Assembly (NCBI GenBank): GCA_041586955.1
Contig: JBFGZE010000003.1
Location: 34,855 to 98,854, forward strand
Direction: 5' to 3'
From: Bacteriovoracaceae bacterium
Lineage (GTDB): Bacteria; Bdellovibrionota; Bacteriovoracia; Bacteriovoracales; Bacteriovoracaceae
Length of the DNA stretch: 64,000 bases
Position 1 is the first letter of the stretch. Every line of letters begins with the position of its first letter. Shown here piece after piece: positions 1 to 64,000 of the stretch. The notes under the pieces are model-generated. The model was not told the DNA's origin. It made no database searches and worked only from the letters and a program-made list of their open reading frames with translations. A program made the position numbers and the translations under genes.

Positions 1-64
1 CGTAATCGCGGACACTGGAGCCACCAAATTTTGCGATTGTTAATTCATCCACAAATACTGAACC

Positions 65-1750
65 CTAATCTCGTTTAAGTTTTTTATAGGTATGCCTTTG
101 CGGATTAAGAGCATTTTCACCTAAACGGCGCTTTTTATCCTCTTCATAATCCGAAAAGTTACCGTCAAACCAGACCACTTCACTATCGCTTTCAAAGGCC
201 ATAATATGAGTTGCAATACGATCTAAGAAAAACCTATCGTGGGAGATCACCACGGCACAACCAGGATAATCTACTAAAGCTTTTTCTAAGGCCTGCAGAG
301 TATTAACATCGAGATCATTGGTGGGCTCATCAAGAAGGAGGACATTCCCCTCTTGCTTGAGCACAGAGGCCAAATGAACGCGATTTCTTTCTCCACCAGA
401 TAATTCGCTCACCAATTTTTTCTGGTCTTCACCAGAAAAATTAAATTTCGCGATATAGGCCCGAGAATTGACCTTATGCCCACCAATATCCATAAACTCC
501 GTCCCTCCTGAAACCACATCATAAATGGTATGAGAGGGGTCGAGATCACGACCTTGATCCACGTAGGATAGTTTAACAGTTTCCCCTACTTTAAAGGTTC
601 CAGCGTCGGCCTTTTCTTGCTCCATAATAAGTTTGAAAAGAGTCGTTTTACCAGCACCGTTGGGCCCAATGATGCCAACAATACCACCAGGGGGAAGTTT
701 AAAAGTGAGATTTTCATAAAGAATTCGATCGTCAAAGGCCTTCTTAATACCACAGGCCTCTAAAACCATGTCACCAAGACGCGGCCCGGGGGGGATAAAG
801 AGTTCATTCATCTCAACTCTTTGCTCCTTCGATTCTTTAAGACGTTCTTCGTAATTTTTAATACGTGCCTTACTTTTTGCCTGCCGCGCTTTAGGAGAGG
901 CATTAATCCATTCGAGCTCCTCTTTCATTGCGCGTTGCCGTTTTGATTCTGTCTTTTCCTCTTTCTCCAAACGTTTCGCTTTTTGTTCAAGCCAGCCACT
1001 ATAATTCCCTTCAAAAGGAATACCTTCACCACGGTCTAATTCTAAAATCCAACCGGCGACATTATCGAGGAAATAACGATCATGGGTTACGGCAATAACA
1101 GTGCCTTTATATTGTTGTAAATGTCTTTCTAACCACCAAACAGTTTCTGCATCGAGGTGGTTGGTCGGTTCATCTAATAAAAGAATATCGGGCTCACGAA
1201 GAAGAAGGCGACAAAGGGCAACTCTTCTTTTCTCACCACCAGAGAGGACCCCACATTTAGCATCGGCCGGCGGACAGCGAAGAGCTTCCATTGCCAACTC
1301 AAGGCGAGAATCAAGATCCCAGGCCTGACTGGCATCGAGCTTATCTTGAAGCTTGGCCTGCTTTTCAAGAAGAGCGTTCATTTCATCATCACTCATCTCT
1401 TCGGCGAATTTCGCGGAAATTTCGTCAAATTGAGTCAATAGATCAACAACTTCTTGAACCCCTTCCTGCACAACTTCTTTAACCGTTTTATTGTCATCTA
1501 GTTTTGGCTCTTGCTCCAAAAGGCCCACAGTATAACCTTTGGACAAATGGGTTTCGCCCAGATGGTCATCATCAAGACCGGCCAAGATTCTAAGAAGAGT
1601 CGATTTCCCCGCACCATTAAGGCCGAGAACACCAATTTTGGCACCATAAAAATATGACAAACTAATATTCTTGAGAACGTGTTTTTGCTTATAGACTTTT
1701 CCAACTCGGTTCATCGAGTAGATAATTTGCTTATCATTTACTTGCGCCAT
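65..1750 (-). CDS. ettA: Energy-dependent translational throttle EttA (ABC-F ATPase)
   Basis: Two ABC cassettes ([33 protein letters not shown]), no TM segments, EttA-typical '[16 protein letters not shown]' and '[15 protein letters not shown]'. Confidence 0.95.
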
Positions 1751-1802
1751 AAATATCTCCTTAAAATTAAGCTTTATTTATAGCATGGAGTTTATACTTC
1801 AT

Positions 1803-2732
1803 CTAGCCCAAGACGCATGCCATTAGTCCTAAAACAAAGGCCAAAAACCCAAGGAGCAGAAATAGCGCCGAAAACAGTAGTTGACCTCCTGCAATCAAAG
1901 TTTGAAACTTCTTTTGACGCTCCTCGAGAAGGAACCATGAATGATGTAAAAGGCGCTTAACCTCCTCGCGAATAGGCCGCCCATTATGACTCCAATTATT
2001 TAAAAGCTCTCTTAATTGCTCGGTTAAATCAATTAAGCTTTTTTCAGGCCGTTGCCATAATTCATGACAAGCGCTGCGCTCCAAAATGGCCTTAATTGGT
2101 AGACCTGTTTCACATAACGCCATCAAGCGTAAAAGAGCAGCCAAGGTTTTTTCATGAGCGAAAAAATAGGTCTGCCTTAATTTTTTGAGCCATAAAAAGA
2201 AGAGCATCATACCTATTAATTGCCATAAAATGACCCCTCCCTTAAGCCATAAGGGAATGATGATCTGTAAATGTTTTTCACTGAGAATCATAAAGGAGGT
2301 TGTGATCAAGGCCATCGCCACCATTTGCAAGAGACCTTGGGATACCATCCGATTACTCATTACTTCAAATTGTTCCTCCTTTCCTAAAAAAGTCATCAAC
2401 TCACGGCCTATTTTTTGCTTAGGAAATCCTAATTGGCGGTGTAGGCCAATTAGATCTTCAATAAGAAAAGAATAAAATTTAAAGGTGGGAAACTCCTGAT
2501 CGGAGGAAAACGAACCACTTCCGGTCCATTTTAAAACAATTCGCAATAAAAAACGCGCTCCTTGAGTCTGGGACGTAGGCCCATATTGACGGCAATAACC
2601 ACTTAATTTGCCGAATAAATCCCCTAGAATTGACCACTTGGACCAAGGAATGAGGAGACAAATAAAAAAAATAATTATAATAATAATGGCTTTCATCACT
2701 CCCCCTATGAGCAGGTTTGATGCCAGGCCCAT
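1803..2732 (-). CDS. Membrane protein, possibly GspF/PilC/TadB-C-like platform protein
   Basis: Alternating TM and soluble segments, 'LCETGLPIKAIL' reminiscent of T2SS-F domain; true start probably MKAIII (~2696). Confidence 0.35.
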   Translation of the reverse strand: MGLASNLLIGGVMKAIIIIIIFFICLLIPWSKWSILGDLFGKLSGYCRQYGPTSQTQGARFLLRIVLKWTGSGSFSSDQEFPTFKFYSFLIEDLIGLHRQLGFPKQKIGRELMTFLGKEEQFEVMSNRMVSQGLLQMVAMALITTSFMILSEKHLQIIIPLWLKGGVILWQLIGMMLFFLWLKKLRQTYFFAHEKTLAALLRLMALCETGLPIKAILERSACHELWQRPEKSLIDLTEQLRELLNNWSHNGRPIREEVKRLLHHSWFLLEERQKKFQTLIAGGQLLFSALFLLLGFLAFVLGLMACVLG

Positions 2733-2779
2733 AGGAATTTAATATTGACGATACTCGTCAAAGAGGTTAATCAATAACC

Positions 2780-3046
2780 ATGAACCAAGAGCAACACACC
2801 CCTCATTCTTCGAGCAAAGATTTATCCATCCTCAAGGAGCTCTCTTTAAGTGAGCTGCATGAGAGAATCAGTCAATTAGAGTACTTATCGCAAAACTTTG
2901 ATCCCTTCGGATCTAAGGATGACTTTAATGATGTTCTCAAAGTCTTCAGTCTTGAAACCCTAGAAGACCCATTCGCTCTCACCAATCAAATTATTTTTCT
3001 TTTAGAGAATGCGCTTGAAGAATTACAAAAAAGGGGCCGTATTTGA
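2780..3046 (+). CDS. Hypothetical protein
   Basis: 88-aa acidic helical ORF; stop overlaps start of next gene. Confidence 0.6.
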   Translation: MNQEQHTPHSSSKDLSILKELSLSELHERISQLEYLSQNFDPFGSKDDFNDVLKVFSLETLEDPFALTNQIIFLLENALEELQKRGRI

Positions 3047-4239
3047 ATCTCAAAGGACTCACTTCTGTGCGCTTGCACCCAGCTTCTATTAAATACCTAG
3101 GTAAGGGCCATCCTTGGATCACAGAAGACCAATACACGGAGAAATTTCCAAAGGGCGCAAAATTTTTAATTGGTGGTAAAGAGTTTGTGCTTTTACACGA
3201 TCCCACCCATAAGAAGATCAAAGCGCGCCTTTGGCGAAAATGGGATCACTCGATTAAAACTTTTGACTTTAAAAGAGATCTCAATAAACGCATTGAAAAG
3301 GCCTTGGCCCAAAGACAAGAGCAGAATATCGCTAGTGATAGAGATAATTATTATCTGATCTTTGGTGAAACTGATGCCATCCCAGGGATCTATGTTCAAA
3401 AAATCAAAGGCCATATCCTATTACAAACCCAAATGGATTTTTGGAAACCTTATTTAGGAGATATTGTCCGTAAAATTAGAGAGGCCTTTCCCGAACAAGA
3501 ACTTATTGTCTGGTGGCAAAAACGTGATCAAACAGCACAGGCAAAATGGATCCCCTTTGCCCATGAACAGGAATCCGCTAATTTCGTTATTAAAGAATAT
3601 GATATTAATTATCAAATCAAATTAGGGCCTCATTACGATTTTGGCATCTATACCGATATGGCGGCCATCCGTGGCCAATTACCACAAAAACAATTGGAAA
3701 ATAAAAAGGTTCTTAACCTTTTCGCCTATACTGGCGCCTTCTCTCTTTTTGCTCTCAAAAATCAAGCGGCAGAGGTGACTTCAGTTGACCTCTCTAAGGT
3801 TTATTCAACATGGCTTGAAGAAAATATCGATCTTAATCCAGACCTTGATAAAAGCAAGCACCAAATGATCACAATGCCGACAATTAAAGCGCTCAACCGA
3901 TTGATTAAGGAAGAAAAATCATTTGACCTCATCATTTGTGACCCACCCTCGGCCAGTTCTGATGGCAAGAAAATGACGAGTGCAATTAGGGGCTACGAGC
4001 AATTAATGCCTTTGATTGCCAAACTTCTTGCCCCTCACGGAACGGTAATAACCTTTATTAACACCCATAGTATTAATTTAGATCAATACCGCCGCAAGAT
4101 GAATCAATACATTCATAAAAACGAGCTACATCTTAAGAGTCAGAAAATTTATCAATTAAATTCTGATTGTCCCACTCTTGCGACTTTTCCTGAGGGAAAT
4201 TATCTCAAGGGTATTTGTTTCAAAAAATTAGATAAATAA
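3043..4239 (+). CDS. SAM-dependent rRNA methyltransferase, RlmI/RlmK-like
   Basis: PUA-like N-terminus (GHPWI), 'VLNLFAYTGAFS' SAM motif, 'IICDPPS'. Confidence 0.85.
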   Translation: MNLKGLTSVRLHPASIKYLGKGHPWITEDQYTEKFPKGAKFLIGGKEFVLLHDPTHKKIKARLWRKWDHSIKTFDFKRDLNKRIEKALAQRQEQNIASDRDNYYLIFGETDAIPGIYVQKIKGHILLQTQMDFWKPYLGDIVRKIREAFPEQELIVWWQKRDQTAQAKWIPFAHEQESANFVIKEYDINYQIKLGPHYDFGIYTDMAAIRGQLPQKQLENKKVLNLFAYTGAFSLFALKNQAAEVTSVDLSKVYSTWLEENIDLNPDLDKSKHQMITMPTIKALNRLIKEEKSFDLIICDPPSASSDGKKMTSAIRGYEQLMPLIAKLLAPHGTVITFINTHSINLDQYRRKMNQYIHKNELHLKSQKIYQLNSDCPTLATFPEGNYLKGICFKKLDK

Positions 4240-4378
4240 ATCAACTTTGCTTGAGTATTGCCGCCTGGCACTTGTTTCATGATATAGCTCACCTTCATGA
4301 GCAAGATGAGTCATCACGAAATTCCTCATTTTCCTTTAAGCTAAAGTCTAGAAAGTAAGGCATGCGCAGGAGGCTATC

Positions 4379-5146
4379 TTGATGGAATTATCACAGAGAA
4401 TTTTAAAACGAGCACAAACGCCACTATATCTAGAATCGACAGTCGAAAAAGAGGCCTTCCTGGCGGAAAAACGCCCCCATTCTTTTTCAACATCTGTGGA
4501 GACCAAAAATGATGGGGAAATTACCCTCTTCGGATTGATTGATGAAAATCAGGTGCCTCCTCAGTTTTTGGCGATTAAATATACAGGAAACCTTAAACAA
4601 GAGGTTTTGGCCTTAGTCGATGTCTTTGTTGAATTCTCAACAGGAAAAGATATAAGAGGAATTAAGGCACTCTCTCTAAGAGAGATAGATAGTTTTTTAC
4701 GAGACAATAACCTCCATTCGGCCTTCCCTGAAAATAACACAAACCTTTTAATACTTTTTGACCAATTAAAAAAGGCCCTGGAAAAAGTCATTGAGGCCGA
4801 TGACCAAAGGCCAGCTGGTGAAAAGATCTCGCCAACCATCAACAGAGACTATAAAAACAAAGGTTCTTATTATCCTTATAATAATAAGAATAACTATCAT
4901 GATCTTGACCAGGGAGAAAAGGCCCAATTAATTGCTCAGATTATTGAAGATCATATCGCCACCCCTTTAAGTCGAGATGGTGGAGGAATATATTGTGTTT
5001 TTACCGATGATAATTTAGTGGTGATAGAATACTTAGGGGCATGTCAGGGTTGTTTATCATCCTTGACCACCACAATGAATTTCATTCAAAGGGTTTTCCA
5101 ATTGGAAACCGGTGCCCCTGGTATTCTCGTTATGACAGATTCTTAG
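4379..5146 (+). CDS. Protein with C-terminal NifU/NfuA-like Fe-S domain
   Basis: 'LSRDGGGI...YLGACQGC' NifU-C signature at C-terminus. Confidence 0.75.
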   Translation: MMELSQRILKRAQTPLYLESTVEKEAFLAEKRPHSFSTSVETKNDGEITLFGLIDENQVPPQFLAIKYTGNLKQEVLALVDVFVEFSTGKDIRGIKALSLREIDSFLRDNNLHSAFPENNTNLLILFDQLKKALEKVIEADDQRPAGEKISPTINRDYKNKGSYYPYNNKNNYHDLDQGEKAQLIAQIIEDHIATPLSRDGGGIYCVFTDDNLVVIEYLGACQGCLSSLTTTMNFIQRVFQLETGAPGILVMTDS

Positions 5147-5168
5147 ACAATGGCATCGATAGTTGCCA

Positions 5169-5654
5169 TTAATTTTTTTCTTGGGCATTTTCAAATAGTG
5201 GCAACATAATCAAGTCACCATCACCATGAACATCATTTATCTTCTCTGCCATTTTATAAAGAATATTGTTCTCTTTATCGATATGCTCCAATAATATTTG
5301 AGCATATTCATAAACATAAATTTTAAATTGCTCCCACGACTCTTCGTCACCGCCTTGGACTTTTTGTAGTGTTAAACTGGCCCTATCGACAATTTCCCGG
5401 CTCTTGTCGTGCTCTCCTAGCATACAGCGAAGAGGCCCATTTTCAAGATCCGGTTCTTTAGAGCGCATCCATAAGAAATAAATATCTTCTTCCTTAGCGT
5501 GATGATAATCATCAGCGTAACTTTTTAAAAAATGAAGAAAGGTCGTCCAATACTTCAAATCATGCCAATTTTCAGTGTCTAAAAAGCGCAGGGCATCGTT
5601 AATCGTATTGGAAATAACTTGATGCTCTTCTTTAAGAATTTCTGTCGCTTTCAT
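5169..5654 (-). CDS. Hemerythrin/HHE cation-binding domain protein
   Basis: EEH..., HHAKEE...LF, EH..., HIDKEN...LY motifs; 1 nt downstream of narK-doxX. Confidence 0.9.
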   Translation of the reverse strand: MKATEILKEEHQVISNTINDALRFLDTENWHDLKYWTTFLHFLKSYADDYHHAKEEDIYFLWMRSKEPDLENGPLRCMLGEHDKSREIVDRASLTLQKVQGGDEESWEQFKIYVYEYAQILLEHIDKENNILYKMAEKINDVHGDGDLIMLPLFENAQEKN

Positions 5655-5655
5655 A

Positions 5656-7425
5656 TCACTTCCTCTGAGAGTTTAAAACATAATCTAAGGAGAACTTGCC
5701 ACTACCTGCCCAACTAAATGCCGCTAAACAAACCAACACTAATAAGGAGAATTGAAAGTCCTGGCCATGGGATAACATGCCATCCACCCCATGAATGAAA
5801 AATGTGGCACCAAATAGAACAGGAAGGTTCAATACGGCAAATGTCCGTGTGGCAAAACCTAGTAACAAGGAGATCCCTCCGGCAATATGTGCGAAAATCA
5901 CGTACCAACTGGTGACATTTTGAAAATGCCCCATATGGCCAGTCATACTTTCAATCGTCTGCATATTGAGGATGAAATAGATTCCCTTAATCGCCAATGC
6001 CCCCCCTAAAAAGACTCGTAACATATCGAGGGGGTTAAAAGTGGTGAGAAAATCTGGAACAAGACGAGGTCTCCCTTCTTTACTGCCTTCGTAAGCTGCA
6101 TCAATGGCAGCTTGCGTACGAACGGCTTCATCGTGAGCGAGTTTTGCGGCCTTCTCTTCAGCGGTCGAAAATGTAACAAAAAGAGCTGCAAAAGAAAATA
6201 AAAGGACTAATACTCCCAGGATAAGAAGTGCCTGTGGCCAGCTTAACTCAGGGGAGCGAAAAAGAAAACCTGCTCCAACCGCTCCCATATTACCGCCAGC
6301 ACCAACAATACCTGATACAGACCCAAGTGCTTTTTTATTAATAAAAGGAACAACGGAATAAGTCGCCCCCTCAGACATTTGCACGAAAAGCGAAAAGATC
6401 ACCATGGTGCCGATCGCGACGGGGAGAACTTTAACTTGAGAAAATATAATAAGAGCGAAACCTTCTACAACAAGGGCCATAAATAACCAGCGAACCCTTC
6501 CCTTAAGTCCCCATTTATGTCCAAACTTATCCCCAATAATTCCACCTGTGGTACGGGCAAAAATATTCATGAGTCCAAAAAGTCCGGCGACAAGACCAGC
6601 TGTTTTAACACCGAGTCCGAAGTAATCTTTATAATAAAGAGCGGCAATATTATTGAGGGTCAATTCAATACCAAAGCTAGCCGCGTAAACCAGAAATAGC
6701 ATCCAAACACGATGATCTTTACAGGCATCCATGAAGGAACCACCATTTTTGGAAAGTTTCTTACGAGCAGCAGTAATGCCAAGATCCTTATAATTCCCAT
6801 CTGGTAAATCAGTTGTTAAAAAATAATAAGCGACACCTGTAAGCATACAAACACCACCCGCCACAACCATGGATAATCGCCATGACCAAAAGGTGGAAAC
6901 ACCCCAACCAACAAAAGATGCAAAGACGATAGGCATCACCATTTGAGTAATGCCTCCACCAAGATTCCCCCACCCGGCGGAGGTCGCATTCGCCGTACCG
7001 ACACAATTGGGAGCAAACATAACGGAAGTATGAAATTGCGTGATCACAAATGCGGCACCGATGGCACCAATACCTAGCCGAAATAAAAGGAAGGTTTCAT
7101 AAGAGTTAGCAAACCCAATTCCCATGACAGGTAATGACCCAAGCATAAGTAACCAGGTATAACATAAACGCGGACCAATTTTATCACATAACCAGCCAAT
7201 AAAGAGTCGGGCCAGGATGGTAATGGAAACCGACGCAATAATAGTGTTGCCAATTTGAGTTTTAGTTAAATGCAATTCGTCTCTAACAATCGCCATGAGA
7301 GGAGCAATACCAAACCAGGCGAAAAAACAAAGAAAGAAGGAAAACCAAGACATGTGAAAGGCACGCATCTGAGGTGTTGAAAAGTTAAAAAGATCAATTC
7401 TCGTTGCTTTGTTTTTAATTTCCAT
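5656..7425 (-). CDS. narK: Nitrate/nitrite MFS transporter (NRT2/NarK1-like) fused to C-terminal DoxX-family domain
   Basis: 'MRAFHMSW', nitrate signature 'AGWGNLGGG', 'GIVGAGGNMG'; residues ~465-589 'LRVFLGG...AHIAGG.SLLLGF.TR...GSGKFSLD' are DoxX-like. Confidence 0.9.
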   Translation of the reverse strand: MEIKNKATRIDLFNFSTPQMRAFHMSWFSFFLCFFAWFGIAPLMAIVRDELHLTKTQIGNTIIASVSITILARLFIGWLCDKIGPRLCYTWLLMLGSLPVMGIGFANSYETFLLFRLGIGAIGAAFVITQFHTSVMFAPNCVGTANATSAGWGNLGGGITQMVMPIVFASFVGWGVSTFWSWRLSMVVAGGVCMLTGVAYYFLTTDLPDGNYKDLGITAARKKLSKNGGSFMDACKDHRVWMLFLVYAASFGIELTLNNIAALYYKDYFGLGVKTAGLVAGLFGLMNIFARTTGGIIGDKFGHKWGLKGRVRWLFMALVVEGFALIIFSQVKVLPVAIGTMVIFSLFVQMSEGATYSVVPFINKKALGSVSGIVGAGGNMGAVGAGFLFRSPELSWPQALLILGVLVLLFSFAALFVTFSTAEEKAAKLAHDEAVRTQAAIDAAYEGSKEGRPRLVPDFLTTFNPLDMLRVFLGGALAIKGIYFILNMQTIESMTGHMGHFQNVTSWYVIFAHIAGGISLLLGFATRTFAVLNLPVLFGATFFIHGVDGMLSHGQDFQFSLLVLVCLAAFSWAGSGKFSLDYVLNSQRK

Positions 7426-7454
7426 AATGGCCTCGACTAACTCAAAAAATTAAA

Positions 7455-9053
7455 CTAAGGATTCTTATAATCTGCTTTTGGCCCTAAGTAATACCACCAA
7501 TTGATTATGGCACAGAGGGCGTAAAATACAGCAAAACCATAAAGAGCATATTCAGGAGTTGTCGCCTTAATCTGCTCACCAAACACTTTAGGAATAATAA
7601 AGGCCCCATAAGCGGCCACAGCAGAAGTCCATCCCAGTACAGGTCCTCTCTGCTCTTCATTAAAAATCACAGCAATAGTCCTAAAGGTCGAACCATTACC
7701 AACACCGGTCGCTGTAAATAAAAGGAGAAATAATAAAAAGAAAGGCATAAAGTAGACTTCCGGTGTTTCAGAAATATAAGCAGCATGCATATAATGAGCA
7801 ACGCCAAGTGACGCCACGACCATAGTGATAGCACAAATTTGAGTAACAAGAGCTCCACCAAACTTATCCGAAATCTTGCCACCAATAGGACGAATAAGAG
7901 CGCCAATAAATGGGGCCAACCAAGCATATGCTAAAGCTGAAGGCCCGTTGGGGTTGATGATAGAGTGATCAAACCCTCCTCCTGCAGTGGCAACATGCTT
8001 AAAACCAAAGATAACTTTAATCGCCAAAGGGAAGGCAGCAGAAAAACCAATAAAAGAGCCGAAAGTCATGGTGTAGATGACAGTCATAACCCAGTTATGC
8101 TTATTGCCAAAAATCTTATATTGCCTGGTTAGTGATTCCTTTAATTGACCGGGTGAAAGAAACTTCATTAAATTGACGGTTAATGCAATAACTAGGGGCA
8201 AAACAATCCACTTAGAAACGCCCACCTTCAATAAAAGAACCAGTCCAATAATCGCGGAAACAAATCCTAAGAGTAATAGCCATGACATTTTAGCAATAGC
8301 GCCGGCGGTAGAGCCCAGGTCTGGTGAAACCACTTCATTTTTAATATTATTCATTTTAAAAAATGCTAAAACGGAAGTCACAATTAAGATGGGGACCCAT
8401 ATAAAACCAGCATTATGAATAAAGGACATTTCACCTGCGGGAATTTTACCAATTAATGAACCACTTGGTTTGATAAGTTCCATTGGAACGCCACCAAATA
8501 GCCCAAAAGTCATCACTAAGGGAACTAAAATCTGCATCGTGGTCACACCAAAATTACCGAGTCCGGCATTGAGCCCGAGTGCCATTCCTTGAACTTTTTT
8601 TGGATAGAAGTAGGAAATATTACTCATGGAGGAGGCAAAGTTTCCGCCACCAATCCCCGATAAAAGGGCCAAGATCTGGAAAACCCATAAAGGAGTGTTT
8701 TGATCTTGAAGAGCAAGGCCGACCCCAAGAGCGGGTAAAATTAAAAGTGCCGAAGTAAAAAAGATAGTGTTCCGGCCACCACAGGGACGAATAAAAAAGG
8801 TGCTCGGGATACGAAGAGTGGCGCCAGTCAACCCAGCAATCGCCATTAGCGAAAATAATTGCGCTTTTTCAAATGGGAAACCCACATTAAGCATTTGAAC
8901 TGTAATAATGCTCCATTGCAGCCAAATGGCAAATCCACATAAAAGGTTGGGAATAGAAATCCATAAATTCCAATTCGCAATAGATTTACCTTTTGATTCC
9001 CAAAACTCAGGGTCTTCGACCCGCCAATCCGTTAAATCTCTATTACCTGCCAT
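7455..9053 (-). CDS. narK: Nitrate/nitrite antiporter (NarK2/NarU type)
   Basis: 'WRVEDPEFW', 'NLWISIP', 'GGGNFASSMSNIS', 'GLNAGLGN', 'TFGSFIGFS', 'GNGSTF'. Confidence 0.95.
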   Translation of the reverse strand: MAGNRDLTDWRVEDPEFWESKGKSIANWNLWISIPNLLCGFAIWLQWSIITVQMLNVGFPFEKAQLFSLMAIAGLTGATLRIPSTFFIRPCGGRNTIFFTSALLILPALGVGLALQDQNTPLWVFQILALLSGIGGGNFASSMSNISYFYPKKVQGMALGLNAGLGNFGVTTMQILVPLVMTFGLFGGVPMELIKPSGSLIGKIPAGEMSFIHNAGFIWVPILIVTSVLAFFKMNNIKNEVVSPDLGSTAGAIAKMSWLLLLGFVSAIIGLVLLLKVGVSKWIVLPLVIALTVNLMKFLSPGQLKESLTRQYKIFGNKHNWVMTVIYTMTFGSFIGFSAAFPLAIKVIFGFKHVATAGGGFDHSIINPNGPSALAYAWLAPFIGALIRPIGGKISDKFGGALVTQICAITMVVASLGVAHYMHAAYISETPEVYFMPFFLLFLLLFTATGVGNGSTFRTIAVIFNEEQRGPVLGWTSAVAAYGAFIIPKVFGEQIKATTPEYALYGFAVFYALCAIINWWYYLGPKADYKNP

Positions 9054-9076
9054 AATATTTCCCCTCTTCTAATATT

Positions 9077-10270
9077 TTATTGGTGTAAATGTATTCCTTC
9101 TTTTAAGTAAGGGTCGTTCACGGCAACAAGCTTCACTCTTTTTAAATCGCGCGCGATAAAAAGAGCAAAGAAACAACCAAATCCCACGGCCATCCCCACT
9201 TCAATTAGGCCAATCTGAGGATTAGTCACACCGGAATGGCCATAAACATCTGGCGCAACCATCAGGTATAAATCAAGCCAACGACCAATAATCAGCAAAA
9301 TACAAACACGCGATAAGATAAAGCGGCTGCGCTTAGCATCCCTTGTCATTAAGGCAAAGAATGGAATGATCCAATTGATGGCAAAATTAAAATAGAATAA
9401 CCAATCCCAAGTATGTTTTTCTCGGGAGATATAATAAAGAGTTTCTTCTGGAATGTTTGAGTACCAAATGAGGAGATATTGGCTAAGCCAGATATAGGCC
9501 CAAAATGTAGTAAAAGCAAAAATAAACTTACCTAAGTCATGAAGATTATGATCGCTAACTGCGCCCTTTAAATAACCTCTCCCTTGTAGCCAAATCACCA
9601 TAAAAGTCACAGTGGCAAGGGCACTAATAAACATACCCGAAAAATTTTGGATACCATAAATAGTGCTATACCAATGGGGTTTTAAAGACATTAGCCAATC
9701 AAATGAAGCGAATGAATAAGTCAGTGCATAGGACACAAGAAAAATCGAGCTCCACTTGATGACTTGAGTGGTATGACTAGTCGAACCATCATCATCTTGT
9801 TTCTGTGAATAGTATTTGATCATTTTGCTGGTGACAATCCAAACGACAAAAAAGATCACCATGCGAATCATAAAAAAGGGCGTATTAAGATAGGGCGTTT
9901 TAGAGCGTAGGATTTCATCCTTTAAAACCAGATCGTGATGAGTCCATTCATAAAGAGAATGAAGTCCAAAGAAAAGTCCTAGCATCAGAATAAACCCAAC
10001 TGGTAAAAATACTGTTAACGATTCTGACACTCTTTTAAACGGAGCTCCCCAAGCGGCATTTGAAACTGAGGCGATCGCTACAATAAGAGTTCCCCCTAAA
10101 GCGAGAGAAACAAAGTAAACAGAATTGACGAGATAGTTAATCCACATCCTCTGTCCGTCGGTAATAATCCCCCAAACGGTACAGAGAACACCCAATAAAA
10201 CACCGAATAAAAGAAGCCCTTGAGTCTTTGAGCTAAATTTAAATTCCTTTTGATTGATTTCCATTTTCAT
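9077..10270 (-). CDS. actF: Alternative complex III subunit ActF
   Basis: ~10 TM NrfD-paralog; 'DWLMSL.PHWYST', 'HDLGKF', 'QYLLIWYSNIPEET'. Confidence 0.9.
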   Translation of the reverse strand: MKMEINQKEFKFSSKTQGLLLFGVLLGVLCTVWGIITDGQRMWINYLVNSVYFVSLALGGTLIVAIASVSNAAWGAPFKRVSESLTVFLPVGFILMLGLFFGLHSLYEWTHHDLVLKDEILRSKTPYLNTPFFMIRMVIFFVVWIVTSKMIKYYSQKQDDDGSTSHTTQVIKWSSIFLVSYALTYSFASFDWLMSLKPHWYSTIYGIQNFSGMFISALATVTFMVIWLQGRGYLKGAVSDHNLHDLGKFIFAFTTFWAYIWLSQYLLIWYSNIPEETLYYISREKHTWDWLFYFNFAINWIIPFFALMTRDAKRSRFILSRVCILLIIGRWLDLYLMVAPDVYGHSGVTNPQIGLIEVGMAVGFGCFFALFIARDLKRVKLVAVNDPYLKEGIHLHQ

Positions 10271-10286
10271 TATCTCACTCTAGAAG

Positions 10287-10844
10287 TTATTTTTTCCTAT
10301 AAGTTTCTTGAATATAATTCACATATTGCACAAGAAACCAACGGTCTTTAGAATTAATCTGCTCCTTATGAGATGGCATATCACCAGAACCTTCTGTAAT
10401 AATGTGATATAAGCGACCATCTTCATACTTCAATAAGCGCTTCGCCGTTAATGAGGGAGGATTGGGAAATTTAGGTATTAAAGGGCCATCCCCTTTACCT
10501 TGGACCCCATGGCAGGCCAGGCAATAATTTGTATATAGAGACCGTCCTCTTTCCAGACCTTGCTTGGTTTCTGCAAAGGGATTGACCAATTCCTGACCTG
10601 CTCTTTTTGCTTCTGCCTCACCTTTCCCATAGGGAAAAGGAAGTTTATTCCGAGCAATCGAGCCCTCTGGTGGTAATTGATTGGTTTTTCCATCGGCCAT
10701 GATACTGTTTTCAGAATAGGCCTCATAACCTACGGAATGCACCATGTCGGGAAAAATCTCAATACCTGTTTCATCAGGATTACGACTACATCCGCTACTA
10801 ATTAAAAGTAAGGTCACAATAATATAAATTCCAACTTTATCCAT
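10287..10844 (-). CDS. actE: Alternative complex III mono-heme cytochrome c lipoprotein ActE
   Basis: Lipobox SSGC, 'PDMVHS', 'PPEGSIAR', single CLACH, distal Met (GDMP). Confidence 0.9.
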   Translation of the reverse strand: MDKVGIYIIVTLLLISSGCSRNPDETGIEIFPDMVHSVGYEAYSENSIMADGKTNQLPPEGSIARNKLPFPYGKGEAEAKRAGQELVNPFAETKQGLERGRSLYTNYCLACHGVQGKGDGPLIPKFPNPPSLTAKRLLKYEDGRLYHIITEGSGDMPSHKEQINSKDRWFLVQYVNYIQETYRKK

Positions 10845-11361
10845 GATTCACAACCTCACTCGCGCCATGTTTTTTCATAATAGTGCTAACTTGATCGAAG
10901 TCGATGGCAGCGTTATTATGTTCAATGGCCAGAACAAAACTATAATTGGTCATATTCGCATCTAAGATGGTTTCTTTTTTCCCTGGGAATAATCCACAAC
11001 GATATAAGAAAAAGGCCACTGTAATAAGGGCACCCATCAATACTGTAATTTCGAACGCCACAGGTATAAAAGCGACAAAAGAATTAAATGGCTTACCACC
11101 AATATTCAAGGGCCAACTATATTTCGATGTCCAAACTTGGAAATAAATGGCCACAAGGCAGCCAAATAGACAGGCGAAAAATGTAATAATTGGTAATCGC
11201 GAACGCTTAATTTCTAATAGCTCATCCAACCCATGCACAGGAAAGGGGGTATAGATGTCGAGAATCGGTATATTATAATCTCGCAAGCTTTTCCCGGCCT
11301 CGATCAAATGTTCCTCGTCTTCAAAAACGCCAAAAATTAATTTCCGGTTAGCATTTTTCAT
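10837..11361 (-). CDS. actD: Alternative complex III subunit ActD (DUF3341)
   Basis: '[10 protein letters not shown]', 'WPLNIGGKP', '[11 protein letters not shown]'; start trimmed to MKNANR. Confidence 0.92.
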
Positions 11362-12724
11362 TTTTATTCCTTGCAAATTTCAATACTGTTTTAACCTCAG
11401 CTACGTTGATAGCTGGGAGAAAGCGGACAAAAAGTAAAAATAATGTAAAGAAAAGTCCAAAGCTTCCTATAAAAGTGATCACTTCAATTTTTGTTGGTGA
11501 ATAACTCGCCCAGCTTGAGGGTAAATAATCCCGATGTAGTGAGGTGACAATAATCACAAATCGCTCAAACCACATGCCAATATTAACAATAATGGAAAGG
11601 ATAAAAACGGCTGCCACATTCGTTCTTATTTTTTTAAACCAAAAAAAGTGGGGAGAGATAACATTACAGGTTACCATAATCCAATAGGCCCAGCACATGG
11701 GCCCAGTCGCACGATTGATAAAAGCATATCTCTCATATTCATTACCTGAATACCAGGCGACAAAGAATTCTGTCATATAGGCCAGAGATACAAACATCCC
11801 AGTTAAAAGAACAATCTTGCACATCGCCTCAATATGGCCCATGGTAATGTAATTTTCAAAATTCATCACCTTACGGGTAATGATCAATAAAGTTAATACC
11901 ATTGCAAAGCCAGAAAAAACCGCACCTGCCACAAAATAGGGTGGCAAAATAGTAGTATGCCAGCCTGGTATAACCGAAGTCGCAAAGTCAAAAGAAACAA
12001 TGGTATGAACTGAAACAACCAATGGAGTGGCCAACCCTGCTAAAATAAGACATAGCATTTCATAACGATGCCAAGTTCGATGAGACCCGTTCCACCCAAA
12101 ACTAAAGAAACGGTATATACTCTTTTTGATGCCAGTCTTTGCTCTATCCCGCAAGGAAGCGAAGTCAGGAATCATCCCAACATACCAAAAGACCGCAGAA
12201 ACAATAAAGTAGGTACTAATGGCAAAAACATCCCATAATAATGGTGATCTAAAATTAACCCATAAGGTTCCCCGCATATTAGGATAGGGAAAAACCCAAT
12301 GAGCAAGCCAAGGACGCCCCATATGGATAATAGGAAAAATACCGGCACACATGACCGCAAAAATGGTCATCGCCTCTGCGGCACGGTTAACCGACGTTCT
12401 CCACTTTTGACGAAATAAAAGAAGAATGGCAGAGATCAAAGTACCTGCATGGCCAATACCAACCCAAAACACGAAATTGGTAATATCCCATGCCCAGCCG
12501 ACGGTTTTATTAAGACCCCAAGTTCCTATGCCATAAATGATCTGATAGGAAACAGCTGCGATTCCCATAACCAAGGCACAGATAGAAATTGAAAGACCAA
12601 TATACCAAAGCTTACTTGGTGAGCCCTCAACAGACTTAAAAACATCGTCAGAAATCTCTTTATATGATCGAAACTTCGTTATAAGAGGATTTCTCAATTT
12701 TGAAGTATGCGTATCTGCAGACAT
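11348..12724 (-). CDS. actC: Alternative complex III quinol-oxidising subunit ActC (NrfD/PsrC family)
   Basis: '[18 protein letters not shown]', 'NRAAEAMT', 'HMGRPW', 'SPLLWD', '[10 protein letters not shown]'. Confidence 0.95.
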
Positions 12725-12729
12725 ATATC

Positions 12730-15666
12730 CTACCCCTTATTCCTTACTTTTGTGAGATAATTAACCCTCGGTTGAATATTTAATTCCTCGAGTAGTCGGT
12801 ATTTTCTTGCATTTTTTAATAGGGTCGAGATTTTACTTTTTGGATCGTTTAAATTACCAAAAACAATCGCATCCCCAGGACAACTTTGCTGACAGGCCAA
12901 TTGGATATCTCCGTCTTTAAGCGGGCGTTCCTCTTTTTTGGCGACAAGTTTTGACTCTTGAATACGTTGGATACACATCGAACATTTTTCCATAACCCCA
13001 CGTGATCTCACTACGATGTCAGGATTGAGCACCATATTTTCGTATTTATCATCATGTGCATAATCAAACCAATTGAAGCGCCTTACTTTATAAGGACAAT
13101 TATTGGCACAATAACGAGTCCCAACACAGCGATTATAGACCTGCTGATTAAGTCCATCAGAACTCTGCACGGTGGCAATGACTGGACAGACAGTTTCGCA
13201 AGGAGCGTTATCACAATGCTGACACATAATGGGCTGATGAACGACTTCAGGATTTTCTTCATCACCTTTATAATAGCGGTCAATTCGTAACCAATGCATC
13301 TCACGACGACTATGAACTTCTTTCTTTCCAACAACTGGTACGTTATTTTCAGCGTTACAAGAGATAATACAGCCCGAGCAACCGGTACATTTATTAAGAT
13401 CTATGGCCATGCCCCATTGCTCACCACTTTGATCGTGCTTACCCCACATCGAGACAAGCTTAATTGATGGTTTATTACCGGCATGGTTATCGACCTTCCA
13501 TTCCTTTAATGTCGTTTCACGAACAATATCTCGTCCCTCCATTGAATGATGGGTTTGAGTCAAGGCCATCTCCCTTTTTTCAGGGGTTATATCAACCTTA
13601 ACGTCTGTCGCAATATTATTAAAAGAACCATTAGAAAATTGAACGAATGGAAAGGCATTCCCACCAAGATTTTTGGCAACTTTCCCCGCCACGCTGCGAC
13701 CGTACCCGTAGGCAACCCCAATCATATTTTCGCGTACTCCAGGCTGCACAATAATAGGAAGTACTAAGGTAACTTTATCTGTCGCAACCTTGATAACTTG
13801 ACCTGTTTTTAAGTTTTGTTTTTTAGCGTCAATGGGACTAATAAGAAAGTAATTATCCCATGTCGCTTTGGTTATCGGGTCGGGTAATTCCTGTAACCAA
13901 GGATTATTGATCATATCCCCCGCGCGCATGCCTACCTTTTGGTAACCAATTAAAGTCATGCCTTTATTTAGAGTTGCCTTCACAAGACGTGCATAGGAAA
14001 GGGCCACTACATTTTTTGCAAGATCTGATTTTTTGCTAAGTGAAGAATTCATTAATGAGAGTCCGTCATGGACGGTATGATTCCAAAACTCATGAAACAA
14101 CATTTTTTTTGTTTGCATTTTGAAGAATTTAATCTCTGCATTTTTCTTGAGAAAATCATAGTATTTAGTTGTTGAACCTGCCAATTTTAATAATGTCTCT
14201 TGCGCCATACGCGAACCAAACAATGGCTGAATAACAGGTTGAGAGTAAGTGAGAACATTAGGCGCTTGAAAATAATCATCCCATGACTCAAGAAAATGAT
14301 TCATCGGCAACACATAATTACACAAGACTGAGGTTTCATCATCAGCGGAGGCAAACGAACATCTTGTCACAACTTTTTTCAATGCCTTAGTAAAACGTTG
14401 AGTGTCGCGATAATGATAGGCCAAATTCGTATCCCAAAAAAGAACCGCTCCTATTTCTCCCGCCTCCATTGTAGAAATCAAGTCTTCCGTTTCTTGATCT
14501 TTTGGCCCTTTAAAATAAGGATTCTCATAAAGATCAATCGTTTCACCATAATTATCAAGAAGTGAATTCAAAGCATTAACCATGATTTGAATATCTTTAT
14601 TTTGTGATCCGGAGAGAATGACGGACTTTCCTTTTTTCTCCCATAACTCACCGGCAATTTGACTAACAAGCTCACGATTAGTACCAGGCAATTGTTGACC
14701 TGGAGGTAATAACGAGCGTCCGGCCTTTCGCTGTATCTCAGCGAGGAGATTTATGATAAAACTTTTTTCCTCCTCGGGCGTAACACTGAAGCGTTGATCA
14801 GCATTACTACCAGTAAGAGTCATTAATGATTCAAATTGGTAATGTTTAGATAAGGTATTATGAATTGTTAAATCCCTACGGGATGTATATTGTTTTGTGT
14901 ACTCTACTGGAGAAAGCCATGTTCCTAAAAAGTCTGCGGAAAAACTGACAATGAGATCGGCCCGATCTAAAGAAATCGTTGGGTAAACGGCATTAGAAAA
15001 ACATTCCTCGTTCGCCCTTAAAATGGCACTTTGAGAAGTTGGCTCAAATACCACATGATCGAAATTTGAATATTTCTCCTTCAGTTGCGCAATGATATCA
15101 AGAGTAGAAGGGCTAGAAATTGTTCTCGTGACTAGAACGATCTTTTTTTCCTTATCATTAGCATTATTTAAGGCCGCCTCAAGTTTCTTATCAATATTGG
15201 CCCATTCGATAGGTTTGCCATCTAATAGAGGACCTTTAAAACGTGAAGAATTATAGAGAGAGAGAACACTGGCCTGATCAGTCCCGAAAGTTCCTCCTTT
15301 AGTAATAGGAGAAAGACTATTCCCCTCAATCTTTATCGGTCTCCCCTCCCTTGTTTTGACTAATAAGGAGCTTCCCTTCATTGGATCCATGCTGGTGGCA
15401 TACCAATTGGCGACACCAGGAGTCACCTGATCAGATTTATAAAGGTAGGGAATAGCTTTTTTGACAGGTATTCGCATACAGGAGGCGAGAGGTATCGCGG
15501 TAAAGGAAAATCCCATCACTTTTAAAAAGCTACGACGATCTTTTTTAATACTTCCGATATCAAATTGAAGTTCCCCTTCACCAAACTCAGATTTTAAGTG
15601 CTCAGGATCTAAAACTTTGTTTTCAACATCTTGCCAATAGGTAGTGTTATTTTTTTTCATTTTCAT
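12730..15666 (-). CDS. actB: Alternative complex III subunit ActB (molybdopterin-oxidoreductase-like + Fe-S fusion, Tat lipoprotein)
   Basis: Twin-arginine 'RRSFLK' + lipobox LASC, '[10 protein letters not shown]', '[13 protein letters not shown]', C-terminal Fe-S motifs [27 protein letters not shown]. Confidence 0.95.
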
Positions 15667-15688
15667 GGTCCCTATTCTTACTTAGCTC

Positions 15689-16237
15689 TTAATAATGGCA
15701 TCTAGCACAATCTCCGCCGGCCCTACTTTTATGATCATCTGGCGCGGCAATATTATTTTGACGATGGCAATCTAAACACCAGCCCATATTAAGAGCATTT
15801 TCTTGCTTTAAGCGAGTCATCGTCTCTACCGGGCCATGACATTCTTGGCAGGAAATCTTACCCACCCGAACATGTTGACTATGATTAAAATAAGCAAAAT
15901 CAGGAAAGTGATGAACTTTTTGCCATTCAATCTTTGCACCACCTGCAACCGCATCTTTAATCTTTTTAATTTCTGGCGAATCTTTTCTAATTTGATTGTG
16001 GCAATTTAAGCAAAGCTCTGTTGGTGGTATCCCAGCATGCCTCCCCTGCTCGGCGCCAAAATGGCAGTACAAACATTGAATTTGATTTTCACCAGCATGA
16101 ATTTTATGAGAAAAATTAATTGGTTGCTGGGGTTCATAATCAACATTAAAGTTCACCATTCGGGCTTCATAGGTAAAGGCGACAGAAACCCCAATGACAA
16201 TCACCAAACATATTAAAAAGATAAGTTTATTTTTCAT
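15689..16237 (-). CDS. actA: Alternative complex III penta-heme cytochrome c ActA
   Basis: N-terminal TM, 'PQQPINFSHKIH', five CxxCH (CLYCH, CLNCH, CQECH, CLDCH, CARCH). Confidence 0.92.
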   Translation of the reverse strand: MKNKLIFLICLVIVIGVSVAFTYEARMVNFNVDYEPQQPINFSHKIHAGENQIQCLYCHFGAEQGRHAGIPPTELCLNCHNQIRKDSPEIKKIKDAVAGGAKIEWQKVHHFPDFAYFNHSQHVRVGKISCQECHGPVETMTRLKQENALNMGWCLDCHRQNNIAAPDDHKSRAGGDCARCHY

Positions 16238-16248
16238 ATTCCGGCCTA

Positions 16249-16938
16249 TTAAAATCTATTACGTTTCTGCTTTCTGTCATCATTCCAAATCACGACTTGC
16301 CATGAGCGCCAAATATAATGGATAGGAAGTACTAAAAAGTGTAATAAACGAGTAAATGGAAGTACTGCAATAATAAAAAAGGCATTTGCCATATGAAGTT
16401 TAACTGGCCATGGCATCGCCGAGACATACTGCATATCAGGGCTAAAGGAGAACAAGGACCTTAAATAAGGCACCATTGAAGTGGCATACCAATTAAATCC
16501 CCAACGATAATTAATCGCGGTCAAAACCCCTGTTAAAACTTGGACAAGAAGTAATAACAAGATAAAAATATCCATGCGGCTTGTGACGACCCGAACTCGT
16601 TTATTCTCAAATCTTCTTCGTATTAAGACAATGAGGCCAAAGAGTGCCATCAATCCAAAAATAAGAGAAAAGACTTCAATGACAAGGAGTCTCCAGGGGA
16701 CACTACCAAATGCAATCATTTCGCGGGGAAATAAAAATCCTAAAAGGTGGCCTGTCAGAACGACGATGATACCATAATGCCAAGGAACTGATCCCCAAAA
16801 TAAGTGGTCACTCTCTAGAAATTCAGAGGACAAGGAAGTAAACCTATAGCTATTTGTAAAATACCTAGTTAGTGAAACCACCAGCATGACCGTCAAGGCG
16901 ACGTAAGGAAAAATAACGAAGAGAAATAAATTTAACAT
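16249..16938 (-). CDS. narI: Respiratory nitrate reductase gamma subunit (cytochrome b)
   Basis: 'FPYVAL', 'TSLSSEFLE', four heme His (WHYG..GH; KLH..PFTRLLH). Confidence 0.95.
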   Translation of the reverse strand: MLNLFLFVIFPYVALTVMLVVSLTRYFTNSYRFTSLSSEFLESDHLFWGSVPWHYGIIVVLTGHLLGFLFPREMIAFGSVPWRLLVIEVFSLIFGLMALFGLIVLIRRRFENKRVRVVTSRMDIFILLLLLVQVLTGVLTAINYRWGFNWYATSMVPYLRSLFSFSPDMQYVSAMPWPVKLHMANAFFIIAVLPFTRLLHFLVLPIHYIWRSWQVVIWNDDRKQKRNRF

Positions 16939-17477
16939 ACAGGTCCTCCAAAAATGGTTCGATCTATTGTATATTCCGTCTTAAACACAGATTCGATGGC
17001 CCTTAGGACATTCGAGTAAAAGTTATTAGCGGTTAGTTCATTTTGAAAATTTGACAGCATTTTCTCTAAGGCCGGTAAAAGAATCTTTTCAGATAATTCT
17101 TTTTTGTCGTCCTCATTGATTACTGACATTAATTTTAAAAAGTTAGTGAGGTGATCAGGAAGTTCAACTCCTGTTTCAACATTATTCTCTTTTTGTAGTC
17201 GCTGAATATTGACCAAAAACTCACCTCGTTTATAATCTTCTCCAAAAAGAACATAACCTATGTCTAAACAACACAGACCTTTAATATCAAAAGTTCGAGT
17301 GTAGATTTCCTCTAGTTCATCTAAGTCTTGCTTGTTGACATAATCCTCAAAGCCTAATAATAGCTTTGATGCCTCGGGATATTGATCTTTCATCTGATCA
17401 ATTCCAGATTTTAGGGACGATTTGAAATCAGCACGTGGATAATCTGAAATCGTTGATAGGATTTGATAGGCGTCCAT
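16932..17477 (-). CDS. narJ: Nitrate reductase chaperone
   Basis: 'YTRTFD', 'FGEDYKRG', 'ELPDHL'; between narH and narI. Confidence 0.9.
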   Translation of the reverse strand: MDAYQILSTISDYPRADFKSSLKSGIDQMKDQYPEASKLLLGFEDYVNKQDLDELEEIYTRTFDIKGLCCLDIGYVLFGEDYKRGEFLVNIQRLQKENNVETGVELPDHLTNFLKLMSVINEDDKKELSEKILLPALEKMLSNFQNELTANNFYSNVLRAIESVFKTEYTIDRTIFGGPVC

Positions 17478-17479
17478 CG

Positions 17480-18970
17480 TTATTTCACCCTTTTTGGTTT
17501 CTCATTAAAACCAAATCCAGTTTCACCCTTATGCTCAAGAACCATTTTGGTCATTTCAATTGCTTCTTCACGATGGGAAGGAGGAATCACAAACCTTTCT
17601 TCAAATGTACATAGGGAAGACAATTTAAAGACATCATCTGCCATTTTAGCGGTCAGACCAGCTTCATTGAGAGAACCGACGGCATGCTCACCGGGCAAGT
17701 CCCCAACGGTCTCACTACGACGATGGATTCTTACGGCCATTAATTTTTTAAGGATATCTCGAACACGACCTTGGTCACCTGCAGAAAAGAGACTCGCCAA
17801 ATACTTAATCGGTAAGCGACAATCGTCGATGCTGGTAAAATATGTTTGTTTGGCGTGATCATAAAGATTATCTGTCACATTACCCATAATTGGTAAAAGA
17901 GGTGGAACATAAAATAGCATGGGAACAGTTCTGTGTTCAGCGTGTAAAGGTAATGCCAATCCCCATTCTTTGACCCATTTATATACTGGTGACTTCTGTG
18001 CTGCTTCAATCATTGAATCAGCAATTCCATTCTTCTTACACTCTTTAATGACTTCAGGGTCAAAAGGATCGACGATGGCATCCATTTGGGCATCAATTAA
18101 TTTATCTTCGTCCATATGAGCAATTTCTTTTATTTTGTCGGCGTCATAAAGAAGAACACCTAAATAACGAATTCGTCCGACACACGAGTGAAAACATGCA
18201 GGTGCTTCACCAACTTCGAGACGAGGGAAGCAGAGAATACATTTCTCTGATTTACCGCTGGCCCAATTATAATATGTCTTTTTATAGGGACAAGCTGTAA
18301 CGCACATTCTCCAAGCACGGCATTTTTCTTGGTTAATAAGAACAACACCATCCTCACCTCTTTTATAAATTGCTCCAGATGGGCAGCTGGCAAGGCAAGC
18401 AGGATTTAAACAATGATTACAAATACGGGGTAAATACATCATTACCAAACGTTCTAGCTTAAACATCTCTTCTTGCTCTTGTGCTGTTAGAGCAGAGAAA
18501 TTTGGATCGTTTTTAGCGTAAATTTCAGAACCGCCTAAATCATCATCCCAATTGGGGCCTGATTTGACCTCAATTTGCTCACCTGTAATAAGTGATATGG
18601 GACGGGCCGTTGGTTGATCATTTCCTTCTGGAGAATCGATTAAGTCTGAATAGGTATAAGTCCATGGTTCATAATAATCTTCAATGACAGGCAAATTAGG
18701 ATTATGAAAAATATTTTTTAGTCCTCTAAATTTACCGGCACCTCGAAGGTTAACTTTACCACCCTCTTTTATCCAGCCACCCTTATAATCGTTTTGATCT
18801 TCCCAGCGATACGGATAACCCGTTCCAGGCTTTGTCTCAACGTTATTCCACCACATGTACTCCGCGCCTTTGCGATCAGTCCAAAGGTTTTTACAAGCAA
18901 TGGAACAGGTATGACATCCGATACATTTGTCGAGATGAAAAACCATTGAAATTTGCGATTTAATATCCAT
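17480..18970 (-). CDS. narH: Respiratory nitrate reductase beta subunit
   Basis: 'LDKCIGCHTCS', 'WWNNVETKPG', 'PRICNHCLNPAC', 'CPYKK', 'CVGRIRYLG'. Confidence 0.98.
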   Translation of the reverse strand: MDIKSQISMVFHLDKCIGCHTCSIACKNLWTDRKGAEYMWWNNVETKPGTGYPYRWEDQNDYKGGWIKEGGKVNLRGAGKFRGLKNIFHNPNLPVIEDYYEPWTYTYSDLIDSPEGNDQPTARPISLITGEQIEVKSGPNWDDDLGGSEIYAKNDPNFSALTAQEQEEMFKLERLVMMYLPRICNHCLNPACLASCPSGAIYKRGEDGVVLINQEKCRAWRMCVTACPYKKTYYNWASGKSEKCILCFPRLEVGEAPACFHSCVGRIRYLGVLLYDADKIKEIAHMDEDKLIDAQMDAIVDPFDPEVIKECKKNGIADSMIEAAQKSPVYKWVKEWGLALPLHAEHRTVPMLFYVPPLLPIMGNVTDNLYDHAKQTYFTSIDDCRLPIKYLASLFSAGDQGRVRDILKKLMAVRIHRRSETVGDLPGEHAVGSLNEAGLTAKMADDVFKLSSLCTFEERFVIPPSHREEAIEMTKMVLEHKGETGFGFNEKPKRVK

Positions 18971-19015
18971 AATTTATACCTTTCTATCCTCATTCCTTTA
19001 TTTAACGACCAAATT

Positions 19016-22000
19016 TTACCAATCAACCTTATCTAATTTGCGGACCAAGATATGAGTATCTCTATTGACCCCAGTCGGCCCCCAATAATTAAAATGATAA
19101 GTAAATTGAGCATAACCGCCCATCATCAAATTCGGTTTCAAATGAACTCTGGTAAGAGAGTTATTCATACCCGCTCGGCGATTTCCTCGACTAGGGGATT
19201 TTGGAGTCCCATAAGTCCTTTCCGTTGCGTGATAAACAATACAAACACCTGGCGGAATACGAGCACTCACGTTGGCCCGCGTGACAACAACACCATTATC
19301 ATTAATGACTTCCACATAATCATTGTCTTTAATGTCTAATTTGGCCGCATCCTCAGGACTCATCCAAAATGGCTCTGCTCCCCTAGAAAGAGTCAACATG
19401 CGAAGAGTGTCACCATAGGTCGAGTGAATATGCCACTTCCCATGAGGAGTTAAATAATTGAGACGTAAACAATTTCCTTCAGGTTTAGTAACTCGAAGGT
19501 CTCCATAGGCTTCAGGGCTCGGCGATGGTTTATACGTTGGTAAATTCTCACCAAAGGAAATATAGCCTTCATGATCTAAATACAGACTTTGACGACCGGT
19601 TAACGTTCTCCAGGGAACCATACGATCGACATTATAAGTAAAGGCGGAATAAGTTCGACCATTTTCAATAATGCCCGACCAGATAGGACTTGAATGAAGC
19701 CTTTTTGGTGCCGCCTGAATGTCCTTAAAGTTCATTCTCACGCCTCTATTTTTTTCCGCGAGATCCTTTAATTTCAGTCCTGTTATTTTTTCCATCCCCT
19801 CGTAAGCACGGTAGGCCAACTCGCCATTAGTCTCTGAAGCAAAGGCCAAAATGGTATTACAAACATCATACCCATCTTCTAATGAGGGATAGGTATTGCC
19901 ATCAAATTCATGAGTCGTTTGCGTTTTCATGCGCTCATCATACATATCAGAGATATCGTATTTTACACCATGGGCCCCAATGCCGTTATTACGAGCGTTT
20001 GGACCAAATGAGCAAAATTTGTCATAAATCTTGGTATAATCTCTTTCCGTAACCACTAATTTATACATCGACTTACCAAGTTCGGGCTCACATTCACCCT
20101 TCGCCCAGTCTTTAATGCTCGGTTGAGATAATTCATCAATTGTATCGTGTTGCAATGGAACTGAGACGATGTCTTTAACAGGTCCTGTGAAGTGCTTTTT
20201 CGCAAGCTCTGAGGTAACTTTAGCAATACTTTTAAAGGTATCCCAATCTGACTTTGACTCCCAAACAGGAGGGATGGCCTTGGCCAATGGGTGAATAAAA
20301 GTATGCATATCGGTGGTATTTAAATCAAATTTTTCATACCAAGAAGCCGCCGGTAAAACGATATCAGAATAAAGAGCACTAGTGTCCATTCTAAAATTGA
20401 TATCGACAACTAAATCCATTTTTCCAGTAGGAGCTTCTTCATACCACTTAATCTCTTTAACAGAGTCCTTGGCACATTCAGGAGCGATCTTATTGGTATG
20501 TGTTCCTAGATAATGATTAAGGAAATATTCGTGTCCCTTAGCTGAGGTGCCGATGGCATTTCCACGCCAAATATACCAAACTCTGGGAAAACTTTCTGGC
20601 GCATCAATATCCTCAATCGCCGGTGTAATTTTCTTATTAACGACCTTATCAAATACAAATTTCTTGATATCGTCATCTGTAGAAGCCCCCCCCTCTTGTG
20701 CCTCTTTACAAAGGTTAAGGGAGTTTTCTTTATACTGAGGATAAAACGGAAGCCAACCATTTCTGACCGCCTTCGCATTAAGATCGGCCGTATGGCCTTT
20801 TGAAATAGGATCTTCTTCAGGAGACGCATTGATCTCATTATAATCACCGTCATAACGCCATTGATCTGTATGCATATAATGCCAAGATGGCGCGTTTTGT
20901 AAACGAACCGGAGCTTGCCAATCTTTTGCAAAGGCAATCGCTCCCCATGGTGCAGCTGGTGCTAGTTTTTCCTGACCAACATAATGGTTTAGGCCACCAC
21001 CATTTTTTCCGACACAACCGCAAAGAATAAGAGCATTTTGAGCGGCCCGATAAATTAAATTATTATGGTACCAATGATCGATCCCTGCTCCGATGATGAC
21101 GGAACATTTCCCTTCAGTGGAGGCCGCAGTATTGCCCCAATCTCTCGCAAAATTAATGACCGTTTCTTGACCAATTCCGGTGAAGCGCTCTTGCCACGCA
21201 GGAGTATAAGAAGCCGTTTCATCATTATAATCACTGGGGTAATCACCAGCTAACCCTCTACCGACTCCGTATTGCGCCATTAATAAATCGTATACTGTTG
21301 TGACAGGAACTTTTTTTCCGTCATTCGTTTCGATATAGCGAACAGGAACACCTCGTTTATAATTATTGTCTAAACCAAACTCGGTAAATTCAACCTGCAA
21401 TACTTCATCATGATTATTTAAAAGAGTTAAGCTGGGATTAATTGGACTATCATCGAGAGTATCCTTTAACTCAAGGTTCCATTGCCCCTTTTTCTCTTGC
21501 CAGCGATGCCCCATGGTCCCCTTAGGCATTTTAAGTTCATTCGATTCCTCATCGAGAACAAGAAATTTCCAATCCCCATGTTCTTCTTGGGCATATTTAT
21601 CGACTCTACCAGCTCTTAAAAAGCGCCCTGGCCTAAAACCACCATCCTTTTCGGTGACTTCTACTAAAAATGGGTTATCTGTATATTTCTTTTGGTAATC
21701 CATGAAATAGGGCGTTTGCTTTTCATGGTGAAATTCCTTCATAAGGACATGAACAACAGACATCCAAAAAGCGCCATCTTGCCCAGCGTGAACAGGAACC
21801 CATTCATCACCAAACTTCGCTACCTGATTAAAGTCCGGAGAAAAAACCGTCACCTTTGTGCCATTCATCTTCGCTTCAGGAATAAAATGGCAATCAGGTG
21901 TTCTAGTCATATTTAGATTGGCACCCATGATGGCAATCATCTTGGAATTATACCAATCAGCAGATTCACCAACATCAGTTTGCTCACCCCATGTTTCAGG

Positions 22001-22633
22001 AGATGATGGAGGTAAATCGCAATACCAATCATAAAAAGATAAACAGACACCACCCATCAATTGAAGAAATCGGGCACCTGAAGCATAACTAATTTGTGAC
22101 ATGGCAGGAATTGGAGAAAATCCTGTAATTCGATCCGGCCCATGATTTTTTACGGTATAAATATTAGAAGCGGCAATCAATTCCAACATTTCATCCCAGG
22201 AGGCCCGTCTAAATCCTCCCTTACCACGCGCCTTTTGATAGCGCTTACGAGCAGAGGGATTATCCTGAATCGATTTCCAAGCGTCGACAGGGTCTTTATG
22301 TTGCTTTTTGGCATCTCTCCATATATCGAGTAGAGCGCCTCTCACATAGGGGTACTTAATACGAATTGGGCTATAGAGATACCAACTAAAGGAAATCCCT
22401 CTTTGACAGCCACGTGGTTCATACGGTGGAATTTCGGGGTTTATGATGGGATAATCAACGGCCTGTAATTCCCAGGTGACAATTCCATCTTTTACGCAAA
22501 CATTCCATGAACAACTACCCGTACAATTCACTCCGTGGGTAGAACGAACAATTTTATCATGTTGAAAGCGATTGCGGTAAAACTCTTCCCACAAACGTGC
22601 TTTTGGTGAAACAATATCGTCAATCCAACTCAT
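19016..22633 (-). CDS. narG: Respiratory nitrate reductase alpha subunit
   Basis: '[13 protein letters not shown]', 'EPRGCQRG', 'GFSPIPAMS', 'FYDWYCDLP', 'TPHGKW.IHS'; no Tat signal. Confidence 0.98.
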
Positions 22634-22653
22634 ATATAGTCTCCTAGACTTTT

Positions 22654-23448
22654 TTAGTCTCGAAATGGTCTTCGTGTTTTTTTAATTCGGCCTTTCCATA
22701 AAAGATCAAAGGCACCCAGTACTAATAAGAACCCGATGATTCCCAAAAAGAAAAATTTCTTTTTGTGGCCGTTATCAACTTTTTTAGCGCGATCAACGCT
22801 CCATAAATAGGACTTGATTTGATAGGCCTCATCATCTGTCAGGGGGTTTTTCTTATAGAGACGAACCATTGTAGGAAAAGAAACGTTACGAATAACCTTC
22901 GATAGTCCTTTGTCATTATAGCTCGTATAAACATTTGTCAGATCTGGACCCAGTCCGCCGCCACCTAGCAATCCCGCTTCACCTGCACTATGGCAGGATA
23001 AGCAAGAAGGACCGCCATTTTTCAAGCGAGTCGCCCCAGTAAATAAATTTTTACCTTGGTCAATTTCAAAGTCGTTGGCGCTGAGGGCCGATCTTAATTT
23101 TTCTACCGCGGACTTAACCTTACCACTATCAATATAGGCAATAAGCTCTTCCGCCTCGGAATCATCCAACTCTTGGTCAGGCATCTTCTTTCTTTTGTAT
23201 TTCACGAATAATTCGTTAGCGATAGGATCACCCTCTTCAATCATAGACTGGGATTCTTGAATAAAGCGGATAAGCCATTTCTTATCCCGTTTCTTTGAAA
23301 CCCCCTTTAAGTCGGGTCCAACATCGTCACCTTGTCCAACGGTATGGCAACTCATACACTTCTGTTGAAAATAAGTGGCGGGTTCAAAAGCAAGTAAGGG
23401 CGTTAACCCTAGCAAACACAGTAAAATAAAAAGGAAACGATCCTTCAT
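22654..23448 (-). CDS. Membrane-anchored di-heme cytochrome c (NarC-like)
   Basis: Signal peptide, two CxxCH (CMSCH, CLSCH) each followed by GPDL, C-terminal TM; first gene of nar operon. Confidence 0.85.
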
Positions 23449-23546
23449 AATGATCCTCTTATTAATAATTGAAGTTCACAAAAAGTAATTAATACTAAAT
23501 TAACGACGCTCACCCGTTTTCAACATGCCATCAATAAGCAAAAAAT

Positions 23547-23560
23547 GTGATAGTTCTCAG
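23547..23560 (-). promoter_or_regulatory. Crp/Fnr-type palindrome upstream of nar-act operon
   Basis: GTGATAGTTCTCAG (TGA-N6-TCA); -10 match is weak here (CATGTT at 23527-23522). Confidence 0.5.
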
Positions 23561-23649
23561 GTTGAATTTTTACGGCATCAATAAATCTTGTTGATACAAT
23601 TCTATAGCTTTTTTTAGGGGAATTTATGAAAGAGGAGAGGACTAGAAGT

Positions 23650-23699
23650 AAAAAATGCCTTCTGCCCCCTCTACAAAAGGCTTTGAGGAAACAAAAGGC
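23650..23699 (-). terminator. Rho-independent terminator after feo operon
   Basis: Minus strand GCCTTTTGTTTCCTC-loop-GAGGGGGCAGAAGGC (15-bp stem with G:U pairs) followed by A-T6. Confidence 0.7.
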
Positions 23700-23726
23700 T
23701 GATTTATGTAATCATTTATTTTTTTG

Positions 23727-24008
23727 TTATTTCTTCTTATTGATAATGGTATTGGCCTTATCAAATTCTTTTTTCTCCAAAGACTGATATACATCATCCA
23801 GCATACTTTCATCGAAAGTTTTACCGTCCAAAAACTTAAGTGTTACAATCGCCGATACCTCAAGGGACTTAAGTGCCGCCTTAACGATTTCTTCCTTCTC
23901 TGTGTCACTTTTCTTGTCATATGGAATAACTTCCTCAAGATTTTCTAAAGCGTAGTGGCTGATAACTGATAATAATTTACCTAGATTTTGATCACTTATT
24001 GTGTCCAT
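23727..24008 (-). CDS. Hypothetical acidic protein (93 aa), last gene of feo unit
   Basis: ATG at 24008 with AGGAG RBS; the track's longer N-terminus overlaps the upstream small gene. Confidence 0.6.
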   Translation of the reverse strand: MDTISDQNLGKLLSVISHYALENLEEVIPYDKKSDTEKEEIVKAALKSLEVSAIVTLKFLDGKTFDESMLDDVYQSLEKKEFDKANTIINKKK

Positions 24009-24033
24009 TTTTTCTCCTATCTTCTCTATTGAA

Positions 24034-24192
24034 TTATTTTTTGATGCCGCAATGACACCCTCCACACTCTGTTTTGCTGCACGGATTGGCCAATTGATGT
24101 TTTCCTCTCTTTGGCACAAGCTTACTTGTTAATCCTCGCAGTATATATAAGGAAGCGATAAACAAAATTAAAAAAACAATCGCCTGCTCCAT
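24034..24192 (-). CDS. FeoB-associated Cys-rich membrane protein (52 aa)
   Basis: MEQAIVFLILFIASLYIL TM + 'CSKTECGGCHC'; RBS AAGGGGA; 11 nt after feoB. Confidence 0.85.
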   Translation of the reverse strand: MEQAIVFLILFIASLYILRGLTSKLVPKRGKHQLANPCSKTECGGCHCGIKK

Positions 24193-24203
24193 TTTATCCC
24201 CCT

Positions 24204-26396
24204 TTAGAATATTGTATTCACAATAACCGCCACTATAAATGCGAGTCCTGTGTAACCAAATACCGTAAAAGCACCCCATTTACGTGATCCCGTTTCTTTA
24301 CCAATCATCACCACAGTAACAAAACAGGGCGCATAAAGGATGGTAAAAAAGATCAAGGCCAAGGCCACTCCCCGATCCCAGGCGGGATCCTTGGCCAATT
24401 GCGTGGCCAAAGAACCTGTTTCTTCAGGGTCGACTGCTCCGATGGAATAAGCGGTCCCTAAGGTTGAGACAACAATCTCTTTAGCAGCGATACCACCAAT
24501 AATGGCAATATTTGTTCGCCAATCAAAGCCTGCATACTTTGTTATTGGTTCTAATAAAATTCCGGTACGCCCGGCTAGAGAATACCGTAATCCTATTTGA
24601 GATTCTTGATTATCAATGAGAATCAACTCTTTTTTTAGCTTTAAGGCCTGTTCCGATAATTCCTCATTATCCTCTTTGACCTCGTTTACAATATCCTGAG
24701 GATAATTTTTCGCAATTATTGTCTTCTGATCTTCAAACTGACGGCGTTCAGATTCTGGAAGCTGTGGGAAGGTCATCAATCCCCAAAGAATAATCGACAT
24801 CGCCAAGATTGTGGTGCCGGCCTTGCGAACATACATCCACGTTTTTTCCCAAGAATGAAAAATAAGACCTTTCATTGTGGGAAAGCGATAAGGAGGGAGT
24901 TCCATAATAAAACTTGAGGCCTCTCCCTTAATAATAGTACTTCCTAAAACTTTCGCCATAATCAAAGCAGAGAGCCAACTAAGTAAAGTAACCCCTAATA
25001 ATAGGAAGCCTTTATTTCCTGGAAAAAACGCCGAAATAAGTAGAGCAAAAACCGGAAGCTTCGCTCCGCATACCATAAAAGGAGCGGTCAAAATGGTTAA
25101 CAAGCGCTCCTTATGGCCTTTAATTGTTCGTGTCGCCATCACTCCCGGAACGGCACAGCCGCCAGCAATCCCCCCTGATACGACATAGGGAAGAACTGAA
25201 CTTCCTTGCAATCCAAATAAGCGAAAGAGCCTATCGAGCATATAGGCAACGCGGGCCATATATCCAGCATCTTCCAATATGGCGATCCCAAAAAACATAA
25301 ACAGGATGAGAGGGGTAAATCCAAGAACCCCCCCAACTCCTCCTATGATCCCATCAACAATAAGCGATTTTAATAACCCATCAGGTAATGCATTATTCGT
25401 CGTCGTCGCCAATACTTCAAAGAGCGATTCAAGCCAAGCAACAGGATACTCACTCGCCCAAAAGGTAAATTGATAAGAAAAATATAGAATGGCCAAAAGA
25501 ACAAAAGGACCAATATACCGGTGAGTGAGGACACGATCAATTCTATCAGAGATGAAGATGCGGTCCACAGCAGATTCTTTTCGAGTAATAACTTCTTTTA
25601 GCACCGAGCTCACTATTCCATAGCGATAATTGGCAACAGCTCCTTCACAATTGGTGTCATGAATTTTGATAATATGCTCGGTCAATTTTTTAATTTGACC
25701 TATTAGCTCAATATGTAATTTGATATTATCATTTTTACCCAATTCGAGAACTTGCTGATCTCCCTCAATATACTTTAAAGCGACCCAACGAGAGGAATAT
25801 TTATCTTTAAGAAAACCCTGTTCCTCGATAGACTTTGCTAAATCTTCGAGAAGAACATCTATATCTTCACCATAAGAAAAGTCCTCAATAGCAAATGATT
25901 TTTCGTTTGCTTGATAATGAGTAATGGCCTTTAAAAGCTCCTCTTTTCCTTTATCTTTTCTTGCAATGGTGGGAATAATAGGAAGTCTTAGATTTTTTGA
26001 TAACCGCTCAATATCAATCAATATTTCACGTTTTTCCGCGACATCGGTCATATTAAGGGCAAGAATTAATGGCACACCAAGCTCCATTAATTGCACTGTT
26101 AAATAGAGGTTTCGTTCAATATTAGAGGCATCAACCACCTGAACGATAAGGTCTGGTTTTTCATCAACAATATAGTCCCTCGCCACTTTTTCTTCCAATG
26201 AATAGGGAGTTAGAGAATAAACTCCGGGGAGGTCGACGAGGTTAATTGATTTATCATCAAATTGAATGGTCGCTGATTTTTTTTCCACGGTAACGCCAGG
26301 GTAATTCGCAACGTGATAATTGGTTCCCGCGAGAGCATTAAAAAGAGTTGTTTTTCCACTATTAGGGTTTCCAGCGATGGCAACATTAATATTCAT
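24204..26396 (-). CDS. feoB: Ferrous iron transporter B
   Basis: G1 GNPNSGKTT, 'NYPGVTVE', DLPGVYS, 'FIMELPPY', 'LYAPC'. Confidence 0.98.
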   Translation of the reverse strand: MNINVAIAGNPNSGKTTLFNALAGTNYHVANYPGVTVEKKSATIQFDDKSINLVDLPGVYSLTPYSLEEKVARDYIVDEKPDLIVQVVDASNIERNLYLTVQLMELGVPLILALNMTDVAEKREILIDIERLSKNLRLPIIPTIARKDKGKEELLKAITHYQANEKSFAIEDFSYGEDIDVLLEDLAKSIEEQGFLKDKYSSRWVALKYIEGDQQVLELGKNDNIKLHIELIGQIKKLTEHIIKIHDTNCEGAVANYRYGIVSSVLKEVITRKESAVDRIFISDRIDRVLTHRYIGPFVLLAILYFSYQFTFWASEYPVAWLESLFEVLATTTNNALPDGLLKSLIVDGIIGGVGGVLGFTPLILFMFFGIAILEDAGYMARVAYMLDRLFRLFGLQGSSVLPYVVSGGIAGGCAVPGVMATRTIKGHKERLLTILTAPFMVCGAKLPVFALLISAFFPGNKGFLLLGVTLLSWLSALIMAKVLGSTIIKGEASSFIMELPPYRFPTMKGLIFHSWEKTWMYVRKAGTTILAMSIILWGLMTFPQLPESERRQFEDQKTIIAKNYPQDIVNEVKEDNEELSEQALKLKKELILIDNQESQIGLRYSLAGRTGILLEPITKYAGFDWRTNIAIIGGIAAKEIVVSTLGTAYSIGAVDPEETGSLATQLAKDPAWDRGVALALIFFTILYAPCFVTVVMIGKETGSRKWGAFTVFGYTGLAFIVAVIVNTIF

Positions 26397-26634
26397 TAAT
26401 GTCCCCTTCGATGCGAACTAAAATATAATTGGCCTCATTATTTCTTAATGTTAAAACGTTATCTCTCACTTTAATGGCAATAGGATCATATAAGGGGGCC
26501 TCGCCTAGCATTTTTAACTCTATCCCAGGAGTTATCCCCATCTCACGGATTCTTCTGCCTAATTCGTTTTGCGCTGTAATTTTTAAAATAATTCCTTTTT
26601 GATTTTTAGTCATTTGTCTCAAGTTAACTTCCAT
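26386..26634 (-). CDS. feoA: Ferrous iron transport protein A
   Basis: 'RRIREMGITPG', 'APLYDPI', 'LRNNEA'; overlaps feoB start. Confidence 0.95.
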   Translation of the reverse strand: MEVNLRQMTKNQKGIILKITAQNELGRRIREMGITPGIELKMLGEAPLYDPIAIKVRDNVLTLRNNEANYILVRIEGDINEY

Positions 26635-26690
26635 TTATCTGCTCCACTAATATACTCGATACTCGCCGCTGGATTTGCGACGCACAAAAG

Positions 26691-26704
26691 TTTGACATAT
26701 CAAA
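26691..26704. promoter_or_regulatory. Palindrome over predicted feoA transcription start (candidate repressor site)
   Basis: TTTGACATATCAAA immediately downstream of -10 TATAGT (26709-26704). Confidence 0.4.
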
Positions 26705-26745
26705 CTATAATCGACACGCCACATGAATTCCCTGACTAAGATCAG
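26704..26745 (-). promoter_or_regulatory. Class II Crp/Fnr-type promoter of feoA
   Basis: CTGATCTTAGTCAG (26745-26732), centre 29.5 bp from -10 TATAGT. Confidence 0.7.
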
Positions 26746-26867
26746 CTCCATTCCTAAATTTTCTCTACCTATTTTAAAAATAAGAAAGTGATGTACATCT
26801 TTTTTATTCTGCATCCTGCATAGTACTTTCTGGACAATAACCTATTCCCCATTAAAAGGCGGTCCTA

Positions 26868-27299
26868 ATGAGTCTCTTTGAATGTACACGAAAGATTAAC
26901 TTTTGCTCTGGCCATAGAATTGTCGGCCACGAAAAGAAATGCGCGAATGCGCACGGTCATAACTATACTCTTTTTATTACTGCCCGATCAAATCAATTAG
27001 ATAGCATTGGCAGAGTGATTGATTTTTCCGACCTTAAAAAAATGATGGAAGGCTGGATTGATCAAAACTGGGATCATACTTTTATTATTTTCGAAAAAGA
27101 TGAATTATTGATGCCCTTAAAAGATAAACTAACAATAAATAAAAAAGTGTTCGTCTCACCATTTAATCCAACTGCGGAGAATATGGCCAATTATCTGCTC
27201 ACCGAAGTCTGTCCTGACATATTTAAAGAAAAAGGAATCGTTGTGACAAAGGTAGAAATTTGGGAAAGTGATAAAAACAAGGTCACAGTCTCTCTTTAA
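26868..27299 (+). CDS. queD: 6-carboxy-5,6,7,8-tetrahydropterin synthase (PTPS family)
   Basis: 'GHRI...CANAHGHNY', 'IDFSDLK', 'PTAENMA', 'WES'. Confidence 0.88.
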   Translation: MSLFECTRKINFCSGHRIVGHEKKCANAHGHNYTLFITARSNQLDSIGRVIDFSDLKKMMEGWIDQNWDHTFIIFEKDELLMPLKDKLTINKKVFVSPFNPTAENMANYLLTEVCPDIFKEKGIVVTKVEIWESDKNKVTVSL

Positions 27300-27326
27300 T
27301 TTAAAAGACTACAACCTATTTAAAGT

Positions 27327-27824
27327 TTAAAGGTTCCAATGATATCCGGTTAGCTCAAGACTTACCTGAGGAGTTTCAAGCTTTACCATACCATTAACGG
27401 GAAATGGGCCCATCCAAATATGGCCTTGAGATTTTCGATATTCGAAGGGAACGAACGACTCATAGGGATTTGCTTGAATTGGTAACTTACACGTTTGGAC
27501 ACTTTGATTATAGATAGTGAGTTTCTCAATAACGCCACCAATTTGAACACAACGTTGAATCACAAGCATCGCCAATTGTGGCGTGAAAACATCTTTCATC
27601 TCCACTGTCTCGTTTTCAACTTTAAGGATATTTCCTTGTGCATCTGCTGTTAACTTTTCCTCAATAAGAGCGTCAGTGCGAGTGTGATGAGTTTTGTATT
27701 CATTTTGTAAGTAGGCGATATGGCCTTGGTTTGAATAAACGGCATGTTGAATCCACTCTCCGACACGGTCATTTGCACTTAGTGAAGATGATAAAAGGGT
27801 CAGGACCAATAGAAGTCTTTTCAT
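27327..27824 (-). CDS. Secreted hypothetical protein
   Basis: Signal peptide MKRLLLVLTLLSSSLSA after GGAGG RBS; two Cys. Confidence 0.7.
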   Translation of the reverse strand: MKRLLLVLTLLSSSLSANDRVGEWIQHAVYSNQGHIAYLQNEYKTHHTRTDALIEEKLTADAQGNILKVENETVEMKDVFTPQLAMLVIQRCVQIGGVIEKLTIYNQSVQTCKLPIQANPYESFVPFEYRKSQGHIWMGPFPVNGMVKLETPQVSLELTGYHWNL

Positions 27825-27911
27825 TATTCCCTCCTGGAATAAAAGTAGATAATCCTTAGATAGGTCTAATTGTACCCGTAGACTGGTCAATAAACAATTG
27901 GATTGGGACTC

Positions 27912-27944
27912 AAAAAAAAAGCTTCCATCAGGAAGCCTTTTTTT
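27912..27944. terminator. Intrinsic terminator after nuoI
   Basis: A9-GCTTCC-ATCA-GGAAGC-C-T7. Confidence 0.8.
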
Positions 27945-27965
27945 ATTTAAAATTTAAATCAATTA

Positions 27966-28502
27966 TTATTTATCAACAATACGATGCTTCCATGCTCGAA
28001 TATCTGGAGCAAGGTAATCGTATTTCATTTCCGTTACCGTGTATTGAGAGAACTCATAATCAGTTGTGTGAGTAATACACTCAGTAGGACAAGCAGCAGT
28101 ACAAAGGCCACAATAGCAACATAGAGCGGTATCGATCGTGTATTGCTTCAGGTCTAATTTAATGGCGGTCCCACCATCAGTTTTAATCTTGGGGGCATCT
28201 TTATCTCTTCTTACCGCAGTAATATAGATACAGTCGACTGGACAAGCATTTGCACACTGCATACAGGAGATACAATTATCAACATCGTTAAAAAGACGGC
28301 TACGAGAATTTGCAGGTAGCTCCTCTCTTACTTCCGGATATTCAATCGTCACAGGTTTTACCCCATAAACATATTTAAATGTGATCCCCATACCTTTAGT
28401 GACTGTTCTGGCCGCAGTCCAAATATTTTTTAGCCATTTACCAAAGGTTAAAGGCTCTTCCTCTCGTAGGGGAGCTAAAGTAGATAAGTCCTTCGCATTC
28501 AT
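27966..28502 (-). CDS. nuoI: NADH:quinone oxidoreductase subunit I
   Basis: 'VTIEYPE', two ferredoxin motifs CISCMQCANACP / CCYCGLCTAACP. Confidence 0.93.
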   Translation of the reverse strand: MNAKDLSTLAPLREEEPLTFGKWLKNIWTAARTVTKGMGITFKYVYGVKPVTIEYPEVREELPANSRSRLFNDVDNCISCMQCANACPVDCIYITAVRRDKDAPKIKTDGGTAIKLDLKQYTIDTALCCYCGLCTAACPTECITHTTDYEFSQYTVTEMKYDYLAPDIRAWKHRIVDK

Positions 28503-29650
28503 CGATCAACCTCACCAAGTACGATATCAATAGAACCAATACTCGCCACAAAGTCAGCAATCATTTGACCCGGGGCCATTTCTCCAAGCATTGAAACATG
28601 GGTAAAACAAGAAGACTTCACCTTTAAACGGTAAGGAGTTTTTCCACCGTCAGAAATCAGGTGGTAGCCTAATTCGCCACGAGGGCATTCTGTTCGCATA
28701 TAAATTTCGCCAGCAGGAACCTTAATAATTTTTGGCACTTTACCAATGATTGGTCCCTCTTCAATACCATCAAGGCATTGGCGAATGATTTTAATAGATT
28801 CAAACATTTCAAGAACTCGGACTTGATAACGATCCCAACAATCTCCGACTTGACCTTTTTCACCTTTACCAACAATCACATCAAAATCAAGTTCCTCATA
28901 AAGACCATAAGGGCGTTTCTTTCTGAGGTCCCAATCAATACCGCTACCGCGAAGAACAGGCCCTGTTGCACCATAGCGATAGGCCATCTCTTCAGAAATG
29001 ACACCGACATTAGCAGTTCGACCAATAAAGATGGCATTCCCACCAACAAGAGTATGATACTTCTTGAGGTTTTCTTCCATCGTATCGCAAAACTTAGCAA
29101 TTCTTCTTAATTGGTCATCGTTAATGTCATTCCAAACACCGCCAATCCAAATATAATTATAAAGAAGGCGCGCTCCCGATAATTCTTCAAAGATGCGAAG
29201 AATATCTTCACGGTCTTGAAAAGCGTATAGAAAAGGAGAAAAGGCCCCCAGGTCAATGGCATAGGTTCCAAAGAACATAAGGTGGGAAGCAACTCTTTGG
29301 AGTTCACCTACAATTGTTCGAATATATTCGGCACGACGAGGAACTTCTGTCCCCAGCATTTTCTCTATAGTTAAGGCATAACCCCATTCCATACTCATTG
29401 ACCCTAGGTAATCCATACGGTCAACAAAAGGAATGACTCCTCGATAATCAAGATTTTCTGAATGCTTCTCCATACAACGGTGTAAATAGCCTAAGTAAGG
29501 AGTCGCCTCAGCAACAATTTCTGAGTCCGTTTTAATTTCAACCCGTAAAACGCCGTGTGTCGCCGGGTGCTGCGGTCCCATATTAACCGTTAATAAATCG
29601 GATTTAATTTTTTCGGTCTTTTCTGGTGTTTCGGCCTGTAAATCAATCAT
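28499..29650 (-). CDS. nuoD: NADH:quinone oxidoreductase subunit D
   Basis: 'NMGPQHPATHGVLR', 'GYLHR', 'PRGELG', 'DIVLGEVDR'. Confidence 0.97.
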   Translation of the reverse strand: MIDLQAETPEKTEKIKSDLLTVNMGPQHPATHGVLRVEIKTDSEIVAEATPYLGYLHRCMEKHSENLDYRGVIPFVDRMDYLGSMSMEWGYALTIEKMLGTEVPRRAEYIRTIVGELQRVASHLMFFGTYAIDLGAFSPFLYAFQDREDILRIFEELSGARLLYNYIWIGGVWNDINDDQLRRIAKFCDTMEENLKKYHTLVGGNAIFIGRTANVGVISEEMAYRYGATGPVLRGSGIDWDLRKKRPYGLYEELDFDVIVGKGEKGQVGDCWDRYQVRVLEMFESIKIIRQCLDGIEEGPIIGKVPKIIKVPAGEIYMRTECPRGELGYHLISDGGKTPYRLKVKSSCFTHVSMLGEMAPGQMIADFVASIGSIDIVLGEVDR

Positions 29651-29665
29651 TTATGTTCCTTAAGA

Positions 29666-30244
29666 TTAATCTTTCCAACTAAAGGTAACTTTTTTGGGGT
29701 CTTCCTGCTCTTCCTGAATCTTCTTATAAAAGTAATGATCTTCATGATTCATTTTATTTTCAGGGTTAACCACCATGCCATTATAAACTTCTTCTACGAC
29801 ATAATCTTTGCGCAAAGGATACCCCTTCCAATCTTCAGGGCAAAGAATTCGGCGAAAATCTGGGTGGCCGTCAAATACCACTCCAATCATGTCGTAACAT
29901 TCTCTTTCTTGAAAATCGGCAGCAGTCCATACCTCGACAATTGAGTCAATTTGAACCGTGGCGTCTTTATCCGTTTTAGGAAGTTTTACCTTAAGAATTA
30001 ATTCTGTATTAAAGATGAAACTCGCAAGAATATAGCTAACTTCAATACGATCTTCATAATCGCAGCCAGTTATAACTTGCAAAACATTCATTTGGAATTT
30101 TTCACTATCTCTTAAAGCTAAGCTGGCGGCCTTAATATGAGACGGCTGGATGAAGATTGTCGAATCTCCTACCTCGGCTTCTACCAAGGTGGCCTCACAA
30201 CCCGGAACTTGAGCGTTTAAAAACTCAACGATCTCTTTATGCAT
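29666..30244 (-). CDS. nuoC: NADH:quinone oxidoreductase subunit C
   Basis: '[20 protein letters not shown]', 'GYPLRKDY'. Confidence 0.95.
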
Positions 30245-30719
30245 GCTTTACCCACTTATCACGTAATAATCTTTCGTTAGCAATTTTCTTTTGTAATGTC
30301 ATAAGGCCTTCGATCAAGGCCTCTGGTCTTGGAGGACAGCCTGGAACATAAACGTCCACTGGAACAACCTCGTCGACACCTTTAAGAACATGATAACCAT
30401 GCTGCCAATAAGGTCCCCCTTTATTGGCACAAGATCCCATGGAAATAACATATTTTGGTTCTGGCATTTGCTCATAAAGAGTCTTCACTCTTGTTGCCAT
30501 TTTCAAAGTAACCGTTCCGGCGACAATCATGAGATCTGAGCGGCGAGGTGTGGCCATAAAAGCACCGCAACCAAATCTTTCGAGATCGTATTTGGCCGCA
30601 CCGGTTGCCATCATTTCAATAGCACAGCACGCTAAACCAAAAGTCATAGGCCACAGGGAATTTTTTCGTCCCCAGTTGAAAAAGTCGTCGACTTTCATCA
30701 AAATGACGCTGTCTTGCAT
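30237..30719 (-). CDS. nuoB: NADH:quinone oxidoreductase subunit B
   Basis: '[10 protein letters not shown]', 'SMGSCA', 'VPGCPPRPE'. Confidence 0.97.
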
Positions 30720-30759
30720 TAAGGAAATCCTCTTTTAGTTATTGGAAAATATAGCTCTA

Positions 30760-30788
30760 AATTTACCTAGACTGGCTTTTTAAGTCAA
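30760..30788 (-). promoter_or_regulatory. Sigma70-type promoter of nuoB
   Basis: TTGACT-17 bp-TAAATT on minus strand. Confidence 0.55.
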
Positions 30789-30839
30789 CGGAAGTTCGGT
30801 TGCTTTTTACGATTTTAGTCAGGTTTTTGAGTCAAGAAC

Positions 30840-31829
30840 TTATCGCCCTGTCGCAGCATTTTTGAGTGAACTTAAATACCGATGACAACGCTTTTCAAAA
30901 ACAGACAATAATTGGTTATAAGTTGACTTTCTTTCAGTGGCAGGTAACCGACTAATTTCCATTAACTTAACCTGCTCATCCATAAATGCCAAACGTTTCT
31001 CATCGTTTTCACAGGCCCTTTCCATAATCGTTTCATATTCTAAAACGGCCGCCAATGGATAAGGAAGGCCATAGGCCGACGAAATAAATTCTTCCCCTAA
31101 ATCTGTCGCCAATGGTAAATCTTTTTTATGGAGCCGATGGCCTTGAATCCGATTTTTAAACTTTTTAAAATAATTCCCCAGTCTAAAGAACAATTGTTTC
31201 CCCTTATTCCGAGAAAACATACCATTTTCATTTTGGATTTTACGGCAACGGGATTTTTGATCAATATAACGAGGAAAAAGGTCACGAAAGACTTGGCACT
31301 CAACTAAAAAGGCATCGACCTCCCCACCCCTGCCACTAATAGTACTCATAATAAAATCTTTGAGCGCAAATTTTCCTTCATAGGGATTGAATGGATCGCG
31401 ATATACATAATGAATTAACTCATGGGCCAAATCGAGAATTGCATCCATTACTGTCAATTCTTGATTAATATAGACTCGGGACTCAACAACAAAAGTGAGC
31501 TCCTCTGGCCGTGACGCCTTAAAACGCCTAACTAAGGTTGTATCAGTCACTGAGCTACGTCCGGGAAAAATCACCTCTAAAAGGGTTAGCCCCTGCTCTG
31601 CCGCCCTTTTTTTCGCCTGCTCAATTAAGACCTTACCGCGAGCAGATCGGCGCAATAAACGAATGAGATGCAATAAACCATCTTCTTTATTTTTATAAAG
31701 ACTTATCCAGCGCTTATTATAATGATCATCACTTTCAACAAAAATATCTTGTTGCTTGCGTTGAAACATTTCAGCATGAGAAAAAGAGGAAGAGGCCATG
31801 AGAATAATGGTTAATAATAATATCTTCAC
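30840..31829 (-). CDS. Secreted protein with HExxH zinc-metallopeptidase-like motif
   Basis: Signal peptide; 'LDLAHELIH...EVDAF'. Confidence 0.55.
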   Translation of the reverse strand: MKILLLTIILMASSSFSHAEMFQRKQQDIFVESDDHYNKRWISLYKNKEDGLLHLIRLLRRSARGKVLIEQAKKRAAEQGLTLLEVIFPGRSSVTDTTLVRRFKASRPEELTFVVESRVYINQELTVMDAILDLAHELIHYVYRDPFNPYEGKFALKDFIMSTISGRGGEVDAFLVECQVFRDLFPRYIDQKSRCRKIQNENGMFSRNKGKQLFFRLGNYFKKFKNRIQGHRLHKKDLPLATDLGEEFISSAYGLPYPLAAVLEYETIMERACENDEKRLAFMDEQVKLMEISRLPATERKSTYNQLLSVFEKRCHRYLSSLKNAATGR

Positions 31830-31900
31830 CTCATTCTCTTCGGCTGCTAATAAATTGGCCCAAGAGAAATCTGATAGTATTATTCTAAGGTACTTCTTGC

Positions 31901-33472
31901 CTAAAGCTTCAAGGTTATTAACCGCGTATTTTGCTCAGAACTAAATTCTTCAGTCCACTCCTTGATCACGCTCCCTTTTTCTTGGTCGATAGAACGGAGA
32001 AGAACCTGGATCGTTTTCTTGCCCGCAGAAACGCAAGAAAAGGCCATACGCTGACTTTGTGGCAAAGTACTAACATAACGAGTGTCCGCTTTTTCTGAAG
32101 CTTTAATTGCCTTTGTAAGAGCTAAATACTGAAGGTAAGCTGAAGTTCGTGCAACAAAAGCATCTTTTTTCTTTAGGCCTTGATACGTTAGATAACTGGT
32201 GATTAATGCCGTTAAGTGCTTACTGCCAAGTCGTAATCCCTGACGTAAGTAAACTTCTCCACTATGCTCTTTTACTGCTTGAGAGGCCAACTCTCCAAGC
32301 GGATTGATAAGAGCAAAAGGCGCCGTAAACTCTTCCTTCCCTTTGTCATCTAAAATTCGGACGGAGTATACACTGCGTAGAGGAAGGGCCTGAATTTCAG
32401 GTAATTCAAACTCAACTGATAATTGTTGAACCATTGTTTGACCAATGGCATGGCCTACAAAATATTTACCAGGGGAGTAATCGCCAGGAGCTGGTGTTAA
32501 TTTTAATATATTGGCCGCAAAAAAACCGAGGATATCAAGAGAAGGCCCTGTTCTTTTTTCGTATAATTTTCCCAGGCCATAATAATGCTCTTTTGCTGTC
32601 TTTGGCGGAATCCAACCCTCTTCTAAAAGAAAGGCCAATTGCACCTGAGATTTTTTAGTCTTTAAGGGTAATTCTTTTAAAACAGCTTTGAGCTCTTTTT
32701 GGTAGAGAGTTGATTCAATATAATCGCTCTCCAATTTTTTGCGCGGTAACTTTGGTAATTTTTCAAAATCCGCATTAAACTTCTCCCATTTTGCATTAAA
32801 ACTGGGATAGGCATTATAATTTTGGCGTAGTAAGACATTTGAATTTTTCACTAATACTTTTGAAATCTGCCGATCTTCACTGGTATCAATGGCCAAATGA
32901 ATAAATTGACCCAATATCTTTGCCATTAAATCGTCTTTAAAAACGACCTGGCCTGCCCGAACCTGTTGCATTTCTCGAATGAATTGATCCCATGCCACTA
33001 GCTGAGCGCGGGCCTTATATAAATACTCTCTTCTCTTTGAAATCGGAAGGTCTAGGGAATTTTGATAAAGGAGAAAATAATTAAGTGTTTGGTAAAAATG
33101 AAGAGAGCTGACTTCATATTTTTCACCATAATAAATATCGGCGTTATCGTTTTTAAAATATTCTTCAAGTTTCCCCTTAAGCCTAATAGTATAGAGTTCT
33201 CCCACCACCCTGAGAGCTTCCTCAATCACTTGTGATGACCTAAGATAATTCCCCTTGCGATGGAGAATCAGTCCCTTTTCCATCAATTTTAACGGGTGAA
33301 CTATTTTTTTTTGAAAAAATTTTTCTTTCTCTAATAATTTAAGGGCCTGATCGTAATGGCCCGCTTGAACAAGATTTTTTAATTGAATTTGCTGAACCCT
33401 TCCACTTGAAGCACAAGAGATCAGGCCCAACAAACTAAAAGATATTAAAAAAAAATGAAATATTTTTACCAT
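31901..33472 (-). CDS. Lipoprotein, COG3014-like (TPR-containing)
   Basis: Lipobox LISC; 'Y.GEKYE', 'EEGWIP.K', 'EKADTR...LP'; adjacent to lpoB-like gene. Confidence 0.7.
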   Translation of the reverse strand: MVKIFHFFLISFSLLGLISCASSGRVQQIQLKNLVQAGHYDQALKLLEKEKFFQKKIVHPLKLMEKGLILHRKGNYLRSSQVIEEALRVVGELYTIRLKGKLEEYFKNDNADIYYGEKYEVSSLHFYQTLNYFLLYQNSLDLPISKRREYLYKARAQLVAWDQFIREMQQVRAGQVVFKDDLMAKILGQFIHLAIDTSEDRQISKVLVKNSNVLLRQNYNAYPSFNAKWEKFNADFEKLPKLPRKKLESDYIESTLYQKELKAVLKELPLKTKKSQVQLAFLLEEGWIPPKTAKEHYYGLGKLYEKRTGPSLDILGFFAANILKLTPAPGDYSPGKYFVGHAIGQTMVQQLSVEFELPEIQALPLRSVYSVRILDDKGKEEFTAPFALINPLGELASQAVKEHSGEVYLRQGLRLGSKHLTALITSYLTYQGLKKKDAFVARTSAYLQYLALTKAIKASEKADTRYVSTLPQSQRMAFSCVSAGKKTIQVLLRSIDQEKGSVIKEWTEEFSSEQNTRLITLKL

Positions 33473-34074
33473 CCGACTTTATTTTTCTCCGAGTACTTTG
33501 ATAATTTAGTGCGAGTACGAACAACTTCCACCCCACGTTCAATGTCAGTCATACGAATATTCACAGAGTATTGCTTAATCGTTTTTCCCTCACGAGTAGA
33601 AGGGCGCATATAAACATTACCGAAAATCATAAGATCCGCACCAGTTTGTTTACCAATAGTTTTTGCGGTTCTAGGGTTAACCATGCCATCGTTTTGGTAA
33701 GTGATTTCTTTTAAAACAGCTTCTCTTGCTTGAGCGTCAACTAAGACAAATTCTCCTGTCGCAGAAATTTCATTTAAAAGCTCATCGTTTAAATCGTTAA
33801 TGGGGAAATAGGCCTCAGCTGTTAAATTCTTAACCTCGCCAACGAAAACGGTAGGAGTGCGACGCAATTGGCGCATATAACGCTTAAATCCCTCATGATT
33901 TCGCAATTCCGTTAAAATTTCCTTGATCGCACGCTCGGTATCACCTTGCAGCCACTCATCAGTAATCTTAAGTGCCTTTTCATCTGATTCCTTGGCATTA
34001 ATTCGCTCTGACTTAAAGCTCGAACATGAAGTCATTAAAGATAATACCATACCTAATAAAAGCAATAATCTCAT
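33466..34074 (-). CDS. Penicillin-binding protein activator LpoB-like lipoprotein
   Basis: Lipobox MTSC; 'VKNLTAE', 'EITYQNDGMVNPRTAKTIGKQTGAD'. Confidence 0.8.
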   Translation of the reverse strand: MRLLLLLGMVLSLMTSCSSFKSERINAKESDEKALKITDEWLQGDTERAIKEILTELRNHEGFKRYMRQLRRTPTVFVGEVKNLTAEAYFPINDLNDELLNEISATGEFVLVDAQAREAVLKEITYQNDGMVNPRTAKTIGKQTGADLMIFGNVYMRPSTREGKTIKQYSVNIRMTDIERGVEVVRTRTKLSKYSEKNKVGW

Positions 34075-34085
34075 TCTATCTCCTT

Positions 34086-34778
34086 TTACTTAAATAGACC
34101 TTGGGCCTTCTGCCCAAATTTTTCAGGTAATTCTTGTAATTTCTTTTCAACTTTGGCCTTAAGAGTTTGATCTTTCACCTGCTCTAAAACCAAACGACTG
34201 GCACGATCTAAAGCTGCCTCTAAACGCTTCTTAGGCATGCGGATATAAATGGCACAGGTATAGGCCATAAAGTCTCTTTTGGCGCCAAGATCAACTTGGT
34301 ACTTTCTCTTTTCCCAATAAGTCTTACTCACTGAAGCCCCATTAATATAAGCTTGAATTTTCTCTGATAAAATATTGTCGACATATTCTCTTAGGCCTTG
34401 GACCTCAGGGTCATTCTCGTCAATTCCAGCGACCCCCTCTTGAGTCTGAGTGAGCTCTTTATTAATAAAAGTCGAAATTTCTCCCGCAATATTAGCGCGA
34501 GCATTGGCCTTGGCCAGATTACAGGCAATATCCCGTGAAACCTTTGGCCCTGTTTCGTAAGAAAAGAAGCGATTCTTTTTAATATCCTTACCATTTTGCG
34601 AAGACCAAATTTCAGCGTCCTCAATCCACCCCTGACGAACTTTTGAACTAGCATCAACAACAGAGAAATCTTTCTGAATCTCCTCGTGTTCTTGGTCCTC
34701 TAATTTACGATCCTCTGAAGTTGAGGAACAACCACCTAAAATCAATCCTAAAAATATCCATGAAATCATTGTTTTCAT
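34086..34778 (-). CDS. Lipoprotein, LPP20-like
   Basis: Lipobox LGGC; 'AKANARANIAGEI', 'YWEKR'. Confidence 0.65.
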   Translation of the reverse strand: MKTMISWIFLGLILGGCSSTSEDRKLEDQEHEEIQKDFSVVDASSKVRQGWIEDAEIWSSQNGKDIKKNRFFSYETGPKVSRDIACNLAKANARANIAGEISTFINKELTQTQEGVAGIDENDPEVQGLREYVDNILSEKIQAYINGASVSKTYWEKRKYQVDLGAKRDFMAYTCAIYIRMPKKRLEAALDRASRLVLEQVKDQTLKAKVEKKLQELPEKFGQKAQGLFK

Positions 34779-34802
34779 GAAGCCTCCCTTTTTTAAATTA
34801 TA

Positions 34803-35795
34803 TTATTCTAAATTAATCTGGTCGATATTTTCTTCAATAAAGGATTCAAACGATGCTCGTGATCTTTCATAAGCGTCAATCATATTACGTCCCATTGCTA
34901 TTTCATTATGGGAAATACTCCCCAGAATCAATCCCTTGGGACTTATTGCTTTAAGTGCGAGACTAAAGCGAAACCTTTTAAAGCCTTTAACATTAAGATG
35001 AAGAGGATAGACAAGAAAGCTCCCTTTAACTTTATGATAATTTTTTTTTGTATCATTACTAATTTGAAAGCCATTTTGCCCCAAAACCTTAGCAATAAAT
35101 CGTTTCCACTTCCCTTGGGTTTTTAATTCTTTAAACTCCAAATGCAGCGAAAATGGTATCGCCATTACTTGGGCACGCTTTTTTAATATCTTTTCACGAT
35201 TAATCTCGGCAGGAAATCCTATTCCACGAACCAACTGAAACTTCTCATCGACTGATTGCCTCTTCTCCCAAATTCGCAGGGCGCGATTAAGCCCAAGTCG
35301 ACTCCCTCGAAGATAAAGCGCCTTAACACTCTGGTCAAAATTCTCTAGCCGACTTTTTAACAGAGACGCGATGGCCTTCTTTCTAAGGCGCGCCAGGGCA
35401 TAATACCCTTCACCATCTTGATAATTTGCCGGTACCTCGACCCCCTCCAAAAGCGAATCGACCTTTTCTTGAAACTCCAGGTCATAAGTCTCCTGGACAG
35501 TATTCGTTTTTGCCGCTTGCTCCAGGTCTTGACCGTCATGTACTACCTGATGGGTCATCTTACTCTCAATGCGCACTTGGAAAAACTTTGCCAATTCTTC
35601 ACGGGCCTTGGCCTGGGCCAACATTTTACTGCTGGCAGAGCCCGTGGCACAAATAAATTCTTGCCTACAATAATGGCCAGGTTCATTAACCCAGACTGGC
35701 CTTTTCCCAGCTTTCACTTCGAGATGCCCCTTCTTACCCTGGTGAGAACAGGCCATTAACAAGACGAGAATCAATAAATGCTGAATCGGGACCAT
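34803..35795 (-). CDS. LPP20-family lipoprotein
   Basis: Lipobox LMAC, 'RPVWV', 'AQAKAREELAKFFQVRIES', 'YYALARL'; start trimmed to MVPIQH. Confidence 0.7.
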   Translation of the reverse strand: MVPIQHLLILVLLMACSHQGKKGHLEVKAGKRPVWVNEPGHYCRQEFICATGSASSKMLAQAKAREELAKFFQVRIESKMTHQVVHDGQDLEQAAKTNTVQETYDLEFQEKVDSLLEGVEVPANYQDGEGYYALARLRKKAIASLLKSRLENFDQSVKALYLRGSRLGLNRALRIWEKRQSVDEKFQLVRGIGFPAEINREKILKKRAQVMAIPFSLHLEFKELKTQGKWKRFIAKVLGQNGFQISNDTKKNYHKVKGSFLVYPLHLNVKGFKRFRFSLALKAISPKGLILGSISHNEIAMGRNMIDAYERSRASFESFIEENIDQINLE

Positions 35796-35967
35796 ACAAC
35801 TTCCTTGTGAGTCATTCGATCTAACCCAATAAGCATTGTTTTTCTTTATGAGAAGAATGTCAAAAATCCCCCACGCTATTTTAACGCACAACACCCCTAG
35901 AATCCGCTTGCAACCTAAATGGAATATGCATAAACTTGACCCAAATCATAAACAAAGGAGAATTTAA

Positions 35968-36543
35968 GTGGAACATAAATTACCAGAACTACCATATTCA
36001 AATGATGCTCTAGCGCCTCATATTTCACCTGAAACCATTGAATACCATTATGGTAAGCATCATAATGCCTACGTCACCAAGCTGAATGCCGGGATCAAAG
36101 GGACAGAATTTGAAAATATGGAATTAGTCGACATCATCAAAAAGGCCAAAGGCGGACTTTTTAATAATGCGGCCCAAGTTTATAACCATACCTTCTATTG
36201 GAATTCCCTATCACCAAACGGTGGCGGTGAACCAACTGGTGCCATTGCAGATGCTATTAACGCCAAATGGGGCTCTTTTGCCGACTTTAAAGAGGCCTTC
36301 TCTAATTCTGCCGCCACAAACTTCGCTTCAGGCTGGACATGGCTTGTTAAAAACTCAAATGGAGAGCTTGAAATCGTCAACACTGACGATGCTGATACTC
36401 CTGTTCGCGTCGGAACTCAATGTGTGCTGACTATCGATGTATGGGAGCATGCATATTATATTGATTACCGCAACGCTCGTCCCAAATACATTGAGGCCTT
36501 TTGGAATCTCGTGAATTGGGATTTCGCCAATAAAAACCTTTAA
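35968..36543 (+). CDS. sodB: Superoxide dismutase [Fe]
   Basis: 'HYGKHH', 'NNAAQVYNH' (Fe-type Gln), 'DVWEHAYY'; upstream TTGCAA-17-TAAACT. Confidence 0.95.
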   Translation: MEHKLPELPYSNDALAPHISPETIEYHYGKHHNAYVTKLNAGIKGTEFENMELVDIIKKAKGGLFNNAAQVYNHTFYWNSLSPNGGGEPTGAIADAINAKWGSFADFKEAFSNSAATNFASGWTWLVKNSNGELEIVNTDDADTPVRVGTQCVLTIDVWEHAYYIDYRNARPKYIEAFWNLVNWDFANKNL

Positions 36544-36550
36544 AATGGCC

Positions 36551-36581
36551 AGGCCGTATTTTCAACAATACGGCCTTTTTT
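36551..36581 (+). terminator. Intrinsic terminator after sodB
   Basis: AGGCCGTATT-TTCAAC-AATACGGCCT-T run. Confidence 0.85.
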
Positions 36582-36690
36582 ATTTCCCCTCTGACTAATC
36601 GCGCCAATAACTTGAAAAGCAAGCGCTAGAGATTACCAACAATTGCTGCCGATTTTGCTAAAAAACGCCATTCTCACTTGTGACTTAATC

Positions 36691-36963
36691 CTATTGAGTT
36701 CTTAATATAAGATGATACCCAAACTGGGTTTTAACCGGGGCCGAGACAGCTCCGACTTCAAGGGCATAAACAGCTTGTTCAAATGGTTTAACCATTTGAC
36801 CGCGGCCAAATGTTCCAAGATCCCCACCATTTTTTCCCGAGGGGCAGGTAGAAAAGTCTTTCGCTAATTGTTCAAAGGAGGCACCATCTTCAATTTTTTT
36901 GACGAGGTCTAAGACCTCATATTCATGTTCGACTAAAATATGTTTTGCTGAGACCGCTGCCAT
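36691..36963 (-). CDS. ppiC: Parvulin peptidyl-prolyl isomerase
   Basis: 'HILV', 'SCPS.KNGGDLG.F..GQMV..FE', 'TQFGYHLI'. Confidence 0.95.
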   Translation of the reverse strand: MAAVSAKHILVEHEYEVLDLVKKIEDGASFEQLAKDFSTCPSGKNGGDLGTFGRGQMVKPFEQAVYALEVGAVSAPVKTQFGYHLILRTQ

Positions 36964-36982
36964 AATTCCTCACTTTTAAAAT

Positions 36983-37309
36983 TCATTCATCTTCAATCGG
37001 CTTATCTATTGGTTCGTAGTCTTTATATAAAATATAACGGCCACTTCTCAAGCCGCGTAGAACCAAACCAAAAATCATGAGAGTCATAAACCCACTTTGA
37101 TTATTTTGTGATTCCATCGAAAATATCCCTGGTAAGGACTTTCCGGTCCAATAACTGGCCCCTGCTAAAGCGCAAAGCTTAAATAATCCAAGAACTAAAT
37201 GGATCATTCGACGATAATTCCATTGAACTTTACAAGCGCCACAATAATATGGCGGGGCCATGATGCTTGAACAATGAGGACATTGAAGGGAATATATTTG
37301 ATTGATCAT
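36983..37309 (-). CDS. Small membrane protein with N-terminal zinc ribbon
   Basis: CPHC...CGAC followed by two hydrophobic segments; ATGA overlap with upstream peptide ORF. Confidence 0.6.
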   Translation of the reverse strand: MINQIYSLQCPHCSSIMAPPYYCGACKVQWNYRRMIHLVLGLFKLCALAGASYWTGKSLPGIFSMESQNNQSGFMTLMIFGLVLRGLRSGRYILYKDYEPIDKPIEDE

Positions 37310-37467
37310 CTATTGAGATGAAGCTGATTTTTATCCCAGGGAAGCCTTTTTTCAGAATTGCCGCCGGCACTACCGCCGATGCCACCTTTCCTCGGACCTG
37401 AAAAAAGAATGCCACTTAAAAGAGTTAATAAAATAATATAAGTTATTTTTTGTATATTAGTTTTCAC
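37306..37467 (-). CDS. Unannotated 53-aa secreted Gly-rich peptide
   Basis: Hand-translated from GTG: MKTNIQKITYIILLTLLSGILFSGPRKGGIGGSAGGNSEKRLPWDKNQLHLNR*; start overlaps end of upstream HTH gene, stop overlaps next ATG. Confidence 0.75.
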   Translation of the reverse strand: MKTNIQKITYIILLTLLSGILFSGPRKGGIGGSAGGNSEKRLPWDKNQLHLNR

Positions 37468-38260
37468 TTAGTGTATCCGTTAGTAAAAAGGTAAAGGCAC
37501 GCACATCACCCTTGTGTTGTGCCCCTCTTGAAATAGCGACCTTTTGATTGAAGGCCTTTTCATCAATATCAATCCATTTTGAATAAGCTTCAGGCGACAG
37601 ACCTTCGGCATAAAGGGCCATAAAATTTTTACCATTTTCGTCTGAGTTTTCAGGACTTAAATATTTTTCACTTAAATGAAGTCCCACGCGCTTAATGGTT
37701 TCCGGGCCAAAACTCGCTAAGTTTTCACCAAGAACTAAGAAGCCCCTCTCATTAACTCTTAGAACCTTCCGTTCGAGCATACGATTTAATGTTTCTAGGC
37801 CATGCTGGCCAAAGCGAAACTGAATCAATTCCTTGGAGATCTCACCGGTCCCAGCAAGAAAGTAAATTTCAGCAAAGCAACGGTCATAACGCAATTCTGC
37901 CTCTACATCACCAGATAATTGATGACCTTGAAAATAGGACTGCGGGTCTCGTTTTTTTAACTCGGAGGCAACAACAGGCGGCACTAACTCAATGAGGAGG
38001 CAATCATTTTGAGTGGCGAAAAGGTAGCGATAGATTTTATATAAAGTTTGGTAGCCCGGACGGTTTTCACCTTTAATCAAACGCCTCAACGTTTTTGAGT
38101 GAATCCCCATGCTATCAGACATTATCCGCATACCGATTTGTGAAGTTCTAAATTCTTTTAACTTTTGCTTCAGATCTAGGCTTACTTGGGATTTGAGATC
38201 CATCGTACTGACTTGTAAATTGGATACGTTTAAGTCATCGCTAGAAACAACCGTCACCAT
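37457..38260 (-). CDS. XRE-type HTH regulator with C-terminal domain resembling TIGR02147/DUF4423-type proteins
   Basis: 'MSDSMGIHSKTLRRLIKGENRPGYQTLYKI' XRE HTH; winged-helix-like middle; family call from recognition only. Confidence 0.65.
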   Translation of the reverse strand: MVTVVSSDDLNVSNLQVSTMDLKSQVSLDLKQKLKEFRTSQIGMRIMSDSMGIHSKTLRRLIKGENRPGYQTLYKIYRYLFATQNDCLLIELVPPVVASELKKRDPQSYFQGHQLSGDVEAELRYDRCFAEIYFLAGTGEISKELIQFRFGQHGLETLNRMLERKVLRVNERGFLVLGENLASFGPETIKRVGLHLSEKYLSPENSDENGKNFMALYAEGLSPEAYSKWIDIDEKAFNQKVAISRGAQHKGDVRAFTFLLTDTLSEN

Positions 38261-38355
38261 TCAAACTCCCCTTGCCTAATTGCAGAGCATGCTTATCATA
38301 ACCTATACCACTTTCTAAGACGAGGCGCATCAGAACCAAAGGGCAATAGATAGCT

Positions 38356-38386
38356 AAAAAAAAAGAGGAAGCCTAAGCTCCCTCTT
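38356..38386 (-). terminator. Intrinsic terminator after 38419-38958 gene
   Basis: AAGAGG...CCTCTT hairpin followed by T-run on minus strand. Confidence 0.65.
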
Positions 38387-38418
38387 CACTATCTGCTATC
38401 CCTGGAAGGGTTGATATT

Positions 38419-38958
38419 TTAGTGGCAGCTTGGAATTGTATAATTCTTTGTGAAAAGCTTGCGACCCCTTTGGGAGTTATAGTTGCCATCACGACGATTT
38501 GTTCTTCTTGCTTTATAAACAGGAATCTCATACGAAAGAGGAACATCAATTGTCACAGTTCTGTACTTTATACAATTACCTTCTCCTCCTCTTGTTCTTG
38601 CATACTTAGCGCAAACCTTTGCATCGTAAGTCATCGCCTGAACACCGTAGAATTCTTTATACTCTGTACATCTATACTCTCCACGTCTATCACCTGGAAG
38701 TCTGTCTCTGCTAACACATTTTTTGATTTTTTTAATAGTTCTGAACTCGTCACCATCAACACACACAAACATAACCGATGTATTTCCGGCATTAGCAAGT
38801 TTTAGAGATGGGACATCAAATTCAACTACTGAATTTTTCAATTTTTTTAATGTGGACCAAGATGTTGAACTAGATACTTTAGTCTTCTTCCCGAAAAATC
38901 CTGCTTGAGCTTGAGCTACCATTGCAATTGCTGCAACAAGAACGAATAATTTTTTCAT
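38419..38958 (-). CDS. Secreted basic Cys-containing protein with internal duplication
   Basis: Signal peptide (AQA); two similar Cys-bracketed loops (CVSR...RCTEYK / CAKY...NCIKYR); promoter TTGTCA-17-TAGAGT at 39022-38994. Confidence 0.75.
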   Translation of the reverse strand: MKKLFVLVAAIAMVAQAQAGFFGKKTKVSSSTSWSTLKKLKNSVVEFDVPSLKLANAGNTSVMFVCVDGDEFRTIKKIKKCVSRDRLPGDRRGEYRCTEYKEFYGVQAMTYDAKVCAKYARTRGGEGNCIKYRTVTIDVPLSYEIPVYKARRTNRRDGNYNSQRGRKLFTKNYTIPSCH

Positions 38959-39050
38959 AAAAACTCTCCCGTTTGTTTTAAATAAGTTGGCCTACTCTAA
39001 ACTCCTCACAAAAAGCTGACAAAAAAAATAAGGAATACCCACATTATTTC

Positions 39051-39091
39051 GGGACATGTCCCTCTAGGCCTCTTTAAAAGGGACATGTCCC
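39051..39091. repeat. Two identical perfect 12-bp palindromes GGGACATGTCCC
   Basis: At 39051-39062 and 39080-39091 (29-bp period) in a divergent intergenic region. Confidence 0.9.
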
Positions 39092-39212
39092 AATATTACT
39101 TCCACCCAACTTATCGTTAGGCCTTATTTAAAAACAGCAAGTTACAGCCTTCAAATTGAATAAAATTTTGAAATCAGGTACATTAGGGCGACTTTTGAAA
39201 AGGAGAAACGTA

Positions 39213-39755
39213 ATGAGAAGCTCCCTCATCTACACCTTTTTTCTTATGCTGTCCCTCCCCGTCTTTCAATTAGAGGCCCTTTACTACGACGGAACCCCGT
39301 ATCAGAAAATCGATAGTGGCCATTTCTCATCCCAAAAAATGACCCCTCAAGACTTTTATCAAAAACTGAGTCAGCAATACAGGAGTCATCAATTGATCGA
39401 TTTTTCTGTGGAAGTGGACCAAGATATGGTCTTTATTAATGCGAATTGGATACCAAATCCTCGGCATGGTGGTTATGCGATGTACCACGATCTCACAAAA
39501 AAGACCTTTAAAAAGCGCCATCGAGAAATGGCACGGGCCGGTCTTATGCTCATTCGTCTCGATAAATATGATCACCCCCAAAAAGGTCCCTGTTACGCTG
39601 CCTTATGGATCAAGCAAGATAAGCGCACCGTTCATTTTACAGATATTAATGAAAAGTTCTTCCAGCATTATTTGAATATATATAGAGACAAAGATTTTGA
39701 AGTCCGACATATCGGAAAATATAAAAACGATTATCAGGTTATTTTTGAAAAATAA
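39213..39755 (+). CDS. Secreted protein of polyglycine-hydrolase-like structural repeats (BTRD1-like)
   Basis: Signal peptide after AGGAG; ~50-aa repeats ending 'INANW', 'YAALW', 'YQVIF'. Confidence 0.65.
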   Translation: MRSSLIYTFFLMLSLPVFQLEALYYDGTPYQKIDSGHFSSQKMTPQDFYQKLSQQYRSHQLIDFSVEVDQDMVFINANWIPNPRHGGYAMYHDLTKKTFKKRHREMARAGLMLIRLDKYDHPQKGPCYAALWIKQDKRTVHFTDINEKFFQHYLNIYRDKDFEVRHIGKYKNDYQVIFEK

Positions 39756-39783
39756 AAAGAAAACCGATAATAGTCCCCTTGGC

Positions 39784-40866
39784 CTATGCGTTGTGCTTAG
39801 TACCCGACTCACCACCCACTAGAGAGTAGACATTATTATATCCCTCAATTCTTAGCTTCTTGGCCAATTGAAAGCTTCTCTTACCAGTGGCACACACAAG
39901 AAGAGTTTTTGGTTGATGCTTGATCAAGTTGATGTCAAAACTTGATTGGGGAATATGCTCCAACGTTTTGATAAAATCCGGATGTGATTGTTTATGCCAA
40001 TGGGCCTCATCCTTTTCGCGAATATCAACCACATGAAAATCACTCCATATAGGATTTTTCAATTCGTAATCAGTTATACTTTTATATTGCTCATCGGCCA
40101 ATTCCGATAGCGTTTTCGGCCGAGCACAAAAAGAGCATTGTGAATTTTTTGGCCAACTTATCCGCTGGGTTTCAAAGGAGAGAGCATCAATTAAAATGGT
40201 CGTCCGATGAGGAATCATCTCCATCTCTAAAATACACTTTAAAACCTCTACCGCTTCTAAAGTACCAACCATCCCGGCAATGGCACCTAAGACCCCTGAC
40301 TCTGCGCAATTCCCCACACAATGAGCGTGAGGAGTTTTTGGCCAAAGACAACGTAGACAGCCATCGTCCTTGACCCCTTTACCATAGTAGAAGGCCTGGA
40401 TTTGCCCCTCAAATTGATAAATACTTGCCTGAATAAGATTTTTATTGAGGACAAAACAAAGGTCATGTAATAAAAATTTAGTTTCAAAATTATCGGAACA
40501 ATCAACCACAATATCAAATTCATCCAAAATACGGGCGCCATTATCTAAGGATAATCTCTCTTCGATACAAAAAACTCTAATAAAAGGATTTTGATTTTCA
40601 ATTATTCGAGTGAGAACTTGCGCCTTATTCTCATCTCTATGTTGAGGATGAAACAAAACCTGGCGATGTAAATTGGACGTTTCCACTTTATCAAAATCAC
40701 AAATACCAATGGTGCCAACACCACTGGCGGCCAAATAAGAAGCAACCGGGTGACCAAGTCCACCGGCCCCAATGATAAGAACGCGGGAGGCGCTTAGTTT
40801 CTCTTGCCCCTCTTCACCCACTTCCTTTAAAATTTTCTGCCTTCTATAAAATTGGCTGGCGTTCAT
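39784..40866 (-). CDS. moeB: Molybdopterin-synthase adenylyltransferase MoeB with C-terminal rhodanese domain
   Basis: 'GAGGLG', 'SNLHRQ', CxxC pairs, 'VCATGKRS..SLVGG'; start trimmed to MNASQ. Confidence 0.93.
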   Translation of the reverse strand: MNASQFYRRQKILKEVGEEGQEKLSASRVLIIGAGGLGHPVASYLAASGVGTIGICDFDKVETSNLHRQVLFHPQHRDENKAQVLTRIIENQNPFIRVFCIEERLSLDNGARILDEFDIVVDCSDNFETKFLLHDLCFVLNKNLIQASIYQFEGQIQAFYYGKGVKDDGCLRCLWPKTPHAHCVGNCAESGVLGAIAGMVGTLEAVEVLKCILEMEMIPHRTTILIDALSFETQRISWPKNSQCSFCARPKTLSELADEQYKSITDYELKNPIWSDFHVVDIREKDEAHWHKQSHPDFIKTLEHIPQSSFDINLIKHQPKTLLVCATGKRSFQLAKKLRIEGYNNVYSLVGGESGTKHNA

Positions 40867-41309
40867 GTGACCGCCTCGTGTGAATGATGGTGTTCCTCGT
40901 GGGATGCGCAGCGGTGGCAAGCAACCCATTCTGGTTCTTGATCAACATAATGCTCTTTTTTCCAAATCGGGACCCGCGATTTTACTTCATCAATGATATA
41001 TTTACTCGCTTGATAAGCTTCGTCTCGATGGGCACTGAGAACTTTTATCCAAACTGCGGCATCGCCAATTTGCAGCATTCCAACTCGGTGAATACAGGCC
41101 GCATCAATAATATCAAATTTATTAAACGTTTCATTAAGAATTTCCTGTCCCACCTTTTCCGCCATTTCAATATAGGCCTGGTACTCGAGACAGGTGACCT
41201 TTTTGCCGTCATTATGATTGCGTACTAACCCTTCAAAAATCACCACTGCGCCAGCGCGATCATCGCCAAGCTGCTTTTCCCTAATCTTATTTTCAGTAAT
41301 TGCAAACAT
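40863..41309 (-). CDS. moaE: Molybdopterin synthase catalytic subunit
   Basis: 'GAVVIFEGLVRNHN', 'HRVG.L.IGD', 'VPIWKKE'; His-rich tail. Confidence 0.95.
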   Translation of the reverse strand: MFAITENKIREKQLGDDRAGAVVIFEGLVRNHNDGKKVTCLEYQAYIEMAEKVGQEILNETFNKFDIIDAACIHRVGMLQIGDAAVWIKVLSAHRDEAYQASKYIIDEVKSRVPIWKKEHYVDQEPEWVACHRCASHEEHHHSHEAVT

Positions 41310-41310
41310 T

Positions 41311-41550
41311 TTATCCTCCTGCAACTGGTGGAATAAAGACGACGGTATCGTCAGGAGAAACGGCTTCCTCAAAGTCCACATATTTTTCGTTAACCGCCAC
41401 TTTCAAATCATCACGATTCAAGGGAAAATGATAGCGGTCATTTAACTCGTCATAGACGGCAGAAAGTGATGTCGCAGTTGTTTCAATGACCTCACTTGAC
41501 TTACCCGTACTCTCCCTCATGGCAGCAAAGTATTTTATTTTAATTTTCAT
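41311..41550 (-). CDS. moaD: Molybdopterin synthase sulfur carrier
   Basis: 'YFAAMRE', 'AVNE', C-terminal PPVAGG. Confidence 0.95.
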   Translation of the reverse strand: MKIKIKYFAAMRESTGKSSEVIETTATSLSAVYDELNDRYHFPLNRDDLKVAVNEKYVDFEEAVSPDDTVVFIPPVAGG

Positions 41551-42670
41551 GACATTCCCGTATTTTTGCCAAGGCCTGTTGATATTCCCCAGGTGTGTTA
41601 ATATTATCGACTGCCCGAGACTCCACTCCCTGAATTTGGGTCACGGCGGAATTCATTAAAATTTTACGCGGGCACTTTTTCCCAAGGCCCAATGATTGAT
41701 AAAACCTCATTAAACTCTTTGGTTCGTAAAGAGTACAAAGAGGCTCGTTCCAACCTTTTTCAGGGTTAACAAAGCAAGTCGCCACTTTAAGGCCAGTACT
41801 TTGATTGACCAGCTCCCTAACCGTTGATTCTTGAACAAATGGCAAATCACAGGCGATGACTAGCCAACGAGCATCGGGATGAGTTTCCATGGCGGAAATA
41901 ATTCCACCCATTGGCCCAAAATTGATCATACGATCTTGAATTCTTTCAAAGGAATTTAAATGCACTTCCCCCTCTTGCTCCTGACGGCAGGAAATAAAAG
42001 TCCGATCACAAGAAGTTGATAATATTTGGTATAAATACTCTGTTTGGGAAACACCATGATAGCGTAATTGACCTTTGTCCTGGCCCATGCGTGTGCTTTT
42101 ACCTCCGGCCAAGACTAGGCCATAGAGAGGTCGATTTTTTACTTTTTTATTAAAAATATTTAAAACAAATTGCGCTATTTCATCAATTTGGTTACTGGTA
42201 AAAAATGGTAGATCACCTTGGTAATCACTTTCTTTACGGCCTACGACTCCTACCACATGTGATAATTTACCATTATCCAAATCATGTAAAATTTTGTCTT
42301 TTGTTTCGCCCGTTCCCAGGACAATCATTTTCTGCCCAAGGGATTTTTTATACCCCTCAATCAAGCAAAAATCGCAATCGAGAAAGGTATATGGCCTTTG
42401 AAATGTCAGGTCCGATATAGGACCAAGAGTAGCATAATCCTCGGCCGAGTTAATTTCAATTGTTTGCGCCCCCATGGCCTTCGCTCTATAGGTATCCTTC
42501 CCCTCCCGGTCCATTTGGAATCGGTGGGCATCATGCTTGAGAAAGCCAATTGCATAATAAGGAGACAAGAACTCAATTAATTGGGTTACAATAGTGGTTT
42601 TTCCAGAACCAGAATAACCACAGAAAGACATTTCAAAATCATGAATTAATTTATGAGAACTGGAAGTCAC
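41540..42670 (-). CDS. mobAB: Bifunctional MobB-MobA (Mo-cofactor guanylyltransferase) fusion
   Basis: N-half 'GYSGSGKTT..KHDAH..EGKDT..EGYK'; C-half 'LAGGKSTRMGQDK', 'GPMGGI', 'ACDLP', 'NINTP'. Confidence 0.9.
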   Translation of the reverse strand: MTSSSHKLIHDFEMSFCGYSGSGKTTIVTQLIEFLSPYYAIGFLKHDAHRFQMDREGKDTYRAKAMGAQTIEINSAEDYATLGPISDLTFQRPYTFLDCDFCLIEGYKKSLGQKMIVLGTGETKDKILHDLDNGKLSHVVGVVGRKESDYQGDLPFFTSNQIDEIAQFVLNIFNKKVKNRPLYGLVLAGGKSTRMGQDKGQLRYHGVSQTEYLYQILSTSCDRTFISCRQEQEGEVHLNSFERIQDRMINFGPMGGIISAMETHPDARWLVIACDLPFVQESTVRELVNQSTGLKVATCFVNPEKGWNEPLCTLYEPKSLMRFYQSLGLGKKCPRKILMNSAVTQIQGVESRAVDNINTPGEYQQALAKIRECHEN

Positions 42671-43127
42671 TCTTTCCTCCCTCTTTTGATACTAAATGGG
42701 TTTTTTCAATAATCATTTTTTTTGAAAATGCCTTGCACATATCATAAATGGTTAAAGCGGCGACATTACAGGCCATTAAGGCCTCCATTTCGACCCCTGT
42801 TTTAGAGGTGGTAGTCACCGAAGCATCTATATTAATCACTTGCTCAACAACAGAAATATTGACTTTAACCGCTTCTAAATTAATTTGATGACAAAAGGGA
42901 ATCAATTCATCTGTTCTTTTTGCCGCCTGAGTGCCAGCAATAATCGCAGTATGAAAAACAGGTCCTTTTTTCGATTGAATATCACCATTTTTAAAATGGG
43001 CCATCACCTCATCAGGTAAACGCACTTGGCAATTGGCAATCGCCACTCTTTTGGTCACCTGTTTATCTGAAACATCCACCATGGTGGGATTATTAAGGCC
43101 ATCAATATGGGTAAATTTATTTTCCAT
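42651..43127 (-). CDS. moaC: Cyclic pyranopterin monophosphate synthase
   Basis: 'MVDVSDK', 'LIPFCH', 'GVEMEAL', 'YDMCKA'. Confidence 0.97.
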   Translation of the reverse strand: MENKFTHIDGLNNPTMVDVSDKQVTKRVAIANCQVRLPDEVMAHFKNGDIQSKKGPVFHTAIIAGTQAAKRTDELIPFCHQINLEAVKVNISVVEQVINIDASVTTTSKTGVEMEALMACNVAALTIYDMCKAFSKKMIIEKTHLVSKEGGKSDFQFS

Positions 43128-43128
43128 C

Positions 43129-44073
43129 TTATCCTCCTATTGAATACATACCATCATGGGTTTCAATAGGTCGCACGATTGGTTTAAGCTGTATCGTTTG
43201 ATTAAGTGTTTCAAGAATCTCGTCTTCGGAAAGGCCAACAAGACTCACCCCGTGATCAACCATCAAGCAAGGCCGTAACTCTCCCTTCGCTCCGATTCTT
43301 AATCGTGAGCAATCACTACAAAAAGGTTGAGATTCCGAGGCTATAAAACCTATTTGAGCACCATTATGAGCATTGAAATTAAAAGATGTTGAACTATATG
43401 GTCTTGTAATTGCCGTCAGTTTATACTTCTCTCCAATTGAATTAATCATCTCCTGTGCGCTAATGAAGCGCTCATTAAATTGATCTTTCATAACACCAAT
43501 TTTCATGACTTCAAGGAAACGCACCTCAATTCCGGTTAAGGCAGAAAACTCTAAGAAATCGTAAACTTCATGATCATTGAGTCCACGCATCATGACGGCA
43601 TTAATCTTAACGTTAAAACCTCTTTCCTTCGCGCTTAGTATATTATGATAAACTCGTTGAAATTGACTCGATTGAGTCAGAGTTTTAAAATTTTTTTCAT
43701 TAAGTGTATCAAGGCTAAAATTAAGGTTTTGGCATTTTGACTGTTCTAACTCTGACCAAAACTTATGAATAAAGGTTCCGTTGGTAGTTAAAGCTAATTT
43801 TTGAAGGGGCAAGTCCGATAAACGCTCAATCACTTCAATAAAATTGCGGCGTAAGGTGGGCTCTCCTCCTGTTAAACGTATTTCATCGATCCCATAATTA
43901 TTTAATATCTTCGCCAAACGAAAAATCTCGTCAGTCGTTAATAATTGGTTTTCATCAAGAAAGCAGGGGTTTTCGGGCATGCAATAAATACAGCGAAGAT
44001 TACAGGCATCTAATAAAGATATCCTGAGTTTTTTCATAACACGCCCATGTGAATCCTTTAATATAAAACTCAT
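43129..44073 (-). CDS. moaA: GTP 3',8-cyclase
   Basis: CNLRCIYC radical SAM, 'TGGEP', C-terminal CxxC..C, ends IGG; ATGA overlap with moeA. Confidence 0.95.
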   Translation of the reverse strand: MSFILKDSHGRVMKKLRISLLDACNLRCIYCMPENPCFLDENQLLTTDEIFRLAKILNNYGIDEIRLTGGEPTLRRNFIEVIERLSDLPLQKLALTTNGTFIHKFWSELEQSKCQNLNFSLDTLNEKNFKTLTQSSQFQRVYHNILSAKERGFNVKINAVMMRGLNDHEVYDFLEFSALTGIEVRFLEVMKIGVMKDQFNERFISAQEMINSIGEKYKLTAITRPYSSTSFNFNAHNGAQIGFIASESQPFCSDCSRLRIGAKGELRPCLMVDHGVSLVGLSEDEILETLNQTIQLKPIVRPIETHDGMYSIGG

Positions 44074-45287
44074 ATTCTTCCCCATAGATAGAGTGGATAG
44101 GACTCTCCTGCGTAAAAATTTTCTTTTTCTCTCGGCAATTCGATGAAACCATCACTCAGGCCCAAATGGGAGTAATCTCCAGAGCCATTTCCTTCAACAA
44201 TCTCAACTAATTCTTGGCCATCTCTTATCATTTTTTTAACCGCTTTAAAGCAGGTCAAATCTTTTTTAAAAGTATAATCGTGAGCGAGAATACCTTGGCC
44301 CATTGATGGTTTCACTTGAAGTCCCCGAAATTTTAATAAGGCAGGAATAACGTAGCGCCGCATATTAATAAGAGCAGAAACGGGATTTCCGGGAAGAGCA
44401 AATACCCCCTGTCCCTTTTCAGTCCGTCCAAACCATAATGGTTTGCCTGGTCTTTGAGAGACTTTATGAAAAATTTTTTCAACTCCCAATTGCTCCATTG
44501 CTTCGGGAATGAAGTCAAACTTTCCCTTGGAGACTCCACCGCTTAAAATAAAAAAGTCATAAGATGCCAAAAGGGTCTTCAATTGGGCGATCACCTCATC
44601 TTTTTTATCTTTAAGATGAAAGAGATCAATATTCGAAAAATGGTGATCTCGCAGCTCCGCTTCAACGGCATAAGGATTTGATCGACGGATTTGATAATCT
44701 TTTATAGGGTGGCCACAATCGACTAATTCATCACCAGTACTAATGATAGCGACCCTGGGGTCGGCCCCCACTAAAACCTCTTCATAACCCTGAGAGATAA
44801 TAATGCCGACTTCACTTGATTTGATAAGAGCGCCACTAAGTAAAAGAGGTGCATCTTTTTGAAAATCGACCCCCTTTTGATGAACATTTTGCATGGACTT
44901 GAAAGTCGCACTTGATTTAAACACTAATTGATCTTTCTCAATATGAGTGTCTTCATATCTTATAACACAATTACAATTGGCAGGTAATGGAGCACCTGTC
45001 ATGACCTCAATAGCACCAAGAGGATTGTTAAGAACCTTTTGTGCTTCGCCTGCCTTTTGCACCGCTTCTATTTTAATAATAACATCGTAAATGGTTCCCA
45101 AATGATGAGACTCTAAATGAATGGCCACGCCATCCATCGCAACCCTATCAAAAGGAGGGTGAGCGCGCTCAGCAACAATTGTCTGGCGCAAAACCTGACC
45201 GACTGCCTGGCGTGACTTCATCGTGATAGTCTGGGAAAGTCCTAAGGACTCCGCAATAAGCTTTTCAGCTTCTGGTACTGACTTCAT
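44070..45287 (-). CDS. moeA: Molybdopterin molybdotransferase
   Basis: 'PPFDRVAMDG', 'MTGAPLP', 'STGDEL', 'SGGVSKG', 'LPGNPVS'; start at RBS-preceded MKSVP. Confidence 0.95.
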   Translation of the reverse strand: MKSVPEAEKLIAESLGLSQTITMKSRQAVGQVLRQTIVAERAHPPFDRVAMDGVAIHLESHHLGTIYDVIIKIEAVQKAGEAQKVLNNPLGAIEVMTGAPLPANCNCVIRYEDTHIEKDQLVFKSSATFKSMQNVHQKGVDFQKDAPLLLSGALIKSSEVGIIISQGYEEVLVGADPRVAIISTGDELVDCGHPIKDYQIRRSNPYAVEAELRDHHFSNIDLFHLKDKKDEVIAQLKTLLASYDFFILSGGVSKGKFDFIPEAMEQLGVEKIFHKVSQRPGKPLWFGRTEKGQGVFALPGNPVSALINMRRYVIPALLKFRGLQVKPSMGQGILAHDYTFKKDLTCFKAVKKMIRDGQELVEIVEGNGSGDYSHLGLSDGFIELPREKENFYAGESYPLYLWGRI

Positions 45288-45289
45288 AT

Positions 45290-45385
45290 TCATTCCTTTC
45301 CAAAAGGGAGACAAGATCGTTTCCAATAATGCCGTATCGTCTCATATCCATGGCCTTCGCTTTAGGAACAGAGATCAGGAATATC
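45290..45385 (-). ncRNA. Moco RNA motif (molybdenum-cofactor riboswitch), apparently lacking P3
   Basis: Minus strand ATTCCT..CTC.GTTCCTAA..CATGG..GAG..GGCA-TTATTGGAAACGATCT-TGTC-TCCCTTTTGGA-AAGGAAT: P1 sequesters the moeA RBS, GGAAAC loop and 3' end resemble E. coli moaA leader (GCCTCCCGTATTTGGAAAGG). Confidence 0.8.
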
Positions 45386-45391
45386 CTGCAA

Positions 45392-45562
45392 TTAACTTTG
45401 AGAATTATCCTCTAATTTATTTTCTTCTTGTTTGAGACCGGCCTGAAAGTTTTTAATTCCCTTCCCCATGGCGCTCCCAAGTTCTGGTATCTTTTTGCCC
45501 CCGAATAATAAAAGGACTATACCCCCCATAACCGCCAATTCACCAGCACCTAATCCAAACAT
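45392..45562 (-). CDS. tatA: Twin-arginine translocase TatA/E (56 aa, missing from ORF track)
   Basis: Hand-translated MFGLGAGELAVMGVIVLLLFGGKKIPELGSAMGKGIKNFQAGL...; AAGGAG RBS. Confidence 0.93.
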   Translation of the reverse strand: MFGLGAGELAVMGGIVLLLFGGKKIPELGSAMGKGIKNFQAGLKQEENKLEDNSQS

Positions 45563-45649
45563 TTTGACTCCTTAACATTTTTCTTCTGCAGCAATAACCA
45601 ATCAAAAGACTTGTCAATTTGATTAGAGTGTACAGAGAAGATACAAAGC

Positions 45650-45690
45650 ATTATAGGAGGTTGGATAGAAAAAAACATGACCTTAGTCAT
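45650..45690 (-). promoter_or_regulatory. Class II Crp/Fnr-type promoter of tatA-moe/moa operon
   Basis: ATGAC-CTTA-GTCAT (45677-45690), centre 28.5 bp from perfect TATAAT (45655-45650). Confidence 0.75.
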
Positions 45691-45737
45691 CTTGCTTGTG
45701 TTTTCAATAAGTTGACTTTACTAAGGGATATGATCTC

Positions 45738-45784
45738 AAAACATGTCTTAAGTCATGTTTTGCGGGTTTAAAGGTTGTTATTAT
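45738..45784 (+). promoter_or_regulatory. Class II Crp/Fnr-type promoter of nnrS
   Basis: AAAACATGTCTTAAGTCATGTTTT near-perfect palindrome, centre 29.5 bp from TGn-TATTAT (45779-45784). Confidence 0.75.
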
Positions 45785-45828
45785 GCAGCTGCGTCAACGA
45801 ACTTACTCTTTAACAAAAGAAAAAACTG

Positions 45829-46992
45829 ATGAACATCACAAACCCACCACTTCTCTCGATTCCCTTTCGCCCATTTTTTATCCTAACGGCGATCATCGCG
45901 ACATTATGCCCTCCAATCTTTATCACCTCCTTTTTACAAGGATCTGATTGGACAGGCCAGCTCCTATCACTTCTTGATTGGCATGCACATGAAATGATCT
46001 TTGGGTTTACCACGGCGTTATTGGCGGGCTTTACCTTAACTGCTAGTTCTAATTGGACCGGCAAAAAACCCTTTCAAGGTTTGGCACTCCTTATCTTATG
46101 TCTTTTATGGGTGATAGAGAGATTGGTTCTTACCTATAATATCTTTCCCCCATTGCCGACCTTGATCATTTCGATGAGCTTTATGATGCTATTCTATCTC
46201 TATCTCGCCATAATGTTGGTCGATAATGAAAGGAATCGCAAAATTTTATTACCTCTTTTGCTCCTATTTGTCATGGGTAAGGCCTTTTTTCTAACGGGTG
46301 GTTATGTTGGGGATAGTGATAAAATGTTTATCGGAAAAATATTGGGCATTAATTGTATTAAGATCTTTCTCATTCTTTTTTCGGGACGATTGATACCATT
46401 TTTTATTAATTCCTTTTTTAAAAATAACGACATCACTAGAATCCCGTGGATTGAAAAATCAATTTTTCCTCTTCTCATTTTTCAACTGGTCACACAATTA
46501 ATGAACTTTGGCGATCATACCGCCTTCCATTTAAGTAATATGGCCTTGGCCATCCTTTTAATCGTGAGAACCTGGTCCTTTACCTCCCGTAGCGCCCTCA
46601 AAAACCCCATGCTATCCTCTCTTTTATTGGCCCATTTCTGGCTGGCCATTCATTTCACTTTAGAGTCAATTGGTTATTTTTATGACGATATTCTTATTGG
46701 TCAGTCAGGACTCCATGCCTTATTGGTAGGGGCCTTAGGAACATTTTGTGTTAGCTTAATGTCACGAGTGAGTCTTGGGCATACCGGTCGTAAAATAAAG
46801 TCATCCATTTTAATTAATGGTATGCTTATTTCTATCACCATCGCTGCTATCACGAGAGTATTTTCTCCTATTATTGAACAAGATTTTCCCACGAACCTAC
46901 TTTATATCAGTACAGGTTTCTGGGTCCTGGCCTTTGGCCTCTATTTAGTAAAGTTTATTCCTATCCTTATCGCCCCCAGGTATGATGCATGA
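45829..46992 (+). CDS. nnrS: NnrS family NO-response membrane protein
   Basis: 'PFRPFF', 'WHAHEMIFGF', 'GRLIPFF', 'RVSLGHTGR'. Confidence 0.93.
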   Translation: MNITNPPLLSIPFRPFFILTAIIATLCPPIFITSFLQGSDWTGQLLSLLDWHAHEMIFGFTTALLAGFTLTASSNWTGKKPFQGLALLILCLLWVIERLVLTYNIFPPLPTLIISMSFMMLFYLYLAIMLVDNERNRKILLPLLLLFVMGKAFFLTGGYVGDSDKMFIGKILGINCIKIFLILFSGRLIPFFINSFFKNNDITRIPWIEKSIFPLLIFQLVTQLMNFGDHTAFHLSNMALAILLIVRTWSFTSRSALKNPMLSSLLLAHFWLAIHFTLESIGYFYDDILIGQSGLHALLVGALGTFCVSLMSRVSLGHTGRKIKSSILINGMLISITIAAITRVFSPIIEQDFPTNLLYISTGFWVLAFGLYLVKFIPILIAPRYDA

Positions 46993-48323
46993 AAAACAAA
47001 TTGATTTCAAAATTTAGCACTAACGGTCCACGTTACACCAGCTATCCTCCTGTTCCTTTTTGGAATAAAGAAGTAACAGATCAAAGCTGGAAGGATGAGC
47101 TCAAAACATCCTCTTATCTTGGTACAGGGATTGACCTCTATATTCATATTCCCTATTGTGAAGAGTTATGTGCCTATTGTGGCTGTAATCGCACCATTAC
47201 AAAAAATAAAGATAAGGGCGCTTTCTACGTTGAATTATTACTTAAGGAGTGGAGTTCTTATAAAAAGCTTGTTCCGCATATAAAAATCAACTCTATTCAT
47301 CTGGGCGGGGGGACACCGACATTTTTACGGCCCAAAGAAATGGAGTATATGCTCCATGAGATACTTAATGGAACTCAAACTGATCGTTTTGTTGGTTCAG
47401 TAGAGGTCGATCCACGTACTTGCCAAGAAGAGCATTTAAAGGTTTTACGAAACTTTTCCTTTTCTCGTGTCTCCATGGGGATTCAAGATTTCGATAAAGG
47501 TGTGCAAAAAAATATAAAGCGGGATCAAAGTTTTGAACTTGTAAAAAAACTTTGCAACCTCGTAAGAAATTATAATTTTGAATCTATCTGCTTTGACCTC
47601 ATTTATGGACTACCGGGGCAAAGTCTCGAAACCCAAAGAGAAACCTTAGAAAAGGTCAAAGAATTATCACCCTCATTTATTGCGTATTATAGTTACGCTC
47701 ATTTGCCAGATAAAATCAAAAATCAGCGTTTAATTGATGAATCATTATTGCCCGGGGATGAACTCAAACTGGATTTATTTAACCTGGGGAGAACGTTCTT
47801 TATTGATCAAGGACTTATCCCCATAGGCCTTGACCATTTTGCCAAACCTGATAGCTATATTGGCAAGGCCTATCATTCCAAAACATTGCAGCGTAACTTT
47901 ATGGGTTATACCAATAAGAAGTCCCCCTATTTGATTGGTCTAGGTTCTTCTTCAATTTCCGAATCCCCTTCTTTTTTCAAACAAAATGAAACAAGTATTG
48001 ACCATTATCAAATGAATGTGGAAAGGAATATCTTGGCCACCCAAAAAGGACATCATAAGACCAAAAAAGATCAATTTATCGCCGACCTCATTCAAGAATT
48101 AATGTGCCATTCGACCATTGATAAGAATAAATTAATGATTCTTCAAAACCAATTTCATCATCACTTCAATGCTGAGGAGTTTAAGGAGTATGATATTTTA
48201 GAGGAATCGGAGCGAGAGTTTATCGTGACCTCTAGCGGATATCCCTATATTAGATCAATTGCCATGGCATTGGACCCTATGCTTTTAAAACGGCCATCAC
48301 AACACTTCAGCAAAACAATATAA
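46989..48323 (+). CDS. hemN: Oxygen-independent coproporphyrinogen III oxidase
   Basis: 'GPRYTSYP', 'LYIHIPYC..LC.YCGC', 'GGGTP', 'GLDHFA', 'RNFMGY'. Confidence 0.93.
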   Translation: MKNKLISKFSTNGPRYTSYPPVPFWNKEVTDQSWKDELKTSSYLGTGIDLYIHIPYCEELCAYCGCNRTITKNKDKGAFYVELLLKEWSSYKKLVPHIKINSIHLGGGTPTFLRPKEMEYMLHEILNGTQTDRFVGSVEVDPRTCQEEHLKVLRNFSFSRVSMGIQDFDKGVQKNIKRDQSFELVKKLCNLVRNYNFESICFDLIYGLPGQSLETQRETLEKVKELSPSFIAYYSYAHLPDKIKNQRLIDESLLPGDELKLDLFNLGRTFFIDQGLIPIGLDHFAKPDSYIGKAYHSKTLQRNFMGYTNKKSPYLIGLGSSSISESPSFFKQNETSIDHYQMNVERNILATQKGHHKTKKDQFIADLIQELMCHSTIDKNKLMILQNQFHHHFNAEEFKEYDILEESEREFIVTSSGYPYIRSIAMALDPMLLKRPSQHFSKTI

Positions 48324-48334
48324 GGACAGAGAGA

Positions 48335-50110
48335 ATGGAAGATTGCCCCGCGAAAGATATCGGCCTCAAATCGTTTTTCTTAGGACCTCAATCAGAAAAT
48401 GCCCTCTGGGTACAAACTCAAATTCAACAAATATTTTCCCATTGGTTTGAGTACCGGCGAGCTTTATTCCCTCAAGATGGGCATGCCATTTCCTACCAAG
48501 ACCAGCAAAACCCATCCTTCATAGCAACACGCGAGGCAATGGGAAAAGAGATTAATAATCTCATCGCCGCATTTGAGGAAGAAGCACCAAAATTTACGCC
48601 TCGTTATATTGGCCATATGATTTCGGAAATATCTCTGCCCGGCCTATTTGGCCATATTCTAACGTTATTGCATAATCCCAATAACGCTTCTCCAGAAGTG
48701 GCAATCGTCGGTCGAAAAATGGAGCGAAAGGCCGTTTCTGAGCTTCTCACCATGATCGGGATACCATCAGATAAAGGAATGGGTCATTTTACATCAGGTG
48801 GCACGATCGCCAATTTTGAAGGCCTAAGACGGGCCCAATACCGTATGGCAATGGCCCTTTCCCTCGCCATTCAATTACCAGCTGATATCCGTAACCATCA
48901 TAACCTCTTTACCTGGTCGCAAATAGGATGGAAAGATATTCAGTTTTATAAGAAAAAATATAATATAAGCGATCAGCAACTTTTTAATCATTCCTTTTTA
49001 AAACTAAATCCTCATAAGTTCGCCCATATTATTGAAGAATTATTTAAGATTAAATATTATGGCCCTATTATTTTGGTACCAGATAATAAACATTACTCCT
49101 GGATCAAAGCGACCCATTTTTTTGGCCTAAGTGAAGAGGCCTTTTGGCCGGTGGAACTCGATCATACAGGGCAATTATGCGTCGATTCTCTAAAGAAACA
49201 AATTAAATTCGCCCATGATCAGCATAGACCAATCCTCTCCTGCATTTCAGTTGCCGGCACGACGGAACTGGGTGGAATGGACCCTATTCATTCCATTTGT
49301 GATCTCTTTGACGAACTTTCTTCTCAAAATGGATGGTCCATTTGGCATCATATCGATGCCGCCTATGGTGGTTTTTTTACCACCTTATTAAATGGTCAAA
49401 GTAAATCCCACGAACAATATATAAAAAATAATGTCAGTGAGGCACTCAAGGCCCTCAAACGCGGTACCAGTATCAGTATTGACCCTCATAAACTAGGTTA
49501 TATTCCCTATTCCTGTGGGGTCTTTCTCTGTTGTAATGAGGACCATTACCAAACCTCCCCAATCCAGGCGAGTTATGTTTCAAATGAGCAAGATAAGAAG
49601 GAATTAGATGATATCTGGGCCCATACACTCGAAGGTTCGCGTTCGGCCACAGGTGCCGTCGCTACCTGGCTAAGCGCCCGCACCACAGGTCTCCATCATG
49701 ATGGATTGGGCAAAATTCTGGCCAAAGGAATACTCGCCAAGGAGAAGTTTTTAGAGGCCTTAAAAAAAGAGTTTGCTACGATTCAATTCATTGGCCTGTC
49801 AGACACCAATATTTTATGTTTTTGCTTTGCAAAACCCAATGAACCTACCAGTACCGCCAATAAAAGAACATTCCAAGTTTACCGAGAATTCTTAAAGTCT
49901 AAAAATTTTGCTGTATCTAAAACCAGGTTATCTGTAAAAAACTATCATAAATTGATTAAATCACACGTAGATAAATGGGATGGTCATATTGATACTGATG
50001 AACTGTTTCTTATCCGCATGGTTTTTATGAACCCCTTTATCATTTCCAAGCAACACCAAACTGATTTCTTGAGCGAGTTTATTGACGAATTAAAAAAGGC
50101 CCTTACTTAA
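48335..50110 (+). CDS. Group II PLP-dependent amino-acid decarboxylase (tyrosine-decarboxylase-like)
   Basis: 'RYIGHM', 'TSGGTIAN', 'HYSW', 'HIDAAYGG', 'DPHKLGYIPY', 'EGSR'. Confidence 0.85.
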   Translation: MEDCPAKDIGLKSFFLGPQSENALWVQTQIQQIFSHWFEYRRALFPQDGHAISYQDQQNPSFIATREAMGKEINNLIAAFEEEAPKFTPRYIGHMISEISLPGLFGHILTLLHNPNNASPEVAIVGRKMERKAVSELLTMIGIPSDKGMGHFTSGGTIANFEGLRRAQYRMAMALSLAIQLPADIRNHHNLFTWSQIGWKDIQFYKKKYNISDQQLFNHSFLKLNPHKFAHIIEELFKIKYYGPIILVPDNKHYSWIKATHFFGLSEEAFWPVELDHTGQLCVDSLKKQIKFAHDQHRPILSCISVAGTTELGGMDPIHSICDLFDELSSQNGWSIWHHIDAAYGGFFTTLLNGQSKSHEQYIKNNVSEALKALKRGTSISIDPHKLGYIPYSCGVFLCCNEDHYQTSPIQASYVSNEQDKKELDDIWAHTLEGSRSATGAVATWLSARTTGLHHDGLGKILAKGILAKEKFLEALKKEFATIQFIGLSDTNILCFCFAKPNEPTSTANKRTFQVYREFLKSKNFAVSKTRLSVKNYHKLIKSHVDKWDGHIDTDELFLIRMVFMNPFIISKQHQTDFLSEFIDELKKALT

Positions 50111-50134
50111 AGGGGCACTTACAAGTGCCCCCTT
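50111..50134. terminator. Terminator between convergent decarboxylase and nrdD
   Basis: GGGGCACTT-AC-AAGTGCCCC hairpin. Confidence 0.75.
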
Positions 50135-50143
50135 GTTTTAAAT

Positions 50144-51916
50144 TTAGGTATAATGCCGCAAGGAATGTTCTTCTTGGCGAGGAACAGAAAAGGCACTGAC
50201 TCTTTTGAGATAACCAATGACCCGTGTTCCATAATCGATATTTTCACTTCCACATTGCTGGCAATGTGTTGTCGTTCGCTTGCTAATATGATCACAATCA
50301 TTACAGATCGTAATCTTCACATTAGTACAAAAATAATTACAGCCGGTATTCGCCGATACATTTAATAAAGACCTATAATTATCTTTAGTTAAATGTTCAT
50401 CAAGGTTAAGGTGCAAGGCAGAGCCCCCATCGAGATATTGGGTTATTTCCTTTCCGTGAAGAATAAATTTGTCGAGATAATTAACATCAGTATCTTCAGT
50501 TGGATAAAAATACGAATTATAACAATCTCGTGGCACAAAATAACCATCTTTGCGATCCCAACTAGCATTTTTCGGCCCAAGGTTTTCGGCGGGTACAAAC
50601 TCAGTATTAAACATGTGCCCATACTCTTTCCGAGCAGCTCGATTTTCATCGTAGATAGTTTTTAATAATGAACTGACAAATGTTTTATATTTATCGTTAT
50701 TTCCCGGAACTATGCCATTATACTCGGCCGCTTCAACCATCCCATTAATCCCAATTGTTAAGAATTGCTTTTTAAGAGAAATAAAGCCAGCATCATAGAC
50801 AGGTAACATTCCATTATCTTTATACTTTTGAATAATACTCATATAAGCAAGTTGGTATTTTTGTATTTTTTGAATCTCTGTTTTAAGGTCACGCCCGTCT
50901 TGGATCAGACGATTCATATTAATGGTGATCACATTAACAGAACCGGTTGCCACCCCCCCAGCACCAAGAGAATAACTAAAGGTATTATCTGAGATCTCAT
51001 TTCTCAAACGACAGCAGCTGGCCAAACTATCGGCATTTTCAGATTGGTAAACAAAAAAGGAATTTCCTATCGATAATTGGTCGGCACAAAAATCGGCAAA
51101 ATCCAAATCGACAGGACCTTTTGTTTTTTCGACCAACATAGCAGCAGTAACAACGGGGAAAGTGAGTACCGCCTTTTCTCTTTCACGTCCAAACCAATTC
51201 ATAAAGAACTCTTGTAAGTTCATTAAACTTTCCCATTTTGGTTTACTCATATCGGGAAAGACAAAATCTCCAAACATACTATTAAAATAGCCTTCGTCAT
51301 AAAGTGAAATATTCCAAAATACTGATTGATAACCACGAGCTGCCGCCGGCTGGTTAATCGAATAGACAATATGTTGTAGATGATTGGCTATTTGCTGAGA
51401 ATGGGTTAAATGGTAATCATCACCATAATCTTTACGAGCAAAATGATCAAAATACATCAAGAACTCAACTGTTGCTACCGCCCCAGCAAATTGTGAACTG
51501 ACCGCAAAAACCAAATTAATAAAGGAGCCACAGAAACTTTCCAGATGCTGGGGCGCCTGGCTTTCTCCGCCTAATTCTGTAATCCCTTTTAATAAAAAGG
51601 GGTACATACTAATTGAAACACAATAAGGCTTTAGTGATGTTTCATCGTGAACATAGATTTCATGACTTTCAATCTGTCTATTATATTCCTGAGCTAGCTC
51701 TGTTCCGAACATGCGCTCAATATTTTGGCTTACTAAAGCTCTGTTAACTTGTATATTAATATCTTTATTTAATTCATTTTCAAGTGTCGCAATGTTTTTA
51801 AATGAAACATTCGCATTGGCGTCAAATTTTGAGCCTGTGGCGGCATTCGTTGCCTCAATATAATCATTGATGAAGTTGATCTTGTCGTTTATTTGATCCT
51901 GATTTAATGTCAACAT
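50144..51916 (-). CDS. nrdD: Anaerobic (class III) ribonucleotide reductase, no ATP-cone
   Basis: 'IYVHDE..PYC', 'LTFPV', 'SCCRL', 'VPAENLG', C-terminal CxxC..CxxC and glycyl-radical 'RVIGYL'. Confidence 0.95.
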   Translation of the reverse strand: MLTLNQDQINDKINFINDYIEATNAATGSKFDANANVSFKNIATLENELNKDINIQVNRALVSQNIERMFGTELAQEYNRQIESHEIYVHDETSLKPYCVSISMYPFLLKGITELGGESQAPQHLESFCGSFINLVFAVSSQFAGAVATVEFLMYFDHFARKDYGDDYHLTHSQQIANHLQHIVYSINQPAAARGYQSVFWNISLYDEGYFNSMFGDFVFPDMSKPKWESLMNLQEFFMNWFGREREKAVLTFPVVTAAMLVEKTKGPVDLDFADFCADQLSIGNSFFVYQSENADSLASCCRLRNEISDNTFSYSLGAGGVATGSVNVITINMNRLIQDGRDLKTEIQKIQKYQLAYMSIIQKYKDNGMLPVYDAGFISLKKQFLTIGINGMVEAAEYNGIVPGNNDKYKTFVSSLLKTIYDENRAARKEYGHMFNTEFVPAENLGPKNASWDRKDGYFVPRDCYNSYFYPTEDTDVNYLDKFILHGKEITQYLDGGSALHLNLDEHLTKDNYRSLLNVSANTGCNYFCTNVKITICNDCDHISKRTTTHCQQCGSENIDYGTRVIGYLKRVSAFSVPRQEEHSLRHYT

Positions 51917-52376
51917 AGGTGTGTCCTCTCTTGTCCCTGAAAAGGTGGTTTAAACTCTCTCCATTTCGTAAATCGATAAATTTCTGGTTTGTGTGTTTAT
52001 TATCTAATCCTCCGAGATGCTCCTTCCACGGTCCGGTTTTAATAAATGTTAAATGTGTTAAAATGGACTCGTGCACATTGTCTCCCCCCGTGTATAGACA
52101 AGTTTCAAGTCCTTCTTCTTTTGCTATTTTTAATAATTCAATAAGTTTTTCCCTCTTCCACTCTCCACCAAAAAAACAAATGCAGGTGATAAGTGACTTA
52201 TAAGAATGTAAAACCTTAATAAATTTTTCTGGCGTTAATGGAATTCCATTTTCGGCATCCCATAAATGAGAGGAATGACAACCATCGCATTGATAAGGGC
52301 AACCAGTAATTGAAAAGATTAATGAAATATGATTGGGTACCTCTTGAAAGGCCACATCAATCTGGAAAACCTTCAA
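51864..52376 (-). CDS. nrdG: Anaerobic RNR activating enzyme
   Basis: 'FQEVP', 'GCPYQCDGCHS', 'GGEW', 'LGGL..TNQ'; TTG start with GGAGG RBS. Confidence 0.93.
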   Translation of the reverse strand: MKVFQIDVAFQEVPNHISLIFSITGCPYQCDGCHSSHLWDAENGIPLTPEKFIKVLHSYKSLITCICFFGGEWKREKLIELLKIAKEEGLETCLYTGGDNVHESILTHLTFIKTGPWKEHLGGLDNKHTNQKFIDLRNGESLNHLFRDKRGHTYVDIKSGSNKRQDQLHQ

Positions 52377-52416
52377 TGGTCACCTCCCCAAAATAATATC
52401 CGTATTCTCATTATTA

Positions 52417-52458
52417 AGATTAAGGGCTGAGTAAATTAATGAGTATGACTGAAATCAC
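52417..52458 (-). promoter_or_regulatory. Class II Crp/Fnr-type promoter of nrdG-nrdD
   Basis: GTGATTTCAGTCAT (52458-52445), centre 29.5 bp from TAATCT. Confidence 0.65.
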
Positions 52459-52513
52459 CATTCACGAAATAAATACAGGTGTAAGAAATGATCATAAAGA
52501 TCATTGTTAAAAC

Positions 52514-52555
52514 ATGATGAAGCTCATACGCACTCAATATTTCTCAACCTAGAAT
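52514..52555 (+). promoter_or_regulatory. Class II Crp/Fnr-type promoter of nrdB
   Basis: ATGATGAAGCTCAT (52514-52527), centre 29.5 bp from TAGAAT (52550-52555). Confidence 0.6.
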
Positions 52556-52577
52556 GCCTCCATAACAAGATATGGGG
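52531..52577 (+). promoter_or_regulatory. Tandem NrdR-box-like sites
   Basis: CACTCAATATTTCTCA and ATAACAAGATATGGGG with cores 31 bp apart, directly before nrdB. Confidence 0.6.
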
Positions 52578-52585
52578 GGTAACAA

Positions 52586-53554
52586 ATGGCATCAATCTTA
52601 ACGCCAAATCCAAATCGCTTTGTTCTTTTTCCAATCGAATATGATTCCGTTATGGAAATGTATAAAAATCATATGGCGGTTTTTTGGACGACAGAAGAAA
52701 TCGATCTTGACCAGGATATCCTCGATTGGGATAAACTAAATAAAGATGAACAACACTTTATTTCTCACGTACTCGCTTTCTTTGCGGCCAGCGATGGTAT
52801 CGTTAATGAAAATTTGGCGCTACGCTTTTATAACGACGTCCAAATTCCCGAAGCTAAATGTTTCTATGGTTTTCAAATTGCGATGGAAAATATTCATAGT
52901 GAAATGTATAGCTTAATGATTGATACCTTTATTAAAGACCCCGTCGAAAAGGATAGACATTTTAAAGCAGTTCAAAATTATCCATTTGTCGCCGAGAAGG
53001 CCAATTGGGCGCTTAATTGGATTAATTCTGATGCAACCTATGCCGAGCGTTTGATCGCGTTTTGTGCAGTCGAAGGTATTTTCTTTTCGGGCTCATTTTG
53101 TTCGATTTATTGGCTTAAAAAAAGAGGGCTTATGCCTGGGCTGTGCACTTCAAACGAATTCATAGCCCGCGATGAAGGGCTTCATGCTGAGTTTGCTTGT
53201 TTAATGCATGATCTTCTCCCTCCAGAACAAAAATGTGATAAGGCCAAAATTACCCATATCATTACTGAAGCAGTTACCATTGAAAAGAAATTCATTTGCG
53301 AAGCACTTCCTGTTTCCCTAATTGGAATGAACTCTGATTTAATGGCCACTTATATTGAATTTGTCGCCGATTTTTGGCTAGATCGACTCGGCTGCAATAA
53401 AGTTTATTATTCTGAAAATCCTTTCGATTGGATGGATTTAATCTCACTGGAGGGAAAAACAAATTTCTTTGAAAAACGCGTGAGTGAATATCAAAAATCA
53501 GGAGTCCTGGCCGATCGTTCTCAGCAGCGCTTTAGTCTTGATGAAGATTTTTAA
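52586..53554 (+). CDS. nrdB: Class Ia ribonucleotide reductase beta subunit (eukaryote-like subclass)
   Basis: 'RFVLFPI', '[13 protein letters not shown]', 'ENIHSEMY', 'EGIFFSGSF', 'DEGLH', 'KTNFFEKRV', ends DEDF. Confidence 0.95.
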
Positions 53555-53560
53555 CCAAAA

Positions 53561-54139
53561 ATGGGCACCTTTTTTGTCACCGTCCTCTTTATCATAATTT
53601 TGGGTTTTCTCCTGACCGCTTTAAAATATTTAGGTCAGGAGAAACACCTAAGTCAGTCTTATTATAATCATTTCAACTTCTCCTCCCTTATTATTTCAGT
53701 TCCCCCCTGGTGGCAAAAAACAGGTGACCCCATTGGAAGATTAGGATTCCGCTCCCTAATCGGCACAAGGGAGTTCATTTGTGAATTCCAATTACAAAAA
53801 ATAGTCCCGTCCCGAGAATTCCAAACAAATTTCCCTTTTATGCTTGGTGATTTTCTCGATTCTCATCATATTGTCATGGATCCCGATTCTGTCCTCGAAA
53901 ATCGCAAAGAGATAATCATCTCCGATCAAAAACTCAATCAACGCATCCAATCCATTTATCGGCTTGAGGGAAAAGGAACTCTTAAAAAAGAAAAGCGTAT
54001 TTACCTGGATTGCTTCCTCATTAAATACACTGATTTGCCCACCCCTCTCCTTTGCTATGCTATTAGTCCTGTCTTAATGGGAGGTCTTGAAGGACCATAT
54101 TTTGAAAAAGCGGTCTTCCATATGGCCGTAGCTGAGTGA
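53561..54139 (+). CDS. Hypothetical membrane-anchored protein
   Basis: N-terminal TM, 'VPPWW', 'GGLEGPYFE'; 6 nt after nrdB. Confidence 0.6.
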   Translation: MGTFFVTVLFIIILGFLLTALKYLGQEKHLSQSYYNHFNFSSLIISVPPWWQKTGDPIGRLGFRSLIGTREFICEFQLQKIVPSREFQTNFPFMLGDFLDSHHIVMDPDSVLENRKEIIISDQKLNQRIQSIYRLEGKGTLKKEKRIYLDCFLIKYTDLPTPLLCYAISPVLMGGLEGPYFEKAVFHMAVAE

Positions 54140-54193
54140 TTTCTATTGAATTATTGGACTTTTCTCATTATTTTGGAAGAAGGAGAAATCCCA

Positions 54194-54964
54194 ATGACAA
54201 AGCACACCATTCTTATTATTTTATTGTGTCTCAATATATCATTAGGCCATGAGCAATTGCATGCCGAGGTTATTCGCGTTGCAGTCGCAGCGAATTTTAC
54301 TCCAACATTAAAATTAATCGCTCATGATTTTAAAAAAATCACAGGCCATCAAATTCAAATTTCCTCCTCTTCTACGGGTAAGCATTTCGCCCAAATCCAA
54401 AATGGGGCACCCTTTGACATTTTTTTTGCGGCCGATCGTCAAAGACCTGAGGCCCTAGAGCAATCGGGGGTGGCCCAAAAAGGTACACGTTTTACCTATG
54501 CTCTTGGTAAAATTGTTCTTTGGAGCCTCAATAAAAATCTCATTGATAACCATCCTGATATTTTAAAAAACAAGAAATTTAAATTTTTGTCTATCGCCAA
54601 TCCTAAATTGGCGCCCTACGGTCGAGCGGCACTTCAATACTTAGAAGCATTAAAATTGATGCCCCAGCTAAAAGGTAAAATTGTCCGCGGTGAAAATATC
54701 ACTCAGGCCTTTCAATATATTTTAAGTGGTAATGCCGATTTAGGATTTATCGCCAAAACACAGGCAATCACTCATTCTTCAGGATTTTTTTGGGAAATCC
54801 CCCAGGATCTTTACACTCCTATAGAGCAACAAGCGATTTTGATTAAAGAAAACCCTATTGCCAAACAGTTTTTAACTTTCGTGAAATCCAGAAAATCCTT
54901 AGACATTATTAAGAAACAGGGTTATGGCATTCCCTCTTTGCAAGGTCACAACGATGGTCAATAA
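54194..54964 (+). CDS. modA: Molybdate ABC transporter substrate-binding protein
   Basis: 'VAVAANF', 'SSTGK', 'NGAPFD.F..A', 'ANP.LAPYG.AA'; start trimmed to MTKH. Confidence 0.95.
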   Translation: MTKHTILIILLCLNISLGHEQLHAEVIRVAVAANFTPTLKLIAHDFKKITGHQIQISSSSTGKHFAQIQNGAPFDIFFAADRQRPEALEQSGVAQKGTRFTYALGKIVLWSLNKNLIDNHPDILKNKKFKFLSIANPKLAPYGRAALQYLEALKLMPQLKGKIVRGENITQAFQYILSGNADLGFIAKTQAITHSSGFFWEIPQDLYTPIEQQAILIKENPIAKQFLTFVKSRKSLDIIKKQGYGIPSLQGHNDGQ

Positions 54965-55634
54965 TGATAGTTTTTTGGCCCTTGCCATTACTTTAAAACT
55001 GGCCTTTGTGACAACATTCTGTCTTTTAATAATTGGAACACCTTTGGCATGGTGGCTTTCACAAACTCGTCATCGTTTTAAAATTATAATTGAGGCGATG
55101 GTGGCCTTACCTTTGGTCCTACCTCCAACAGTCCTAGGATTTTATCTTCTCATCTTTTTAGGCGCGCAAGGCCCTCTCGGCCAATTAATGTTATCCTTAG
55201 GGTTACAACCTCTCGCTTTCACCTTTACCGGCCTGGTTATTGGCTCTTTTTTTTATTCCCTCCCCTTTGTAGTTCAACCTCTTCAAGAAACATTTTCGTC
55301 CATTGGCACAAGGCCTTTGGAAGTTGCGGCGACTTTACGGGCGGGCCCTTTTGACCGGTTTTTTAATGTCGTTATTCCGCTCGCCCGCCCTGGATTTTTA
55401 ACTGCAATGGTCCTTGGGTTTGCTCATACTGTTGGAGAATTTGGTGTAGTGCTAATGATCGGTGGTAATATCCCGGGGAAAACTCAAGTGCTCTCGATTG
55501 CCATTTATGATCATGTCGAATCAATGGAATATGGCCAGGCCCATATCCTTTCAATTGGACTCCTGATCTTCTCCTTTTTCCTCTTGTTCTTGGTATACGG
55601 CCTTAAACGGCGCCAGCAAGGAGGCCAGCAATGA
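54954..55634 (+). CDS. modB: Molybdate ABC transporter permease
   Basis: 'LPLVLPPTVLGFYLL', 'FAHTVGEFG'. Confidence 0.95.
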   Translation: MVNNDSFLALAITLKLAFVTTFCLLIIGTPLAWWLSQTRHRFKIIIEAMVALPLVLPPTVLGFYLLIFLGAQGPLGQLMLSLGLQPLAFTFTGLVIGSFFYSLPFVVQPLQETFSSIGTRPLEVAATLRAGPFDRFFNVVIPLARPGFLTAMVLGFAHTVGEFGVVLMIGGNIPGKTQVLSIAIYDHVESMEYGQAHILSIGLLIFSFFLLFLVYGLKRRQQGGQQ

Positions 55635-56698
55635 GTCTACAAGGAAAGTTTTCCCTCAAGCGGCAATCTTTTGAACTTGATGTTGACTTGAATTTTCCAT
55701 CTCATGGAGTTAATGCCATTTTTGGTCCATCTGGCTGCGGTAAAACAACTTTATTGCGCTTGATTGCCGGCTTGGAAAAAGACCCACAAGGGCAATTAAC
55801 AATTGGCGATCATATATGGCAAGATCATAAGACTTTCTTGCCTCCACATGAAAGAGGAATCGGTTACGTCTTTCAAGAGGCAAGTCTCTTTGATCACTTA
55901 TCAGTCAAGGGTAATCTCGACTTTGCCTTTAAAAGAGTTCCTCATCATCAACAAAAATTAAACTATGATCAAATTATTGAGTTAATAGGTATTGGCAATA
56001 TGCTCTCAAAGAGTTCTCGCATTCTCTCAGGCGGGGAAAGACAAAGGGTCGCCATTGCCCGGGCCTTACTCTCTGGCCCCAACCTATTATTGATGGATGA
56101 GCCACTTGCAGCCTTGGACAAAAAAAGTAAAAGCTCCATTCTTCCTCTATTGACGAAACTTCAAAGTGAATTGAATATCCCCATTCTTTATGTCAGCCAT
56201 TCAAGTGATGAGGTGGCCGTTTTAGCGGATCATTTAACGCTTATGGAGCATGGCCGTTTCACTGCGGCAGGACCTTTAGAGTCATTATTAACAGACCTTA
56301 ATTTTCCATTAGCGCACGGCCCTCAAGCAGAATCTTTGATCAAGGCCCACGTATCTGGTTACGATAAAGATAACCACCTGACCCATTTATCATTCGCTGG
56401 CGGCGGGGTTTATATAACGGGCACGGAGTTGCCGCTAAACAGTGAAGTTCGCCTAAGAGTTTTGGCCAAAGATGTCAGCATAACTTTAAAAGAGGCACAG
56501 CAGACAACGATTTTAAATATACTTCCGGGAGTTATTCGAGAAATTAAAACAGAAGAGAAAGGTCAAATCATTATTGCTCTTGATTGTGGTGGTACCTCTA
56601 TTCTTTCTCGGGTGACAAAAAAGTCTGCGGCAAATCTCGGCCTTTGCCCGGGCATGAATATTTTCATTCAAATAAAGTCGATAGCTATTCTCGACTAA
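55631..56698 (+). CDS. modC: Molybdate ABC transporter ATPase
   Basis: GPSGCGKTT, LSGGERQR, DEPLAALD, C-terminal TOBE/Mop domain. Confidence 0.95.
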   Translation: MSLQGKFSLKRQSFELDVDLNFPSHGVNAIFGPSGCGKTTLLRLIAGLEKDPQGQLTIGDHIWQDHKTFLPPHERGIGYVFQEASLFDHLSVKGNLDFAFKRVPHHQQKLNYDQIIELIGIGNMLSKSSRILSGGERQRVAIARALLSGPNLLLMDEPLAALDKKSKSSILPLLTKLQSELNIPILYVSHSSDEVAVLADHLTLMEHGRFTAAGPLESLLTDLNFPLAHGPQAESLIKAHVSGYDKDNHLTHLSFAGGGVYITGTELPLNSEVRLRVLAKDVSITLKEAQQTTILNILPGVIREIKTEEKGQIIIALDCGGTSILSRVTKKSAANLGLCPGMNIFIQIKSIAILD

Positions 56699-56701
56699 GT
56701 A

Positions 56702-57226
56702 CTAATTGATGACCGTTATTCCCAACTCTGCTTCCTTTTTCACCACTTCAAGAATAGGCAAAGGATGAAATTTGACCTGGAATTGATCCGTTAACTTAAG
56801 AGCTAACTCAGGGTTAAGAGTGCGGTTCATCGCTTTATGATTAAATGAGATATGAGGGTATTGGTTAATAAACTCGTCCATATCGGGAACAACAAACTCC
56901 GCATGTTCCCAACCCTCTTGATAAGATGAATCCAATTTGGGCGCCGGTAATTCGATCGCTTCAATTTTAAATGGACCAAATTTGATTGGTTCCTCTAGCG
57001 CAAAAATCGCAATCATCCGACCACTCACTTGGGCCTCTCCAGCTAAAAAAGCGATGGATTGCAATTGATCTTTTAATTCTTGATAACGACTTTCACTGGT
57101 CACGCGGTAACAAATATGATCACAAAGCGTAAGATTCTTAATGCCAAGTTTTTCCAGATTTTCAATAATTAAGGTAAGCATTGGCCCATAATCGCCTAAT
57201 AGTGATTTAATCACCCTTGTCTCCAA
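56702..57226 (-). CDS. YecM-family (VOC-like) metal-binding protein
   Basis: 'CDHICYRV', 'V.GR.I', 'IELPAPK', 'GWEHAEFV', 'VKFH'. Confidence 0.85.
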   Translation of the reverse strand: METRVIKSLLGDYGPMLTLIIENLEKLGIKNLTLCDHICYRVTSESRYQELKDQLQSIAFLAGEAQVSGRMIAIFALEEPIKFGPFKIEAIELPAPKLDSSYQEGWEHAEFVVPDMDEFINQYPHISFNHKAMNRTLNPELALKLTDQFQVKFHPLPILEVVKKEAELGITVIN

Positions 57227-57417
57227 TATTAATAGGTTGTTTTTATGGTCTTATCTCACTATAACAAAACCCGTCAATATCATTCAAGGCCTTCGTTCAC
57301 AGACTCGCATAAATAAGTTTTCTCAATTGTTTCAATTTCTCAGTGAACATTAATGATCGTTTATTACAGAAAGAATATTTTACTCAAGTGAGTAAGATGC
57401 TTTGAAGGTTTTTTAAT

Positions 57418-58194
57418 CTAATGGTCAAGATTACATTTTACAGAATAAATGTCTTTGTATCGATCAAGAATTTCTTGGTACTTGCCATTTTGTTTTATTA
57501 TCTTAAGGCCTTTATTAAAATCGTTCCGAAGTTTTATATCGTAAAATTTAACATTACGCGGAGTTGGATCAGTTAAATTATGGAATTTAAACAGATTGAT
57601 CTGATCCCCTATTTCACGCCTGACAACAGTGTTAAAAATATTTTTATCTCCTATAGCAACTTGAATCCGGTTTTTAAGTAATAAAACGTAATGCTTTCTT
57701 TGCTCAATATTTTCCGAGTATTCCTTATTGGACTTGGTCATCTTGTAAAAGAGAGGACCTATTGTTGCACTGGCAGAGGCAAATGCCATAATCGATTTAT
57801 TTTGGTAATCGCTCATCGTTTTTAAAACGAAATTGTTTTCTTTAAGCGTAATAGCGCAATCTATGTAATTGAGGGTGGTCGCCGAATTATAAAACTTAAT
57901 TTTTGTTTGAGAATAATCCTTATTATTTAAATTCGAAGCGATCCCATCAACCTCCTTTTCTGCCATAAGACGTATCGCTCTTTTATAAGGGATATTTCCA
58001 TATAATTTAAAAGTATGGCCAGAGGCATTGAGGGCATACATGATTATGTCTAACTCGATCCCGGATCTATTTTTCTCCATCAAATAAGGTGCCATCGACA
58101 TGGTAAAGGCGATATTCACCTGATTTGGTTTAATATCCACCTGGGAAAAGAGACAGATACTAGTGACGCCAAATATTGCTAATCGTCTTTTCAC
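57418..58194 (-). CDS. Orphan periplasmic substrate-binding protein (family 3)
   Basis: 'PY', 'GIELDI', 'FNKGLKIIKQNGKYQEIL'. Confidence 0.8.
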   Translation of the reverse strand: MKRRLAIFGVTSICLFSQVDIKPNQVNIAFTMSMAPYLMEKNRSGIELDIIMYALNASGHTFKLYGNIPYKRAIRLMAEKEVDGIASNLNNKDYSQTKIKFYNSATTLNYIDCAITLKENNFVLKTMSDYQNKSIMAFASASATIGPLFYKMTKSNKEYSENIEQRKHYVLLLKNRIQVAIGDKNIFNTVVRREIGDQINLFKFHNLTDPTPRNVKFYDIKLRNDFNKGLKIIKQNGKYQEILDRYKDIYSVKCNLDH

Positions 58195-58490
58195 ATGACC
58201 ACCTAAGGTTCCATTTCATCGAATCCTATAACTTACTAAAGTCATAAAGGATTCAAGATGTAATACTTATGGCATACTAAAACGCCCCACTAAATAGAAA
58301 CCACTTACAACAAATCCATCGTTTTGGTGCCATCACTCTAACTCTCTACCTACCAAGGTGACATGTCAATAACTCTTGTTTACCAAATCCCCATGAATAG
58401 ATACTTTTTCTGAATCCGAGATCATTTTTTATCAATTACTTTGATCTTTGTTACATAAGAAATTGAGGATTATCAGAAACAGAGATATAA

Positions 58491-60026
58491 ATGAAAGACT
58501 TAATCTTATATCAAAAAGGAAGAACCTCGATGTTCGAATTGTTTTCTAAAACGAAAGAAACCCTAAAAAATGACCTTTTATCCGGTCTTACCGTTTCATT
58601 GGCCCTTGTCCCAGAAGCTGTCGCCTTTTCATTTGTCGCAGGAGTGGATCCACTCGTTGGTCTATACGCTGCCTTTTTAGTCGGTTTAATCACCTCAATT
58701 TTCGGTGGTCGACCAGGCATGATTTCTGGAGCGACAGGCGCACTGGCCGTGGTAATGGTAACCCTGGTCGCCAATCATGGCGTTGAATATCTTTTTGCCA
58801 CTGTCGTACTGATGGGCCTTCTCCAAACCTTGGCCGGCGTTCTAAAGCTCGGAAAGTTTGTTCGACTTATACCTCACCCTGTCATGTTAGGCTTTGTTAA
58901 CGGTCTCGCCATCATTATCTTTTTGGCCCAATTATCTCAATTTAAATTTAAAAATAATCAAGGTGCTCTACAATGGCTCGAAGGAAAAGACATGGGCCTT
59001 ATGCTCGGTCTTGTCATTTTAACAATGGCGATTATTCACTTTCTTCCTAAATTAACAAAGGCCATCCCTTCATCTCTCGCTGCGATCGTAACAGTAACGG
59101 GGCTTGTCCATTTTCTCGGTCTCGATACGCGAACCGTTTCTGATCTCGCTTCAGTTGCTGGTGGACTCCCCACCTTCCATATTCCAGCTATTCCTTTTAA
59201 CCTGGAAACGCTTAAAATTATTTTTCCCTATTCGGCCATTTTGGCCTCAGTTGGTTTAATTGAATCTCTTATGACCCTACAACTTGTCGATGAAATTACA
59301 GAGACAAGAGGACGCGCTAATCGCGAATGTATCGGTCAGGGTCTGGCCAATATCGTCACTGGTTTTTTTGGTGGTATGGGTGGTTGTGCCATGATCGGTC
59401 AGAGTATGATTAACGTCAATTCTGGTGGTCGCGGTCGTGCTTCTGGTATTAGTGCAGCGCTTTTCCTTTTATTCTTCATTGTTGCCGGCTCCAGTATGAT
59501 TGAGATGATTCCCTTGGCCGCACTCGTCGGTGTAATGTTCATGGTAGTCTTTGGAACTTTCGAATGGTCAAGTGTTCGCGTCCTTAACAAGATCCCCAAG
59601 TCAGACGCTTTTGTTATCATTCTCGTCTCAACCGTCACGGTATTTACAGACCTTGCCATTGCCGTTTTTTGTGGTGTGGTTGTCTCATCACTTGTCTTTG
59701 CTTGGAAAAAATCTGAACGCATTAACTCTGAAGAGTATATTGATGAAAAGGGATATAAACATTATAAACTAAGCGGTCCTCTCTTTTTTGGTTCGGTTCA
59801 AAGCTTTCAAGAACTTTTCAATCCAAAAGAAGACCCTAAAAAGGTTTTTCTCGACTTTAAAGATTCAAGAGTTTGTGATTACTCCAGTATCGAAGTTCTC
59901 AATAACTTAGTGGATAAGTATAAAGGTCTCGATAAAGAAGTTTATATTAAAAACCTCAGTCCTGATTGCCAAAGTGTTGTCGATAAGGCCGGTAAGATTT
60001 TTGAGGCCAAAAGAGTTAATCCTTAG
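58491..60026 (+). CDS. SulP family anion transporter with STAS domain
   Basis: 'LALVPEAVAFS', 'GRPGMISGATGA', 'GGCAMIGQS', 'GPLFFGS'; start may be 58530. Confidence 0.93.
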   Translation: MKDLILYQKGRTSMFELFSKTKETLKNDLLSGLTVSLALVPEAVAFSFVAGVDPLVGLYAAFLVGLITSIFGGRPGMISGATGALAVVMVTLVANHGVEYLFATVVLMGLLQTLAGVLKLGKFVRLIPHPVMLGFVNGLAIIIFLAQLSQFKFKNNQGALQWLEGKDMGLMLGLVILTMAIIHFLPKLTKAIPSSLAAIVTVTGLVHFLGLDTRTVSDLASVAGGLPTFHIPAIPFNLETLKIIFPYSAILASVGLIESLMTLQLVDEITETRGRANRECIGQGLANIVTGFFGGMGGCAMIGQSMINVNSGGRGRASGISAALFLLFFIVAGSSMIEMIPLAALVGVMFMVVFGTFEWSSVRVLNKIPKSDAFVIILVSTVTVFTDLAIAVFCGVVVSSLVFAWKKSERINSEEYIDEKGYKHYKLSGPLFFGSVQSFQELFNPKEDPKKVFLDFKDSRVCDYSSIEVLNNLVDKYKGLDKEVYIKNLSPDCQSVVDKAGKIFEAKRVNP

Positions 60027-60038
60027 TTTCAATTTTTG

Positions 60039-60070
60039 ATAGCGGAAACCAATGTTTCCGCTATTATTTT
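60039..60070. terminator. Terminator between convergent sulP and hemerythrin gene
   Basis: ATAGCGGAAAC-CAAT-GTTTCCGCTAT. Confidence 0.8.
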
Positions 60071-60071
60071 C

Positions 60072-60740
60072 TTAATCAAACTCCGCTTTCATTCTGTCTA
60101 ATTCTTCTGTGGTAAAAAACTCTTGGGCCTGACCAAAAATAATATTATCCTCACGAAAGATATGAAGTTGCAATAAATCACCTAATTCATTGCCCAATTT
60201 AATAATTTCTTTATAAACAATGGCCTGTGATTGTTGATCTTTGATTAAATCGATTAATTTAAGAAGGTGAGATATAATCGCCCCTTGCTTAACCGCCTGA
60301 ACATGATCGTCTTCCAAGACCTGAATCCCAGTGAAAGGATTTGTACCAGAACTATGTTCCCCACTCTCCAATAATTTCTCATGTAAGGATTTAAATAATT
60401 GAGACTCCTCTTTCTGATTATGAGGGATAAATTCCTCATTAAAAAAGATGAGAAATTTCTTAACTTCTTGAACATCAGCGACGTCAATAGAACCTTGTAT
60501 TCGCTTGGAATTAAGAACCTTTTTTAAAATATCAATACGCTCTAAGAGCCTCTTATGATCGTCAGTCAATTCCTGTAAAAAGGGGTGAAGGTCATCATAG
60601 GCCTTAACATTCTGGGCAGGTGGCCCAAAAGCATCTGGGGGCGACATAGGAGAAAGGCCATCACCCATATCATGAGCAGACACCGATACCTGGCGCTTAA
60701 GAGGATCACTTTTTTGCATATTTTTATTGTTTTGGTCCAT
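60072..60740 (-). CDS. Hemerythrin/HHE domain protein with Pro-rich N-terminal extension
   Basis: DDH, HNQKEE..LF, DDH, HIFREDNIIF; start likely MDQNN (60740) or MQKSD. Confidence 0.85.
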   Translation of the reverse strand: MDQNNKNMQKSDPLKRQVSVSAHDMGDGLSPMSPPDAFGPPAQNVKAYDDLHPFLQELTDDHKRLLERIDILKKVLNSKRIQGSIDVADVQEVKKFLIFFNEEFIPHNQKEESQLFKSLHEKLLESGEHSSGTNPFTGIQVLEDDHVQAVKQGAIISHLLKLIDLIKDQQSQAIVYKEIIKLGNELGDLLQLHIFREDNIIFGQAQEFFTTEELDRMKAEFD

Positions 60741-60789
60741 AATCCGACTCGACAGGCGCAATAGGCCAAGAGTTAAAAGGTTCTCCATC

Positions 60790-60830
60790 AAGATACCATA
60801 GACCTATGACAAAACCCTGATATATCTCAG
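60790..60830 (-). promoter_or_regulatory. Class II Crp/Fnr-type promoter of hemerythrin gene
   Basis: CTGAGATATATCAG (60830-60817), centre 28.5 bp from TGn-TATCTT. Confidence 0.6.
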
Positions 60831-60874
60831 CTTCCATTCGCCAAAAATTGAAATTAATGGCCACCAACTACTCT

Positions 60875-61243
60875 CTAGAATCTTTTCTTATATTTAATAA
60901 TTGTCACCATATATGAAATTAAGAAAATTCCCGCCAAGCAAAACTTAAGGCCATCAAATATATATTGACCTAAAATCCACTTTCCTGAAAAATTTACGAT
61001 AATGGCCAATATCACGCCGAGAGCAAATGCTTTACAAAATTTTATCAGACTAAGGTCTGAAGGTGAGATAAGTGTTCCCGTTTTAACAACTATGGGTAGC
61101 CCCACAACACCAAAGAAAAATAATATAGCGGCAAAACCTAATACAAAGGGATTATTATTAACAAAGATATCGAACATCCCTAGTTTTTGAAAAATAACAG
61201 CGACAAGCGCATAAATAGTAAAATACAAACTCAATAATCTCAT
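60875..61243 (-). CDS. Small four-TM membrane protein
   Basis: Four hydrophobic segments, basic C-terminus; 21 nt after 61265-62449 gene. Confidence 0.7.
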   Translation of the reverse strand: MRLLSLYFTIYALVAVIFQKLGMFDIFVNNNPFVLGFAAILFFFGVVGLPIVVKTGTLISPSDLSLIKFCKAFALGVILAIIVNFSGKWILGQYIFDGLKFCLAGIFLISYMVTIIKYKKRF

Positions 61244-61264
61244 AAACTAAATCCTATTTTATAA

Positions 61265-62449
61265 TTAAAGCTTGGAAGCCGTGCTATATGGGTTCATCAA
61301 TCTTGGTAAAAACTTCGGATTGATAATAGTGGGTCTAGAATTCATAATACCTTCCTCCCATGGTTTCATATTACCATAAGTAAAATCCTCACTATCGTTC
61401 TTACAAGGCCTTCCTTCGCATTTCTTCTTTGGTTCGGTTTTAGGTTTCTTCTCTGGTTCGTGCCCAGGTTCAGTCTCAGGCTTAGTCTCAGGCCTAGTCT
61501 CAGGCTTAGTCTCAGGCTTAGTCTCAGGCTTAGTCTCAGGCTTCTCCTCAGGTTTCTCCTCAGGTTTAGTCTCAGGCCTGGCATCAGGTTTCGTCTCTGG
61601 CATCGTATCCGGTACACCTTCTGGCCTCGACCGAGGCGAATTTGCAGGTATACAGGATACACCACAACTAATTCCACCGGTAATAATAGCTCCACCCACA
61701 GCAGTCCCAGTTCCTCCAGATAATACGATTATCCCTCCTCCAATACCAACAATCCCCAAGCAGCGAACCAAACATTCCTTAGTTTCACCACGTGTACTCG
61801 CAAAACGATTCTCGAGGTTACCGAAGATGGGCCGGACTCCACGGTTTGGCCTAAGACTTTCTCCCAGACCTCTAGTCCGGCGAGGTTCTTCTTTCTTCCC
61901 AAAACCCTCAGATCTATTGTCACCTTTGAGAATTACTCCTCGCCTCATAAAGTCCAATAATTGATTATCCCTGTCACCAAAACCACGTTCACCAGCAAGT
62001 AATTTTAAACGTGGCCCGATATCCCCCTTATCAGAAAACTCCTGCGGAAGATTTAATTTTTGCCGAAGGAAATTGCCTATATTAGGATTTAAATCGTTAA
62101 TAATTGGTCCAAATAAGGCAGCAGAACGATATTCCCCTTTTGAAATAAATTCATCCATCAATAGAAGTAATGGCCTTACAAACCCTTCAAAGGTGCCATA
62201 ATCATTAACATCTGCAATTATATTATTATAAGATTTCTCAGCATTAATTTTGCCTATACTTAATAAGCTTATTAAAACGGCCGATTGCTTGGTACTCTTT
62301 TCTATTAGTGATGGATTTTCTTCGTAATTGAGAGTTTGGTCAATATATTGATTAATTTCCGTAATCAATCCCATTTTTTTTGATTCGGCACCATAGAAAT
62401 GACTCCAGAATAGACAACATAAAATTAATAACACTTTTGAACTTTTCAC
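61265..62449 (-). CDS. Secreted protein with Cys-bracketed Gly-rich hydrophobic segment and PETK repeats
   Basis: Signal peptide; CLVRC-LGIVGIGGG...GGIS-CGVSC; PE(T/E)K tetrapeptide repeats; GGGG RBS + GTG. Confidence 0.75.
   Translation of the reverse strand: MKSSKVLLILCCLFWSHFYGAESKKMGLITEINQYIDQTLNYEENPSLIEKSTKQSAVLISLLSIGKINAEKSYNNIIADVNDYGTFEGFVRPLLLLMDEFISKGEYRSAALFGPIINDLNPNIGNFLRQKLNLPQEFSDKGDIGPRLKLLAGERGFGDRDNQLLDFMRRGVILKGDNRSEGFGKKEEPRRTRGLGESLRPNRGVRPIFGNLENRFASTRGETKECLVRCLGIVGIGGGIIVLSGGTGTAVGGAIITGGISCGVSCIPANSPRSRPEGVPDTMPETKPDARPETKPEEKPEEKPETKPETKPETKPETRPETKPETEPGHEPEKKPKTEPKKKCEGRPCKNDSEDFTYGNMKPWEEGIMNSRPTIINPKFLPRLMNPYSTASKL
61468..61612. repeat. 12-bp coding tandem repeat (about 12 units, consensus TCAGGCTTAGTC)
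   Basis: Directly visible; encodes PETK/PEEK/PDAR. Confidence 0.95.
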
Positions 62450-62852
62450 TCTTTCCCCTTTGGTTTATTTGACAATGAGTCATTAGGTTTTTCATTGCCA
62501 CAAGACCAACCGTCATTGCTATAAGGTCATAAACCAAGAGTCTTGAGAACTGAAGTCAATCTACGATTATGCCAAAACGTCTTTTCAAAAATGAAACACC
62601 TATTGACCACATGACCCATTTCAACTTTAAAGTTTGGTGACTATTGCTCTGAAGATTCTTTACTTTTCTTCCCATCCTATTCTTAATTCTAACCTTTTAT
62701 TGACCGGAAGAAGCTCTATTACAAAAAATAACGACAGAATGCCAATTTATAATAACGCAAATGGCGAGAGCTATTTCATTGGAACTGAACCGGAATGGAT
62801 TCGACTTTCACACAGGTCGCTAGCATTTAAACACCATTGCCTAATACTGTGA

Positions 62853-63599
62853 TTATTTTTTAAAGATTTTAAAGGCCTTCTCCAAATTATTCCAATAACA
62901 AGAATGCCCAAATCCTTTAAACTCGATATTCACAACATCTTGATCTTCCCAGGGGATGCCATGCCTGCCAATGAGACTATCAAAGGTGACACTTTCACCT
63001 AATAAAGAAATAACCTTATCGCTTTTGGAGTACCCACAAAAGAATCGTCCATGAGTTTTATCATAGCATTCTTCCCAGTCTTGATCAGTAGCACTTGCCG
63101 CTCCCCCCAGGAAATAACAATCTTTTATATAAAGATTTGAAAGATCGTTATAAGCAAGCGCATAATGGATAGCGCGGGCCCCCAATGAATGACCGATAAG
63201 ATTAATTGGCATATCATATCTCTTCGAAATTCGCATTAATCTAGTTTTAAGGTTCATACCTAAATTCTCTGCCCTCGATTGCATCCTCTTAAAATGATAA
63301 ATTTCAGTTGCCGCAAAAATGCCGACTTCACCTGCAATGGCCCAGGGATTAATATTTTTTATATGCCGTAGATCTTTTAAATGCCTTAATAAGGCCAATG
63401 CCTGAATTTTAGAAAACTTCCAGCTTCCAGATTTCCAAAAAAGAATGTATATCTTTCCTTTGATGCCAGACATGGCAATTTGCGTACACAATGTTTCATA
63501 TTCAGATTGTGATCCGATTGCTCTGTATCCATGAATGAAGACATTGATTTCGGGAAAACCATCGTCATAAATTAATTTTAATTTTGCCGTTGCACTCAT
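62853..63599 (-). CDS. Alpha/beta hydrolase, DUF726-like
   Basis: 'VFIHGY', nucleophile elbow GHSLG, 'FLGGAA', 'SKSD.V', 'GH..YW'. Confidence 0.75.
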   Translation of the reverse strand: MSATAKLKLIYDDGFPEINVFIHGYRAIGSQSEYETLCTQIAMSGIKGKIYILFWKSGSWKFSKIQALALLRHLKDLRHIKNINPWAIAGEVGIFAATEIYHFKRMQSRAENLGMNLKTRLMRISKRYDMPINLIGHSLGARAIHYALAYNDLSNLYIKDCYFLGGAASATDQDWEECYDKTHGRFFCGYSKSDKVISLLGESVTFDSLIGRHGIPWEDQDVVNIEFKGFGHSCYWNNLEKAFKIFKK

Positions 63600-64000
63600 T
63601 GTCCCTCAATTGTTACCTTATTATAAACGATATACTGCTTTCCTTAACCTAAATTTCATTAACCAAATGCAGTTGTCGACAAATGGCCCTAACTTCCTAT
63701 TATTTTTAGGTATAAATGTAAAATCCCTCTGAAGAAATTGTCTAACTTATTATTAACCTAGCAAACATGATGAATTTGAAACCTATATCGAGTCAAAAGG
63801 TGCAAAACATTGAGCAAATTTAGCTGGTATTTAAGATCTCTTATATCATTTACCTTTTTGAAAAACTTACGAATAGAACAAAAAAACTGAATAATTAGAG
63901 TTTCGCGTATGAATTTTCTACTATCCTAAAATCTAGGAATAATATTTGGTAAGGTAATAGAGCAATGCCAATAATTAGAGAAAACACCATCAACGAAAAG

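Follow-up and report, generated by a model that had tools for sequence, protein, structure and literature searches.

The nar-act locus

We examined a 64,000-nucleotide stretch of a Bacteriovoracaceae genome (the window) and observed 14 open reading frames, all on the minus strand, between positions 5169 and 23448, in the order narC-narGHJI-actABCDEF-narK-narK/doxX-hemerythrin (Table 1). The intergenic gaps range from -29 to 45 nt, with 11 nt between narI and actA and 23 nt between actF and narK. The original prediction of 14 co-oriented and tightly packed genes, with actA directly behind narI and narK behind actF, was thus borne out by the ORF coordinates. It had also claimed that the cluster has no internal terminator and no oxidase gene, and this was confirmed: no oxidase gene was found among the 14 genes, and although a terminator scan returned 27 hairpins (vs 17.3 expected), none fell within the gaps between these genes. 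Hairpins were found at the borders, at 23681-23657 upstream and at 5149-5170 at the downstream end. The 14 genes are predicted to form one operon for anaerobic respiration. FNR control of this operon was considered and rejected. The best FNR-like box scored 8/10, a value reached by 36% of shuffles and not above chance, and perfect FNR boxes were present in only two of 23 relatives (L209 and L215).

Table 1. Genes and features of the nar-act locus
Feature	Description	Position	Strand	Basis
NifU-like gene	NifU-like protein, convergent to the operon	4379-5146	+	PF01106
hemerythrin gene	hemerythrin-domain protein	5169-5654	-	PF01814
narK/doxX	narK-family transporter with C-terminal DoxX fusion	5656-7425	-	TIGR00886 303 bits, just below cut-off
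narK	narK-family nitrate/nitrite transporter	7455-9053	-	NF011608 and TIGR00886, both below cut-off
actF	ActC-like membrane subunit	9077-10270	-	weak ActC match; same place in every relative shown
actE	mono-haem lipoprotein cytochrome c	10287-10844	-	one CxxCH
actD	ActD	10837-11376	-	PF11821 178 bits
actC	NrfD-type quinol-oxidising subunit	11348-12724	-	6BTM_C E 1.8e-201; Pfam NrfD
actB	Tat lipoprotein	12730-15666	-	15 Cys, RRSFLK; PDB matches
actA	short penta-haem form, without mobile mono-haem domain	15689-16237	-	five CxxCH; PDB matches
narI	dihaem b anchor	16249-16938	-	TIGR00351 over cut-off
narJ	chaperone	16932-17477	-	TIGR00684 40.6 bits, below cut-off 59.35; position
narH	short-form Fe-S subunit of 496 aa	17480-18970	-	TIGR01660 663 bits, over cut-off
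narG	catalytic Mo subunit	19016-22633	-	TIGR01580 1509 bits, over cut-off
narC	membrane-anchored dihaem cytochrome c	22654-23448	-	two CxxCH; C-terminal membrane helix
promoter region (likely)		23449-23681	-	between terminator-like hairpin (23681-23657) and narC

Nar and ACIII are both intact by sequence

NarG carries the HxxxCxxxC motif at residue 33 and has no RR in its first 50 residues, and it is predicted to be of the cytoplasmic type without a twin-arginine signal. In NarI, the haem ligands H54, H64, H182 and H200 are kept and are invariant in 59 rows of the alignment, as is R83, which aligns with E. coli K86 (alignment to 1Q16_C). The quinol-site residues are also kept. With the FS0 and Mo-site motifs of a cytoplasmic NarG and the four haem histidines of NarI, the enzyme has the features of a respiratory NarGHI. 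The genome context (a napA-like gene, a NOR of qNOR size, nosZ, nnrS and hemN) suggests that it works reductively, as a nitrate reductase rather than a nitrite oxidoreductase.

The actA-F set is in the canonical order, ActF being identified from its place in the cluster and a weak resemblance to ActC, since it had no family match in NCBIfam or Pfam profile searches. Matches to chains of solved ACIII (6BTM, 6F0K, 6LOD and 8K9E) were obtained for ActA, ActB and ActC. The complexes of Flavobacterium johnsoniae (6BTM) and Rhodothermus marinus (6F0K) consist of these six subunits in an identical order, and their haem, Fe-S and quinol-site residues are also kept here. ActA has four bis-His haems and one His/Met haem, the pattern given in PMC5928083, and H44, H47, H119, H122 and M151 are invariant in 23 rows. 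ActB has 15 cysteines for three [4Fe-4S] clusters and one [3Fe-4S] cluster. In ActC, H134, S160, D165 and D246 are kept, and 11 quinol-site and channel positions, taken from PMC8076601, are invariant in 61 rows. C19, the haem motif and M156 of ActE are invariant in 22 rows. As judged from these cofactor and quinol-site residues, both machines are intact.

An FS0 motif was present in the ActB of 21 of 27 nar-linked relatives and in none of the 18 oxidase-linked copies scored, and most nar-linked relatives thus differ from the known ACIII in this respect. The ActB of this genome, however, has no FS0 motif and no PF00384 or PF04879 match, in line with the cofactor-free domain B1 of known ACIII, and an extra FS0 cluster as the defining mark of the module was rejected. 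A Mo site in FS0-bearing ActB was also rejected, as none of eight had a PF00384 match over cut-off.

The original prediction had proposed comparing this ActC with oxidase-linked ACIII. In a careful tree (33 of the 62 rows) it fell outside the oxidase-linked Bacteroidota clade (100/100). A single clade of all nar-linked ActC was not retained; a quick tree supported it at 92, but the careful tree left three groups unresolved.

Earlier description of a similar cluster

A 2023 paper (PMC10732223) reports a cluster of six genes, NrfD and ActD among their products, that lies downstream of nar in 13 instances, in MAGs affiliated with Planctomycetota and KSB1. As described there, the cluster encodes a penta-haem protein, an Fe-S/Mo-like protein, NrfD, ActD, a mono-haem cytochrome and a membrane subunit, as here; ACIII is not recognised in that paper, and the genes are hypothesised to encode a new NrfAH-like nitrite-to-ammonium reductase. 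The arrangement, of which no characterised example was known to the original prediction, was reported there once under other gene names. An NrfAH-like function would suit a genome (88% complete) with Nar in which nirK, nirS and nrfA were not found. The catalytic haem of NrfA is bound by CxxCK and has an open distal site. ActA has five CxxCH motifs, all five distal ligands and no CxxCK site; the subunits align over their length with solved ACIII, and no PF00384 match over cut-off was found among nine ActB tested. We consider this function very improbable, and the published reading of this kind of cluster would need correction.

The nar-act linkage recurs in unrelated bacteria

In the class sample, narI and actA were linked in 12 of 14 narI genomes (probably Bacteriovoracaceae), 11 in the same order and one reversed, the latter with a different ACIII lineage. 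An assembly artefact was rejected, as this gene order is shared by 10 further genomes from the class. Linkage was also observed in five genomes of two other families, in seven of 17 Bacteroidota NarC loci and in at least 10 of 32 metagenome loci; the last count is a lower bound, as these loci reach only about 3.6 kb past narI, with ActC beyond. The arrangement is thus not unique to one assembly, and nar and ACIII are paired repeatedly, in several groups of bacteria that are not related to one another.

Could the ACIII operon be a passenger, inserted in the nar operon and co-inherited without functional coupling? The linkage was lost in two genomes (G086 and G197) and was absent throughout a 21-row NarG clade, as would be expected of a passenger. 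However, the gaps are only 3-39 nt in 10 relatives, the linkage occurs in two phyla and in four or more NarG clades (once in the reversed form), and the catalytic residues show no decay, which makes a passenger quite improbable.

Many NarC loci are unlinked to act, and ACIII was not found in three of 31 NarC genomes. No nar genes were seen at 80 ActC loci, among the matches listed (almost only Bacteroidota ACIII). In 15 relatives an ACIII of this lineage is encoded on its own, with no nar genes beside it, and no cytochrome b was seen in 11 of them. Of the "dedicated Nar-ACIII respiratory module" claimed originally, the conserved module is supported, but with these stand-alone copies "dedicated" is too strong.

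NarC as a possible connection between Nar and ACIII

Thermus thermophilus narCGHJIKT also encodes a membrane-anchored dihaem cytochrome before narG, followed by GHJI and a transporter; NarC and NarI are 29% and 39% identical to the Thermus proteins. The Thermus locus has no ACIII, and Thermus NarC has been proposed to replace complex III, whereas here NarC adjoins one. Another pairing occurs in the haloarchaeal pNar, where a complex III-type Rieske/cytochrome b module (NarB/NarC) is encoded with the nitrate reductase; there NarG lies outside the membrane and NarI is missing, unlike here.

Met89 and Met194 of NarC are invariant in 59 rows. Domain profiles showed that domain 2 (about 125-222) corresponds to the Thermus NarC core, while domain 1 (about 24-110) is of a different cytochrome family, that of the ActA mobile mono-haem domain. 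The domain 1 profile scored ActA mobile domains at up to 101 bits and domain 1 of Thermus NarC at only 8 bits; the cytochrome encoded before nosZ in this genome scored 71 bits and belongs to the same family. For F. johnsoniae, ActE has been proposed as the electron donor of the ActA mobile domain (PMC8552683). This domain, missing from the present ActA, was found in only one of 33 ActA of nar-linked loci, as against 68 of 69 ActA of Bacteroidota loci, among the matches listed. Short ActA is also present in oxidase-linked ACIII.

A predicted NarC-NarI complex scored 0.68, the best of three controls scoring 0.00; the docking mark is reached by 116 of 157 solved pairs and two of 215 mismatched pairs. 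The runs agreed in at least 86% of contacts, with partner pLDDT of at least 77, and no domain 1 residue was in contact at the interface. In the model, haem domain 2 and the membrane helix would hold NarC on NarI, leaving domain 1 free. NarC looks built to connect Nar and ACIII, and the earlier suggestion that ACIII feeds NarC and NarI gains support from the domain 1 profiles and the predicted docking. Domain 1 of NarC is homologous to both the mobile domain of ActA and the cytochrome linked to nosZ, which provides a concrete docking hypothesis.

Other respiratory genes and candidate acceptors

Only one ACIII was found in this genome (88% complete). A tie of this sole ACIII to the oxygen reductase, which would have spoken against the original prediction, did not hold, since a separate Rieske/cytochrome b cluster accompanies the aa3-type oxidase. 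In oxidase-linked ACIII supercomplexes the haem-copper oxidase genes adjoin actF; here the oxidases lie on contigs C24 and C55, away from actF, which is followed by narK. Of the 12 linked genomes, 11 have a Rieske-type cytochrome b (this one and 10 of 11 linked relatives), so that by gene content the operon ACIII is an extra complex III beside the aerobic one. Five of seven linked Bacteroidota have a second ACIII.

It had further been suggested that ACIII supplies periplasmic nitrite or NO reductases. This fits poorly, since nirK, nirS and nrfA were not found here and the NOR is of quinol-type size, although NosZ is still a candidate. More broadly, the two enzymes may be co-regulated without a direct wire: NarGHI would take quinol itself, and an anoxia-induced ACIII would load periplasmic cytochromes for NosZ, NirK/NirS, cNOR or high-affinity oxidases. 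The intact NarI quinol site and the stand-alone ACIII copies agree with this, as do the nosZ-adjacent cytochrome of the ACIII-acceptor family and the presence of nosZ in nine of 24 linked genomes; seven of the eight nosZ genomes of the class sample carry this ACIII lineage. However, nosZ was not seen in the other 15 of 24, and in six of 12 linked genomes none of nosZ, nirK, nirS and nrfA was seen. One of these (G076, 99% complete) also had no napA seen and has a single haem-copper enzyme. In most of these genomes, moreover, another complex III could do the job. At two Bacteroidota loci (L248 and L254), a separate set of Rieske/cytochrome b genes directly precedes nosZ. We regard co-regulation as the main alternative to the route described below, and as somewhat less probable than it.

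A possible route from quinol to nitrate through ACIII

NarGHI draws electrons straight from quinol and translocates two charges per nitrate, so that a large part of the approximately 0.5 V that menaquinol offers is wasted. We tentatively favour, at slightly less than an even chance, a four-subunit NarC-type nitrate reductase paired with its own ACIII, with electrons passing from quinol through ACIII, NarC and NarI to nitrate. Menaquinol would be oxidised at ActC, and electrons would pass through ActB, ActA and ActE. Their acceptor would be domain 1 of NarC, in place of the mobile domain missing from this ActA; from domain 2 the electrons would enter the NarI haems and reach nitrate through NarH and NarG. 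Any proton pumping by ACIII would come on top of the ordinary Nar redox loop with its two charges. Direct oxidation of quinol by NarI probably persists, and the ACIII route would therefore be a second, higher-yield entry, not the sole one. The recurring linkage, the further complex III of most linked genomes, the NarC domain 1 profiles, the predicted NarC-NarI docking and the linked genomes in which none of nosZ, nirK, nirS and nrfA was seen speak for this route. The gene menB is present, and the futalosine menaquinone family PF02621 was not found.

Several points speak against such wiring. With its quinol-site residues intact, NarI needs no ACIII. The ACIII lineage can serve oxygen reductases, as the stand-alone copies without a cytochrome b suggest, and the nosZ-linked cytochrome is an equally plausible acceptor. 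Every linked genome tested has a haem-copper enzyme, either an oxygen reductase or one of another kind. The unlinked NarC loci, the NarC genomes in which ACIII was not found and the short ActA of oxidase-linked ACIII also count against it. The potential of ActE is +165 mV in R. marinus and that of NarI haem bD about +20 mV in E. coli, so that the step would be uphill.

Thermus NarC, moreover, is viewed in PMC7694296 as a carrier that takes electrons from Nar outward. By homology, NarI could feed NarC and the periplasm here; or nitrite oxidation could feed NarC as in Nitrobacter (compared in the same paper), with ACIII reversed to reduce quinone, and the extra FS0 motif in nar-linked ActB would suit such flow. 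However, this motif is lost in the present copy, the genome context is reductive, and an outward NarC route would leave the neighbouring ACIII redundant. Outward or reverse flow is therefore improbable, and inward flow through NarC and NarI, as part of the whole series route, keeps the tentative standing given above.

The solved ACIII examples serve oxidases or photosynthesis. If the series route is true, it would give ACIII its first defined anaerobic partner, and nitrate respiration would gain, with a serial complex III, a novel means of energy conservation that could raise its yield. A stronger form, in which ACIII and NarCGHI make up an old nitrate-respiring supercomplex of several phyla, the anaerobic counterpart of ACIII-aa3, with periplasmic NarC between ACIII and NarI and about twice the usual charge translocation, we consider rather unlikely.

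Genes at the downstream end

The narK/doxX product carries its DoxX domain (PF07681) at residues 468-546, and the fusion is of equal length in four relatives (L094, L095, L096 and L106); the hemerythrin gene is in the same place in L094 and L106. The NifU-like protein is probably an accessory of the module, since its gene directly follows the actF or narK genes in several relatives (L091-L093, L097-L100, L106 and L112).

The nar-act operon and its distribution

We observed that the gene order narC-narGHJI-actABCDEF-narK-narK/doxX-hemerythrin, which joins a nitrate reductase to alternative complex III (ACIII), represents a real, conserved and widespread arrangement. The original prediction had placed all 14 ORFs correctly: they lie on the minus strand with spacings of -29 to 45 nt, narI and actA are 11 nt apart as stated, and a hairpin scan of the window gave zero terminator-like hairpins within the gaps separating these 14 genes. 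Identities of narG, narH, narI, actA-E and the hemerythrin were backed by family and structure searches. Family searches also gave two NarK-family transporters, one with a DoxX fusion; the NarJ and both NarK scores were below family cut-offs, and ActF was assigned from gene position and a weak similarity to ActC.

In the class-level sample (201 genomes), narI was over cut-off in 14 and ActD in 43, including all 14 narI genomes. The narI-actA synteny was recovered as direct adjacency in 11 of these 14, the window genome included, with spacings of 3-39 nt in 10 relatives (the G077 locus is split across two contigs). One genome (G181) had the reversed arrangement, with actA-F immediately 5' of narC, and in two (G086, G197) the nar and act loci were apart. 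In the phylum-level sample (351 genomes), the cytochrome (NarC) profile matched in 19; the 15 matches outside the family comprised five narI-actA loci, three unlinked, six ended by a contig edge and one that was not nar. Among 351 Bacteroidota-phylum genomes there were 17 matches: seven with complete actA-F after nar, seven unlinked and three ended by a contig edge. Between nar and actA-F, six of the linked Bacteroidota had two narK genes and one had nothing. Metagenomes added 80 loci, of which 32 extend to narI and at least 10 have actA next (one duplicates G077). A FastTree of 64 NarG placed linkage in at least four clades, requiring five changes, with L218 and L229, labelled unlinked, really ended by contig edges. 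Since kin are not independent, these counts describe spread and not rate. That the act genes are a mere passenger in the nar operon we consider quite improbable.

One NarG clade without any ACIII-linked locus was marked by a long NarH (514-518 aa; 492-500 aa in linked loci). Two loci (L248, L254) carried Rieske-cytochrome b-penta-haem cytochrome-nosZ directly upstream of narC-narGHJI-narK-narK-actA-F-moaA, a denitrification island that combines two distinct kinds of complex III.

A similar arrangement has been reported once, under other gene names (PMC10732223). The available portions of a set of non-subscription papers (PMC7694296, PMC10609526, PMC8076601, PMC8552683, PMC5928083, PMC5317091, PMC10390337, PMC6338057, PMC8301774) contained no description of a nar-act operon. 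Each machine is already known; the novelty lies in their pairing, which yields a specific, testable wiring hypothesis.

Both complexes look intact

Judged by sequence, the nitrate reductase and ACIII both seem intact. In alignments, the four haem histidines and R83 of NarI were kept in 59/59 rows; R83 aligns with E. coli K86, a quinol-site residue. NarG has no twin-arginine signal. For ActA, the five haem motifs were kept together with every one of the five distal ligands in 23/23 rows, the 15 cysteines of ActB are enough for the usual four clusters, and 11 ActC positions, from the accessible part of PMC8076601, were invariant across 61 rows. An extra Fe-S cluster motif (FS0) was absent from ActB of the window operon; among the copies scored, it occurred in 21/27 nar-linked relatives, 0/18 oxidase-linked copies and 2/14 stand-alone copies (same lineage, without nar).

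NarC as the likely key

The dihaem cytochrome encoded before narG is viewed here as the key component. Its sequence homologue before narG in Thermus is named NarC (PMC7694296, in the part available). The domain 2 profile matched Thermus NarC at 106 bits, and that of domain 1 at 8 bits; the top score of domain 1 against ActA mobile domains was instead 101 bits, with 71 bits for the nosZ-adjacent cytochrome of the window genome. A PDB sequence search matched the cytochrome to the ActA chain of a solved ACIII (6BTM_A, E 3.6e-10). The ActA mobile domain has been proposed, in the accessible text of PMC8552683, to shuttle from ActE to cytochrome aa3. Among the matches listed, it was present in 1/33 ActA of nar-linked loci versus 68/69 ActA of Bacteroidota loci from an ActC search; short ActA also occurs beside caa3-type oxidases.

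The NarC-NarI leg of the original prediction found provisional support in a structure model with a score of 0.68; among 3 controls the highest score was 0.00. The score mark was attained by 116/157 solved and 2/215 mismatched pairs; contact agreement was at least 86% and partner pLDDT at least 77. On the NarC side, the predicted interface would involve the membrane helix and domain 2 (domain 1 was not named); on the NarI side it would involve the loops facing the periplasm, among them the invariant W146/G147/W150 motif. Sequence searches of the PDB found no solved NarC-NarI complex.

The linked ACIII and other respiratory genes

A second ACIII or bc1 complex had been raised for the window genome (G000, 88% complete): Rieske and cytochrome b genes were present and a second ACIII was not found. 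This genome also has menB, a cbb3-type oxidase, a qNOR-sized reductase and nosZ, the oxidase and reductase subtypes being our reading of size and sequence. As for the nir, nrf and nor genes considered earlier, the qNOR-sized enzyme was present, and nrfA, nirK and nirS were not found in the 88% complete assembly, where two nitrate reductases stand alongside nosZ and that qNOR-sized enzyme with no nitrite reductase found. That the six act genes themselves form a nitrite reductase is highly improbable.

Cytochrome b was found in 11/12 linked genomes of the class and not found in 11/15 genomes with the stand-alone lineage, most of these 11 being one clade. A second ActD occurred in 5/7 linked Bacteroidota, and one genome (G147) has one nar-linked and one oxidase-linked ACIII. 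Hence, in most cases the linked ACIII represents an additional, second complex III; the same lineage can evidently also serve as the main one. A careful ActC tree (33/62 rows) separated oxidase-linked Bacteroidota as a clade (100/100). Outside it, nar-linked Bdellovibrionota grouped with stand-alone copies (90/87) and nar-linked Bacteroidota grouped together (93/83), the relation between the two nar-linked groups being left open by this tree.

Possible electron routes

We propose that electrons would pass from ACIII to NarC and on to NarI, a flow whose chance we put somewhat short of even. The nitrate/nitrite couple lies at about +430 mV. In R. marinus, according to the part of PMC5928083 available, menaquinol is at -70 mV, the ActA haems at -45 to +230 mV and ActE at +165 mV. 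By our estimate, the span from menaquinol to nitrate leaves room, at normal proton-motive force, for roughly four charges for every two electrons. Entry into NarI haem bD, whose potential is low in E. coli, would be the hard step. Outward or reverse electron flow is unlikely.

A co-regulated ACIII might instead supply other acceptors, which we regard as the main, somewhat less likely alternative. NosZ occurs in 9/24 linked genomes, 7/8 nosZ genomes of the class carry this ACIII lineage, and haem-copper enzymes were present in 42/42 genomes surveyed. However, 6/12 linked genomes in the class yielded none of nosZ, nirK, nirS and nrfA; in two of these, a haem-copper protein that is cNOR-sized or similar was present. 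A 99% complete genome (G076) with the same operon through hemerythrin has a single haem-copper enzyme and no napA found, and nosZ in L248 and L254 has its own Rieske/cytochrome b genes.

Additional loci

The window is apparently an anaerobiosis-rich region. Stand-alone ACIII was divergent from a 360-390 aa gene in L110, L111, L114-L116, L119-L121, L123 and L125; this gene had a JmjC domain in 2/2 tested.

Coordinates of respiratory and neighbouring features
Location	Feature	Remark
G000:C24:10707-16594 (L005)	Rieske, split cytochrome b, 945-aa octahaem cytochrome	Adjoin aa3-type oxidase cluster
G000:C56:13773-19728 (L008)	NapA-like gene, then two tetrahaem cytochromes, Fe-S protein, NrfD-type subunit	Putative second nitrate reductase with own quinol-oxidising module
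Window 23727-24119	130-aa ORF, no family match	Adjoins operon also in L094, L095, L097, L103, L106, L107, L130, L131
Window 39784-48323	Molybdenum cofactor cluster, read as moeB, moaE, mob-like, moaC, moaA, moeA	nnrS and hemN lie back to back with it; same genes adjoin nar-act operon in L091-L093, L259, L260, L263
Window 50144-56698, 58491-60791	Anaerobic ribonucleotide reductase-like, modABC-like, SulP-like transporter, second hemerythrin	Labels our reading, hemerythrin excepted
L221:17999-19800	595-aa NarC variant, six haem motifs	ActD not found in that genome
L146:3301-8400	Second ActA/B/C/D-like cluster, divergent	Large subunit with FS0 and molybdopterin domains over cut-off
L122:4180-4620; L124:4153-4600	Free DoxX gene before stand-alone actA	Possibly remnant of narK/doxX operon part
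G116:C38:113797-117418; G130:C7:293089-295666; G123:C15:255386-258323	Two tandem nosZ-like genes, one about 780 aa

What the first reader, a model, noticed from the sequence alone, without database searches (positions are those of the whole stretch)
36983..38260. XRE-HTH regulator translationally coupled to a hidden 53-aa secreted Gly-rich peptide: candidate peptide-signalling pair
Seen: an ORF absent from the track (37467-37306) starts inside the last codons of the HTH gene and stops on the ATG of the next gene. It encodes a basic N-region, a hydrophobic core and then GPRKGGIGGSAGGNSEKR.... Known: a regulator followed by a short secreted pro-peptide is the architecture of RRNPP/arbitrium systems in Firmicutes, but this regulator shows no TPR array and instead resembles the TIGR02147/DUF4423-type proteins expanded in Bdellovibrionota, which have no known function. 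Inference: a previously undescribed Gram-negative regulator-peptide (quorum or prey-sensing, or anti-regulator) module, possibly with the zinc-ribbon membrane protein as third component.
Basis: partly seen in the sequence, partly recalled or inferred. Interest (0 to 1): 0.78.

Follow-up and report, generated by a model that had tools for sequence, protein, structure and literature searches.

The report
Truncated secreted partner of HTH regulator
The hidden 53-codon reading frame is real, but it is the shortened front end of a larger secreted-protein gene that, in related predatory bacteria, almost always follows this kind of regulator gene; that gene pair is widespread and unstudied.

Summary
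The ORF at 37467-37306 (-) exists as described. It overlaps the regulator's end by 11 nt, and its TGA overlaps the next ATG. It is not a chance ORF. A profile of the N-termini of relatives' partner proteins finds it at E 1.6e-7 among 26,775 own-genome ORFs, and its codon usage is coding-like.

It is not a dedicated small propeptide. In 61 of 62 other loci of this regulator subfamily, the coupled downstream gene encodes a 125-199 aa exported protein: signal peptide, a G-x-G-[GDN]-x-x-G-G motif, a conserved Trp, then a 4-Cys beta domain. The window's copy keeps only the first three parts. An orphan 108-aa ORF replaces the rest.

The regulator has an XRE HTH plus a winged helix and no TPR. It is a distant relative of TIGR02147 (hhalign 90%, E 1.6e-6). 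TIGR02147 genes across the phylum carry the same kind of coupled partner, here with a signal peptide followed by a G-x-x-x-G-N motif, and some of those partners are only 47-71 aa.

The N-terminal module is found almost only next to such regulators. A predicted regulator-peptide complex has weak support.

Verdict: a truncated member of an undescribed, phylum-wide regulator/exported-partner cassette. Peptide signalling is not shown.

The parts
38419..38958 (-). 179-aa exported protein with a signal peptide, the conserved Trp and four conserved Cys, but no Gly motif. It is a paralog of the partner family's beta domain and holds the usual 'upstream paralog' position of the cassette.
   Evidence: Full-length tblastn matches from partner proteins, E 2e-10 to 3e-4. 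Its best blastp hit is a Gly-less paralog in L008 (E 9e-28). Gly-less paralogs lie upstream of the regulator in L002, L003, L005, L018, L020, L023 and L024. The model has pLDDT 88 and is all-beta. It has no match among solved structures.
38362..38387 (-). Intrinsic-terminator-like hairpin (11-bp stem plus T-run) that ends the upstream gene. The regulator operon starts after it.
   Evidence: No terminator-like site was found between the regulator, ORF53 and the start of ORF108.
37457..38260 (-). 267-aa regulator with an XRE-type HTH (about residues 18-104) followed by a winged-helix domain and helices (about 112-264). It is a distant relative of TIGR02147.
   Evidence: Pfam HTH_3 at E 0.0015, and in 18 of 31 family members. 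Model pLDDT 88. VIA-align: 4g6q_B Z 10.1 (143 aa, rmsd 6.0) for residues 114-264; XRE HTHs at Z about 7 for residues 18-104. hhalign against a TIGR02147 profile: 90%, E 1.6e-6, 193 columns.
37306..37467 (-). ORF53. It keeps the signal-peptide-like N-terminus, the GIGGSAGG motif and the conserved Trp, which together are the N-terminal module of the regulator's cognate exported partner. It is truncated before the 4-Cys beta domain.
   Evidence: Homology ends within about the last 7 codons (alignment A1).
36983..37309 (-). ORF108, an orphan with CxxC...CxxC and two hydrophobic segments. Its start overlaps ORF53's stop (ATGA). It occupies the place of the missing partner 3' part and is not related to it.
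   Evidence: No partner-like remnant in any frame. Codon score +0.143 in frame: the 2.3rd percentile of real genes, but 0 of 10,000 off-frame windows reach it. 2 weak hits in 121 genomes. Only itself in the protein collection, recorded there as 92 aa (85% of ORF108); I infer it was called from the second in-frame Met.

Best explanation
ORF53 is the truncated 5' part of the regulator's cognate partner gene.

Shown:
- The window holds one copy of a conserved cassette of the Bacteriovorax/Halobacteriovorax-like family. The layout is a Gly-less exported paralog, a terminator, a 260-270 aa regulator (XRE HTH plus winged helix), and a translationally coupled exported partner.
- The partner's N-terminus is a signal peptide followed by G-x-G-[GDN]-x-x-G-G and a Trp.
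- In the window the partner's 4-Cys beta domain has been lost by rearrangement and an unrelated orphan ORF abuts it. Only the N-terminal module (53 aa) remains.
- The cassette is a divergent branch of a phylum-wide pairing between TIGR02147-type regulators and coupled exported proteins that carry a related post-signal-peptide motif.

Inferred:
- The regulator binds DNA and controls its own operon.
- ORF53 is probably still translated through coupling to the regulator's stop and enters the Sec pathway.
- The N-terminal module occurs almost only in genes coupled to such regulators, while the C-terminal parts vary or are nearly absent. The module, not the C-domain, is therefore the part functionally tied to the regulator. 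The tie is most likely a direct contact with the unexported or processed N-terminal segment.
- I put about 55:45 on ORF53 still being made and exported as a minimal partner rather than being a recent dead relic.
For: - Position and coupling. In 61 of 62 other subfamily loci an ORF of 125-199 aa starts within -73..+30 nt of the regulator's stop, often as an ATGA overlap. One is cut at 128 aa by a contig end, and one locus (L095) has none.
- Homology. The alignment has G29 and W44 invariant, and G31, G35 and G36 nearly so. N-terminal HMM E 1.6e-7.
- Motif. The regex matches 53 of 56 partner ORFs against 4 of 2,616 control ORFs. The five most distant loci (L011, L012, L013, L017, L025) were left out of that count.
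- Protein-level constraint. Gly third positions vary freely, and dN/dS is 0.04-0.24 in 13 pairs.
- Truncation. Partner proteins match the window ORF only over their first ~36 residues. Their full length matches the upstream 179-aa gene instead, and nothing partner-like lies in 36983-37306 in any frame.
- Synteny with the upstream Gly-less paralog.
- Exclusive association. In five near-complete genomes, all 12 N-terminal-module hits at E<=1e-4, and 15 of 21 at E<=0.01, lie directly downstream of a regulator match. The 6 others are the weakest, and three of them cover only the signal-peptide positions. In the own genome the only two significant hits are both regulator-coupled.
- Superfamily. hhalign 90%, E 1.6e-6. 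TIGR02147 is found in 81 of 101 phylum genomes. Coupled ORFs with G...G[NQ] after a signal peptide occur in 25 of 30 top loci and 17 of 59 further loci, against 55 of 2,616 controls. Partners of 47-71 aa exist (L055, L061, L062, L038, L043).
- ORF53 has coding-like codon usage.
- Weak complex prediction for the regulator with ORF53 residues 24-53: score 0.50 (runs 0.50, 0.30, 0.52), best of 3 controls 0.00. The mark was reached by 116 of 157 solved complexes and 2 of 215 mismatched pairs, but at 0.60 or under by only 18 of those 157 and by both mismatches that passed. The runs agree in at least 95% of contacts. Partner pLDDT is 50-56. My own alignments were used, so the counts hold only roughly.
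Against: - No close relative of this genome is available. The nearest regulators are about 51% identical, and two collection scans found no relative of the regulator (one spurious short hit). Selection on the window's own short ORF is therefore untested.
- The ORF is unique in length among 63 subfamily loci. It starts with GTG without a clear Shine-Dalgarno sequence, although only 26 of 45 relatives have one. It stops about 7 codons after homology ends, as a fresh deletion junction would.
- The -3/-1 residues of the presumed signal-peptidase site look poor by eye. No signal-peptide predictor was available.
- In the second TIGR02147 sample, 29 of 59 loci had no coupled ORF of this kind, so the pairing is not universal.
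- The regulator-module contact rests on association plus one weak prediction. Common descent of the whole cassette could explain the co-occurrence.
Confidence: 0.7

Rival explanations
1. One reading: an RRNPP-like peptide-signalling pair. ORF53 would be a dedicated secreted propeptide that is exported, processed, re-imported and bound by the regulator as a quorum or prey signal.
For: - The architecture fits: an XRE-HTH regulator followed by a coupled ORF with a signal peptide.
- In the TIGR02147 branch there are short partners of 47-71 aa and partners with two to four motif copies, as in multi-copy pheromone precursors (L051, L061, L062, L066; L125).
- The module is exclusive to regulator-coupled genes.
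- The complex prediction has weak support: 0.50 against a best control of 0.00. The mark was reached by 116 of 157 solved and 2 of 215 mismatched pairs, but at 0.60 or under by only 18 of those 157 and by both passing mismatches. Runs agree in at least 95% of contacts, and partner pLDDT is 50-56.
Against: - There is no TPR domain. The C-terminal half models as a winged helix plus helices, and RRNPP structures (ComR, PlcR) align only over the HTH.
- In this subfamily the partner is a 125-199 aa folded protein in 61 of 62 loci.
- The conserved segment is at the N-terminus of the mature protein. By recall, RRNPP propeptides carry the active peptide at or near the C-terminus.
- The motif is nearly the same among paralogs within one genome, which leaves little room for pair specificity.
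- No import or processing component was identified.
Confidence: 0.15
2. The N-terminal Gly motif is a sorting, processing or anchoring signal read by shared envelope machinery. The regulator only switches the operon on and off and never contacts the partner. ORF53 would then be a functionless leftover.
For: - The motif sits directly after the signal peptide or after a lipobox Cys (for example CGGGSDVGNP, CGGTATGNP), where sorting signals and linkers usually lie (recall).
- The regulator models as a two-domain DNA-binding protein with no obvious ligand pocket.
- ORF53 is the only short form in its subfamily.
Against: - A general sorting signal should also occur on proteins without a private regulator. 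Yet the significant module hits are all regulator-coupled.
- Gly-less paralogs of the same beta domain are exported without the motif.
- Minimal partners that are little more than signal peptide plus motif are conserved in three genera (L055, L061, L062).
Confidence: 0.3
3. ORF53 is a chance ORF, or an assembly or frameshift artefact of the metagenome-assembled genome.
For: - The genome is a draft of 194 contigs, 88% complete.
- Short ORFs abound in this 39.8% GC window.
- A single-sequence search finds no relatives.
Against: - Family HMM E 1.6e-7 and coding-like codon usage.
- The position and start context are the same as in orthologs.
- No partner remnant lies in another frame, so a simple indel error is excluded.
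- Contigs of two runs span the junction with 0 differences.
Confidence: 0.03

Closest known systems
TIGR02147 family proteins (NCBIfam 'Fsuc_second'; Pfam DUF4423), function unknown
   Same: About 270 aa with an N-terminal HTH and a C-terminal domain. Profile-profile match at 90%, E 1.6e-6 over 193 columns. Strongly expanded in the same phylum: 81 of 101 genomes, and more than 20 matches in some. Followed by a translationally coupled exported protein with a Gly-rich motif right after the signal peptide.
   Different: The window's regulator family does not reach the curated models: 0 of 31 members at E<=1, and the own-genome search finds only another locus. The partner motif differs: G-x-G-[GDN]-x-x-G-G against G-x-x-x-G-N.
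RRNPP regulators with their propeptides (PlcR-PapR, NprR-NprX, AimR-AimP, ComR-ComS). Properties recalled, not tested here.
   Same: An XRE-type HTH at the N-terminus and an adjacent co-transcribed gene for an exported product. Short partner forms exist in the wider family.
   Different: No TPR domain. The host is Gram-negative. The partner is normally a folded 125-199 aa protein. The conserved segment is N-terminal in the mature chain. Neither re-import nor binding has been shown.
SinR-SinI type pairs: an XRE regulator with a small adjacent antagonist protein (recalled; 1b0n appears only through the HTH)
   Same: A small protein encoded next to an XRE-HTH regulator that could modulate it by direct binding.
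   Different: SinI is cytoplasmic and shares SinR's helical hooks. ORF53 has a signal-peptide-like N-terminus and no similarity to the regulator.
Kfla_6221 (PDB 4g6q), a winged-helix protein of unknown function
   Same: Best structural match of the regulator's C-terminal half: Z 10.1, 143 residues aligned, rmsd 6.0.
   Different: 11% identity, no XRE domain, function unknown. Foldseek E is only 0.05. There is no sequence-level match.

Membership tests
RRNPP | N-terminal XRE-type HTH | tested here: met
   HTH_3 at E 0.0015, and in 18 of 31 members. XRE HTH structures at Z 6.3-7.7 over residues 15-104.
RRNPP | C-terminal TPR-like peptide-binding domain | tested here: not met
   In the model (pLDDT 88), residues 112-264 form helices plus a three-strand wing. 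The best match is winged-helix protein 4g6q, Z 10.1. ComR and PlcR chains are in the list but align only over residues 15-103.
RRNPP | Adjacent small exported propeptide | tested here: inconclusive
   The window's ORF is 53 aa, but 61 of 62 subfamily relatives encode 125-199 aa proteins. Partners of 47-71 aa exist only in the TIGR02147 branch.
RRNPP | Processed peptide is re-imported and binds the regulator | not testable with these tools
   There is only a weak complex prediction: 0.50 against a best control of 0.00. The mark was reached by 116 of 157 solved and 2 of 215 mismatched pairs, but at 0.60 or under by only 18 of those 157 and by both passing mismatches.
TIGR02147 / DUF4423 | Score above the curated model cut-off (50 bits) | tested here: not met
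   0 of 31 members hit TIGR02147 or DUF4423 at E<=1. The family search of the own genome finds contig C59 (91 bits) and not this locus.
TIGR02147 / DUF4423 | Homology at profile level over the HTH and the C-terminal domain | tested here: met
   hhalign of 31 against 28 sequences: probability 90%, E 1.6e-6, 193 aligned columns. A single TIGR02147 sequence as template gave only the HTH, at 1.6%.
TIGR02147 / DUF4423 | Coupled downstream exported protein with a Gly motif after the signal peptide. This feature was found here and is not part of the curated definition. | tested here: met
Cognate partner family (unnamed) | Signal peptide, G-x-G-[GDN]-x-x-G-G motif and a conserved Trp | tested here: met
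   Alignment A1, regex, HMM E 1.6e-7.
Cognate partner family (unnamed) | C-terminal beta domain with four conserved Cys | tested here: not met
   ORF53 ends about 9 residues after the Trp. No remnant is present in any frame of 36983-37306.

The most novel reading that the evidence does not exclude
TIGR02147-superfamily regulators and their coupled exported partners form a phylum-wide signalling system of predatory Bdellovibrionota, with more than 20 cassettes in some genomes. In this reading the regulator reads its partner's conserved post-signal-peptide Gly motif, either as unexported precursor (secretion-coupled feedback) or as a released peptide. The C-terminal domain is exchangeable cargo or sensor. 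ORF53 would then be a natural ligand-only version that still works.
Probability: 0.2. Interest if true: 0.85.

Novelty: new variant of a known kind. Interest (0 to 1): 0.58.

Why it matters
TIGR02147/DUF4423 is one of the most expanded regulator families of predatory Bdellovibrionota and has no known function. My literature searches found no paper with 'TIGR02147' and one that merely lists a DUF4423 protein among proteins upregulated during growth in prey.

Two results give the family a concrete, testable partner and a defined short sequence to mutate or synthesise. First, these regulators, including the divergent branch in this window, are translationally coupled to exported proteins. Second, those proteins share only a short post-signal-peptide motif, and that motif is found almost only next to such regulators.

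The full-length partner's beta domain also has no counterpart among solved structures.

For the finding itself the result is sobering. The '53-aa peptide' is a truncated copy, not evidence for a peptide pheromone.

Tried and rejected
- Close relatives, for selection on the window's own ORF. The genome-contig scan gave only a spurious 43-residue hit in a Prevotella record. The metagenome-contig scan gave none. The best regulator relatives are about 51% identical.
- Population variation. Four marine-metagenome DNA runs of one study hold the stretch. Their contigs show no variant between 37114 and 38500.
- Expression. No RNA holder is listed.
- Single-sequence searches with ORF53. No homolog of 29-93 aa was found by word search. 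phmmer against 1.84 billion representatives gave one meaningless 1235-aa hit. The protein atlas gave no usable hit; the L018 partner gave only 'hypothetical protein, Bdellovibrionota' at 0.75.
- Pfam and NCBIfam on the partners found nothing.
- Remnants of the lost domain. tblastn of 22 partners against 36600-39100, with word size 2 and E up to 10, gave only noise in 36983-37306.
- ORF108 as a conserved third component is rejected.
- The idea that ORF108 is the frameshifted rest of the partner (53+108 is close to a partner's length) is rejected. There is no homology in any frame, and ORF108's own frame is the coding-like one.
- DNA-level (operator) conservation of the motif is rejected, because Gly third positions vary freely.
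- Composition shows no anomaly.
- Solved relatives by sequence. None was found for either regulator profile; the best hit is a sigma-54 HTH at E 6e-4.
- Partner fold. Foldseek's best is E 0.42, and VIA-align's best is Z 2.9 among 48,161 chains.
- The sigma-70 consensus scan found no promoter on the minus strand upstream of the regulator.
- My regex scan of the own genome for signal peptide plus Gly motif was too noisy to use.
- Literature searches on Bdellovibrio, HTH and secreted Gly-rich proteins found nothing relevant in the listings.
- Earlier-findings look-ups by place and by sequence were empty.
Full report
OBSERVATION. On the minus strand, a 267-aa gene (37457-38260) is followed by a 53-codon ORF (37467-37306, GTG start). 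The ORF begins 11 nt before the end of the upstream gene, and its TGA overlaps the ATG of a 108-aa ORF (36983-37309). A hairpin terminator (38387-38362) closes the gene upstream of the regulator, and none was found between the regulator, ORF53 and the start of ORF108. The three therefore look like one transcription unit, possibly with the PpiC-type rotamase gene at 36691-36963.

IS IT A GENE OR CHANCE? Codon-usage log-odds were trained on 1,318 long ORFs of the same genome. ORF53 scores +0.226 per codon in frame and -1.21/-1.47 out of frame. Real 53-codon windows average 0.34 (sd 0.13), and none of 10,000 off-frame windows reaches ORF53's value. A 42-position HMM was built from the N-termini of 39 partner proteins of relatives, with the window left out. 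Against all 26,775 own-genome ORFs of 30 aa or more, it scores ORF53 at E 1.6e-7. Only the paralogous partner on contig C111, which was in the training set, ranks higher, and the next hit is E 0.015. Contigs from two public runs cross the ORF53/ORF108 junction without differences. All runs are from one study, and one may be the source. The frame is real coding sequence, or was until very recently.

WHAT IT IS HOMOLOGOUS TO. A search of 61 related genomes with the regulator gave matches in 17. In all 22 other loci that I could analyse, an ORF of 125-193 aa starts between -42 and +30 nt of the regulator's stop, often as an ATGA overlap. A profile of 31 regulators finds the family in 137 of 201 genomes of this bacterial family at E<=1e-20. 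Of 40 further loci taken from the top of that list, 38 have a complete coupled ORF of 130-199 aa, one is cut by a contig end at 128 aa, and one (L095) has none.

These partner proteins share four features:
- a signal peptide;
- the motif G-x-G-[GDN]-x-x-G-G, found in 53 of 56 ORFs tested including the window's (the five most distant loci were left out) against 4 of 2,616 control ORFs;
- a conserved Trp;
- a beta-rich domain with four conserved Cys.

ORF53 aligns with the first three features. G29 and W44 are invariant in the alignment, and G31, G35 and G36 nearly so. It stops about nine residues after the Trp. Partner proteins match the window ORF only with their first ~36 residues. Their full length matches the 179-aa gene upstream of the regulator (38419-38958, E 2e-10 to 3e-4), and nothing partner-like is left in any frame of 36983-37306. 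ORF53 is thus a truncated partner gene. It is not a nonsense or frameshift allele, and it is the only short form among 63 loci.

THE LOCUS IS OTHERWISE CANONICAL. The upstream 179-aa protein is closest to Gly-less paralogs (L008, E 9e-28). Such paralogs sit upstream of the regulator in at least seven other loci. The layout is therefore Gly-less paralog, regulator, motif-bearing partner, and the window keeps it. What replaces the partner's 3' part is ORF108. It has 2 weak hits in 121 genomes, one of which falls inside an unrelated reductoisomerase-like gene. In the protein collection it matches only itself, recorded there as 92 aa (85% of ORF108); I infer it was called from the second in-frame Met. 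Its codon usage is atypical but in-frame. ORF108 is not a conserved third component.

THE REGULATOR. Pfam sees only a weak HTH_3. No member of the family reaches TIGR02147 or DUF4423 (0 of 31). The own genome's one true TIGR02147 gene lies elsewhere, on contig C59. A profile-profile comparison with 28 TIGR02147 proteins nevertheless gives 90% probability, E 1.6e-6 over 193 columns. The AlphaFold model (pLDDT 88) shows an XRE HTH (18-104) followed by a winged-helix domain with extra helices (112-264). The C-terminal half best matches the winged-helix protein 4g6q (Z 10.1, 143 residues, rmsd 6.0). RRNPP structures align only through the HTH, and Foldseek gives nothing below E 0.026. There is no TPR array and no solved relative by sequence.

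THE WIDER PATTERN. TIGR02147 occurs in 81 of 101 genomes sampled across the phylum, with more than 20 matches in some. Names attached to relatives place the group in Bdellovibrionota: Bacteriovorax, Halobacteriovoraceae and Bdellovibrio.
- In the 30 best-scoring loci, 25 have a coupled ORF, mostly an ATGA overlap, with G...G[NQ] within the first 60 residues after a signal peptide or lipobox. Examples are GGEIGN, GFEIGN and GTDTGN. The control rate is 55 of 2,616 ORFs.
- In a second sample of 59 loci (60 fetched; one had no regulator ORF by my script), 17 meet the strict pattern. By eye, 13 more show looser Gly-rich variants, and 29 have no such ORF.
- The C-terminal parts vary from nothing to more than 490 aa. 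Partners of 47, 67 and 71 aa are conserved at orthologous loci of three genera (L055, L061, L062), and some precursors carry two to four motif copies.
- The own genome's TIGR02147 gene and a third paralog are likewise followed by proteins with a signal peptide and a Gly-rich segment.

IS THE N-TERMINAL MODULE TIED TO THE REGULATOR? In five near-complete genomes, a profile of the module gives 21 hits at E<=0.01. All 12 with E<=1e-4, and 15 overall, lie directly downstream of a regulator match. The six others are the weakest (E 0.002-0.0085), and three cover only signal-peptide positions. In the own genome, both significant hits are regulator-coupled. The same beta domain exists without the motif in the upstream paralogs. 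Gly codons vary freely at third positions, and dN/dS of the first 50 codons is 0.04-0.24 in 13 ortholog pairs, so the constraint is on the protein. A complex prediction of the regulator with ORF53 residues 24-53 gave weak support. The score was 0.50 (runs 0.50, 0.30, 0.52) against a best control of 0.00. The mark was reached by 116 of 157 solved complexes and 2 of 215 mismatched pairs, but at 0.60 or under by only 18 of those 157 and by both mismatches that passed. The runs agree in at least 95% of contacts, and partner pLDDT is 50-56. My own alignments were used, so the counts hold only roughly.

HOW IT MOST LIKELY WORKS. Shown: the cassette, the coupling, the truncation, the superfamily link and the exclusivity of the module. 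Inferred: the regulator binds DNA and controls its own operon, the partner is exported, and the N-terminal module is the part that matters for the regulator. My odds are as follows:
- about 0.35-0.4 that regulator and module touch directly, either as unexported precursor or as released peptide;
- about 0.3 that the motif is a sorting or processing signal and the regulator merely switches the operon;
- the rest unknown.
For ORF53 itself I put 55:45 on its still being translated through coupling and exported as a minimal partner, rather than being a recent relic. For the functional reading: the start is intact, all motif residues are kept, codon usage is coding-like, the stop is coupled to the next ORF, and minimal partners exist elsewhere. 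Against it: the form is unique in its subfamily, the start is GTG, the stop comes about 7 codons after homology ends, and no relatives are available to test selection.

COMPARISON WITH KNOWN SYSTEMS. It works most like an XRE regulator with a private, co-translated partner. It is not an RRNPP member, because the TPR domain was tested and not met. It is not a TIGR02147 member by the curated cut-off, but it is a distant relative with the same partner architecture. That agrees in direction.

NOVELTY. No paper in the searched library holds 'TIGR02147'. One paper lists a DUF4423 protein (Bd3700) among proteins upregulated during growth in prey; I read only that passage. Two broader searches gave nothing relevant in their listings. 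The pairing and the motif therefore appear undescribed. The library is limited to open-access papers and preprints, and I read no supplements.

VERDICT. The peptide-signalling reading is only partly supported. The interest lies in the cassette family more than in this truncated copy.

Noticed in passing
window 38419-38958 (-): The 179-aa exported 4-Cys protein, representing the partner family's C-terminal domain, models confidently (pLDDT 88, all-beta) but has no counterpart among solved structures. Foldseek's best is E 0.42, and VIA-align's best is Z 2.9 among 48,161 chains.
   Followed up: partly
L055:2321-2461, L061:1290-1490, L062:2321-2533, L066:1652-2143, L125: Some TIGR02147-coupled ORFs are only 47-71 aa or carry two to four copies of the G-x-E-x-G-N-G motif. 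This resembles multi-copy peptide precursors.
   Followed up: partly
L002, L003, L005, L018, L020, L023, L024 (upstream of the regulator) and window 38419-38958: Gly-less paralogs of the partner's beta domain recur directly upstream of the regulator, giving a three-gene layout. L003 holds several such paralogs in a row.
   Followed up: partly
window 36983-37309 (-): ORF108 (CxxC...CxxC plus two hydrophobic segments) is an orphan. The protein collection holds it only as a 92-aa form (85% of ORF108). If that form starts at the second in-frame Met, as I infer, it lacks the first CxxC, so the 'zinc ribbon' depends on the start chosen.
   Followed up: partly
upstream 90 nt of regulator starts in 59 loci (script): A box ATGNTA(T/A)A lies 18-39 nt before the start in 11 of 59 loci, against 2.3 (sd 1.5, maximum 7) in 500 shuffles. 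It is probably an extended -10 element. The window's own upstream region (TATGATAAG at about 38300-38292) misses the pattern by one base.
   Followed up: partly
own genome contig C6, about 51274-55428 (-): A 265-aa ORF overlaps by ATGA the start of a 1384-aa lipoprotein-like ORF (row 9). It may be another regulator-partner cassette with a very large partner.
   Followed up: no
L036:279-1487 (-): The own genome's true TIGR02147 gene (contig C59) is followed 10 nt later by a 403-aa protein with a signal peptide and GGHESGGGTG. That motif is intermediate between the two motif types.
   Followed up: no
window 36691-36963 (-) and 35968-36543 (+): Ordinary neighbours. One is a PpiC-type rotamase (Pfam E 1.5e-22), 20 nt after ORF108 on the same strand. 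The other is a 191-aa ORF that looks like an Fe/Mn superoxide dismutase by eye; it was not scanned.
   Followed up: no
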